A DNA stretch of 64,000 nucleotides from Nemertoderma westbladi (lineage: Eukaryota > Animalia > Xenacoelomorpha). Each line of letters starts with the position of its first letter. The first letter of the stretch is position 1. The DNA lies in contig JAUCBJ010008895.1 in the NCBI GenBank assembly GCA_032718475.1, forward strand, positions 1 to 64,000, given 5' to 3'. Below, one piece after another: positions 1-64,000 of the stretch. A program made the position numbers and the translations under genes. Under the pieces are notes generated by a model. The model saw nothing but the letters and a program-made list of their open reading frames with translations. It had not been told where the DNA came from and did not search any database.

Positions 1-315
1 TATATTTCGCGAAGGTTTATTTGAAATTAAACGGAATTATTTGAATTAGACCCCATATCTTTTTTGTTTAAGAATGATATCGTACCCTGAAAGTGCGAAA
101 TGTGCCCCGCTATCAGTTAATGGATAGCTTTCACCCTTACTTTAACCTTTTCGATAACTTTCGCATAACTTTCGGTAGCTTTCGTTACCTTTCGGTAATT
201 CTCCTCTTTCAGAACTATCCCAATCCTGGCTCACTGTGTCATGCAGTATTGTCATACCCAATAATGCAGCGTTCATTAAGAATGCTATGCCGCTCTACCC
301 TCTACTGTAGGCTTA

Positions 316-800
316 ATAATAATAATAATATTTATAATTTATATCGCGCCTTTCTATGAACTTTAAACAAGGCGCCAGAAGTAAAAAGTAAAAAGCAGAT
401 TTCCTGCTATGTACATAATAAAAGAACATTCTACAAAATACTTAGACGATAAATGAGTTAAAGTTCTTTAAAATAATATTTGCACCGAGTAGTGATGGCA
501 TCAATAATTCAATTGGTTGTTGCGTTGTGGTATTCCTGCCTGTAAAGATATGTCTTGAGTTTCGCTTTAAATATCCCAATGGAGTCAGCGTTTCGTATAT
601 CATCATCAGGTAGCGCATTGGTCGGGGCAGATACTGAGAATGCTCGCTTACCATAATGTTCCAGGCGGTAGCGTGCGGGGTTACAAGTAGACCCTTGTCT
701 GTAGAACGCAGTTCGCGCGTGGGATTGTACAATGTAAGCTGATTACGCAGGTAACGTGGTGCTGTACCATGAAGGCATTTGGAGGTTATCGTTGCAATAC
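316..800 (-). mobile_element. Degenerate 3' fragment of an L2/CR1-group LINE (ORF2 C-terminus, 3' UTR and (TAT)n tail)
   Basis: The minus strand reads ...KCLHGTAPRYLRNQLTLYNPTRELRSTDKGLLVTP... then, after a frameshift, GKRAFSVSAP...DSIGIFKAKLKTYL. This matches the typical L2-group ORF2 tail (KALHGLAP.YL...P.R.LRS...RAFS.AAP...FK..LKT.LF). It ends in GCGCCTT...AAGGCGC and a TATTATTAT tail near 316-330. Confidence 0.75.
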
Positions 801-1629
801 CTGTAGTTGACTCCCTAAAGCGACTGCTCTTGTACAGTATAGGCCCTGCCTACACTGTGGGTTGAGATCTTTGTAACCAACCATCAGCATGAATATTATC
901 ACATTTGCCAAATAATTAATCGTATAAGTTATATTTTTGGCAATAACATAAGTTTAGATTGTTCGCGCAACTACAAGTCAAGACAAATATTATACTGTAA
1001 AACTGTAGGCCTAAACAAAACATAATACAGTAGGCGCTACACTCAGTTCATACTGTAAAGCTGTAAAGCTGCTACGTTTCACACAATAATTGGAAGACCT
1101 TTCAGTAATTTGTTATACGATTAGCGCTTTTCAGATATGGTTTTTTGTGTTAAATTTTGGTCCGTCTACGTTCAGTATGACCCATAATATAGCGTCATTT
1201 TTGATAATACTAATTATGACACTGTACTGTATAACGTTGTGTTTAGTTGTAGGCCTACAGTCTAACTAACTTTATATGGCCAGCATCACACCCCATTTTT
1301 CACAGAATTCATTATACAGTATCTGTCAATAGGGGGTGTAGGCTTTAAAGGGAAATTAAATAATAACACTAAATAGTGAATTATTTGTGTCCATGTAATG
1401 TATAATATTTTATATTTTGATTTATTCCTGTTTACTTTGTAGTGTGAAGGGCTGTAAAATACTTCTTGGTCTTATTAGGGAATAGAGAATGTGCGTTTAC
1501 ATTCAGTACTAAGTACTAGAGTAAGTACTTCTCTTTATGTACAGTAAATATAGTTTACATTATGGATTATAATTATGCAGTTTGAGGATTACAGTATGTT
1601 TATACAGAATGATACTATACTGTGATTAG

Positions 1630-2098
1630 ATGACGTCACTGCACCCGGACCAGGGTGCTGAGGGCGACGGTCGCCCAGCAACCCGCATGCGACCTTCTCT
1701 GACCCCCGGGGAACCGGTGGGGGGTGGGAAACAGTCGCTGACCCCGGGGGCTCCAGGCGCCGGTAGACCTTCCGTCACTGGGGCCGGTAGACCTTCATTG
1801 GCACCCAGACAACCCGAGAGACGCGGCTCCCGCACTGCAGGGGGTCTGGGTCTGCCTCCAACCTCGGCGCGCCCTTCGCAGGGAGACATATCTTCTGGGG
1901 ACGCTCGCTCCTCATTGGCTAAACGCGATACTAGGACCTCATTGGCTGTTCCCCAGCAACCGACTATAGAAATAACCCGGGCTCCTACCGCGGACGACCG
2001 ACAGAAGACGTCCAGACAGAAGGAGACGGGCGGTAAAATCCGGAAGGGAACTTCGCACGCCGCCTATCGGCCGTCGTTGACACCGGGACTAGGGGGAG
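1630..2098 (+). CDS. Host gene exon 1 (disordered G/P/R/S-rich N-terminus with repeated RPSL/RxS motifs)
   Basis: GC-rich ORF from ATG 1630, which is preceded by tag and may therefore also be an acceptor. Donor GAG|GTATGA at 2099. Phase 1 joins exon 2 in frame. Confidence 0.7.
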
Positions 2099-2479
2099 GT
2101 ATGATAGAATATTGAATATACTGTATTCATTTAATATTTAAATACATTGCGTTATAGACATGTACTTTAAAAAAAACAGGGCGTTATAAATACAAGGGTT
2201 GTACAGTAGGTATAATTTATATTAATGAACTATAGAAAATTAATGCTATATCTACAGTACAGTTGCACCGCAGTCAGTAGTAGCAGGAATGCATCATTTC
2301 TGTATCCCAGATTTCCTATCCCCCTTGAAGCGCATACCACCAACTATATATCCTAAGGCCCGCAGCACACTAGAGATGTAAGATGATAAAAAGTACATCC
2401 TATAATATGTTCTATTTTTGTCGATGTTCTAATTAGATACCCTAATTAATCTAACGAACCTTTACTTACTTTTGTCCAG

Positions 2480-2708
2480 GTCGGGATTCTACCAGCCGCG
2501 CGTCTCGCAAGGAATCCAGACGAGCTTCTCGACGCATTAGTACTAGACCTTCTATCCGCGAGTCCTTAGCCGGGTCGCTAGAGGACCAATCGGTGCAGGG
2601 CCCGCCATCATCCGTCCCAGACAGCGATGTCTCGTCCGTGATATCCAGACTGAAGTTCGAACTCCCAGACAACCCGGAAATTGCTATGAGACTGTCGGTT
2701 GTAAAGAG
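2480..2708 (+). CDS. Host gene exon 2 (RDSTSRASRKESRR...PDNPEIAMRLSVVK)
   Basis: Acceptor tttacttacttttgtccag|, open frame, donor AG|GTTTGT at 2709. Phase 1 in, phase 2 out, which matches the exon at 20911 across the LTR element. Confidence 0.75.
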
Positions 2709-2861
2709 GTTTGTGTGACTTCCCCTTTTATAGTTTAGAGAAAAGTGAAATTTTATAGATCCAAACCCGCCTATTACAGTTGCCAAGTCCAACTATAACT
2801 GTTGCAAATTTAATTCCATCTCGGTAAGATCGAAGGGGAGGGGGTGGGAAGGGAACTGTGG

Positions 2862-4113
2862 TGTAAAAGCTTCTGTGGGATATAACTGGCCCCTTTGCTT
2901 CGCAATCCAGTTTCCCCCCAGGCGCTGGAATACTCTAAAAGGCTCTCTAACTATATATATATTCCCCTCGCCCGCAAGGTACCGTTATAGGTGTTTTAAC
3001 GGACATAAAAGTCATTCTTCTATATACGTGCTTTGGCGGACATGGTAAGGCAAAAAACCCGCAATGCACCAAATACCTTTACACAGCTTAGCCGTGATGA
3101 TTCAGATTACGACATCTAACAGCTGGTTGCTGACGTGGAAGCGGCCATTGGACACATGGTTCTTTGTTTAGCTTGAGCCAATCAGAGCGATTTTTTCTGT
3201 CGATGTGGAGATATTCGGCCGATCATACTAGGAGTGTTCAGTCTTACTGTTTTTCTTGATATAGTTTTGTTGTTGCTATCTAGGCCAGGAACACCGGCTC
3301 TAGAGTCAATTCGTTTTCATACTTTAGAAGAAACATTAGTAGGCTTAAGATTATAGAGCGTATAACTGTTATCAGTGCATATCACGGTCCAGTCAAACAG
3401 TGTTACCATCTTAACCTACCGTCTTAATGCTATTTACTGTTGTGTTTTGGTTGAATATTATTATTTGGAGAACATCTATAAAGAACCCAAATTTCCCAAT
3501 TTTCTTGATACACTACAGGTTAGAGAGACAGGCTACATATAGCGATTGCGACTTATATTGTTGTGGTTTGTAGTGAATTTAATGCTATTTGATAAGCCCT
3601 ACATGAGTCCGTTGCTGTTCGCTTTATATATGATAAAATTCATTGACGGTCGGCAAATTAGTGAGCAGTATTGTGTGTTACCGGTAGTGTGCATGATTGT
3701 GACTGATAACTAAGCATTTCCTAAAGAATGCGCCTCATACGTGAATCATAAGCCTTACCGACTTACCGTTGTGATTAGTATAAGTCATATCTCTGTTTAC
3801 CTAGATAGAGCGCCACGTCCTAAAGGAACTGTTAATATTTCCCGAAAGTGAATAATATTAGTCAGAAATTATTTATTAACGATCAATCGAATAATACAAT
3901 ACAGTAAGCTTACACTGCAATAATAATCTAAGCCCTCAGAATCCAGTCTCCCGGGTATATCCAGCGGGTGAATGGACGCGCACTAGGCTGGCTTCTGCTA
4001 ATGTTGTGTTTATTGGTATTAAATATTTGTCATCTTCTAAAGTCTATTTATAAACCAAAAGACATATAAATTTTGGCAGGTTAAACTGCTAAAGGTCTTC
4101 AAAAGCGCGTACA
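2862..4113 (+). repeat. 5' LTR
   Basis: TGTAAAAGC...GCGCGTACA. Direct repeat of 19096-20347 (offset 16234). Only 3 substitutions found by eye (3977, 4006, 4073). CCAAT-like boxes near 3146 and 3178. Confidence 0.97.
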
Positions 4114-4157
4114 ATAACAGTTATTGACTTTATTGCAGTAAGCAATAAAGTTGAAAG

Positions 4158-4372
4158 TACCGGTCGACCGGTAAACCTGAACCGGTACTTCTGTAGGTCA
4201 GTAGGCCCAACTGCCAGAACCGGTACTGCCGTAGGTCCAACTGCCAGAACCGGTACTTCTGTAGGTCAGTAGGCCCAACTGCCAGAACCGGTACTGCCGT
4301 AGGTCCGTAGGTCCAACTGCCAGAACCGGTACTTCTGTAGGTCCGTAGGCCCAACTGTCCTAACCGGTACTT
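4158..4372 (+). repeat. 16-bp palindrome followed by a 38/30-bp minisatellite in the retrotransposon 5' leader
   Basis: TACCGGTCGACCGGTA (4158-4173), then about 5 units like ACCGGTACTTCTGTAGGTCAGTAGGCCCAACTGCCAGA. Confidence 0.9.
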
Positions 4373-4680
4373 CCAGTATAAGTACATTAGTATTATTCGA
4401 TTTTGATTATTGCATACTGGTAGGTCTTAGTATTTAATCAGGGACTGCAGCCCAGGTTTTTTATTGAGATTTTACTTATTTCTGTCGGTTTTATTTACAT
4501 GTAAGTTAATATTGAGCTGAAGACGTGTAAGTCTGCTCAGATTGTTCAGATAATTGTAGGCCGGACTGTTGTTAGATTGTTGTTGAGATTGGAGAGATTA
4601 CGGCTTGTGTAGAGTTTGTCCGATAGAGTGCCAGTTAGTAAGTTGGGGCAGCCATAGCTGTAAGGTCAATCCCCTCTTAA

Positions 4681-6234
4681 CCCTATTAGTACCGGGCTAT
4701 AAAATGTTGTACAAATACCGGGAGGGGGTCATATTGACCCCCCCCTCTAAAATCTACAAATATTTACGAAAACGGCTGATTTTTTGTTTGTGCGTAGGTA
4801 TCACTTGTGTGGATCCGACCGAAAAAAAAAATTTTCGAAAAAATGTACTGGGGTGGTTATATTGCAGCACCAAAATTACAAGTAGTGCACAATTTACACC
4901 AAATTTGAAAGTTACATTTTCGGCTAATTATTTTTCAATACAGGTTTTCTGGGGTGCAAAATACATTGCAAAATATTAAAAAATGATATGATTACTATAA
5001 ATTGCTGTTTAGTCCTCTCTGCGTAGGAAAAAAAATTAAAAAAACAAGTAACCAGCACTTTTCAGTTAGAACACAAAATTTTTAATTCACTTATACAATG
5101 CTATAAATTCACATTTTCAGGTTTTCGAGGGCGCTGATTCTAATGGAATACATTTCTAATATGCCAGATCATTGCTACTTGTATTTTTCGGCGTAATTTG
5201 GCAAATTTTGGTGCTAGCACCAAATTCGTACCCATCACCAAAAAGTACAAGTTTGCGATGTCCAGTGCTGTTTTTATTGATTCCATCGGATTCAGGACCC
5301 TCATAAACCCGTATAACGCATGAAACAAGGTGATACTATCTACTTATTAATTTGCATATTTTCCAAAATTTGGTGCTGGCACAACAATTTTCACCCACCG
5401 GCGAAAAATACAAGTTTGAGAACTCTTATGAAATTTTTACTGATTCCATTGAATTCAGAACCATCACAAACCCGTATAACGCAAGAAACAAGGTGACACA
5501 ATCAATTGATATATTTGATGGTTTTCAAAATGTGGTGCTAGCACCACATTTTGCACCCACATCCGAAAAATACAAGTTTGGGATGTCTAGTTCGATAATT
5601 GTATTTTCCATTGAATTCAGAACAGCCATAAACCTCTAAAACGCAAGAAATAAATTGTCACAAGCAATTTTATCTATTGAACAGATTTTCAAAATTTCGT
5701 GCTAGCACCAAAATTTGCACACAGCACCGAAAAATACAAGTTTGATACGCTTGGTGCAACTCGTATATATTTCATCGAATCCAGAAACCCAAAAAACCCC
5801 AATTGCGTAAAAAACAAGTTTCAAACGATCAATTTACAAAATTGACTTATTTCAAAATTTGGTGCTGGCACCAAAATTTGGCACCCACCGAAAAAAACAA
5901 GTTTGAAATTTCTAAGTCAATTTATATGAATTCCATCAAATTTCTAACACCAAAAAACCGGTGTAAATCAAAAATAGAGATGTTACAATTAATATTTAAT
6001 GAAATGTAATTTTCAAAAAACGTCTCAAAAAAAGTGCCAAAAGTAGGGTTAAAAAATGGTGCTATAACTCGAAAAGTACCCAATATTTTTGAAAACGGTT
6101 TTCACTTCTAGGAAGACAATAGATTTTTAGGAAAAGTCATAAAATTTCAGATTCCCAACTGCGTTAGTTTCAGAATTATAATAAAAAAACCACGGGATGG
6201 GTCATATTGACCCCCCCCCCCGGGTTTAATAGGG
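4681..6234. mobile_element. Non-autonomous piggyBac-type (TTAA-specific) DNA transposon, 1554 bp, nested in the retrotransposon leader
   Basis: TTAA on both sides (4677-4680 and 6235-6238). Imperfect TIRs: CCCTATTAGTACCGGG versus the reverse complement of the right end, CCCTATTAAACCCGGG. Subterminal GGGTCATATTGACCC palindrome at both ends. An uninterrupted paralogous empty site CCCCTCTTAAAGAATAAG lies at 6517-6534. No transposase ORF. Confidence 0.92.
5190..6010. repeat. About 5 degenerate ~162-bp tandem units inside the piggyBac-type element
   Basis: Palindromic core GGTGCT(A/G)GCAC near 5210, 5372, 5534, 5699 and 5861, each followed by ...AAATACAAGTTTG...GAATTCAG...AAACCCG-like motifs. Confidence 0.85.
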
Positions 6235-7614
6235 TTAAAGAATAAGTCGTACTACCGTGTTAGAACGCATACTAACTAACCATTTTGGAATCTGCACATA
6301 CTGTAGTTTATTTAGGCTTGACAGTATTCTGCCAACGTTTTGGCCTGTGTTTGTTTGTGTGGTCTGTTCAGGTACCATAATAGTTATTACTCAGATATTT
6401 TGTAGGCTGGATTGTTGTCTAGCTATTATTAGGTCTGAAGAGATTGCTGCGTGTGTAGAGTTTGTCCGATAGAGTGCCAGTTAGTAAGTTGGGGCGGCCA
6501 TAGCTGTAAGGTCAATCCCCTCTTAAAGAATAAGTCGTACTACCGTGTTAGAACGCATACTAACTAACCATTTTGGAATCTACACATACTGTAGTTTATT
6601 TAGGCTTGGTGGTAGTCTGCCAGCGTTTGGTTTGTATTTTGTTTGAGTATTCTGTACGGGTAGCGTAATATTTATTATTCAGAGTTTATGCGATTATTCG
6701 CAACATTCATGTCCCCAAGTTTATTCCTACAGTAATTGTGTTTGTTACACATACCGTTATAGTTAAATTAACCCCGGTACTACACGGGCTGCTTGGCGTA
6801 GGAAAAGACTGGTGACTTTGTGCTTCGGTCACTCCAGCAGATGCCGTGGTTCTTTTAACTGTTCAAGTATATTTAACTACTGATTATTTGTTGTACCAGT
6901 ACTTGTACCTAATTTAGGGTTTAGTGTACAGTGCTTTCCGAGGTAATTAGTGTGTAGGCAGTATATTTGTGTTGTAAAGTGGTTAATAGGCACGCTGGAT
7001 CTGGTAGTCCGCGGTAATTAACTTCTAGGTAGGAACACTCCGTGATACATAACGTAGTACCTATAGCGATACGGTTATAGGTCGTCAGGCGGTGGTATTT
7101 TCCTATCTGGACAGTGCAATATATTTACTACTACTTATTATCTCAAATACCGTAGTACCCTGTCCGTTGTAATAACCAGAATTCTAACCCTTTGTTAGGC
7201 TGGTTTGTAGACTTCCTGTAAAATTACCCTAAAATTTCGTACGTAATATTTTTGTTGTGTTTAATTAGAGAATTAATCTCACCCGTATCGTAAGTAATTT
7301 GTAGTATTAAGTAACTTAGGTAAATTAGAATTATCTGTTTTAGTGTCCAATAAATAGCACTTCACTGAGAGCGCACAGCTTCTGTGTAGTGACTTCCCCA
7401 GAAATAATAACATTTATTTCAAATATTGACAAAACCCCTTTTAAACGGGTATATAAATATTATAAATCAACTCAAACGATTTCAAATAGTAGGCCTGCCA
7501 TACAACAACTAGGTCTCAATATCAGTTGGACTACTGCTTAAATAACGGTAATAAAGTAAGTTAAAGTAACCAAGTAACTCTAAAATATTCAGAAATTCAA
7601 TTATTCTAAAATAA

Positions 7615-7895
7615 TTGACATACCGGTATTTACCATAGGCTTATTCTATTTATTTCTATAAATTTGTGCTGAACTCATACCGGTATTCTGTGATTAATTC
7701 TAGTTCATAATTATACTTATATATACTATAAGTGTAAGCTGTATACCGGTATTCACGATAGGCCTATTATATATTTATATATATTTGTGCTAAAATTATA
7801 TACCGGTACTCTGTGACAAACCTAGTTTACAATACTTATATATACTATAAGTGTATACCGGTATTCTAATATACTGTAATAAATTACCGGTACTA
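7615..7895 (+). repeat. Degenerate ~60/120-bp repeats, each carrying TACCGGTA, just upstream of the gag ATG
   Basis: TACCGGTA at 7621, 7678, 7744, 7801, 7856 and 7886. ATTTGTGCT and ATACTTATATATACTATAAGTGTA each occur twice. Confidence 0.85.
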
Positions 7896-7972
7896 GGCCA
7901 ACGGTCATACTGAATTACTAGACTTGTTTTAACTGTAACTATAGCAGTAGACATTCAACTGTATAGCTAAAC

Positions 7973-10900
7973 ATGTCTGACACCCAGCAAAACCTATCAG
8001 ACAGTCTAATCGATACAACCATCTGTGACACAGATAGGAGTGTGGAGCGATTAAGAAAGGAGTTCAGCTCACCTCCTACTGAAAGAAAGGTCATCCCTCC
8101 AGTAGTAGTATCAGACCCTAAGCTAATCCAACACCATAGGTCTATCATCGGCACTCGGGCCCAAGTCAAACGGAACCAGGAAGCAGCTGTCCAACAGCAG
8201 CAACATCCTAGTCAAGAAACTTGTTCCCAGCGATCCGATAGCTCCAGTAGTGCGGATACTGCAGAGCTGACCCCCGAACGCGGAGTGCAGATGGCGGCTA
8301 CAGCCTACTCGGATCCCCTTCTCACCCTTCCTGCCGCAGTGCTAACTACTATATTGATTGCGGTGGAGGAACATCAAGCCGATAGAGCGAGAAGTAAGCG
8401 AGCGACCCAAGATAATTATGCGGGATACGCCAGGGAAGAATTGATGTCTATTGTCGAGTCACAATGGAACTTTCCCGGACCCGGACTCCCGTTAGATTTG
8501 TCCGAGGCTACTTGGGAGGATATATACAGGATGGGAGTGACTAAAGATACAATGGATCCAGCTGTTTGGAAGAGGTCGGCAGCAGGATATGTGCAGGGAT
8601 TCTTCGGCTCCTTGGAGCGATTAGAAGAACAACTGTTTCGACAACCCCAAGGACCTCAAGAGCAGGAAGAGCTGCTATATCAAGTACGCGAAAGAACCCT
8701 ACGCATTAGATTAATCCTATCAGCCTTTGAGGAAACTTCCAAAAGAAGACAGGACACGTCGCTGCAGGTTGCTGTCAAAACTTGGTTCCAGCGGGTAGGT
8801 CTCAAAGTACAAGAAACGGACCAGTGGAAATCCCAGCTGTCTGAGAGACTAACCTATGAAGAACCAACCGATGCCACCCTTTCTCAAGTGGAAGGCGAAG
8901 AGACCGCAGAGAGACCACGAACGAGAGACGCCATAGACATTTATCTGTCCGACTATCAGCGATTCCTAGGAGACGAAGAGTTGAGGAGACGGCTGTCTGG
9001 ACTTTCCCCTAATAGTGAAGGAACCCAGCGTGTGTCAGACTCAATCGATGCTGAAATGTTAGCTGCTAACCAAGCTGAATTTGATGAAAAACTCCGCCTC
9101 GCTAGAGTCCAAGAAGAACAAGTAAAGAAAAAGCGGATAGAGGACAAAAAGGCAGTAGCAGCGGCGAAAGCGGCAGCGGCAGTGGAAGCGGCAAAGGCAG
9201 CAGCGGCAGTGGAAGAGGCAAAGGCAGTAGCATCGGCGAAAGCTGCAGCGACAGTAGAAGCAGCCAAAGCAGCAGCAGCAATAGCATTGGGAGACGCAGA
9301 ACAGAGAGCGTCTGAAGAGACCACACAACTGGAGTTGGAAAATCTTCAAGAGACGCAAGACTGCATAAATAAACAGTTAACTGCTAGTCACATGCAGATG
9401 ATGAGAAAATCTACTCCCAAACGCCAGGGATATACGTCATCGGAGGAAAGCGAAACCACCGATCCTGAAGGCGGAGGAAATAGATCTCGTCTAAGCAGGC
9501 GTAGAAAAACATCTTACCGTCACAAATTGCCTGATTTGCCCCCAGCTGTTAGAAGACAACTAGCTAGCACAGACTTAAGTAGTATAGAACCTACAGACCA
9601 AATTATTAAGGTCAAAAGACTCCCTACTATAGTTGATGAGCCTGAAATAATTAGGCCTGTCGTTCCCAAAGTCACTCCTGTGTTAGAGACCCCTGTACTT
9701 CCAGAGCTTAACTCTAAATTCCCTTTACACAGTACTACACTGCCTGTGCCCGGTAGAACAGTCCATGAGAATATTCCTGTCCTGATAGCAGAGAGAGAAA
9801 TCAAAGATTTGTCTCCCGTCGTCCCGCGTCAGCCCGCTACAATGTTGGCGACTCCCGCTTCGGCGGTCGAGTGGGTAGAGGAGGGACGGCGGGGGATGAA
9901 TCTCCTGCTCGGACAGATGCAGGAGACTGTCCACCAACTTAAGGGAACAGTAAGGGAAGGTAGGGCCGAATTGCAAGAAGTGCAGCAAAGTATCGCGCTA
10001 GAACGCGACAAATTAGTCAATATCCAAAAAGGGATACCAATACCCCCTGTAACATTGTGTCAACCTGTTAGGTCTGAAGTATTACATGCGCAAGGTGTGG
10101 AGCCTACACGCATCTATACTGCTAGTGAAGTAGAAACTCCTATAGCAAACCCTATTAAGGGTGATTATAGACCTGTTATTAATGATATTCCCTATAGACC
10201 TGATAATGATCCGAGAAATTTATATACCGATAATTCGATATTAAATAACACGATGGCCCAAGAAAGCTTTACGCGTCAGATGGCTAGAACAGAAGCCCGC
10301 CAAGCGGTTAAAGTGGGAGAGATCGTCAAATTCAATGGAGATGAGATGAAATGGTTACCTTTCAACGAATATTACAAAGACAGCATACAGAACTCTGTGC
10401 TATCTAACGGAGAGAAACTTAGGTTCCTCATCAAGTGCTTGGAAGGACCTCCCAGGTTAATGGCGTTAAAGTTTATTGGACATCCAGAAGGATTAAGACA
10501 AGTTTGGGATACATTAAACATCAGGTATGGTAACAAAGATAACATAGCTAAGTATTTGTATGCAAAATTAGTAGCCCCCCGACACTTCCTTAGTAGCGGG
10601 ATTATAGAGTTTTCCGATGAGATTCAGGAGATCTGTAGACAATTGGACTGGTTAGGTAAGTCTCATGAATACCAGAGTTCCATGGTTATTGGAGCCGTAG
10701 TCTCTACTTTACCAAAGGGTGGAGTATGTACACGCTGGGACAAGAAAGTGTTGTACATGAATGAACAACAACGACGAAGCCCTACCATGGCTGATCTCAT
10801 GTCCTTCTTAGATGGTGAGGTAAAACTACAACTCATCAAGCAGTCCAGAGAGAAAACATCGGAAAATAAGGTAAGTGAGAAACCCGCTTCTAGGAGAAGA

Positions 10901-13900
10901 ATAACACCGGTGTGTTACACTGACGACGGCGAAAGCCAAGTTTCTCAAGAAGAGGACAGCGGGAAAGACACTGAGAGATCTTACTACGTTGACAAAACCT
11001 CAAAAGATGTAAGTAAATACAAGGCTCGAAACAACGATAGGAGAGAACAGGTTGCCAAGACCCCTCCTCAGTCTCCTAACAGAATGCACCGAAGAAAACC
11101 CGAAGAAAGAACGAGAGTGCATCAAGTTACCCCAGGTAAAGTGAGTAACATAAAACCTAACTGTGCGCTGTGCGACGGGACCCACCGTTTGAGTGCGTGT
11201 GCTGAATTTCTAAAGAAATCCCTTGTAGACAGACGTGCAGTCGTGTGGGACAAGCGGTTATGCTATAATTGCCTCAGACCAGGACACCAACGGCGAACCT
11301 GTTACTCCGACATAAAGTGTGCAAAGTGTGGCGCGAAACATCACATCTTGTTACACAGTGAGTTCGAACGAGACAATCAGAGTCAGGTAAGTGAGCCCGA
11401 ACTACATGTCCAATTCAGTGATGTAAATGACACTGATCAGGAGTCTGAGATGGAAGGGTTCTATACTGACGAATTCTCCGACGCCAACGAATCCTGTTAT
11501 CTAATCAATACCGCAGTGTATCGAGCACTTACTTATGAAAAGGACACCAACAATGAGTTTCCCCCAACTACTTTTGCCAAACAACCATCCTGGAAAGCTC
11601 CAACTTCCAACGTAGGAATCAGAGAATTTCCTGTAGTGCAGGTAAGAGTTCACGGTCCTAACCACAGTTACATAGTGAACGCACTCCTTGACTCCGGCAG
11701 CACAGGAACATTCATCGATCAAGAATTAGCCGAAGATATCTTTGCTGGACAACCCAAATTCCGGACTAAATTGAATATGTCAGGAATTATGCAGGTTTGG
11801 AAATCTACCCTAACGGCAGATTACTATGTAGGTGTGTTGTCCACCCCCCAGGATAAGTTAGGAGCACAAGGTATAAGGTCGGTAAAAATGGTGGCTATAA
11901 AGAACTTCGCTACTACTCAAGCAGACCTTTATAATTGGGACGAGGATGAGAGCATCCAACATCTTAAGATACCTCGATTCCAGACAGATTATCCTGGAGT
12001 GCAAATACTCATCGGCCAAAACGCGCACGAGGCGCTCGAAACATTAGAGAAACGGCCTGCTCAACCGCAGCCACTGCAAACCTATGCGGTAAGAACTAGA
12101 GTAGGTTGGTACTTTACTGGCCCTTCCCGCAGGACTCTCGAAGAGAGAAGGCCACCAGAACGAGTATACCAGGTGAGTGATTGGAGCGAGGAGAGCAGTG
12201 AGGTGGATGAACTAACTGAGGAAACACCATACCCTTCAGATAATGACGACATCTACCAACTCTTCGATCAAGAGAACACCATCGACCTACTTACAGAAAA
12301 CCAAACTTGGAAAAATCAGGTGAACCTATGTCAACTGATTCGCCCATCGGAACCCATCGCTTACAATGACGAACTAAACGATGAGATAGAGCGCTGCAAC
12401 GCTAGAACTCGGGACGAACTAGCCGTACGATTCTTTACTCAGGAACTGGTAGAGCCAAATTCATATGATAAGGCTCTATCGATAGAAGAAGAAAGAGCCA
12501 AGCAAATCCAGGAAACAACTACACGTTTTTTAAAGGACCAAGGTAGGTATGAAATCGGCCTACCATTTCGAAAACGAGAACCTAGATTTATAAATAACAG
12601 ACCCTTGGCAGAGAAAAGAATCGCTCAATTATATCGACGTCTTACAGCTAATGCTTCAGCGAAAGAAATGTACCAAACTCAGCTGAAGAAATTTATAACA
12701 AAGGGATACGCGGAGCGAGTACCGGAAGGAACACCAGTGACTGAGAGAACGTATTACTTAACACATCATTACGTTCCCAAACCCGGTAAACCCCATGAAG
12801 TACGAGTCGTATTCGATGGCTCTGCTCTATATATGGGCCAATCCCTCAATTCCGAGTTGTTACCAGGACCCAACTTACTCCAATCTTTGTTGGGAATACT
12901 TTTGAGATTAAGACAATATTCCATCGCGTTCGCCTCCGATATAGAAGGAATGTTCTTACAAGTCAAGGTGCTGGATAGAGATAGAGACAGCCTGAGATTT
13001 CTGTGGTGGCCTGAAGGAGACCTCAATCAGAAACCGGTAGAGTACTGGATGACCATCCAGGCTTTTGGAATCATATCAAGCCCTTCCAATGCCTGCTCCG
13101 TGGTACGAACCACTGCGAATGACAACCGAGACTCCTTCTCAAAAGAGGTGATAGACAACATCAAACGGAATATATACATGGACGACAATTTAAGGTCCCT
13201 TCCATCAGTAGAAGAAGCCATAGCTGTCGCGAAAGGAACGGTAGAGTGTTTGAAAAGAGGTGGATTTCGACTGACGAAATTCACTAGCAACTCCCGTGAG
13301 TTTCTGGAAGCCATACCGGTAGAAGACCGCGGAGCGAAAGACCTAGACTTAATAAAGGACGATCTTCCTGAAACCAAGACGCTTGGCTTGAAGTGGGACA
13401 CTGAAAGAGACATCCTGTTTTTTCAGTTAAAACAGCGAGATAATCCAGTTCGGACCAAACGGATTTGTTTAAGTATCCTGAGCACTTATTTCGACCCATT
13501 GGGATTTATTAGCCCAGTTATATTGATTGCTCGGAGTTTAGTACAACAAATGTGGCTTGAAAACCACTCATGGGACGATCCGCTTAAGGGAGAATTGTTA
13601 AAGAAATGGATGAAATGGGAAAATTCTCTACCTGCCATCGAGAACTTTATAATTTCCCGTGCATATTTTGGCCATGTTCTTCCTACGTATTCTTATCAAC
13701 TCCATGTGTTTGGAGACGCCAGCGACATGGGAATAGGTATAGTAGCATATCTGCGAGTCGAAACCCCGGATGGAATCAAAGTCGCCTTGGTTACCTCTAA
13801 GGCATTGATTAACAACAAGTTAAAGGTTCCTCGAGCGGAGTTAAAGGCGGCTTTATACGCTACAGCCATCGGCCGGAACGTAACGGAACAAATCGACTAT

Positions 13901-16060
13901 CTACTGGAGAAAACGGTTTATTGGACCGACGCTTTACTCGTGTTGGAGTATCTAACCAATGAAGTCTGTCAGTTCAGCGTTTTTGTTACTAACAGAGTAG
14001 CTATTATTCTTAGTCGCACAAAGATAGATCAATGGCGACATTGCCCTGGTACGATTAATCCAGCCGATATCGCCTCCAGGGGAGCAACTCCACAGGAACT
14101 GATAGATACTCCAGACTGGTTGGGTGGACCCGACTTCTTGAGCAAGGAAGAGGATGAATGGCCTCCTCACCTTACTACGGCGGAGATTAGACAAGCCAAG
14201 GGAGCGGAGACAGTCAAACCTAAAACCCGGGCGAGTAAATCGAAGTTATTTAAACCGACTATCGATCTATCTGTATTACATACTTCCGGGAATGATGCTT
14301 CGGACCCACAATCCCTCAACACAAATAAGTCTGTTGTGGAAATTAGAGATAGAGATTGGAAATCTGGAATACCAGACGTCTCGCAAGGAATCTCACCCAT
14401 GCTGCAGAGAGCAATGCATCATTACAGTTCCTGGAATCGGCTCTGTAAAGCCGTCACATATTTAAGACGATGTTTTCATCAACACTACTCCAGGACGAAG
14501 ACCACTAGTGATAACGCTCCATTGACATCTGCACAAGTTCATGTTATTAAAAATTTACCCAAATATAAGACATCTGACCGTTTTCTCAAGGAGAAAATTA
14601 GTCACCAGGAGCATGAAGAAACCAATAAGCAGATACTGAGACTCCTGCAATGCTATGAGGATTCCGAAAAGTATTTCCTGTTGTTGAGAAATCCGCAGAT
14701 GCGCTTAAGGGATCGATTCTCGAGCACAATGATAGATGGGCTAATACGTGTTGGAGGAAGACTCACCAATGCACCCTTATCCTTTGACACCAAATTCCCC
14801 ATACTTATTAGAAATCTTGAAGTACAAATCAAGATGATTGTAGACGTTCACAGTAAACTTTATCATGCTGGTAGAGAACGAATTCTTAGTGAAATTCGAA
14901 CTCGCTATTATTTTGATAAACCCCGTAGAGCTCTGAACCAAGTTCTTAGGAACTGCATACCCTGTAGGAAAGCATTCAGTAGGCCTTTAACACAGCGAGA
15001 GGCAGAATTACCTAGGGAACGAGTAAGCTTCTATGAACCACCTTTTACTAATACTGGTGTAGATTTATTTGGCCCTATTGAAGTATATTGTGCTAGGACT
15101 TTAGTCAAGAGATGGTGTGTCATCTTCGTGTGCATGACTTGTAGAGCCATCCATCTCGATATGGTGAACGATCTATCTACCAACAGCTTCGTCTTAAGTT
15201 TACGACGACAGATCGCTCGCTTCGGGACGAGTAATACCATGAGATCGGATAAGGGAACGAACTTCATAGGTGCCAACAACGAAATACAGGCTTACGTGAA
15301 GGACTGGAACCAAAGACAGGTGGATGACCAGCTAAGGATAACAGCGTCTAGCTGGACCTTCAACGCTGCCGACGCCCCTTGGTGGGGAGGAAGTTGGGAG
15401 AGATTAATTCGAAGTGTCAAAACCGCATTTCACTTTATAGTGCCATGCCGCGCGTATCTCACCGACGAACTTTTGCGGACGTTAATGGAGGAAATAGCTG
15501 CCTATCTCAACGAGAGACCGCTTATGCCAGTCTCATCGAGTCCCGATTCCCTGGAAGCACTAACACCTGCGCACTTCCTACTGAAGAAACCTGTAGCCAT
15601 GCTCCCACGATCGGTGATTGCCGACGGAGACGAATACTGCCGTCGAACTTGGCAACTTATGCAGTTGCTATCCCGTCATTTCGCTGACCATTTCGAGAAA
15701 CATTATCTGCCCACGCTACAACTTCGAACTAAGTGGTTTGCGCAGCAAGAAAACGTCAGCGCCGGAGATATGGTACTTATTGTAGATCCAGACCTCCCAC
15801 GTAAACGGTGGCAGACAGGTCGTATCATCGAGACCCACATCTCGGATGATGGTTTAGTACGCTCGGTAGAACTCATCGTCATGCGGCGTAACTTCAAGAA
15901 GCCAGGCATAATCTTTGAGACGCAACAACTCAATCGCCCAGTTGGTCGTTTATGTTTACTGGAAAGAGACAGAGAACTCTCCGGGAACTATGGAAGGCAA
16001 GACACTCTTCCCACGACCACCTCCCTAATTCCTCAAATATCTAGGGACTCCCCAAAGTGA
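7973..16060 (+). CDS. BEL/Pao gag-pol polyprotein, 2695 aa, uninterrupted
   Basis: DUF1759-like gag (KFNGDEMKWLPF...LSNGEKLRFLIKCLEG), BEL-type triple knuckle (CALCDGTHRLSAC, CYNCLRPGHQRRTC, CAKCGAKHHILLH), protease ALLDSGS, RT (VRVVFDGS, SDIEGMFLQV, YMDD), Pao RNase H (HVFGDAS, VPRAEL, NPADIASRG), integrase (H..H..CIPC, GVDLFGP, SDKGTNF, GGSWERLI), DUF5641-like tail (WQTGRI...DGLVRSV). Confidence 0.97.
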   Translation: MSDTQQNLSDSLIDTTICDTDRSVERLRKEFSSPPTERKVIPPVVVSDPKLIQHHRSIIGTRAQVKRNQEAAVQQQQHPSQETCSQRSDSSSSADTAELTPERGVQMAATAYSDPLLTLPAAVLTTILIAVEEHQADRARSKRATQDNYAGYAREELMSIVESQWNFPGPGLPLDLSEATWEDIYRMGVTKDTMDPAVWKRSAAGYVQGFFGSLERLEEQLFRQPQGPQEQEELLYQVRERTLRIRLILSAFEETSKRRQDTSLQVAVKTWFQRVGLKVQETDQWKSQLSERLTYEEPTDATLSQVEGEETAERPRTRDAIDIYLSDYQRFLGDEELRRRLSGLSPNSEGTQRVSDSIDAEMLAANQAEFDEKLRLARVQEEQVKKKRIEDKKAVAAAKAAAAVEAAKAAAAVEEAKAVASAKAAATVEAAKAAAAIALGDAEQRASEETTQLELENLQETQDCINKQLTASHMQMMRKSTPKRQGYTSSEESETTDPEGGGNRSRLSRRRKTSYRHKLPDLPPAVRRQLASTDLSSIEPTDQIIKVKRLPTIVDEPEIIRPVVPKVTPVLETPVLPELNSKFPLHSTTLPVPGRTVHENIPVLIAEREIKDLSPVVPRQPATMLATPASAVEWVEEGRRGMNLLLGQMQETVHQLKGTVREGRAELQEVQQSIALERDKLVNIQKGIPIPPVTLCQPVRSEVLHAQGVEPTRIYTASEVETPIANPIKGDYRPVINDIPYRPDNDPRNLYTDNSILNNTMAQESFTRQMARTEARQAVKVGEIVKFNGDEMKWLPFNEYYKDSIQNSVLSNGEKLRFLIKCLEGPPRLMALKFIGHPEGLRQVWDTLNIRYGNKDNIAKYLYAKLVAPRHFLSSGIIEFSDEIQEICRQLDWLGKSHEYQSSMVIGAVVSTLPKGGVCTRWDKKVLYMNEQQRRSPTMADLMSFLDGEVKLQLIKQSREKTSENKVSEKPASRRRITPVCYTDDGESQVSQEEDSGKDTERSYYVDKTSKDVSKYKARNNDRREQVAKTPPQSPNRMHRRKPEERTRVHQVTPGKVSNIKPNCALCDGTHRLSACAEFLKKSLVDRRAVVWDKRLCYNCLRPGHQRRTCYSDIKCAKCGAKHHILLHSEFERDNQSQVSEPELHVQFSDVNDTDQESEMEGFYTDEFSDANESCYLINTAVYRALTYEKDTNNEFPPTTFAKQPSWKAPTSNVGIREFPVVQVRVHGPNHSYIVNALLDSGSTGTFIDQELAEDIFAGQPKFRTKLNMSGIMQVWKSTLTADYYVGVLSTPQDKLGAQGIRSVKMVAIKNFATTQADLYNWDEDESIQHLKIPRFQTDYPGVQILIGQNAHEALETLEKRPAQPQPLQTYAVRTRVGWYFTGPSRRTLEERRPPERVYQVSDWSEESSEVDELTEETPYPSDNDDIYQLFDQENTIDLLTENQTWKNQVNLCQLIRPSEPIAYNDELNDEIERCNARTRDELAVRFFTQELVEPNSYDKALSIEEERAKQIQETTTRFLKDQGRYEIGLPFRKREPRFINNRPLAEKRIAQLYRRLTANASAKEMYQTQLKKFITKGYAERVPEGTPVTERTYYLTHHYVPKPGKPHEVRVVFDGSALYMGQSLNSELLPGPNLLQSLLGILLRLRQYSIAFASDIEGMFLQVKVLDRDRDSLRFLWWPEGDLNQKPVEYWMTIQAFGIISSPSNACSVVRTTANDNRDSFSKEVIDNIKRNIYMDDNLRSLPSVEEAIAVAKGTVECLKRGGFRLTKFTSNSREFLEAIPVEDRGAKDLDLIKDDLPETKTLGLKWDTERDILFFQLKQRDNPVRTKRICLSILSTYFDPLGFISPVILIARSLVQQMWLENHSWDDPLKGELLKKWMKWENSLPAIENFIISRAYFGHVLPTYSYQLHVFGDASDMGIGIVAYLRVETPDGIKVALVTSKALINNKLKVPRAELKAALYATAIGRNVTEQIDYLLEKTVYWTDALLVLEYLTNEVCQFSVFVTNRVAIILSRTKIDQWRHCPGTINPADIASRGATPQELIDTPDWLGGPDFLSKEEDEWPPHLTTAEIRQAKGAETVKPKTRASKSKLFKPTIDLSVLHTSGNDASDPQSLNTNKSVVEIRDRDWKSGIPDVSQGISPMLQRAMHHYSSWNRLCKAVTYLRRCFHQHYSRTKTTSDNAPLTSAQVHVIKNLPKYKTSDRFLKEKISHQEHEETNKQILRLLQCYEDSEKYFLLLRNPQMRLRDRFSSTMIDGLIRVGGRLTNAPLSFDTKFPILIRNLEVQIKMIVDVHSKLYHAGRERILSEIRTRYYFDKPRRALNQVLRNCIPCRKAFSRPLTQREAELPRERVSFYEPPFTNTGVDLFGPIEVYCARTLVKRWCVIFVCMTCRAIHLDMVNDLSTNSFVLSLRRQIARFGTSNTMRSDKGTNFIGANNEIQAYVKDWNQRQVDDQLRITASSWTFNAADAPWWGGSWERLIRSVKTAFHFIVPCRAYLTDELLRTLMEEIAAYLNERPLMPVSSSPDSLEALTPAHFLLKKPVAMLPRSVIADGDEYCRRTWQLMQLLSRHFADHFEKHYLPTLQLRTKWFAQQENVSAGDMVLIVDPDLPRKRWQTGRIIETHISDDGLVRSVELIVMRRNFKKPGIIFETQQLNRPVGRLCLLERDRELSGNYGRQDTLPTTTSLIPQISRDSPK

Positions 16061-17567
16061 TACGTCTGGAGTGGGTGTATGACTATATTATTTTATTTTA
16101 TTATTTTATATTATTTTATTATTTTATTATATTTTTATATGCGAACTTTATTATGTACTTTATTATAATCGTTTTTATTCAATTTTATTTAGTAGAACGT
16201 TATTTTAGTGATAATTTAGTAGATTAGTGCAATGTATTAGTGTTTATTACGTACGTAATTACTTATAATATATATTTAGTGCGACGGCGAGAAAATAATT
16301 ATTTTTCTCGTGTCTCGGCTAAACCAAGCTCTGGGTAGACCTTGGAAACGACTTGCCTCTTCACACTGACATTGCTTCATGCGATATTGCTCTTCTACCT
16401 TATATTAAATAATACATATAGTAGCGTGATGTCCCTCTAACAGTAGCGTAAAACGCAAATAAATCGGTTAAACCTTTTGACCATCTGTAATTCTAGTCGA
16501 TTAAGATATCGCGGCACCCACCGATATACTTGAAAGACAAATTCTAGAATCAGTGGTTAACGTCCCCAGACAAGTTCTGGAATAAATCGGTGCCCATCTT
16601 AAATATTAATTTAATATTTATTAAAATCTGTAAAATTCAGATCCTTTAAATTTCTAGTCAATTAAGATATCGCAGCACTTACCGATACTCTTAAAAGACA
16701 ATTTTCATAGAATTAAGGATCCTATGTCCCCAGACCTGCTCTGGAATCAAATTGTGTCAATTTTAACATCAAATAATAAAATTCACGGGAATAAATTTAA
16801 ATTCATATTTTAAATGAATTTCATAAATTGTCGTTTTGTGCAATTTATAACATTCCCAAAATTCCATTAATTAATAGATCATGGGAGCGGAGATTCATCC
16901 TATTGAGTGTATTAGAGTGCGAGAATCTCCAACATATAGTCAATAGCCGATAAAATTAATAAAATCATGCATAAAGAGGATATTGACAATTAAAGAATTA
17001 TTATTAAATAGCATCCCAGATCTGTATGCATGAGAATTACCCTAATTCTACCGCTAGCATTCCATAATGTCACCATAGCAACACCCACGCTAGAATTAGA
17101 AGCAAGTTAAGAGAACAATAGAAAGCTTGTAACCTTGCATAGCATAGAGAATACATAGCACACTGTTAGTATCCAAGGATACACAGTAATAACGTGACAT
17201 TCTGGAAGGCACTGACTAACGGACAAATGGCCTGTATGTGTGCAGTTGGTGACAGTTGTGTGGAATTTGTGCGTTTATAGGTGAATGTTACTGCTAAAGT
17301 ATGTTTACAGTAGCTAGTCGCAATTGTAAAAGTAGCCCAACTCTCCTATAGAAAGAACCTAAAGTGGATTCAAGTCTTTGGGACGGACAGTGGAGTGACT
17401 TGTGCCGGTTATCGTTGTCGTGATGTTGCTACATGTTGGCGTAAACACCGCGACGACGGTACATCGGCGCTGAGAATCCCACTGTCCGGGGCGAAGAGAG
17501 GTAGGCAGCGACGCCCGCTCGCCTAAACATAAACTCATTACAATATTAATAAACTCAGATAGCAGAT

Positions 17568-17966
17568 ATGATGGAGTTGATAGAAGATGATCTTGGTATC
17601 AGGGAGCGATATACTCTACCTTTACAAGCATTTGTGGATAGCTTGATACGCGGTGAAGCCGATCCAACCATTACGGAGGACGATGGTCGTTATATCGAAC
17701 CGCCGATGTCCCAAGAGCAACTTACGCGTGAATTGGACTATCGAAAATTCACCGCTCGCTATACGCATCGTAATAGTACGTATATGGACTTCCTAACTAC
17801 CGGCCATCCTATCGATTTACATGATACGGACGATGTAGACACCGAAAGGGAAATGGTTCTATTTAAATATCATACCCAGCGGAGTCGTAACGATAAACCG
17901 AGAATAGATCACGAAAATTCTATTCGTAACAGACTGGGAAGACGAACCAATATGTCTAGAATCTGA
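17568..17966 (+). CDS. Accessory ORF 2a of the retrotransposon (acidic, 132 aa); probably the N-terminal part of a frameshifted ORF
   Basis: ATG-initiated ORF between pol and the 3' LTR. Its end overlaps the open frame of ORF 2b, which is open from 17908. Confidence 0.55.
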   Translation: MMELIEDDLGIRERYTLPLQAFVDSLIRGEADPTITEDDGRYIEPPMSQEQLTRELDYRKFTARYTHRNSTYMDFLTTGHPIDLHDTDDVDTEREMVLFKYHTQRSRNDKPRIDHENSIRNRLGRRTNMSRI

Positions 17967-19017
17967 GGAGATTCAGCCTATCGCGCCCCGGAACAGCGAC
18001 AGCGATTACATCATAGAATGGTATCAAGGTCCACAGTGTCTCACTGCGTACGATTATCGACATGCCAACTATGTTTCTAGGCAACGTTGTCGGTTATGCG
18101 CATCGAGAGACAATGATACGCCCATGGACACAAACGTCCGCTGTTCCTATTTCCACGAACAACCGACTATGGAAATTTATTGCGCATATTGCAGACTCAA
18201 TAACTTGCATATCTTTGCGGTTTGCCCTCAATTTATGACTCAATGTCACCATTGTCAACTAAAGGGACATGCCAGTTTCGATTGCCCTTTTAATCACGAT
18301 TTGGAAAGCGTAGATGAAATGATCACACTACGTTACATCAGAGCTTGGGAAGCGAACGCTGATTTACATTGTGATTCGCGCCATCGCTATTATCCCGGAC
18401 GCGCTTACGAAGGAGTTTATGCGTTCCATCCTTATCTATTCGCTTCGGTCGAACAGAAATCACGCATATCGAGTTACGAGCTACTGAAGCGCGTCGGAGA
18501 ATGTATTTCAACCAAATTCGTACGCAAATTTCTCAGGAGTGTTAATCCTAGCGACCTTCATTCCTATAACTTAATCAATTATATCCGTCAGGATCCGGAC
18601 TATGGAGACTTGTTTGTTAACTCACACCCAGAGTTACAGGAAGTATATCGGCGGCCTTACGAATACCGAGCCCGCGAACGCGAGATGGAAAGAACCATTA
18701 AACCCCGGAGGTTTCTGACTGCCTATGGTCCACCCACGGCTCTCGTTCAGACCACTCGTAAAGGACCCGTAAGAGCGGCTGTCTTAAAACGCGCTCTCAA
18801 AGCCGTTAGACCCCTCTCCCCCAACGTTGATGTCAATCAACCCGGTACTTCGACTGGCGGATACACCGACCATAATCCTATACCCTCTGATGCAATCATA
18901 TTGCACCCTTCACCCAGGAGTTATAGCCCTCCTTGTAAAGTGGCTCGCCCCAAAGAGAAAAGGACTCTGGCTAGCTTTAAAAAACTGCGTAAACGCCGTC
19001 CGCGCAAGAAAGACTAA
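17908..19017 (+). CDS. Accessory ORF 2b of the retrotransposon: Cys/His-rich zinc-knuckle protein with a basic C-terminus
   Basis: Frame open from 17908 (first ATG 18124). Motifs CRLC, CAYCRLNNLHIFAVC and a canonical CCHC CHHCQLKGHASFDC. Ends KKLRKRRPRKKD. No evident signal peptide or transmembrane segment. Confidence 0.7.
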   Translation: MTKILFVTDWEDEPICLESEEIQPIAPRNSDSDYIIEWYQGPQCLTAYDYRHANYVSRQRCRLCASRDNDTPMDTNVRCSYFHEQPTMEIYCAYCRLNNLHIFAVCPQFMTQCHHCQLKGHASFDCPFNHDLESVDEMITLRYIRAWEANADLHCDSRHRYYPGRAYEGVYAFHPYLFASVEQKSRISSYELLKRVGECISTKFVRKFLRSVNPSDLHSYNLINYIRQDPDYGDLFVNSHPELQEVYRRPYEYRAREREMERTIKPRRFLTAYGPPTALVQTTRKGPVRAAVLKRALKAVRPLSPNVDVNQPGTSTGGYTDHNPIPSDAIILHPSPRSYSPPCKVARPKEKRTLASFKKLRKRRPRKKD

Positions 19018-19087
19018 CTGTTTAGAGTAGTTACGTATATTAAAAACTGTGATTTTGTATATTTTATAGACTCAAATCCCATTTTCT

Positions 19088-19095
19088 GGGAGCGG
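19088..19095 (+). promoter_or_regulatory. Polypurine tract (plus-strand primer)
   Basis: GGGAGCGG immediately 5' of the 3' LTR TG. Confidence 0.7.
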
Positions 19096-20347
19096 TGTAA
19101 AAGCTTCTGTGGGATATAACTGGCCCCTTTGCTTCGCAATCCAGTTTCCCCCCAGGCGCTGGAATACTCTAAAAGGCTCTCTAACTATATATATATTCCC
19201 CTCGCCCGCAAGGTACCGTTATAGGTGTTTTAACGGACATAAAAGTCATTCTTCTATATACGTGCTTTGGCGGACATGGTAAGGCAAAAAACCCGCAATG
19301 CACCAAATACCTTTACACAGCTTAGCCGTGATGATTCAGATTACGACATCTAACAGCTGGTTGCTGACGTGGAAGCGGCCATTGGACACATGGTTCTTTG
19401 TTTAGCTTGAGCCAATCAGAGCGATTTTTTCTGTCGATGTGGAGATATTCGGCCGATCATACTAGGAGTGTTCAGTCTTACTGTTTTTCTTGATATAGTT
19501 TTGTTGTTGCTATCTAGGCCAGGAACACCGGCTCTAGAGTCAATTCGTTTTCATACTTTAGAAGAAACATTAGTAGGCTTAAGATTATAGAGCGTATAAC
19601 TGTTATCAGTGCATATCACGGTCCAGTCAAACAGTGTTACCATCTTAACCTACCGTCTTAATGCTATTTACTGTTGTGTTTTGGTTGAATATTATTATTT
19701 GGAGAACATCTATAAAGAACCCAAATTTCCCAATTTTCTTGATACACTACAGGTTAGAGAGACAGGCTACATATAGCGATTGCGACTTATATTGTTGTGG
19801 TTTGTAGTGAATTTAATGCTATTTGATAAGCCCTACATGAGTCCGTTGCTGTTCGCTTTATATATGATAAAATTCATTGACGGTCGGCAAATTAGTGAGC
19901 AGTATTGTGTGTTACCGGTAGTGTGCATGATTGTGACTGATAACTAAGCATTTCCTAAAGAATGCGCCTCATACGTGAATCATAAGCCTTACCGACTTAC
20001 CGTTGTGATTAGTATAAGTCATATCTCTGTTTACCTAGATAGAGCGCCACGTCCTAAAGGAACTGTTAATATTTCCCGAAAGTGAATAATATTAGTCAGA
20101 AATTATTTATTAACGATCAATCGAATAATACAATACAGTAAGCTTACACTGCAATAATAATCTAAGCCCTCAGAATCCAGTCTCCCGGGTATATCCAGCG
20201 GGTGAATGGATGCGCACTAGGCTGGCTTCTGCTAATGTTTTGTTTATTGGTATTAAATATTTGTCATCTTCTAAAGTCTATTTATAAACCAAAAGACATA
20301 TAAATTGTGGCAGGTTAAACTGCTAAAGGTCTTCAAAAGCGCGTACA
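19096..20347 (+). repeat. 3' LTR
   Basis: 1252-bp copy of 2862-4113, followed by the TSD TGTGG. Confidence 0.97.
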
Positions 20348-20910
20348 TGTGGGCAGCTTATTATTGAATTATAATTATTCAATACATCTATAGATAGTTT
20401 AGCCTATAATGGAAAAACTATTTTTTAGATTAGCTTTTTTTCACTTAAATTTGGAAAACACAGTCCAATAAAGTATTGCTTTTCAGCTCACTGCTGTTAA
20501 TTTCTTTCATTATTTTAGTGATGGAAACATTTTATTTATTTCCTTATATCCTTATTATCCGTATTATTTCCTTCACAATTTTTGTGAAGAATAATAGGTC
20601 TAGGCCTACACTATCCTTGAAGTAAATATTTTAGTAAGACAAGAGACCCGCATAAATATATGGTGTCTTCTACGTGCTAGCTATTTATATATACGCCCAA
20701 TAGTTTATTGTAGTACGCTAATAATTAATTTGATTGATATTATTTGAATATTAAGTTAAATTTTCATATAAAATACCGGTTTTACATTCGATAAAACAAC
20801 ATGGCGGGTATGATTTTTTCATTTTGACCGAATATTAATAATATGTACTGTAGATGTAAACAAGCAAAATTTAAAGGTTCAACTAATTAAAATTCAACAT
20901 TATAATACAG

Positions 20911-21094
20911 ATATATAATGGAACATGGCCTGGAGGAACTGATGCGTGAACTTCTGATGAGATTGTTAGATCAGGAAAATATACCCTACAATCCATATCC
21001 AATGTTTATTAGCAGAGCTCGAAGCCAAACCGAAGTATTTACAGCGAACAGGGAAACGATCGCGCAGATAAATACAAAACTCAATAGTCCCTCG
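20911..21094 (+). CDS. Host gene exon 3 (RIIa/Dpy-30-like dimerisation/docking motif YIMEHGLEELMRELLMRLLDQENIPYNPYPMF)
   Basis: Acceptor ataatacag|, phase 2 in (AG+A = Arg), donor TCG|GTAAAT, phase 0 out. Confidence 0.8.
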
Positions 21095-21524
21095 GTAAAT
21101 ATATTAAACGTTCCTTTAAAGTGGCCATAGACTGTTAAGAAATTTATGTTATTTTACCAGATTCCTTTGGTCTAATCTGTACAACAATATCCAGAATCCA
21201 AACTATACAAATAAACTTATTTTCAAGTTTCATTGCTGTGGTTTCTAGGGAAACCAGCATTTATAATAGAAGAGGAAATAAAGTATAGTTTATTTTATGC
21301 TATCTTTTACACTTTTCATTTTAAATTTCCCTCTTACATTTGTTGTCTAGTAACGTCAGCTGGTGGAGGGTATTGTTTAATATTATCTGAATTTTGTACA
21401 GTGTTTTTATTATCTATGTAAATAAGTGAGACTTATGAGGTTAAAAAAAATTATGCTATCTACTACTATATCTTCGCTAGTTAATCTCGAGTTCGTGTCA
21501 TTGTACTTTATATTTACTTTTCAG

Positions 21525-21698
21525 TTCGCTACATCGATGGCGTACATTGCTGGTTCTCGGAAACACGACAATGTTTGGGGACTGAGTAACATAGTGGAGG
21601 CAACCAACCCAACTGCTCTACAGACATACAGTTGGTTACTAACAGATCTAATTCCTAAGCAGAAGACAATGGTGTACGAAGATGGATACAGTTCACAG
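21525..21698 (+). CDS. Host gene exon 4 (FATSMAYIAG...DGYSSQ)
   Basis: Acceptor tttacttttcag|, donor CAG|GTGCTA, 58 codons, phase 0/0. Confidence 0.8.
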
Positions 21699-22024
21699 GT
21701 GCTAAACTACTTCCACCATCTACTGTATGTGTATATGCTTGTAATTCAATGACACGACCCACCACCCCCCCCCCCCCCCCCCTCAACAAAAAAAAATATA
21801 CGAATCTTAAATCTTAATGAGATTGCATGAAATTTGAAACAGAGATAGTTTCACCTCCCGACCTCTGACTGGGTGAGCCAGAATTGTTATTTTTGCTTTC
21901 AATCTTTAGCTACAAGTGTTTGAAGAAAGTGTCTCCGGCGATATTACACCAGTTGCACCGCAGTTATTCTTCTACCTTAATAGCTGTTTGCGTGTTTGTT
22001 GGTACTGTTAGAAACCTTCCGTTC

Positions 22025-22785
22025 TAATATGTAATACAATCTGAATTTCGCAGAAAAATAGCTGAGAAACGGGCGTTCAAATGTTGTTCAAAAGGTTTTG
22101 CATCTGCGCGAGGCTATTATTGTATTCTATTTAATAAATGTACCATATTCTGGAAATTTTGTTTATCCACTACGTAGATGTGCAACAATGCATTACCGTG
22201 TACATCTTGAATCATTATCATGTGCTCAACTGATGGCATGTGGGGGGCGGAAACTCAGATGTTCATTAAACACCTTGCAGAGACACTTGTGTCAAAGCGG
22301 GTAGGGATGAGGCAGCGAGGGTTGGGGGTTGTGTTGGGTGCTGTGAGGAGGCGATTGCAGTTTGGGCTGTTGCGGGCTGCGTCACTGTGTCTCAGGGGTG
22401 GAAGGAGACCATGGAGGAGTCTCGGTTTCGGTGATGGAGTGGGTGTGCGGGGTATTGACCCTGAAATGTATTAGGGCTTCCATAATATCTTGGGAACTAA
22501 TTAATTCTAGGCTACTCTCTTGGGGGAATTGTTTATTGTTTATTGTTTAATCATTATTATTATTCTTAATCAATTGTAGAAAAGGGACTATATATATTAA
22601 TTTAATCATATTAAAGTTTATTTATGAGCTATTATCATTATATTACGTAGCTATTCAATCAATAACAAAATGTTCCAGAATATGTTGTATTTATTAAATA
22701 GCCTCGCTCAGATGCAAAACTATGCAACTATCTAACGCTCAAATCTATTTTTCAACGAAATTCAAATTGTGTTACATATTTGGAA
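22025..22785. mobile_element. Degenerate foldback/MITE-like element (long imperfect inverted repeat) in intron 4
   Basis: About 22025-22165 (AATATGTAATACAATCTGAATTTCG...GTTTTGCATCTGCGCGAGGCTATT...CATATTCTGGAA) is the reverse complement of about 22660-22785. True ends not resolved. Confidence 0.6.
22219..22548 (+). mobile_element. 5'-truncated CRE-like (restriction-like endonuclease clade) non-LTR retrotransposon fragment
   Basis: Peptide CSTDGMWGAETQMFIKHLAETL...VRRRLQFGLLRAASLCLRGGR resembles the RLE-domain C-terminus of CRE-type elements. It has a (TTGTTTA)3 tail and a candidate TSD AATCATTAT (22210-22218 and 22549-22557). Confidence 0.7.
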
Positions 22786-23068
22786 TCCTTGCATGGCCAG
22801 CTTTATATTGGTATCAACGAATCACATGAGTATTCACTATTTCAACACAGTCGTACCAGATAAAACCAGAAAATGTTAACAGGTTTTTACGTGACATATT
22901 TCAATATTTTGTTAAGTCTACTCTTTAATTGAAAGCTCTTGCAATTTGATTGTAAAAGTGATTGAGATCAATAGTGGTTCCTTAGGGTAAGATATATTAT
23001 CTTGCCCTATCGTACCACTCACTATTGTTTGCGCAGTTCTAACGGCTTTATTACCTTTCATGTCTCAG

Positions 23069-23255
23069 GTAACTATAGCTCTCCTCGGTAGTACTGCACT
23101 AACTGGGAGTTTTTACTCATCGCCCGATAACCTACAGTTTCGGGTACATTATCTGATAGTTGGGCCGGATGTTGCCATCGCTCAAGGTCTCTTTATTGAG
23201 TGTGTGATGGCTGACGTTAAATCGATATTGGAGAACAGGCATCACGAACTAATAG
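23069..23255 (+). CDS. Host gene exon 5 (VTIALLGST...RHHELI)
   Basis: Acceptor cctttcatgtctcag|, donor TAG|GTGAGA, phase 0 in and 1 out. Confidence 0.8.
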
Positions 23256-23826
23256 GTGAGATGTTTATGAAGTATTTTACACGAGTAATTAATTAACACT
23301 GGCATTGGTATAACATTAACACTGGTACTGTATATTAATCTAATTGATTAATTGATACACAAGATTTTATTCGTGAACTGGGCTATTTTCACAGAAACTT
23401 ACGTATCACTTTTTGTCACTGTTTCTTGTCATAGTAACGAAAAGGTCGTGACAGAATTCCTGTTACTGAATGTCATTGAACCATGTTATATTCGTTTTTA
23501 TTGCTGTGTCAGCTATCAAGGAATTATGGTACAGTATTACCTATAGTTCTAAATTGCTTCTTTATTATAAATGCCCAGGGATATAAATAACAAAGATATT
23601 ACATTTCGAAAAGATCCAATCATATTCTTAATTACTAATTCAGTTATGATTTTATTTCATTTATGTTTTTGAAGCAATATCTAATTTATTTTTTGTAGTT
23701 TGTTGTAGAGTAAGACTCCAATGTTTACCTATTTTTTTCCAATTTCGTATTTATCGTCAATAAATAAGTAGTTGAACAAGTAATTTAACTTCTTAAATAT
23801 GTAATTGAACAATTATTATATTTATA

Positions 23827-23867
23827 ACTAGCAAACCAGGCGCGCTTCGCGCGTCAGGCTTGCTAGT
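23827..23867. other. 41-bp GC-rich hairpin bounded by ACTAG...CTAGT (resembles a Helitron terminus)
   Basis: ACTAGCAA-ACCAG-GCGCG-CTT-CGCGC-GTCAGGC-TTGCTAGT within an AT-rich intron. Confidence 0.5.
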
Positions 23868-24303
23868 CTACAGTAATATCTATTATACTATAGGTACTAC
23901 TGTGGATGCTCTCAAATTTAGTTTATTTAAATTTTTGATTTTACTAAATAAAAGTACTAAATATACACCCCGCCCCATCCCAACGCCTTGACTCCCCCCA
24001 ACATTTTGTTTTATGTCTTACAGCCTTTGAGTTTTATAGGCAATATACTGGTAACATTCGCAACGTCCCCAGCAGGTGAAATGCCAGATATACCAGTTGC
24101 TCTATTGTATGTAGTACTAATTTACTATAAGTATTGCCTTAGTTCCTTATTACAGTTCTAATGTAATCCGCCCTAGTCTAATACATTGCAATGGTGCCGG
24201 GAACTGGAAAACAAAAGGGTTGGATGTATTGAAGGAAATAATTTACTCCGTTTACATTTACATCAATTATGGAGAATATCATTATTATTATTATTTTTAT
24301 TAC

Positions 24304-24369
24304 CCAAATATGTATATATTTTCCAAATATGTATATATTTTCCAAATATGTATATATTTTCCAAATATG
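24304..24369. repeat. 19-bp minisatellite, about 3.5 copies
   Basis: CCAAATATGTATATATTTT starts at 24304, 24323, 24342 and 24361. Confidence 0.9.
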
Positions 24370-24639
24370 CTTCGTTTCCTTTTCGTTTCGTTATGCCATC
24401 CATGCCTACAACTACCTCACAACAACTTCAACACTACTATATTAAAATCAGTATACAATAATCAGCCAGGTATTAATATAGAAAATTATTATATTCCGAG
24501 TTTCAAACTGTGTTCGTCTCTCAGAAGCAAAGACACTAATCGAATGCAATTAATACAGTCACTGCTATGTTAGGGGGGAGGCTGATTGAATTCTAAGCAC
24601 TGGGTCGTTCAAATGTTTTATTTGTAAATCTTCAGATTC

Positions 24640-25315
24640 CCTTACTGTAATAAAATCGTGTCTGTTTGTTTGTCTATATGTCTGTTTGTCACACGAAAGG
24701 CTCCGAAACTATCCGGTCAATTTTGTTGTTTTTAGTACCCTCCTGTAGTGTATGGTCTGAATGGGTGTATAAAGCAATTTTCAGAAAAATACAGTCATTA
24801 GTTTTTGCAAAAAATGAAATAAATGAAAAGTGCCATAGACGCAATGGTAAAATTACACCAATAACAGCTGGTGTTCATGATGAAAAATTGCCTATATAAT
24901 GGATTTCTACTCAGGCTTAGATAAATCGATGAGGTTGCCAAGATTATTGTACTTAGTACACCCATACTGTTTGCTGAGGACTTATTGCCTCAACTCCACT
25001 CCCTTATAAACATGAATTTCTTCATAGGGTTAGCATTAGTGTGTGTTAAATATTTTGTACAGCTGATAGCCTTATCAGTAAAGGTATGGGCCAATGTGAA
25101 TTATTAATAATTCCAGGTGAATTAATTTTAGTAATAATGTAGGCTTTCAACTGTAGTACTGTACTGTAGGATAATAATAATGAATGGAGAGGGACCCAAC
25201 TACACTACTGTACTTTTGTTTGTTCTTATAGCTGGCTTTTTATTAACTGTGTTCAAGCAAAGACACCAATCGAATTGCAATAAATACCGAGATCCCGATC
25301 GCGAGAGCCAGTAGT
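24640..25315 (+). mobile_element. Possible degenerate non-autonomous Helitron-like element
   Basis: The 5' part TAATAAAATCGTGTCTGTTTGTTTGTCTATATGTCTGTTTGTCAC...TCCGAAACTATCCGGTCAATTTT resembles invertebrate Helitron-derived repeats. A GC-rich patch ends AGTAGT near 25315. Boundaries uncertain. Confidence 0.4.
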
Positions 25316-25769
25316 TTAGGAGGAGATAGAGGAACAAACAAACATACATATATATATACTGTACATACATATACTATACTATACTATATATATGTATTTA
25401 TACTATACTATATATATATTGAGCTTTAGGTTAATACTGGTTAATACCATGACTGTTTAACGAAGGCTAATACCATCGTAAATAATCAATCGTAACCCTA
25501 CGTTGTATCTACTTAGCTATAGTTATAATATTAAGCTGTAGCTATAGTATAGCTTAATCTATCAATCTGAATCTACACAGTTATACTGTAGGTTTTTCAT
25601 TTTGTACTCGTACTACTGGGAGTTAGTTTTAAAGTGAAAGTAATTAAGTGATTTCAGATTCCTGAAATCACCGCTATTCTTTACAAAACTAAACAACTTT
25701 TATATTAATTATAATGAGAGATGGCTTAACATTTTTTAATATTATTATATCTTTTTTTCACAATTCTAG

Positions 25770-27520
25770 GGCTCAATATACCAAACTACGGAGGTATTTA
25801 CAACGGGGACTACCGTTCCAACGACTTCTGGGATCGACAGCGTATCCAGGACAACCCAGACGACTATTGGCAATCCTTGAGCGTCGCCCTGAGCAACAGT
25901 CAGACCATAACGGCCGAGTGTCTGTTCCTGCTAGACCCGACTCGGAGAAACTCGCAAATTCGCGGGCAGAAACAATACGAACTCAATGTGATCACCATAT
26001 CGGACCAGGAAGATGAAGAGAGTTTACACTCGTTCTGCGAGCAGCCGATGAGTTCCTTCCATAGCGGAGTGTTTGCGACGCGCGCTCACGCAGAAGCTTA
26101 TCTAGCTACATTCGTCGAACGCGATTCCGTAGTCGACAAAGATATGCCTTACATCGGGATGCAGCCGCGGTTTAAATACGCGTTGAATAAAAACGAGAGA
26201 ATCCCGCAACCCGCGCCGGTGTTCGATGATTTAGTTCGAGCCCGGGTTGAGCTGGAAGAGCCGATGGATCCGTCGGAGTTCGCGCGGAGGGATTCGCGAA
26301 CTCGGAATTCGGGCGGAGAGGAAGAAATCGATGATCAAGGGGCCGGAGATCGGTTGGCGAGTCGGTTGCCAAGTGACGCACCCCGTAGGCTAACGCGAAT
26401 CGGGGATAAGCGAATGAGTGGCGTCGAGAAACGTCAAAGTGGCATCGAGAAACGGCAAAGTCAGTTGGATAAGCGGCAGAGCGCGATGGAGGGCGGAAAA
26501 TCGCTGCCGAGAACTTCAGATGACGCAGTTCTTCCAATGCTTCCTCGGAGCGACGTTCCGATGGAAGGTGAAGAACGTCGGCAGTCGAAAACCCTTCAAC
26601 GAAAACCGCCGAATAAACAGGAAATAAAAGTGAACAGAGTTGTTCCTGGGAAGCAGAGAAAGAAAGTTATGCACGGAGGCTTCACTTACACATCGGAGGA
26701 ATGGAAGGATGGAATATACCCTGACTCTAAGACCATAAAAGGCTCCTTCCAGAAGTACCTAGAAAGTGATGTCTGTGGGGCGATCCCTGGTTTTGATAGG
26801 CTAGATCACATTGAGAGTGAAATTCTTCTATACCTAATGGATAGACCATCTTTAGGCAGCGATTTGGGTCTCCAATTCTACTCTTACATGAGAAGTTCGG
26901 CGTGGCGATTTTTCCGTATTATGAAAATGAATTTGACTGTTCAGGAATTGATATACGTGAACTTGGATGAGTCATCTTGTGTTCCCGCGGATTCAGTATT
27001 CTTTGAATATGAAACTCAATTAATGAATTATTTTGGTGGGGATAACGGATTCAGCGATTTGGTTACAATGCGGGGATACATTGTTCGGGAATTAGCGAGT
27101 GTTGTTGATAAAACCTCGTCTGATAACAAATCAATAACATTATCCGAAGCAACAATATCTACGTTAATTCGAGTCAACAGTTACTGTGAATGTCATCTAG
27201 TATATCTAATGGATGCTTCAGAAGAAGCCTTCCAATTGGTTAAATCATTTAGGAATCAGATTCTAGAACGCGGGGACAACTTGCCCCGTCCGGTCACCCC
27301 GACCTGGAGGTTTTCTCGCAGTGGTAGAAAACCACCCAAAGGAAAAGGTAAAAAGATTTCTACGTTTCTATATAAACATGGCAATGAAGATCAGAAGATC
27401 ATGGATCACGATTACTTGTTTGTTAATGTTAATCAAGCCATGGAGAAGTCAACAGCCCCTAAAGTAATGTTGCATGATAATGTTCTTATGCAGTATTGCA
27501 TCGATACACACATTGATCAG
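25770..27520 (+). CDS. Host gene exon 6 (large exon: end of module 1, KRQS-repeat linker, helical region, start of module 2)
   Basis: Acceptor ttttttcacaattctag|, phase 1 in, in frame with the 550-aa ORF at 25877, donor CAG|GTTTGT. Confidence 0.85.
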
Positions 27521-28079
27521 GTTTGTTGACCCTTTTTATCTCTTCATTTTTTTCTCTTCTCTTCACCGAATGAGCTACCAAAGATAAATCACAGCAACAA
27601 CAAGCAGCAACAACACAGCAACTTTCTAAGTTCTCCACTCTAACCATATTCTGACAGCTGTAGACGCAAATGGTGTACCCGTGTTGACACAAATAGTCAA
27701 CAAAAATCATTAAATCATATTGTAAGCGTATCGTTAAAGTGTATCGTAAACAATAGCAAAAAAATAATTTTTAATTATAATTGTCGCCTAATTAGTATTT
27801 TCCTTCGTATCGGGAGCTTGATGAATCCACAACTCTCCTCTGGGGAGTATAACTTTGGGGTACCTTGTATCAGACTATAGATATATTATATCTATAAGAA
27901 ACAAAAATATACAATAATATTTTACTACTGTACGAAATATCCAACTACAGAACATTTAGCAAGGAAATAAAATAAACCTGAAAATTATTGTTATTTTATA
28001 TACAATATATCTTATATTGTGTCAATTTTACATATTATTCATATTTATGACGATGGCTATTGATTTATACTCATTTAAG

Positions 28080-28340
28080 GTTTGGTCCCAATATGTGCTC
28101 AACCTAACCCTCATGGCTGTGCTGCCACCCAACCCCTTCCCACAACTGGTAACCTCTTTCCGTCAGGCCTCTAGTTTCATGGATCTCTGGGGAGAATCAG
28201 ACGAAGCTGTGGTCGAGGCTGTTCTACACAAGTCCGTGAGAGAAGCCGACCCTGATAACTTTATCTCGACCATCCCGGGCAGCAATGTCTACGGCCTACG
28301 AAGCAGTCTTGCCGCATTAGACCACGATTTCTTCCCCAAG
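28080..28340 (+). CDS. Host gene exon 7 (VWSQYVLNL...DHDFFPK)
   Basis: Acceptor ctcatttaag|, donor AAG|GTTTGA, 87 codons, phase 0/0. Confidence 0.8.
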
Positions 28341-28689
28341 GTTTGAGATTAAATAAATTATAGTAATAAATTAAAGTAATAAATTATATCTAAACGGATT
28401 ACAATTTTCACGAGGGTTGTTATCTGTTGACTCCAGGTGATAACTTATACTGTACTACTATTTAGCACTACGATACTTTATCTATTGGGAAATTAGTAAA
28501 TCCCACAGGGATTTAAAGATCAATCTTTAAATCCTTATAATTTATTTTAGGTGGTTAGGATGAATGAGTGGCTTCATATTATTATAACTTTTTGTTGGGC
28601 ACAGCTTTGCAAAGTCGGCAATGACGTCCAGGTGGGATCGAACTGGTGACATCAAGTTAAATTCCTATTATGTTTCCTATTAATTATAG

Positions 28690-29322
28690 GTTCTAGAAAT
28701 AGGCCGGCAATTCGAGTATAACGACTACAGCGCCAAATCGGGCCAATATAAGTTCGCGCTGACCACCGCAATAAGCGGCAACTCCACCTACTACGGTAAA
28801 ACTTCGCCTTATATAAACCGTATTGAGGTATCCGAACACTGCTTCGTAAGGGGACCCCGTGGCTGCGCCCACGCTGCTGTACAGCTGTACGGAAACCTAA
28901 TCCGGGAACAACTGCTAACCTACTCCTCCGCCAATCACATTGTATCCGGGCTCTACCTCGGCCGAAATCGGTCCCATTGGTCGCTACTTGAAGTTAACAC
29001 TCGTCCAAACGCCTTGGAGCTCGAGTTCACCCGATTGGTTGTCGCTAAGCAACCAGTCGCGGCGCTTATCTACACGAAATCAGATTGGCGTTACGTACCG
29101 GTAGTGAAACGGTTTCTCTTTCATTACGTCGATGAGGACGAGACAGATTACGAGACATTCTACCCGGAATGTCCCGAACTTTTTTACAATTCGGTTTTCT
29201 GGGACGTTAAGAAGGCCGCCTTCCATTTCCAGCAAGGATCCACACCGGACAGACACGATCCGTTCTCCGGACCAAATCTCAGGTACACTGCCATTACAAT
29301 TTTGAAACGCGTTATAAAATAA
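28690..29322 (+). CDS. Host gene exon 8 (last exon visible; VLEIGRQF...)
   Basis: Acceptor taattatag|, open frame to TAA at 29320-29322, with AATAAA at 29321-29326. An alternative donor AG|GTACAC at 29283 could continue the gene. Confidence 0.75.
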   Translation, partial: VLEIGRQFEYNDYSAKSGQYKFALTTAISGNSTYYGKTSPYINRIEVSEHCFVRGPRGCAHAAVQLYGNLIREQLLTYSSANHIVSGLYLGRNRSHWSLLEVNTRPNALELEFTRLVVAKQPVAALIYTKSDWRYVPVVKRFLFHYVDEDETDYETFYPECPELFYNSVFWDVKKAAFHFQQGSTPDRHDPFSGPNLRYTAITILKRVIK

Positions 29323-30108
29323 TAAAAATACCTGATAACACAACCATTTTATTTCGTCAATATAATATAGTTTTACTACTTACAGTACATATATGTTTTA
29401 ATTTGCGCTTCAATTTTATCATCCCCCTCGCTCATACAACACCAAATGTTTTGTAATAACGTTTAATATTCATTCAATAATAAAAATAGAGTTTAAGTAA
29501 AAAGTAAAGTATCTTTTAATAATGGATAAATTCTAAAGTAATATATTGTAAATTTTTTGCCTGAGAATGACAGGGGGGGGGGGGGGGGGGGGGGCTTTCG
29601 ACGCAATAAAAATTAATCCCTCTCCAGCGGAAATTTGATGCAAGTAACAGCTGATTACTCTCAAAAATAAAACTGTTACCTGTTCTATTGTGTTTAGTTT
29701 ATTGTTGGTTAAAATAACGTGCCACTTGCCACTGTAACCTGCTCCTTTCCCTAAATTGAGAATTTAGCATTGATAGTTAAATTATTTATTTATTAAATAA
29801 TTTAGCAGCGGGATATTAATTCGCCAAGATGGGATTTGCGTCTTTTTTTACCCAGGGAAATAGTAACCCGAAATATCAGTGAGTTTTAATATTTTACTTA
29901 GAGGAAAAAAATTTAAATAATGAAACAAATTATTATATTTATTATGATTATTTTATATTTATTATTATTTATTATTTATTTATATCCCATTCAGATTCGC
30001 ATTGAACTCAATTGATAAGAAGTTAATAAAACTGAAAGCAGAAGCGAATTATTTGTCAATTTATCGTCTTTTATTCTTAAAATCTCTAATGAACGATCAT
30101 ACAAGTCA

Positions 30109-33100
30109 TATAGCAGACTGCTGGAGAATGTTTCATTCTATAGTCGGTAAGTATAGCAGACTGGCTGGAGAATGTTTCATTCTATAGTCGGTAAGTATAG
30201 CAGACTGCTGGAGAATGTTTCATTCTATCGTCGGTAAGTACAGCAGACTGCTGGAGAATGTTTCATTCTATAGTCGGTAAGTATAGCAGACTGCTGGAGA
30301 ATGTTTCATTCTATAGTTGATAAGTACAGCAGACTGCTGGATAATGTTTCATTCTATAGTCGGTAAGTATAGCAGACTGCTGGAGAATGTTTCATTCTAT
30401 AGTCGGTAAGTACAGCAGACTGCTGGAGAATGTTTCATTCTATAGTCGGTAAGTATAGCAGACTGCTGGAGAATGTTTCATTCTATAGTTGATAAGTACA
30501 GCAGACTGCTGGATAATGTTTCATTCTATAGTTGATAAGTACAGCAGACTGGCTGGAGAATGTTTCATTCTATAGTCGGTAAGTATAGCAGACTGCTGGA
30601 GAATGTTTCATTCTATAGTCGGTAAGTATAGCAGACTGCTGGAGAATGTTTCATTCTATAGTCGGTAAGTACAGCAGACTGCTGGAGAATGTTTCATTCT
30701 ATAGTCGGTAAGTATAGCAGACTGCTGGATAATGTTTCATTCTATATTTAATAAGTACAGCAGACTGCTGGAGAATGTTTCATTCTATAGTCGGTAAGTA
30801 TAGCAGACTGCTGGAGAATGTTTCATTCTATATTTAATAAGTACAGCAGACTGCTAGAGAATATTTTATTCTATAGTTGATAAGTGCAGCAGACTGCTGG
30901 AGAATGTGTCATTCTATAGTTGATAAGTACAGCAGACTGGTTGGATAATGTTTCATTCTATAGTCGGTAAGTATAGCAGACTGCTGGAGAATGTTTCATT
31001 CTATAGTCGGTAAGTATAGCAGACTGGCTGGAGAATGTTTCATTCTATAGTCGGTAAGTATAGCAGACTGCTGGAGAATGTTTCATTCTATAGTCGGTAA
31101 GTATAGCAGACTGGCTGGAGAATGTTTCATTCTATAGTCGGTAAGTATAGCAGACTGCTGGAGAATGTTTCATTCTATAGTCGGTAAGTACAGCAGACTG
31201 CTGGAGAATGTTTCATTCTATAGTCGGTAAGTATAGCAGACTGCTGGAGAATGTTTCATTCTATAGTTGATAAGTACAGCAGACTGCTGGATAATGTTTC
31301 ATTCTATAGTTGATAAGTACAGCAGACTGGCTGGAGAATGTTTCATTCTATAGTCGGTAAGTATAGCAGACTGCTGGAGAATGTTTCATTCTATAGTCGG
31401 TAAGTATAGCAGACTGCTGGAGAATGTTTCATTCTATAGTCGGTAAGTACAGCAGACTGCTGGAGAATGTTTCATTCTATAGTCGGTAAGTATAGCAGAC
31501 TGCTGGAGAATGTTTCATTCTATATTTAATAAGTACAGCAGACTGCTGGAGAATGTGTCATTCTATAGTTGATAAGTACAGCAGACTGGTTGGATAATGT
31601 TTCATTCTATAGTTGATAAGTACATCAGACTGCTGGAGAATGTTTCATTATATAGTCGGTAAGTATAGCAGACTGCTGGAGAATGTTTCATTCTATATTT
31701 AATAAGTACAGCAGACTGCTAGAGAATATTTTATTCTATAGTTGATAAGTGCAGCAGACTGCTGGAGAATTTTTCATTCTATAGTCGGTAAGTATAGCAG
31801 ACTGCTGGAGAATGTTTCATTATATAGTCGGTAAGTATAGCAGACTGCTGGAGAATGTTTCATTCTATATTTAATAAGTACAGCAGACTGCTAGAGAATA
31901 TTTTATTCTATAGTTGATAAGTATAGCAGACTGCTGGAGAATGTGTCATTCTATAGTTGATAAGTACAGCAGACTGGTTGGATAATGTTTCATTCTATAG
32001 TTGATAAGTACAGCAGACTGCTGGAGAATGTTTCATTATATAGTCGGTAAGTATAGCAGACTGCTGGAGAATGTTTCATTCTATATTTAATAAGTACAGC
32101 AGACTGCTAGAGAATATTTTATTCTATAGTTGATAAGTATAGCAGACTGCTGGAGAATGTGTCATTCTATAGTTGATAAGTACAGCAGACTGGCTGGATA
32201 ATGTTTCATTCTATAGTTGTTAAGTACAGCAGACTGCTGGAGAATGTTTCATTCTATAGTTGATAAGTACAGCAGACAGCTGGAGAATGTTTCATTATAT
32301 AGTCGGTAAGTATAGCAGACTGCTGGAGAATGTTTCATTCTATATTTAATAAGTACAGCAGACTGCTAGAGAATATTTTATTCTATAGTTGATAAGTATA
32401 GCAGACTGCTGGAGAATGTGTCATTCTATAGTTGATAAGTACAGCAGACTGGTTGGATAATGTTTCATTCTATAGTTGATAAGTACAGCAGACTGCTGGA
32501 GAATGTTTCATTCTATAGTCGGTAAGTACAGCAGACTGCTGGAGAATGTTTCATTCTATAGTTGATAAGTACAGCAGACTGGTTGGATAATGTTTCATTC
32601 TATAGTTGATAAGTACATCAGACTGCTGGATAATGTTTCATTCTATAGTCGGTAAGTATAGCAGACTGCTGGAGAATGTTTCATTATATAGTCGGTAAGT
32701 ATAGCAGACTGCTGGAGAAGGTTTCATTCTATATTTAATAAGTACAGCAGACTGCTAGAGAATATTTTATTCTATAGTTGATAAGTGCAGCAGACTGCTG
32801 GAGAATGTGTCATTCTATAGTTGATAAGTACAGCAGACTGGTTGGATAATGTTTCATTCTATAGTTGATAAGTACATCAGACTGCTGGATAATGTTTCAT
32901 TCTATAGTCGGTAAGTATAGCAGACTGCTGGAGAATGTTTCATTATATAGTCGGTAAGTATAGCAGACTGCTGGAGAAGGTTTCATTCTATAGTCGGTAA
33001 GTACAGCAGACTGCTGGAGAATGTTTCATTCTATAGTCGGTAAGTATAGCAGACTGCTGGATAATGTTTTATTCTATAGTCGGTAAGTATAGCAGACTGG

Positions 33101-36100
33101 CTGGATAATGTTTTTTTCTATAGTCGGTAAGTAGAGCAGACTGCTGGATAATGTTTCATTCTATAGTTGATAAGTACAGCAGACTGGTTGGATAATGTTT
33201 CATTCTATAGTTGATAAGTACATCAGACTGCTGGAGAATGTTTCATTCTATAGTCGGTAAGTATAGCAGACTGCTGGATAATGTTTTATTCTATAGTCGG
33301 TAAGTATAGCAGACTGCTGGAGAATGTTTCATTCTATAGTTGATAAGTACAGCAGACTGGCTGGAGAATGTTACATTCTATAGTCGGTAAGTATAGCAGA
33401 CTGCTGGATAATATTTTATTCTATAGTCGGTAAGTATAGCAGACTGGCTGGATAATGTTTTATTCTATAGTCGGTAAGTAGAGCAGACTGCTGGATAATG
33501 TTTTATTATATAGTCGGTAAGTATAGCAGACTGGCTGGATAATGTTTTATTCTATAGTCGGTAAGTAGAGCAGACTGCTGGATAATGTTTTATTCTATAG
33601 TCGGTAAGTATAGCAGACTGGCTGGTTAATGTTTTATTCTATAGTCGGTAAGTAGAGCAGACTGCTGGAGAATGTTTCATTCTATAGTCGGTAAGTATAG
33701 CAGACTGCTGGAGAATGTTTCATTCTATAGTTGATAAGTGCAGCAGATTGGCTGGAGAATGTGTCATTCTATAGTTGAAAAGTACAGCAGACTGGTTGGA
33801 TAATGTTTCATTCTATAGTTGATAAGTACATCAGACTGCTGGAGAATGTTTCATTCTATAGTCGGTAAGTATAGCAGACTGCTGGAGAAGGTTTCATTCT
33901 ATAGTTGATAAGTGCAGCAGACTGCTGGAGAATGTTTCATTCTATAGTCGGTAAGTATAGCAGACTGCTGGATAATGTTTTATTCTATAGTCGGTAAGTA
34001 TAGCAGACTGCTGGATAATGTTTTATTCTATAGTCGGTAAGTAGAGCAGACTGCTGGAGAATGTTTCATTCTATAGTCGGTAAGTATAGCAGACTGCTGG
34101 AGAATGTGTCATTCTATAGTTGATAAGTACAGCAGACTGGCTGGATAATGTTTCATTCTATAGTCGGTAATTATAGCAGACTGCTGGATAATGTTTCATT
34201 CTATAGTTGATAAGTGCAGCAGACTGCTGGAGAATGTTTCATTCTATAGTTGATAAGTACAGCAGACTGGCTGGATAATGTTTCATTCTATAGTCGGTAA
34301 GTATAGCAGACTGCTGGATAATGTTTCATTCTATAGTTGATAAGTACAGCAGACTGGCTGGATAATGTTTCATTCTATAGTCGGTAAGTATAGCAGACTG
34401 CTGGATAATGTTTCATTATATAGTCGGTAAGTATAGCAGACTGCTGGAGAATGTTTCATTCTATATTTAATAAGTACAGCAGACTGCTAGAGAATATTTT
34501 ATTCTATAGTTGATAAGTATAGCAGACTGCTGGAGAATGTGTCATTCTATAGTTGATAAGTACAGCAGACTGGTTGGATAATGTTTCATTCTATAGTTGA
34601 TAAGTACAGCAGACTGCTGGAGAATGTTTCATTCTATAGTCGGTAAGTACAGCAGACTGCTGGAGAATGTTTCATTCTATAGTTGATAAGTACAGCAGAC
34701 TGGTTGGATAATGTTTCATTCTATAGTTGATAAGTACATCAGACTGCTGGATAATGTTTCATTCTATAGTCGGTAAGTATAGCAGACTGCTGGAGAATGT
34801 TTCATTATATAGTCGGTAAGTATAGCAGACTGCTGGAGAAGGTTTCATTCTATATTTAATAAGTACAGCAGACTGCTAGAGAATATTTTATTCTATAGTT
34901 GATAAGTGCAGCAGACTGCTGGAGAATGTGTCATTCTATAGTTGATAAGTACAGCAGACTGGTTGGATAATGTTTCATTCTATAGTTGATAAGTACATCA
35001 GACTGCTGGATAATGTTTCATTCTATAGTCGGTAAGTATAGCAGACTGCTGGAGAATGTTTCATTATATAGTCGGTAAGTATAGCAGACTGCTGGAGAAG
35101 GTTTCATTCTATAGTCGGTAAGTACAGCAGACTGCTGGAGAATGTTTCATTCTATAGTCGGTAAGTATAGCAGACTGCTGGATAATGTTTTATTCTATAG
35201 TCGGTAAGTATAGCAGACTGGCTGGATAATGTTTTTTTCTATAGTCGGTAAGTAGAGCAGACTGCTGGATAATGTTTCATTCTATAGTTGATAAGTACAG
35301 CAGACTGGTTGGATAATGTTTCATTCTATAGTTGATAAGTACATCAGACTGCTGGAGAATGTTTCATTCTATAGTCGGTAAGTATAGCAGACTGCTGGAT
35401 AATGTTTTATTCTATAGTCGGTAAGTATAGCAGACTGCTGGAGAATGTTTCATTCTATAGTTGATAAGTACAGCAGACTGGCTGGAGAATGTTTCATTCT
35501 ATAGTCGGTAAGTATAGCAGACTGCTGGATAATGTTTTATTCTATAGTCGGTAAGTATAGCAGACTGGCTGGATAATGTTTTATTCTATAGTCGGTAAGT
35601 AGAGCAGACTGCTGGATAATGTTTTATTCTATAGTCGGTAAGTATAGCAGACTGGCTGGATAATGTTTTATTCTATAGTCGGTAAGTAGAGCAGACTGCT
35701 GGATAATGTTTTATTCTATAGTCGGTAAGTATAGCAGACTGGCTGGTTAATGTTTTATTCTATAGTCGGTAAGTAGAGCAGACTGCTGGAGAATGTTTCA
35801 TTCTATAGTCGGTAAGTATAGCAGACTGCTGGAGAATGTTTCATTCTATAGTTGATAAGTGCAGCAGATTGGCTGGAGAATGTGTCATTCTATAGTTGAA
35901 AAGTACAGCAGACTGGTTGGATAATGTTTCATTCTATAGTTGATAAGTACATCAGACTGCTGGAGAATGTTTCATTCTATAGTCGGTAAGTATAGCAGAC
36001 TGCTGGAGAAGGTTTCATTCTATAGTTGATAAGTGCAGCAGACTGCTGGAGAATGTTTCATTCTATAGTCGGTAAGTATAGCAGACTGCTGGATAATGTT

Positions 36101-39100
36101 TTATTCTATAGTCGGTAAGTATAGCAGACTGCTGGATAATGTTTTATTCTATAGTCGGTAAGTAGAGCAGACTGCTGGAGAATGTTTCATTCTATAGTCG
36201 GTAAGTATAGCAGACTGCTGGAGAATGTGTCATTCTATAGTTGATAAGTACAGCAGACTGGCTGGATAATGTTTCATTCTATAGTCGGTAATTATAGCAG
36301 ACTGCTGGATAATGTTTCATTCTATAGTTGATAAGTGCAGCAGACTGCTGGAGAATGTTTCATTCTATAGTTGATAAGTACAGCAGACTGGCTGGATAAT
36401 GTTTCATTCTATAGTCGGTAAGTATAGCAGACTGCTGGATAATGTTTCATTCTATAGTTGATAAGTACAGCAGACTGGCTGGATAATGTTTCATTCTATA
36501 GTCGGTAAGTATAGCAGACTGCTGGATAATGTTTCATTCTATAGTTGATAAGTGCAGCAGACTGCTGGAGAATGTTTCATTCTATAGTTGATAAGTACAG
36601 CAGACTGGCTGGATAATGTTTCATTCTATAGTTGTTAAGTACAGCAGACTGCTGGAGAATGTTTCATTCTATAGTTGATAAGTACAGCAGACTGCTGGAG
36701 AATGTTTCATTATATAGTCGGTAAGTATAGCAGACTGCTGGAGAATGTTTCATTCTATATTTAATAAGTACAGCAGACTGCTAGAGAATATTTTATTCTA
36801 TAGTTGATAAGTATAGCAGACTGCTGGAGAATGTGTCATTCTATAGTTGATAAGTACAGCAGACTGGTTGGATAATGTTTCATTCTATAGTTGATAAGTA
36901 CAGCAGACTGCTGGAGAATGTTTCATTCTATAGTCGGTAAGTACAGCAGACTGCTGGAGAATGTTTCATTCTATAGTTGATAAGTACAGCAGACTGGTTG
37001 GATAATGTTTCATTCTATAGTTGATAAGTACATCAGACTGCTGGATAATGTTTCATTCTATAGTCGGTAAGTATAGCAGACTGCTGGAGAATGTTTCATT
37101 ATATAGTCGGTAAGTATAGCAGACTGCTGGAGAAGGTTTCATTCTATATTTAATAAGTACAGCAGACTGCTAGAGAATTTTTTATTCTATAGTTGATAAG
37201 TGCAGCAGACTGCTGGAGAATGTGTCATTCTATAGTTGATAAGTACAGCAGACTGGTTGGATAATGTTTCATTCTATAGTTGATAAGTACATCAGACTGC
37301 TGGATAATGTTTCATTCTATAGTCGGTAAGTATAGCAGACTGCTGGAGAATGTTTCATTATATAGTCGGTAAGTATAGCAGACTGCTGGAGAAGGTTTCA
37401 TTCTATAGTCGGTAAGTACAGCAGACTGCTGGATAATGTTTTATTCTATAGTCGGTAAGTATAGCAGACTGGCTGGATAATGTTTTTTTCTATAGTCGGT
37501 AAGTAGAGCAGACTGCTGGATAATGTTTCATTCTATAGTTGATAAGTACAGCAGACTGGTTGGATAATGTTTCATTCTATAGTTGATAAGTACATCAGAC
37601 TGCTGGAGAATGTTTCATTCTATAGTCGGTAAGTATAGCAGACTGCTGGATAATGTTTTATTCTATAGTCGGTAAGTATAGCAGACTGCTGGAGAATGTT
37701 TCATTCTATAGTTGATAAGTACAGCGGACTGGCTGGAGAATGTTTCATTCTATAGTCGGTAAGTATAGCAGACTGCTGGATAATGTTTTATTCTATAGTC
37801 GGTAAGTATAGCAGACTGGCTGGATAATGTTTTATTCTATAGTCGGTAAGTAGAGCAGACTGCTGGATAATGTTTTATTCTATAGTCGGTAAGTATAACA
37901 GACTGGCTGGATAATGTTTTATTCTATAGTCGGTAAGTAGAGCAGACTGCTGGATAATGTTTTATTCTATAGTCGGTAAGTATAGCAGACTGGCTGGTTA
38001 ATGTTTTATTCTATAGTCGGTAAGTAGAGCAGACTGCTGGAGAATGTTTCATTCTATAGTCGGTAAGTATAGCAGACTGCTGGAGAATGTTTCATTCTAT
38101 AGTTGATAAGTGCAGCAGATTGGCTGGAGAATGTGTCATTCTATAGTTGAAAAGTACAGCAGACTGGTTGGATAATGTTTCATTCTATAGTTGATAAGTA
38201 CATCAGACTGCTGGAGAATGTTTCATTCTATAGTCGGTAAGTATAGCAGACTGCTGGAGAAGGTTTCATTCTATAGTTGATAAGTGCAGCAGACTGCTGG
38301 AGAATGTTTCATTCTATAGTCGGTAAGTATAGCAGACTGCTGGATAATGTTTTATTCTATAGTCGGTAAGTATAGCAGACTGCTGGATAATGTTTTATTC
38401 TATAGTCGGTAAGTAGAGCAGACTGCTGGAGAATGTTTCATTCTATAGTCGGTAAGTATAGCAGACTGCTGGAGAATGTGTCATTCTATAGTTGATAAGT
38501 ACAGCAGACTGGCTGGATAATGTTTCATTCTATAGTCGGTAATTATAGCAGACTGCTGGATAATGTTTCATTCTATAGTTGATAAGTGCAGCAGACTGCT
38601 GGAGAATGTTTCATTCTATAGTTGATAAGTACAGCAGACTGGCTGGATAATGTTTCATTCTATAGTCGGTAAGTATAGCAGACTGCTGGATAATGTTTCA
38701 TTCTATAGTTGATAAGTACAGCAGACTGGCTGGATAATGTTTCATTCTATAGTCGGTAAGTATAGCAGACTGCTGGATAATGTTTCATTCTATAGTTGAT
38801 AAGTGCAGCAGACTGCTGGAGAATGTTTCATTCTATAGTTGATAAGTACAGCAGACTGGCTGGATAATGTTTCATTCTATAGTCGGTAAGTATAGCAGAC
38901 TGCTGGATAATGTTTCATTCTATAGTCGGTAAGTATAGCAGACTGCTGGATAATGTTTCATTCTATAGTCGGTAAGTATAGCAGACTGGCTGGTTAATGT
39001 TTTATTCTATAGTCGGTAAGTAGAGCAGACTGCTGGAGAATGTTTCATTCTATAGTCGGTAAGTATAGCATACTGCTGGAGAATGTTTCATTCTATAGTT

Positions 39101-42100
39101 GATAAGTGCAGCAGATTGGCTGGAGAATGTGTCATTCTATAGTTGAAAAGTACAGCAGACTGGTTGGATAATGTTTCATTCTATAGTCGGTAAGTATAGC
39201 AGACTGCTGGATAATGTTTCATTCTATAGTTGATAAGTGCAGCAGACTGCTGGAGAATGTTTCATTCTATAGTCGGTAAGTATAGCAGACTGCTGGATAA
39301 TGTTTTATTCTATAGTCGGTAAGTATAGCAGACTGCTGGATAATGTTTTATTCTATAGTCGGTAAGTAGAGCAGACTGCTGGAGAATGTTTCATTCTATA
39401 GTCGGTAAGTATAGCAGACTGCTGGAGAATGTGTCATTCTATAGTTGATAAGTACAGCAGACTGGCTGGATAATGTTTCATTCTATAGTCGGTAATTATA
39501 GCAGACTGCTGGATAATGTTTCATTCTATAGTTGATAAGTGCAGCAGACTGCTGGAGAATGTTTCATTCTATAGTTGATAAGTACAGCAGACTGGCTGGA
39601 TAATGTTTCATTCTATAGTCGGTAAGTATAGCAGACTGCTGGAGAATGTTTCATTCTATAGTTGATAAGTACAGCAGACTGGCTGGATAATGTTTCATTC
39701 TATAGTCGGTAAGTATAGCAGACTGCTGGATAATGTTTCATTCTATAGTTGATAAGTACAGCAGACTGGCTGGATAATGTTTCATTCTATAGTCGGTAAG
39801 TATAGCAGACTGCTGGATAATGTTTCATTCTATAGTCGGTAAGTATAGCAGACTGCTGGATAATGTTTTATTCTATAGTCGGTAAGTATAGCAGACTGCT
39901 GGAGAATGTTTCATTCTATAGTTGATAAGTACAGCAGACTGGCTGGAGAATGTTTCATTCTATAGTCGGTAAGTATAGCAGACTGCTGGATAATGTTTTA
40001 TTCTATAGTCGGTAAGTATAGCAGACTGGCTGGATAATGTTTTATTCTATAGTCGGTAAGTAGAGCAGACTGCTGGATAATGTTTTATTCTATAGTCGGT
40101 AAGTATAGCAGACTGGCTGGATAATGTTTTATTCTATAGTCGGTAAGTAGAGCAGACTGCTGGATAATGTTTTATTCTATAGTCGGTAAGTATAGCAGAC
40201 TGGCTGGTTAATGTTTTATTCTATAGTCGGTAAGTAGAGCAGACTGCTGGAGAATGTTTCATTCTATAGTCGGTAAGTATAGCAGACTGCTGGAGAATGT
40301 TTCATTCTATAGTTGATAAGTGCAGCAGATTGGCTGGAGAATGTGTCATTCTATAGTTGAAAAGTACAGCAGACTGGTTGGATAATGTTTCATTCTATAG
40401 TTGATAAGTACATCAGACTGCTGGAGAATGTTTCATTCTATAGTCGGTAAGTATAGCAGACTGCTGGAGAAGGTTTCATTCTATAGTTGATAAGTGCAGC
40501 AGACTGCTGGAGAATGTTTCATTCTATAGTCGGTAAGTATAGCAGACTGCTGGATAATGTTTTATTCTATAGTCGGTAAGTATAGCAGACTGCTGGATAA
40601 TGTTTTATTCTATAGTCGGTAAGTAGAGCAGACTGCTGGAGAATGTTTCATTCTATAGTCGGTAAGTATAGCAGACTGCTGGAGAATGTGTCATTCTATA
40701 GTTGATAAGTACAGCAGACTGGCTGGATAATGTTTCATTCTATAGTCGGTAATTATAGCAGACTGCTGGATAATGTTTCATTCTATAGTTGATAAGTGCA
40801 GCAGACTGCTGGAGAATGTTTCATTCTATAGTTGATAAGTACAGCAGACTGGCTGGATAATGTTTCATTCTATAGTCGGTAAGTATAGCAGACTGCTGGA
40901 TAATGTTTCATTCTATAGTTGATAAGTACAGCAGACTGGCTGGATAATGTTTCATTCTATAGTCGGTAAGTATAGCAGACTGCTGGATAATGTTTCATTC
41001 TATAGTTGATAAGTGCAGCAGACTGCTGGAGAATGTTTCATTCTATAGTTGATAAGTACAGCAGACTGGCTGGATAATGTTTCATTCTATAGTTGTTAAG
41101 TACAGCAGACTGCTGGAGAATGTTTCATTCTATAGTTGATAAGTACAGCAGACTGCTGGAGAATGTTTCATTATATAGTCGGTAAGTATAGCAGACTGCT
41201 GGAGAATGTTTCATTCTATATTTAATAAGTACAGCAGACTGCTAGAGAATATTTTATTCTATAGTTGATAAGTATAGCAGACTGCTGGAGAATGTGTCAT
41301 TCTATAGTTGATAAGTACAGCAGACTGGTTGGATAATGTTTCATTCTATAGTTGATAAGTACAGCAGACTGCTGGAGAATGTTTCATTCTATAGTCGGTA
41401 AGTACAGCAGACTGCTGGAGAATGTTTCATTCTATAGTTGATAAGTACAGCAGACTGGTTGGATAATGTTTCATTCTATAGTTGATAAGTACATCAGACT
41501 GCTGGATAATGTTTCATTCTATAGTCGGTAAGTATAGCAGACTGCTGGAGAATGTTTCATTATATAGTCGGTAAGTATAGCAGACTGCTGGAGAAGGTTT
41601 CATTCTATATTTAATAAGTACAGCAGACTGCTAGAGAATTTTTTATTCTATAGTTGATAAGTGCAGCAGACTGCTGGAGAATGTGTCATTCTATAGTTGA
41701 TAAGTACAGCAGACTGGTTGGATAATGTTTCATTCTATAGTTGATAAGTACATCAGACTGCTGGATAATGTTTCATTCTATAGTCGGTAAGTATAGCAGA
41801 CTGCTGGAGAATGTTTCATTATATAGTCGGTAAGTATAGCAGACTGCTGGAGAAGGTTTCATTCTATAGTCGGTAAGTACAGCAGACTGCTGGATAATGT
41901 TTTATTCTATAGTCGGTAAGTATAGCAGACTGGCTGGATAATGTTTTTTTCTATAGTCGGTAAGTAGAGCAGACTGCTGGATAATGTTTCATTCTATAGT
42001 TGATAAGTACAGCAGACTGGTTGGATAATGTTTCATTCTATAGTTGATAAGTACATCAGACTGCTGGAGAATGTTTCATTCTATAGTCGGTAAGTATAGC

Positions 42101-45100
42101 AGACTGCTGGATAATGTTTTATTCTATAGTCGGTAAGTATAGCAGACTGCTGGAGAATGTTTCATTCTATAGTTGATAAGTACAGCAGACTGGCTGGAGA
42201 ATGTTTCATTCTATAGTCGGTAAGTATAGCAGACTGCTGGATAATGTTTTATTCTATAGTCGGTAAGTATAGCAGACTGGCTGGATAATGTTTTATTCTA
42301 TAGTCGGTAAGTAGAGCAGACTGCTGGATAATGTTTTATTCTATAGTCGGTAAGTATAACAGACTGGCTGGATAATGTTTTATTCTATAGTCGGTAAGTA
42401 GAGCAGACTGCTGGATAATGTTTTATTCTATAGTCGGTAAGTATAGCAGACTGGCTGGTTAATGTTTTATTCTATAGTCGGTAAGTAGAGCAGACTGCTG
42501 GAGAATGTTTCATTCTATAGTCGGTAAGTATAGCAGACTGCTGGAGAATGTTTCATTCTATAGTTGATAAGTGCAGCAGATTGGCTGGAGAATGTGTCAT
42601 TCTATAGTTGAAAAGTACAGCAGACTGGTTGGATAATGTTTCATTCTATAGTTGATAAGTACATCAGACTGCTGGAGAATGTTTCATTCTATAGTCGGTA
42701 AGTATAGCAGACTGCTGGAGAAGGTTTCATTCTATAGTTGATAAGTGCAGCAGACTGCTGGAGAATGTTTCATTCTATAGTCGGTAAGTATAGCAGACTG
42801 CTGGATAATGTTTTATTCTATAGTCGGTAAGTATAGCAGACTGCTGGATAATGTTTTATTCTATAGTCGGTAAGTAGAGCAGACTGCTGGAGAATGTTTC
42901 ATTCTATAGTCGGTAAGTATAGCAGACTGCTGGAGAATGTGTCATTCTATAGTTGATAAGTACAGCAGACTGGCTGGATAATGTTTCATTCTATAGTCGG
43001 TAATTATAGCAGACTGCTGGATAATGTTTCATTCTATAGTTGATAAGTGCAGCAGACTGCTGGAGAATGTTTCATTCTATAGTTGATAAGTACAGCAGAC
43101 TGGCTGGATAATGTTTCATTCTATAGTCGGTAAGTATAGCAGACTGCTGGATAATGTTTCATTCTATAGTTGATAAGTACAGCAGACTGGCTGGATAATG
43201 TTTCATTCTATAGTCGGTAAGTATAGCAGACTGCTGGATAATGTTTCATTCTATAGTTGATAAGTGCAGCAGACTGCTGGAGAATGTTTCATTCTATAGT
43301 TGATAAGTACAGCAGACTGGCTGGATAATGTTTCATTCTATAGTCGGTAAGTATAGCAGACTGCTGGATAATGTTTCATTCTATAGTCGGTAAGTATAGC
43401 AGACTGCTGGATAATGTTTCATTCTATAGTCGGTAAGTATAGCAGACTGGCTGGTTAATGTTTTATTCTATAGTCGGTAAGTAGAGCAGACTGCTGGAGA
43501 ATGTTTCATTCTATAGTCGGTAAGTATAGCATACTGCTGGAGAATGTTTCATTCTATAGTTGATAAGTGCAGCAGATTGGCTGGAGAATGTGTCATTCTA
43601 TAGTTGAAAAGTACAGCAGACTGGTTGGATAATGTTTCATTCTATAGTTGATAAGTACATCAGACTGCTGGAGAATGTTTCATTCTATAGTCGGTAAGTA
43701 TAGCAGACTGCTGGAGAAGGTTTCATTCTATAGTTGATAAGTGCAGCAGACTGCTGGAGAATGTTTCATTCTATAGTCGGTAAGTATAGCAGACTGCTGG
43801 ATAATGTTTTATTCTATAGTCGGTAAGTATAGCAGACTGCTGGATAATGTTTTATTCTATAGTCGGTAAGTAGAGCAGACTGCTGGAGAATGTTTCATTC
43901 TATAGTCGGTAAGTATAGCAGACTGTTGGAGAATGTGTCATTCTATAGTTGATAAGTACAGCAGACTGGCTGGATAATGTTTCATTCTATAGTCGGTAAT
44001 TATAGCAGACTGCTGGATAATGTTTCATTCTATAGTTGATAAGTGCAGCAGACTGCTGGAGAATGTTTCATTCTATAGTTGATAAGTACAGCAGACTGGT
44101 TGGATAATGTTTCATTCTATAGTTGATAAGTACATCAGACTGCTGGATAATGTTTCATTCTATAGTCGGTATGTATAGCAGACTGCTGGAGAATGTTTCA
44201 TTATATAGTCGGTAAGTATAGCAGACTGTTGGAGAAGGTTTCATTCTATAGTCGGTAAGTACAGCAGACTGCTGGAGAATGTTTCATTCTATAGTCGGTA
44301 AGTATAGCAGACTGCTGGATAATGTTTTATTCTATAGTCAGTAAGTATAGCAGACTGGCTGGATAATGTTTTTTTCTATAGTCGGTAAGTAGAGCAGACT
44401 GCTGGATAATGTTTCATTCTATAGTTGATAAGTACAGCAGACTGGTTGGATAATATTTCATTCTATAGTTGATAAGTACATCAGACTGCTGGAGAATGTT
44501 TCATTCTATAGTCGGTAAGTATAGCAGACTGCTGGATAATGTTTTATTCTATAGTCGGTAAGTATAGCAGACTGCTGGAGAATGTTTCATTCTATAGTTG
44601 ATAAGTACAGCAGACTGGCTGGAGAATGTTTCATTCTATAGTCGGTAAGTATAGCAGACTGCTGGATAATGTTTTATTCTATAGTCGGTAAGTATAGCAG
44701 ACTGGCTGGATAATGTTTTATTCTATAGTCGGTAAGTAGAGCAGACTGCTGGATAATGTTTTATTCTATAGTCGGTAAGTATAGCAGACTGGCTGGATAA
44801 TGTTTTATTCTATAGTCGGTAAGTAGAGCAGACTGCTGGATAATGTTTTATTCTATAGTCGGTAAGTATAGCAGACTGGCTGGTTAATGTTTTATTCTAT
44901 AGTTGGTAAGTAGAGCAGACTGCTGGAGAATGTTTCATTCTATAGTCGGTAAGTATAGCAGACTGCTGGAGAATGTTTCATTCTATAGTTGATAAGTGCA
45001 GCAGATTGGCTGGAGAATGTGTCATTCTATAGTTGAAAAGTACAGCAGACTGGTTGGATAATGTTTCATTCTATAGTTGATAAGTACATCAGACTGCTGG

Positions 45101-48100
45101 AGAATGTTTCATTCTATAGTCGGTAAGTATAGCAGACTGCTGGAGAAGGTTTCATTCTATAGTTGATAAGTGCAGCAGACTGCTGGAGAATGTTTCATTC
45201 TATAGTCGGTAAGTATAGCAGACTGCTGGATAATGTTTTATTCTATAGTCGGTAAGTATAGCAGACTGCTGGATAATGTTTTATTCTATAGTCGGTAAGT
45301 AGAGCAGACTGCTGGAGAATGTTTCATTCTATAGTCGGTAAGTATAGCAGACTGCTGGAGAATGTGTCATTCTATAGTTGATAAGTACAGCAGACTGGCT
45401 GGATAATGTTTCATTCTATAGTCGGTAATTATAGCAGACTGCTGGATAATGTTTCATTCTATAGTTGATAAGTGCAGCAGACTGCTGGAGAATGTTTCAT
45501 TCTATAGTTGATAAGTACAGCAGACTGGCTGGATAATGTTTCATTCTATAGTCGGTAAGTATAGCAGACTGCTGGATAATGTTTCATTCTATAGTTGATA
45601 AGTACAGCAGACTGGCTGGATAATGTTTCATTCTATAGTCGGTAAGTATAGCAGACTGCTGGATAATGTTTCATTCTATAGTTGATAAGTGCAGCAGACT
45701 GCTGGAGAATGTTTCATTCTATAGTTGATAAGTACAGCAGACTGGCTGGATAATGTTTCATTCTATAGTTGTTAAGTACAGCAGACTGCTGGAGAATGTT
45801 TCATTCTATAGTTGATAAGTACAGCAGACTGCTGGAGAATGTTTCATTATATAGTCGGTAAGTATAGCAGACTGCTGGAGAATGTTTCATTCTATATTTA
45901 ATAAGTACAGCAGACTGCTAGAGAATATTTTATTCTATAGTTGATAAGTATAGCAGACTGCTGGAGAATGTGTCATTCTATAGTTGATAAGTACAGCAGA
46001 CTGGTTGGATAATGTTTCATTCTATAGTTGATAAGTACAGCAGACTGCTGGAGAATGTTTCATTCTATAGTCGGTAAGTACAGCAGACTGCTGGAGAATG
46101 TTTCATTCTATAGTTGATAAGTACAGCAGACTGGTTGGATAATGTTTCATTCTATAGTTGATAAGTACATCAGACTGCTGGATAATGTTTCATTCTATAG
46201 TCGGTAAGTATAGCAGACTGCTGGAGAATGTTTCATTATATAGTCGGTAAGTATAGCAGACTGCTGGAGAAGGTTTCATTCTATATTTAATAAGTACAGC
46301 AGACTGCTAGAGAATATTTTATTCTATAGTTGATAAGTGCAGCAGACTGCTGGAGAATGTGTCATTCTATAGTTGATAAGTACAGCAGACTGGTTGGATA
46401 ATGTTTCATTCTATAGTTGATAAGTACATCAGACTGCTGGATAATGTTTCATTCTATAGTCGGTAAGTATAGCAGACTGCTGGAGAATGTTTCATTATAT
46501 AGTCGGTAAGTATAGCAGACTGCTGGAGAAGGTTTCATTCTATAGTCGGTAAGTACAGCAGACTGCTGGATAATGTTTTATTCTATAGTCGGTAAGTATA
46601 GCAGACTGGCTGGATAATGTTTTTTTCTATAGTCGGTAAGTAGAGCAGACTGCTGGATAATGTTTCATTCTATAGTTGATAAGTACAGCAGACTGGTTGG
46701 ATAATGTTTCATTCTATAGTTGATAAGTACATCAGACTGCTGGAGAATGTTTCATTCTATAGTAGGTAAGTATAGCAGACTGCTGGATAATGTTTTATTC
46801 TATAGTCGGTAAGTATAGCAGACTGCTGGAGAATGTTTCATTCTATAGTTGATAAGTACAGCAGACTGGCTGGAGAATGTTTCATTCTATAGTCGGTAAG
46901 TATAGCAGACTGCTGGATAATGTTTTATTCTATAGTCGGTAAGTATAGCAGACTGGCTGGATAATGTTTTATTCTATAGTCGGTAAGTAGAGCAGACTGC
47001 TGGATAATGTTTTATTCTATAGTCGGTAAGTATAGCAGACTGGCTGGATAATGTTTTATTCTATAGTCGGTAAGTAGAGCAGACTGCTGGATAATGTTTT
47101 ATTCTATAGTCGGTAAGTATAGCAGACTGGCTGGTTAATGTTTTATTCTATAGTCGGTAAGTAGAGCAGACTGCTGGAGAATGTTTCATTCTATAGTCGG
47201 TAAGTATAGCAGACTGCTGGAGAATGTTTCATTCTATAGTTGATAAGTGCAGCAGATTGGCTGGAGAATGTGTCATTCTATAGTTGAAAAGTACAGCAGA
47301 CTGGTTGGATAATGTTTCATTCTATAGTTGATAAGTACATCAGACTGCTGGAGAATGTGTCATTCTATAGTTGATAAGTACAGCAGACTGGTTGGATAAT
47401 GTTTCATTCTATAGTTGATAAGTACATCAGACTGCTGGATAATGTTTCATTCTATAGTCGGTAAGTATAGCAGACTGCTGGAGAATGTTTCATTATATAG
47501 TCGGTAAGTATAGCAGACTGCTGGAGAAGGTTTCATTCTATAGTCGGTAAGTACAGCAGACTGCTGGATAATGTTTTATTCTATAGTCGGTAAGTATAGC
47601 AGACTGGCTGGATAATGTTTTTTTCTATAGTCGGTAAGTAGAGCAGACTGCTGGATAATGTTTCATTCTATAGTTGATAAGTACAGCAGACTGGTTGGAT
47701 AATGTTTCATTCTATAGTTGATAAGTACATCAGACTGCTGGAGAATGTTTCATTCTATAGTAGGTAAGTATAGCAGACTGCTGGATAATGTTTTATTCTA
47801 TAGTCGGTAAGTATAGCAGACTGCTGGAGAATGTTTCATTCTATAGTTGATAAGTACAGCAGACTGGCTGGAGAATGTTTCATTCTATAGTCGGTAAGTA
47901 TAGCAGACTGCTGGATAATGTTTTATTCTATAGTCGGTAAGTATAGCAGACTGGCTGGATAATGTTTTATTCTATAGTCGGTAAGTAGAGCAGACTGCTG
48001 GATAATGTTTTATTCTATAGTCGGTAAGTATAGCAGACTGGCTGGATAATGTTTTATTCTATAGTCGGTAAGTAGAGCAGACTGCTGGATAATGTTTTAT

Positions 48101-51100
48101 TCTATAGTCGGTAAGTATAGCAGACTGGCTGGTTAATGTTTTATTCTATAGTCGGTAAGTAGAGCAGACTGCTGGAGAATGTTTCATTCTATAGTCGGTA
48201 AGTATAGCAGACTGCTGGAGAATGTTTCATTCTATAGTTGATAAGTGCAGCAGATTGGCTGGAGAATGTGTCATTCTATAGTTGAAAAGTACAGCAGACT
48301 GGTTGGATAATGTTTCATTCTATAGTTGATAAGTACATCAGACTGCTGGAGAATGTTTCATTCTATAGTCGGTAAGTATAGCAGACTGCTGGAGAAGGTT
48401 TCATTCTATAGTTGATAAGTGCAGCAGACTGCTGGAGAATGTTTCATTCTATAGTCGGTAAGTATAGCAGACTGCTGGATAATGTTTTATTCTATAGTCG
48501 GTAAGTATAGCAGACTGCTGGATAATGTTTTATTCTATAGTCGGTAAGTAGAGCAGACTGCTGGAGAATGTTTCATTCTATAGTCGGTAAGTATAGCAGA
48601 CTGCTGGAGAATGTGTCATTCTATAGTTGATAAGTACAGCAGACTGGCTGGATAATGTTTCATTCTATAGTCGGTAACTATAGCAGACTGCTGGATAATG
48701 TTTCATTCTATAGTTGATAAGTGCAGCAGACTGCTGGAGAATGTTTCATTCTATAGTTGATAAGTACAGCAGACTGGCTGGATAATGTTTCATTCTATAG
48801 TCGGTAAGTATAGCAGACTGCTGGATAATGTTTCATTCTATAGTTGATAAGTACAGCAGACTGGCTGGATAATGTTTCATTCTATAGTCGGTAAGTATAG
48901 CAGACTGCTGGATAATGTTTCATTCTATAGTTGATAAGTGCAGCAGACTGCTGGAGAATGTTTCATTCTATAGTTGATAAGTACAGCAGACTGGCTGGAT
49001 AATGTTTCATTCTATAGTCGGTAAGTATAGCAGACTGCTGGATAATGTTTCATTCTATAGTCGGTAAGTATAGCAGACTGCTGGATAATGTTTCATTCTA
49101 TAGTCGGTAAGTATAGCAGACTGGCTGGTTAATGTTTTATTCTATAGTCGGTAAGTAGAGCAGACTGCTGGAGAATGTTTCATTCTATAGTCGGTAAGTA
49201 TAGCATACTGCTGGAGAATGTTTCATTCTATAGTTGATAAGTGCAGCAGATTGGCTGGAGAATGTGTCATTCTATAGTTGAAAAGTACAGCAGACTGGTT
49301 GGATAATGTTTCATTCTATAGTTGATAAGTACATCAGACTGCTGGAGAATGTTTCATTCTATAGTCGGTAAGTATAGCAGACTGCTGGAGAAGGTTTCAT
49401 TCTATAGTTGATAAGTGCAGCAGACTGCTGGAGAATGTTTCATTCTATAGTCGGTAAGTATAGCAGACTGCTGGATAATGTTTTATTCTATAGTCGGTAA
49501 GTATAGCAGACTGCTGGATAATGTTTTATTCTATAGTCGGTAAGTAGAGCAGACTGCTGGAGAATGTTTCATTCTATAGTCGGTAAGTATAGCAGACTGT
49601 TGGAGAATGTGTCATTCTATAGTTGATAAGTACAGCAGACTGGCTGGATAATGTTTCATTCTATAGTCGGTAATTATAGCAGACTGCTGGATAATGTTTC
49701 ATTCTATAGTTGATAAGTGCAGCAGACTGCTGGAGAATGTTTCATTCTATAGTTGATAAGTACAGCAGACTGGTTGGATAATGTTTCATTCTATAGTTGA
49801 TAAGTACATCAGACTGCTGGATAATGTTTCATTCTATAGTCGGTAAGTATAGCAGACTGCTGGAGAATGTTTCATTATATAGTCGGTAAGTATAGCATAC
49901 TGTTGGAGAAGGTTTCATTCTATAGTCGGTAAGTACAGCAGACTGCTGGAGAATGTTTCATTCTATAGTCGGTAAGTATAGCAGACTGCTGGATAATGTT
50001 TTATTCTATAGTCAGTAAGTATAGCAGACTGGCTGGATAATGTTTTTTTCTATAGTCGGTAAGTAGAGCAGACTGCTGGATAATGTTTCATTCTATAGTT
50101 GATAAGTACAGCAGACTGGTTGGATAATATTTCATTCTATAGTTGATAAGTACATCAGACTGCTGGAGAATGTTTCATTCTATAGTCGGTAAGTATAGCA
50201 GACTGCTGGATAATGTTTTATTCTATAGTCGGTAAGTATAGCAGACTGCTGGAGAATGTTTCATTCTATAGTTGATAAGTACAGCAGACTGGCTGGAGAA
50301 TGTTTCATTCTATAGTCGGTAAGTATAGCAGACTGCTGGATAATGTTTTATTCTATAGTCGGTAAGTATAGCAGACTGGCTGGATAATGTTTTATTCTAT
50401 AGTCGGTAAGTAGAGCAGACTGCTGGATAATGTTTTATTCTATAGTCGGTAAGTATAGCAGAATGGCTGGATAATGTTTTATTCTATAGTCGGTAAGTAG
50501 AGCAGACTGCTGGATAATGTTTTATTCTATAGTCGGTAAGTATAGCAGACTGGCTGGTTAATGTTTTATTCTATAGTCGGTAAGTAGAGCAGACTGCTGG
50601 AGAATGTTTCATTCTATAGTCGGTAAGTATAGCAGACTGCTGGAGAATGTTTCATTCTATAGTTGATAAGTGCAGCAGATTGGCTGGAGAATGTGTCATT
50701 CTATAGTTGAAAAGTACAGCAGACTGGTTGGATAATGTTTCATTCTATAGTTGATAAGTACATCAGACTGCTGGAGAATGTTTCATTCTATAGTCGGTAA
50801 GTATAGCAGACTGCTGGAGAAGGTTTCATTCTATAGTTGATAAGTGCAGCAGACTGCTGGAGAATGTTTCATTCTATAGTCGGTAAGTATAGCAGACTGC
50901 TGGATAATGTTTTATTCTATAGTCGGTAAGTATAGCAGAATGCTGGATAATGTTTTATTCTATAGTCGGTAAGTAGAGCAGACTGCTGGAGAATGTTTCA
51001 TTCTATAGTCGGTAAGTATAGCAGACTGCTGGAGAATGTGTCATTCTATAGTTGATAAGTACAGCAGACTGGCTGGATAATGTTTCATTCTATAGTCGGT

Positions 51101-54100
51101 AATTATAGCAGACTGCTGGATAATGTTTCATTCTATAGTTGATAAGTGCAGCAGACTGCTGGAGAATGTTTCATTCTATAGTTGATAAGTACAGCAGACT
51201 GGCTGGATAATGATTCATTCTATAGTCGGTAAGTATAGCAGACTGCTGGATAATGTTTCATTCTATAGTTGATAAGTACAGCAGACTGGCTGGATAATGT
51301 TTCATTCTATAGTCGGTAAGTATAGCAGACTGCTGGATAATGTTTCATTCTATAGTTGATAAGTGCAGCAGACTGCTGGAGAATGTTTCATTCTATAGTT
51401 GATAAGTACAGCAGACTGGCTGGATAATGTTTCATTCTATAGTCGGTAAGTATAGCAGACTGCTGGATAATGTTTCATTCTATAGTCGGTAAGTATAGCA
51501 GACTGCTTTATAATGTTTCATTCTATAGTCAGTAAGTATAGCAGACTGGCTGGTTAATGTTTTATTCTATAGTCGGTAAGTAGAGCAGACTGCTGGAGAA
51601 TGTTTCATTCTATAGTCGGTAAGTATAGCAGACTGCTGGAGAATGTTTCATTCTATAGTTGATAAGTGCAGCAGATTGGCTGGAGAATGTGTCATTCTAT
51701 AGTTGAAAAGTACAGCAGACTGGTTGGATAATGTTTCATTCTATAGTTGATAAGTACATCAGACTGCTGGAGAATGTTTCATTCTATAGTCGGTAAGTAT
51801 AGCAGACTGCTGGAGAAGGTTTCATTCTATAGTTGATAAGTGCAGCAGACTGCTGGAGAATGTTTCATTCTATAGTCGGTAAGTATAGCAGACTGCTGGA
51901 TAATGTTTTATTCTATAGTCGGTAAGTATAGCAGACTGGCTGGTTAATGTTTTATTCTATAGTCGGTAAGTAGAGCAGACTGCTGGAGAATGTTTCATTC
52001 TATAGTCGGTAAGTATAGCAGACTGCTGGAGAATGTTTCATTCTATAGTTGATAAGTGCAGCAGATTGGCTGGAGAATGTGTCATTCTATAGTTGAAAAG
52101 TACAGCAGACTGGTTGGATAATGTTTCATTCTATAGTTGATAAGTACATCAGACTGCTGGAGAATGTTTCATTCTATAGTCGGTAAGTATAGCAGACTGC
52201 TGGATAATGTTTTATTCTATAGTCGGTAAGTATAGCAGACTGCTGGATAATGTTTTATTGTATAGTCGGTAAGTAGAGCAGACTGCTGGAGAATGTTTCA
52301 TTCTATAGTCGGTAAGTATAGCAGACTGCTGGAGAATGTGTCATTCTATAGTTGATAAGTACAGCAGACTGGCTGGATAATGTTTCATTCTATAGTCGGT
52401 AATTATAGCAGACTGCTGGATAATGTTTCATTCTATAGTTGATAAGTGCAGCAGACTGCTGGAGAATGTTTCATTCTATAGTTGATAAGTACAGCAGACT
52501 GGCTGGATAATGTTTCATTCTATAGTCGGTAAGTATAGCAGACTGCGGGATAATGTTTCATTCTATAGTTGATAAGTACAGCAGACTGGCTGGATAATGT
52601 TTCATTCTATAGTCGGTAAGTATAGCAGACTGCTGGATAATGTTTCATTCTAAAGTTGATAAGTGCAGCAGACTGCTGGAGAATGTTTCATTCTATAGTT
52701 GATAAGTACAGCAGACTGGCTGGATAATGTTTCATTCTATAGTCGGTAAGTATAGCAGACTGCTGGATAATGTTTCATTCTATAGTCGGTAAGTATAGCA
52801 GACTGCTGGATAATGTTTCATTCTATAGTCGGGAAGTATAGCAGACTGGCTGGTTAATGTTTTATTCTATAGTCGGTAAGTAGAGCAGACTGCTGGAGAA
52901 TGTTTCATTCTATAGTCGGTAAGTATAGCAGACTGCTGGAGAATGTTTCATTCTATAGTTGATAAGTGCAGCAGATTGGCTGGAGAATGTGTCATTCTAT
53001 AGTTGAAAAGTACAGCAGACTGGTTGGATAATGTTTCATTCTATAGTTGATAAGTACATCAGACTGCTGGAGAATGTTTCATTCTATAGTCGGTAAGTAT
53101 AGCAGACTGCTGCTGAAGGTTTCATTCTATAGTTGATAAGTGCAGCAGACTGCTGGAGAATGTTTCATTCTATAGTCGGTAAGTATAGCAGACTGCTGGA
53201 TAATGTTTTATTCTATAGTCGGTAAGTATAGCAGACTGCTGGATAATGTTTTATTCTATAGTCGGTAAGTAGAGCAGACTGCTGGAGAATGTTTCATTCT
53301 ATAGTCGGTAAGTATAGCAGACTGTTGGAGAATGTGTCATTCTATAGTTGATAAGTACAGCAGACTGGCTGGATAATGATTCATTCTATATTCGGTAAGT
53401 ATAGCAGACTGCTGGATAATGTTTCATTCTATAGTTGATAAGTACAGCAGACTGGCTGGATAATGTTTCATTCTATAGTCGGTAAGTATAGCAGACTGCT
53501 GGATAATGTTTCATTCTATAGTTGATAAGTGCAGCAGACTGCTGGAGAATGTTTCATTCTATAGTTGATAAGTACAGCAGACTGGCTGGATAATGTTTCA
53601 TTCTATAGTCGGTAAGTATAGCAGACTGCTGGATAATGTTTCATTCTATAGTCGGTAAGTATAGCAGACTGCTGTATAATGTTTCATTCTATAGTCGGTA
53701 AGTATAGCAGACTTGCTGGTTAATGTTTTATTCTATAGTCGGTAAGTAGAGCAGACTGCTGGAGAATGTTTCATTCTATAGTCGGTAAGTATAGCAGACT
53801 GCTGGAGAATGTTTCATTCTATAGTTGATAAGTGCAGCAGATTGGCTGGAGAATGTGTCATTCTATAGTTGAAAAGTACAGCAGACTGGTTGGATAATGT
53901 TTTATTCTATAGTTGATAAGTACATCAGACTGCTGGAGAATGCTTCATTCTATAGTCGGTAAGTATAGCAGACTGCTGGAGAAGGTTTCATTCTATAGTT
54001 GATAAGTGCAGCAGACTGCTGGAGAATGTTTCATTCTATAGTCGGTAAGTATAGCAGACTGCTGGATAATGTTTTATTCTATAGTCGGTAAGTATAGCAG

Positions 54101-57100
54101 ACTGCTGGATAATGTTTTATTCTATAGTCGGTAAGTAGAGCAGACTGCTGGAGAATGTTTCATTCTATAGTCGGTAAGTATAGCAGACTGTTGGAGAATG
54201 TGTCATTCTATAGTTGATAAGTACAGCAGACTGGCTGGATAATGTTTCATTCTATAGTCGGTAATTATAGCAGACTGCTGGATAATGTTTCATTCTATAG
54301 TTGATAAGTGCAGCAGACTGCTGGAGAATGTTTCATTCTATAGTTGATAAGTACAGCAGACTGGCTGGATAATGTTTCATTCTATAGTCGGTAAGTATAG
54401 CAGACTGCTGGATAATGTTTCATTCTATAGTCAGTAAGTATATCAGACTGCTGGATAATGTTTCATTCTATAGTTGATAAGTACAGCAGACTGGCTGGAT
54501 AATGTTTCATTCTATAGTCGGTAAGTATAGCAGACTGCTGGATAATGTTTCATTCTATAGTTGATAAGTGCAGCAGACTGCTGGAGAATGTTCCATTCTA
54601 TAGTTGATAAGTACAGCAGACTGGCTGGATAATGTTTCATTCTATAGTCGGTAAGTATAGCAGACTGCTGGATAATGTTTCATTCTATAGTTGATAAGTG
54701 CAGCAGACTGCTGGAGAATGTTTCATTCTATAGTTGATAAGTACAGCAGACTGGCTGGATAATGTTTCATTCTATAGTCGGTAAGTATAGCAGACTGCTG
54801 GATAATGTTTCATTCTATAGTTGATAAGTACAGCAGACTGGCTGGATAATGTTTCATTCTATAGTCGGTAAGTATAGCAGACTGCTGGATAATGTTTCAT
54901 TCTATAGTTGATAAGTGCAGCAGACTGCTGGAGAATGTTTCATTCTATAGTTGATAAGTACAGCAGACTGGCTGGATAATGTTTCATTCTATAGTCAGTA
55001 AGTATAGCAGACTGCTGGATAATGTTTTATTCTACAGTCGGTAAGTATAGCAGACTGCTGGATAATGTTTTATTCTATAGTCGGTAAGTAGATCAGACTG
55101 CTGGAGAATGTTTCATTCTATAGTCGGTAAGTATAGCAGACTGCTGGAGAATGTGTCATTCTATAGTTGATAAGTACAGCAGACTGGCTGGATAATGTTT
55201 CATTCTATAGTCGGTAATTATAGCAGACTGCTGGATAATGTTTCATTCTATAGTTGATAAGTACATCAGACTGCTGGAGAATGTTTCATTCTATAGTCGG
55301 TAAGTATAGCAGACTGCTGCTGAAGGTTTCATTCTATAGTTGATAAGTGCAGCAGACTGCTGGAGAATGTTTCATTCTATAGTCGGGAAGTATAGCAGAC
55401 TGCTGGATAATGTTTTATTCTATAGTCGGTAAGTATAGCAGACTGCTGGATAATGTTTTATTCTATAGTCGGTAAGTAGAGCAGACTGCTGGAGAATGTT
55501 TCATTCTATAGTCGGTAAGTATAGCAGACTGTTGGAGAATGTGTCATTCTATAGTTGATAAGTACAGCAGACTGGCTGGATAATGATTCATTCTATATTC
55601 GGTAAGTATAGCAGACTGCTGGATAATGTTTCATTCTATAGTTGATAAGTACAGCAGACTGGCTGGATAATGTTTCATTCTATAGTCGGTAAGTATAGCA
55701 GACTGCTGGATAATGTTTCATTCTATAGTTGATAAGTGCAGCAGACTGCTGGAGAATGTTTCATTCTATAGTTGATAAGTACAGCAGACTGGCTGGATAA
55801 TGTTTCATTCTATAGTCGGTAAGTATAGCAGACTGCTGGATAATGTTTCATTCTATAGTCGGTAAGTATAGCAGACTGCTGTATAATGTTTCATTCTATA
55901 GTCGGTAAGTATAGCAGACTTGCTGGTTAATGTTTTATTCTATAGTCGGTAAGTAGAGCAGACTGCTGGAGAATGTTTCATTCTATAGTCGGTAAGTATA
56001 GCAGACTGCTGGAGAATGTTTCATTCTATAGTTGATAAGTGCAGCAGATTGGCTGGAGAATGTGTCATTCTATAGTTGAAAAGTACAGCAGACTGGTTGG
56101 ATAATGTTTTATTCTATAGTTGATAAGTACATCAGACTGCTGGAGAATGTTTCATTCTATAGTCGGTAAGTATAGCAGACTGCTGGAGAAGGTTTCATTC
56201 TATAGTTGATAAGTGCAGCAGACTGCTGGAGAATGTTTCATTCTATAGTCGGTAAGTATAGCAGACTGCTGGATAATGTTTTATTCTATAGTCGGTAAGT
56301 ATAGCAGACTGCTGGATAATGTTTTATTCTATAGTCGGTAAGTAGAGCAGACTGCTGGAGAATGTTTCATTCTATAGTCGGTAAGTATAGCAGACTGTTG
56401 GAGAATGTGTCATTCTATAGTTGATAAGTACAGCAGACTGGCTGGATAATGTTTCATTCTATAGTCGGTAATTATAGCAGACTGCTGGATAATGTTTCAT
56501 TCTATAGTTGATAAGTGCAGCAGACTGCTGGAGAATGTTTCATTCTATAGTTGATAAGTACAGCAGACTGGCTGGATAATGTTTCATTCTATAGTCGGTA
56601 AGTATAGCAGACTGCTGGATAATGTTTCATTCTATAGTCGGTAAGTATATCAGACTGCTGGATAATGTTTCATTCTATAGTTGATAAGTACAGCAGACTG
56701 GCTGGATAATGTTTCATTCTATAGTCGGTAAGTATAGCAGACTGCTGGATAATGTTTCATTCTATAGTTGATAAGTGCAGCAGACTGCTGGAGAATGTTC
56801 CATTCTATAGTTGATAAGTACAGCAGACTGGCTGGATAATGTTTCATTCTATAGTCGGTAAGTATAGCAGACTGCTGGATAATGTTTCATTCTATAGTTG
56901 ATAAGTGCAGCAGACTGCTGGAGAATGTTTCATTCTATAGTTGATAAGTACAGCAGACTGGCTGGATAATGTTTCATTCTATAGTCGGTAAGTATAGCAG
57001 ACTGCTGGATAATGTTTCATTCTATAGTTGATAAGTACAGCAGACTGGCTGGATAATGTTTCATTCTATAGTCGGTAAGTATAGCAGACTGCTGGATAAT

Positions 57101-60100
57101 GTTTCATTCTATAGTTGATAAGTGCAGCAGACTGCTGGAGAATGTTTCATTCTATAGTTGATAAGTACAGCAGACTGGCTGGATAATGTTTCATTCTATA
57201 GTCAGTAAGTATAGCAGACTGCTGGATAATGTTTTATTCTACAGTCGGTAAGTATAGCAGACTGCTGGATAATGTTTTATTCTATAGTCGGTAAGTAGAG
57301 CAGACTGCTGGAGAATGTTTCATTCTATAGTCGGTAAGTATAGCAGACTGCTGGAGAATGTGTCATTCTATAGTTGATAAGTACAGCAGACTGGCTGGAT
57401 AATGTTTCATTCTATAGTCGGTAATTATAGCAGACTGCTGGATAATGTTTCATTCTATAGTTGATAAGTGCAGCAGACTGCTGGAGAATGTTTCATTCTA
57501 TAGTTGATAAGTACAGCAGACTGGCTGGATAATGTTTCATTCTATAGTCGGTAAGTATAGCAGACTGCTGGATAATGTTTCTTTCTATAGTTGATAAGTA
57601 CAGCAGACTGGCTGGATAATGTTTCATTCTATAGTCGGTAAGTATAGCAGACTGCTGGATAATGTTTCATTCTATAGTTGATAAGTGCAGCAGACTGCTG
57701 GAGAATGTTTCATTCTATAGTTGATAAGTACAGCAGACTGGCTGGATAATGTTTCATTCTATAGTCGGTAAGTATAGCAGACTGCTGGATAATTTTTCAT
57801 TCTATAGTCGGTAAGTATAGCAGACTGCTGGATAATGTTTCATTCTATAGTTGATAAGTACAGCAGACTGGCTGGATAATGTTTCATTCTATAGTCGGTA
57901 AGTATAGCAGACTGCTGGATAATGTTTCATTCTATAGTTGATAAGTGCAGCAGACTGCTGGAGAATGTTTCATTCTATAGTTGATAAGTACAGCAGACTG
58001 GCTGGATAATGTTTCATTCTATAGTCGGTAAGTATAGCAGACTGCTGGATAATGTTTCATTCTATAGTTGATAAGTGCAGCAGACTGCTGGAGTATGTTT
58101 CATTCTATAGTTGATAAGTACAGCAGACTGGCTGGATAATGTTTCATTCTATAGTCGGTAAGTATAGCAGACTGCTGGATAATGTTTCATTCTATAGTTG
58201 ATAAGTACAGAAGACTGCTGGATAATGTTTCATTCTATACTTGATAAGTGCAGCAGACTGCTGGAGAATGTTTCATTCTATAGTTGATAAGTACAGCAGA
58301 CTGGCTGGATAATGTTTCATTCTATAGTCGGTAAGTATAGCAGACTGCTGGATAATGTTTCATTCTATAGTTGATAAGTGCAGCAGACTGCTGGAGAATG
58401 TTTCATTCTATAGTTGATAAGTACAGCAGACTGGCTGGATAATGTTTCATTCTATAGTCGGTAAGTATAGCAGACTGCTGGATAATGTTTCATTCTATAG
58501 TTGATAAGTGCAGCAGACTGCTGGAGAATGTTTCATTCTATAGTTGCTAAGTACAGCAGACTGGCTGGATAATGTTTCATTCTATAGTCGGTAAGTATAG
58601 CAGACTGCTGGATAATGTTTCATTCTATAGTTGATAAGTGCAGCAGACTGCTGGAGAATGTTTCATTCTATAGTTGATAAGTACAGCAGACTGGCTGGAT
58701 AATGTTTCATTCTATAGTCGGTAAGTATAGCAGACTGCTGGATAATGTTTCATTCTATAGTTGATAAGTGCAGCAGACTGCTGGAGAATGTTTCATTCTA
58801 TAGTCGGTAAGTATAGCAGACTGCTGGATAATGTTTCATTCTATAGTTGATAAGTACAGAAGACTGCTGGAGAATGTTTCATTCTATAGTTGATAAGTGC
58901 AGCAGACTGCTGGAGAATGTTTCATTCTATAGTTGATAAGTACAGCAGACTGGCTGGATAATGTTTCATTCTATAGTCGGTAAGTATAGCAGACTGCTGG
59001 ATAATGTTTCATTCTATAGTTGATAAGTGCAGCAGACTGCTGGAGAATGTTTCATTCTATAGTTGATAAGTACAGCAGACTGGCTGGATAATGTTTCATT
59101 CTATAGTCGGTAAGTATAGCAGACTGCTGGATAATGTTTCATTCTATAGTTGATAAGTGCAGCAGACTGCTGGAGAATGTTTCATTCTATAGTTGATAAG
59201 TACAGCAGACTGGCTGGATAATGTTTCATTCTATAGTCGGTAAGTATAGCAGACTGCTGGATAATTTTTCATTCTATAGTTGATAAGTACAGAAGACTGC
59301 TGAATAATGTTTCATTCTATACTTGATAAGTGCAGCAGACTGCTGGAGAATGTTTCATTCTATAGTTGATAAGTACAGCAGACTGGCTGGATAATGTTTC
59401 ATTCTATAGTCGGTAAGTATAGCAGACTGCTGGATAATGTTTCTTTCTATAGTTGATAAGTGCAGCAGACTGCTGGAGAATGTTTCATTCTATAGTTGAT
59501 AAGTACAGCAGACTGGCTGGATAATGTTTCATTCTATAGTCGGTAAGTATAGCAGACTGCTGGATAATGTTTCATTCTATAGTTGATAAGTGCAGCAGAC
59601 TGCTGGAGAATGTTTCATTCTATAGTTGATAAGTACAGCAGACTGGCTGGATAATGTTTCATTCTATAGTCGGTAAGTATAGCAGACTGCTGGATAATGT
59701 TTCATTCTATAGTTGATAAGTGCAGCAGACTGCTGGAGAATGTTTCATTCTATAGTTGATAAGTACAGCAGACTGGCTGGATAATGTTTCATTCTATAGT
59801 CGGTAAGTATAGCAGACTGCTGGATAATGTTTCATTCTATAGTTGATAAGTACAGAAGACTGCTGGAGAATGTTTCATTCTATAGTTGATAAGTACAGCA
59901 GATTGCTGGAGAATGTTTCATTCTATAGTTGATAAGTACAGCAGACTGCTGGAGAATGTTTCATTCTATAGTTGATAAGTACAGCAGACTGCTGGAGAAT
60001 GTTTCATTCTATAGTTGATAAGTGCAGCAGATTGCTGGAGAATGTTTCATTCTATAGTTGATAAGTACAGCAGACTGCTGGAGAATGTTTCATTCTATAG

Positions 60101-63100
60101 TTGATAAGTACAGCAGACTGCTGCAGAATGTTTCATTATATAGTTGATAAGTACTGTACAGCAGACTGCTGGAGAATGTTTCATTCTATAGTTGATAAGT
60201 GGCGCAGATTGCTGGAGAATGTTTCATTCTATAGTTGATAAGTACAGCAGACTGCTGGAGAATGTTTCATTCTATAGTTGATAAGTACAGCAGACTGCTG
60301 GAGAATGTTTCATTCTATAGTTGATAAGTGCAGCAGATTGCTGGAGAATGTTTCATTCTATAGTTGATAAGTACAGCAGACTGCTGGAGAATGTTTCATT
60401 CTATAGTTGATAAGTGCAGCAGACTGCTGGAGAATGTTTCATTCTATAGTTGATAAGTACAGCAGACTGGCTGGATAATGTTTCATTCTATAGTCGGTAA
60501 GTATAGCAGACTGCTGGATAATGTTTCATTCTATAGTTGATAAGTACAGCAGACTGGCTGGATAATGTTTCATTCTATAGTCGGTAAGTATAGCAGACTG
60601 CTGGATAATGTTTCATTCTATAGTTGATAAGTGCAGCAGACTGCTGGAGAATGTTTCATTCTATAGTTGATAAGTACAGCAGACTGGCTGGATAATGTTT
60701 CATTCTATAGTCGGTAAGTATAGCAGACTGCTGGATAATGTTTCATTCTATAGTTGATAAGTGCAGCAGACTGCTGGAGAATGTTTCATTCTATAGTTGA
60801 TAAGTACATCAGACTGGCTGGATAATGTTTCATTCTATAGTCGGTAAGTATAGCAGACTGCTGGATAATGTTTCATTCTATAGTTGATAAGTACAGAAGA
60901 CTGCTGGATAATGTTTCATTCTATACTTGATAAGTGCAGCAGACTGCTGGAGAATGTTTCATTCTATAGTTGATAAGTACAGCAGACTGGCTGGATAATG
61001 TTTCATTCTATAGTCGGTAAGTATAGCAGACTGCTGGATAATGTTTCATTCTATAGTTGATAAATGCAGCAGACTGCTGGAGAATGTTTCATTCTATAGT
61101 TGATAAGTACAGCAGACTGGCTGGATAATGTTTCATTCTATAGTCGGTAAGTATAGCAGACTGCTGGATAATGTTTCATTCTATAGTTGATAAGTGCAGC
61201 AGACTGCTGGAGAATGTTTCATTCTATAGTTGATAAGTACAGCAGACTGGCTGGATAATGTTTCATTCTATAGTCGGTAAGTATAGCAGACTGCTGGATA
61301 ATGTTTCATTCTATAGTTGATAAGTGCAGCAGACTGCTGGAGAATGTTTCATTCTATAGTTGATAAGTACAGCAGACTGGCTGGATAATGTTTCATTCTA
61401 TAGTCGGTAAGTATAGCAGACTGCTGGATAATGTTTCATTCTATAGTTGATAAGTGCAGCAGACTGCTGGAGAATGTTTCATTCTATAGTTGATAAGTAC
61501 AGCAGACTGGCTGGATAATGTATCATTCTATAGTCGGTAAGTATAGCAGACTGCTGGATAATGTTTCATTCTATAGTTGATAAGTGCAGCAGACTGCTGG
61601 AGAATGTTTCATTCTATAGTTGATAAGTACAGCAGACTGGCTGGATAATGTTTCATTCTATAATCGGTAAGTATAGCAGACTGCTGGATAATGTTTCATT
61701 CTATAGTTGATAAGTGCAGCAGACTGCTGGAGAATGTTTCATTCTATAGTTGATAAGTACAGCAGACTGGCTGGATAATGTTTCATTCTATAGTCGGTAA
61801 GTATAGCAGACTGCTGGATAATGTTTCATTCTATAGTTGATAAGTACAGAAGACTGCTGGAGAATGTTTCATTCTATAGTTGATAAGTGCATCAGACTGC
61901 TGGAGAATGTTTCATTCTATAGTTGATAAGTACAGCAGACTGGCTGGATAATGTTTCATTCTATAGTCGGTAAGTATAGCAGACTGCTGGATAATGTTTC
62001 ATTCTATAGTTGATAAGTGCAGCAGACTGCTGGAGAATGTTTCATTCTATAGTTGATAAGTACAGCAGACTGGCTGGATAATGTTTCATTCTATAGTCGG
62101 TAAGTATAGCAGACTGCTGGATAATGTTTCATTCTATAGTTGATAAGTGCAGCAGACTGCTGGAGAATGTTTCATTCTATAGTTGATAAGTACAGCAGAC
62201 TGGCTGGATAATGTTTCATTCTATAGTTGATAAGTGCAGCAGACTGCTGGAGAATGTTTCATTCTATAGTTGATAAGTACAGCAGACTGGCTGGATAATG
62301 TTTCATTCTATAGTCGGTAAGTATAGCAGACTGCTGGATAATGTTTCATTCTATAGTTGATAAGTGCAGCAGACTGCTGGAGAATGTTTCATTCTATAGT
62401 TGATAAGTACAGCAGACTGGCTGGATAATGTTTCATTCTATAGTCGGTAAGTATAGCAGACTGCTGGATAATGTTTCATTCTATAGTTGATAAGTACAGA
62501 AGACTGCTGGATAATGTTTCATTCTATACTTGATAAGTGCAGCAGACTGCTGGAGAATGTTTCATTCTATAGTTGATAAGTACAGCAGACTGGCTGGATA
62601 ATGTTTCATTCTATAGTCGGTAAGTATAGCAGACTGCTGGATAATGTTTCATTCTATAGTTGATAAATGCAGCAGACTGCTGGAGAATGTTTCATTCTAT
62701 AGTTGATAAGTACAGCAGACTGGCTGGATAATGTTTCATTCTATAGTCGGTAAGTATAGCAGACTGCTGGATAATGTTTCATTCTATAGTTGATAAGTAC
62801 AGAAGACTGCTGGAGAATGTTTCATTCTATAGTTGATAAGTACAGCAGATTGCTGGAGAATGTTTCATTCTATAGTTGATAAGTACAGCAGACTGCTGGA
62901 GAATGTTTCATTCTATAGTTGATAAGTACAGCAGACTGCTGGAGAATGTTTCATTCTATAGTTGATAAGTGCAGCAGATTGCTGGAGAATGTTTCATTCT
63001 ATAGTTGATAAGTACAGCAGACTGCTGGAGAATGTTTCATTCTATAGTTGATAAGTACAGCAGACTGCTGCAGAATGTTTCATTATATAGTTGATAAGTA

Positions 63101-64000
63101 CTGTACAGCAGACTGCTGGAGAATGTTTCATTCTATAGTTGATAAGTGGCGCAGATTGCTGGAGAATGTTTCATTCTATAGTTGATAAGTACAGCAGACT
63201 GCTGGAGAATGTTTCATTCTATAGTTGATAAGTACAGCAGACTGGCTGGATAACGTTTCATTCTATAGTCGGTAAGTATAGCAGACTGCTGGATAATGTT
63301 TCATTCTATAGTTGATAAGTACAGCAGACTGGCTGGATAATGTTTCATTCTATAGTCGGTAAGTATAGCAGACTGCTGGATAATGTTTCATTCTATAGTT
63401 GATAAGTGCAGCAGACTGCTGGAGAATGTTTCATTCTATAGTTGATAAGTACAGCAGACTGGCTGGATAATGTTTCATTCTATAGTCGGTAAGTATAGCA
63501 GACTGCTGGATAATGTTTCATTCTATAGTTGATAAATGCAGCAGACTGCTGGAGAATGTTTCATTCTATAGTTGATAAGTACAGCAGACTGGCTGGATAA
63601 TGTTTCATTCTATAGTCGGTAAGTATAGCAGACTGCTGGATAATGTTTCATTCTATAGTTGATAAGTGCAGCAGACTGCTGGAGAATGTTTCATTCTATA
63701 GTTGATAAGTACAGCAGACTGGCTGGATAATGTTTCATTCTATAGTCGGTAAGTATAGCAGACTGCTGGATAATGTTTCATTCTATAGTTGATAAGTGCA
63801 GCAGACTGCTGGAGAATGTTTCATTCTATAGTTGATAAGTACAGCAGACTGGCTGGATAATGTTTCATTCTATAGTCGGTAAGTATAGCAGACTGCTGGA
63901 TAATGTTTCATTCTATAGTTGATAAGTGCAGCAGACTGCTGGAGAATGTTTCATTCTATAGTTGATAAGTACAGCAGACTGGCTGGATAATGTTTCATTC
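30109..64000. repeat. Satellite DNA array, 43/44-bp monomer, roughly 780 copies, running off the window end
   Basis: Consensus CAGACTG(G)CTGGA(G/T)AATGTTTCATTCTATAGT(CGG/TGA)TAAGT(AT/AC/GC)AG, head to tail, with no unique spacers and no long ORFs. Confidence 0.99.

Follow-up and report, generated by a model that had tools for sequence, protein, structure and literature searches.

How is reverse transcription primed in a BEL/Pao retrotransposon whose 5' LTR is not followed by the TGG of a tRNA primer-binding site (PBS)? The element in question occupies positions 2862-20347 of the window, by which we mean the whole stretch of 64,000 nucleotides analysed here, and is a young LTR retrotransposon of 17,486 bp, or about 15.9 kb minus a nested insert. 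A preliminary description of this DNA had proposed that it may prime itself, as Tf1 does, through an exact complement of the primer-binding position lying inside the LTR. We consider, with a probability of roughly 0.55, that the element primes in a Tf1-like manner with the first 11 bases of its own RNA, starting at about 3362, and we regard self-priming of any geometry as likely. The proposal gains support from chance controls, from the pattern among sibling copies and from relatives that lack a TGG and carry 11-base self-complements in other letters, while helices corresponding to the additional duplexes of Tf1 were no longer than in shuffled sequence.

The element and its primer-binding position

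Judged by its proteins, the element is a member of the BEL/Pao superfamily, because its gag-pol frame matches DUF1759, Peptidase_A17 and DUF5641 above the Pfam cut-offs (Integrase_H2C2 also matched) and shows motifs in the order CCHC, protease (PR), reverse transcriptase (RT), RNase H (RH) and integrase (IN). The features that define BEL/Pao, namely the PR-RT-RH-IN order, TG..CA LTRs, a target duplication and a purine tract, were all found. PF05380 is present in all 120 homologs listed, the best of which share 37-44% identity with it across the RT-RNase H region; named homologs come from echinoderms, cnidarians, molluscs, hemichordates, a ribbon worm and fish, and the window element is placed on a long branch. 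The main parts of the element are as follows.

2857..2861, no strand: left target-site duplication, TGTGG, read from the sequence; in sequencing runs X1 and X3 the match of the flank contig ends at 2861
2862..4113, + strand: 5' LTR, 1252 bp, TGT...ACA, 3 mismatches to the 3' LTR
4681..6234, no strand: TTAA-flanked element nested in a repeat unit of the leader, with inverted ends (CCCTATT...) and internal repeats of 162 bp; the second of these leader units gives the empty site
7967..16060, + strand: single uninterrupted gag-pol open reading frame, 2697 aa stop to stop, ATG at 7973
17908..19017, + strand: extra open reading frame of 369 aa with zinc-knuckle-like Cys/His motifs, before the 3' LTR
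19088..19095, + strand: purine-rich tract before the 3' LTR, read from the sequence
19096..20347, + strand: 3' LTR, 1252 bp, read from the sequence, with a second copy of the 11-mer at 19596-19606
20348..20352, no strand: right target-site duplication, TGTGG, read from the sequence

The leader between the 5' LTR and gag-pol is 3.9 kb long and holds a 38-bp array and the nested 1.55-kb element, which we take to be piggyBac-like from its TTAA target. The array (4179-4373, 5.3 copies, ACCGGT-rich) lies just 3' of the hairpin that follows the PBS, and its length varies in siblings. The 369-aa frame had no Pfam match, and its protein-atlas matches to zf-CCHC clusters, all below 0.9, are a lead only. 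In runs X1 and X3, contigs that match the left flank (2500-2861) end exactly at the target duplication, like an empty allele, which suggests that the insertion is polymorphic.

The region that concerns priming contains the following features, all on the + strand.

3147..3243: ATTGG (3147), CCAAT (3178) and TCAGTC (3238), which may be promoter elements and an alternative start site, by motif match only
3362..3372: candidate self-primer, exact complement of 4114-4124, from the sequence and from shuffle and decoy controls; no sibling variant of at least 2%
3516..3522: CAG then GTTA, a possible relic acceptor or donor, with a second at 4077-4083 (post hoc)
4018..4023: ATTAAA, the sole AATAAA/ATTAAA in the LTR, a candidate poly(A) signal by motif only
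4114..4124: primer-binding position, ATAACAGTTAT, without TGG, from the sequence; the LTR-PBS junction is bridged by X4 record 22
4126..4152: stable hairpin directly 3' of the PBS, from a fold model; its loop contains the start of a donor-like GTAAGC (4138)

The sequence ATAACAGTTAT occurs once in the window, directly 3' of the 5' LTR, and the first TGG 3' of that LTR stands at 4418. Its complement is found once in the 5' LTR, at 3362-3372, and again in the 3' LTR at 19596; both the missing TGG and the exact 11-nt complement had been noted in the preliminary description, and both hold. The match begins at the first base past the LTR and is extendable at neither end. Its polarity fits priming, with the 3' base of the 3362-3372 primer facing the first base past the LTR, and about 740 bases lie between candidate primer and PBS. 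At least 11 bases were reached by 30 of 20,000 dinucleotide shuffles of the LTR, and decoy sites drawn from the element's own leader did as well in 4 of 600 cases, so that a chance match is expected at 0.002-0.007 per element. The 11-base self-complement is real and beyond chance.

ARAGORN found no tRNA gene in the 64-kb window or in 10 loci of relatives, and these sequence searches thus give no sign of a self-encoded tRNA primer. Rfam gave no match within the element and a single sub-threshold match outside it. Scans of viral contigs yielded no relative, and a scan of metagenomes for the pattern returned one locus on a bacterial contig, which we judged a chance match.

In the proposed mechanism, the transcript would start at or just before 3362 and its first 11 bases would pair with the PBS at 4114-4124. 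The primer end would come from cleavage after 3372, for which the element's own RNase H is the probable enzyme, as it is in Tf1, and extension would proceed into U5. Plus-strand synthesis would then regenerate the PBS from the primer, by which both sites would stay exactly complementary. On this reading, the RNA should carry its cap near 3362, and the template should end at 3373.

Folding models were used to evaluate the pairing. The hairpin at 4127-4151 formed as previously proposed, with pair probabilities of 0.89-1.0; the small hairpin over the PBS, also proposed, does form but is weak (-1.5 kcal/mol). An RNA starting at 3362 is predicted to fold with the primer-PBS helix (central pair probability 0.67-1.0). 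With the interior shuffled, the same helix still reached a probability of at least 0.73 in all 29 controls, and since this control matches the native RNA, folding was dropped as independent evidence for self-priming. Tf1-type flanking duplexes measured 7 and 8 bp, lengths not above those of shuffles (P 0.89 and 0.41); for the downstream arm the duplex energy gave P 0.03, yet this arm folds into its own hairpin.

Sibling copies and distant relatives

Sibling copies were compared through the contigs of sequencing runs; seven runs are listed, six contain the stretch and none is recorded as RNA. The family is highly repeated: the flank corresponds to one contig with a depth of 24.5 in X1, while the bins of LTR and leader sum to between 85,000 and 1.39 million, summed contig depths that are not copy numbers. 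A narrow alignment of 3318-3432 contained 253, 177, 108 and 2 contigs in X1, X2, X3 and X5, that is, four runs and three samples. Substitutions reaching at least 2% numbered 3 and indels 11, with none at 3359-3378, although variants near the edge of the conserved block may be clipped and hidden. This block consists of the 11-mer plus 44 bases upstream and ends one base past the 11-mer. Right after 3373 the depth collapses in all four runs, and in X1 the sum falls from 93,295 (3370-73) to 37,310 (3374-77) and 5,916 (3382-85). Among 26 listed records, 15 end at 3373-3376, 1 at 3371, 4 at 3379-3385 and 6 past 3410; the loose ends past 3373 are unlike one another (18 of 35 listed). One further feature is thereby defined.

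3374..3492, + strand: stretch of sharp sibling divergence, from 1-4 bases past the 11-mer, seen in the depth fall and record ends, with loose ends before 3492-3493

A variable zone beginning at the 5' end of the template would be expected under a cut after base 11, and equally under a start near 3374. The conserved block is also what one expects of a promoter, and its edge also fits a start at TCA 3372-3374. Dead-end products were not evident among the 18 of 35 loose ends listed at the 11-mer, nor among the 15 of 20 joints and 24 of 526 loose ends listed in the wide comparison.

We then asked whether the LTR-PBS junction belongs to this copy only, as the preliminary description had allowed by envisaging a deletion here and a TGG in siblings. 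The bin 3' of the PBS (4128-4201) matches the LTR in depth, and X4 record 22, a diverged contig with 6 other letters and 6 gaps, spans 4073-4174 across the junction. Because of this depth and this bridging contig, a junction without TGG that is private to this copy is largely excluded.

A profile search of genome contigs provided 16 loci of relatives, BEL/Pao contigs inside MAG records. Their RT is 36-45% identical to that of the window element; they are not its close kin, given its long branch, and inform on the wider group rather than on its own family. The LTR and the adjoining interior were readable in 8 loci (L002, L003, L004, L005, L006, L008, L011 and L015). Left out of the count were L007, L009, L013, L014, L016 and L017, with unreadable LTRs, L012, with an incomplete LTR (best 4 bases), and L010, where the LTR end was not fixed. 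TGG was found within the first 12 bases past the LTR in none of the eight readable loci. In six of them, which lie in bacterial MAG records and are evidently host contamination there, an exact 11-base complement of the PBS is obtained across a GT..AG intron of the LTR, once the intron is removed:

L002:1-640
L003:5880-6396
L004:1000-1790
L005:1000-1880
L008:13420-14193
L011:1562-3220

Each of the six split complements was equalled by 0-1 of 600 decoys. They represent five different sequences from four assemblies, L002 and L008 sharing one sequence and L004, L005 and L011 one assembly. L002, L003 and L008 were first spotted by eye, L003 matched only with an offset of 5 and a donor reading GTATG, and the LTR end of L011 was picked from two options. 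The donors read GTRAGT or GTATGT. Complementarity is therefore conserved, a point on which the preliminary description had left room for the opposite, since it is exact in 6 of 8 relatives and the 11-mer is invariant among siblings. Compensatory change, also raised there, is seen between L004 and L005, which differ at two exon bases and at both matching PBS bases; such mirrored changes are known from relatives and not from siblings, whose wide comparison has 40 of 263 variants listed.

In the two remaining readable loci, L006 showed 10 of 11 bases by eye, where the script found 8 at best (P 0.02-0.06), and L015 was counted as a miss: its seeming ATAAC start of the PBS was dismissed, as the LTR end is degenerate and no complement was found. 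For L010, the best of 39 trial LTR ends gives 11 bases. This locus also holds a tRNA-like site beginning with TGG at 4672-4700, about 265 bases past the apparent LTR start, which is either a genuine tRNA PBS or an insertion derived from a tRNA.

The sequences of the relatives suggest that they make the 11-mer by splicing out an intron of the LTR; the family of the window element carries it unspliced. A bolder scenario, which we hold to be doubtful, is that a broad BEL/Pao branch replaced tRNA priming with a self-primer of 11 bases, usually pieced together by host splicing, and that the window family took the next step, with a finished primer at the old donor position, the former intron as a hypervariable stretch, and priming independent of splicing.

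Alternative starts and alternative primers

The alternative that survives best is self-priming with another geometry, which we consider unlikely and still the foremost competitor of the Tf1-like reading. Here the RNA would start upstream, for instance at the TCAGTC at 3238, and the primer would be longer or cut twice; or the RNA would start near 3374 and the 11-mer of the 3' LTR would prime another RNA. CCAAT-like boxes upstream of the 11-mer had been reported in the preliminary description and are present (CCAAT 3178, ATTGG 3147); the TCAGTC at 3238, which it had not mentioned, lies about 60 bases past the CCAAT. The TCAGT it had placed next to the 11-mer does exist at 3372-3376, abutting the conservation edge, but it is not kept by all siblings and argues against a start at 3362 rather than for it: it shares only its first base with the last base of the 11-mer, and an RNA that began there would lack the 11-mer at its 5' end. 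The first exons of L004, L005 and L011 are only 3 bases long, a hint that transcription may begin elsewhere than at the paired 11-mer, and alternative starts occur in Tf2, according to the available part of one account (PMC5341516). On the other side, a second cut or a stop would be needed to hold the PBS at exactly 11 bases, and upstream starts are predicted to hide the 11-mer, the probability of the primer-PBS helix falling to 0.07 or less when the modelled RNA starts at 3240, 3284 or 3340. A plain poly(A)-end primer is ruled out, as no AATAAA/ATTAAA precedes 3372.

Less probable again, and in our view distinctly unlikely, is that both 11-mers are copies of a palindromic site for an OVO-type factor, and that the primer is a small RNA of the host, for example a tRNA half. 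The core CTGTTA of the 11-mer presumably resembles the anticodon loop of tRNA-Asn, which would suit a host RNA. AACNGT is over-represented in the LTR (9 seen against 2.5 expected, P 0.0015), and TAACNGT, present in both 11-mers, is the OVO motif, enriched near start sites in the excerpt available of PMC11410370; some copia elements are primed by tRNA halves, as stated in the accessible text of PMC6317226. Given the motif sites, however, a full 11-base complement has a chance of roughly 0.006-0.03, the long palindrome shared by the 11-mers is found only at these two places in the 5' LTR, interior and flanks, and the 11-base pairing of the relatives uses letters that do not form the OVO motif.

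We attach very little weight to a primer built by splicing as in the relatives, through an intron from GT 3368 to 3518 or 4079 that would leave a 10-base complement. This GT occupies the 6+5 position, as do the donors of L002, L003, L006 and L008, two CAG-GTTA sites lie downstream of it (P 0.0055 for two or more, post hoc), and the variable stretch falls between 3368 and 3518. It agrees with the donor consensus at 4 of 9 positions, however, against GTRAGT/GTATGT in the relatives, both CAG-GTTA sites also score as donors, and splicing would give 10 pairs where the unspliced RNA has 11. A search of the window LTR over 141 GT/GC donors and 75 acceptors likewise reached 10 bases at best, and the contiguous 11-mer stayed unbeaten. 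Upstream of the 11-mer, a donor-like GTAAGG at 3045-3050 and pyrimidine-rich acceptor-like sites at 3264-3284 make an LTR intron possible if transcription began further upstream.

Finally, a chance match combined with loss of a normal tRNA site from this copy alone is just as improbable. In its favour are the AT-rich and almost palindromic letters of the 11-mer, the many elements that any genome scan goes through and the nested insertion in this copy's leader, but the per-element chance calculated above, the junction shared with siblings and the TGG-less relatives all speak against it.

Comparison with known self-priming elements

Self-priming with 11 bases is described for Tf1 in the sections available of PMC7175516, PMC4600332, PMC5341516 and PMC11042837. 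As far as these partial texts go, Tf1/Tf2/Tj1 and the Tf1/sushi group resemble the window element in having an 11-base LTR stretch complementary to an LTR-adjacent PBS and no tRNA site. The Tf1 PBS begins with ATAAC in the available extract of PMC11042837, as does that of the window element, a likeness noticed post hoc. Tf1/sushi elements are Ty3/gypsy chromoviruses, whereas the window element has BEL/Pao proteins and no chromodomain family among its Pfam matches. Tf1 is further described, in the part seen of bioRxiv 10.1101/2022.12.06.519325, as forming a three-duplex "pretzel", for which the corresponding helices of the window element do not exceed shuffles by length. In the window element, start and cleavage are predicted from sequence, and primer and PBS stand about 740 bases apart.

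The Belpaoviridae profile (PMC8742986) describes BEL/Pao replication as tRNA-primed, with an 18-nt PBS for the 3' end of tRNA-Arg or tRNA-Gly and a genome of 4.2-10 kb. The window element shares with Belpaoviridae/Semotivirus a PR-RT-RH-IN gag-pol, LTRs, a purine tract and animal relatives, but has no such tRNA-Arg/Gly PBS and measures 17.5 kb. Most likely, it works like Tf1, yet it stands outside Tf1/sushi and does not fit the way the ICTV describes its own family.

For plant elements, self-priming has been predicted from a 10-base LTR complement situated 0-5 bp from the LTR, according to the accessible portion of PMC6317226, and the window PBS has such a complement at such a distance. Tcn1 (gypsy) and TAR (copia) offer, in that portion, the same type of evidence (a complement of at least 10 bases at the PBS) in other superfamilies and in plant hosts, and there too self-priming is predicted. 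Taken together, the parts available of PMC7175516 and PMC6317226 present self-priming as demonstrated in the case of Tf1, with predictions for its chromovirus relatives and for a single lineage of copia. We found no publication on self-priming in BEL/Pao, including in the accessible text of PMC3601003, PMC2864245, PMC8220671 and PMC5445492, with subscription journals, Repbase, GyDB and supplements outside the scope of the search; a term search of the available text of PMC554778 and PMC3118150 gave no mention of a PBS. A link to priming in the Oikopleura Tor elements was unsupported by term search in the text available of PMC4402516.

If the Tf1-like reading is true, self-priming would have been reached by all three retrotransposon superfamilies, and the same 11-base length in the window element, its relatives and Tf1 would point to a shared RT/RNase H constraint. 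Such elements would escape control by tRNA 3' fragments and would go unnoticed by annotation software for which a tRNA site is obligatory. The split primer of the relatives, if true, would tie retrotransposon replication to host splicing.

Outside the element, the window contains a frame at 1630-2115 that carries short SLTPG repeats. Two frames of 599 aa (25730-27529) and 210 aa (28690-29322), which had no Pfam matches, are probably host-gene exons, and the rest of the window (30109-64000) is occupied by a 43-bp satellite array of about 91% identity with a 388-bp higher period.
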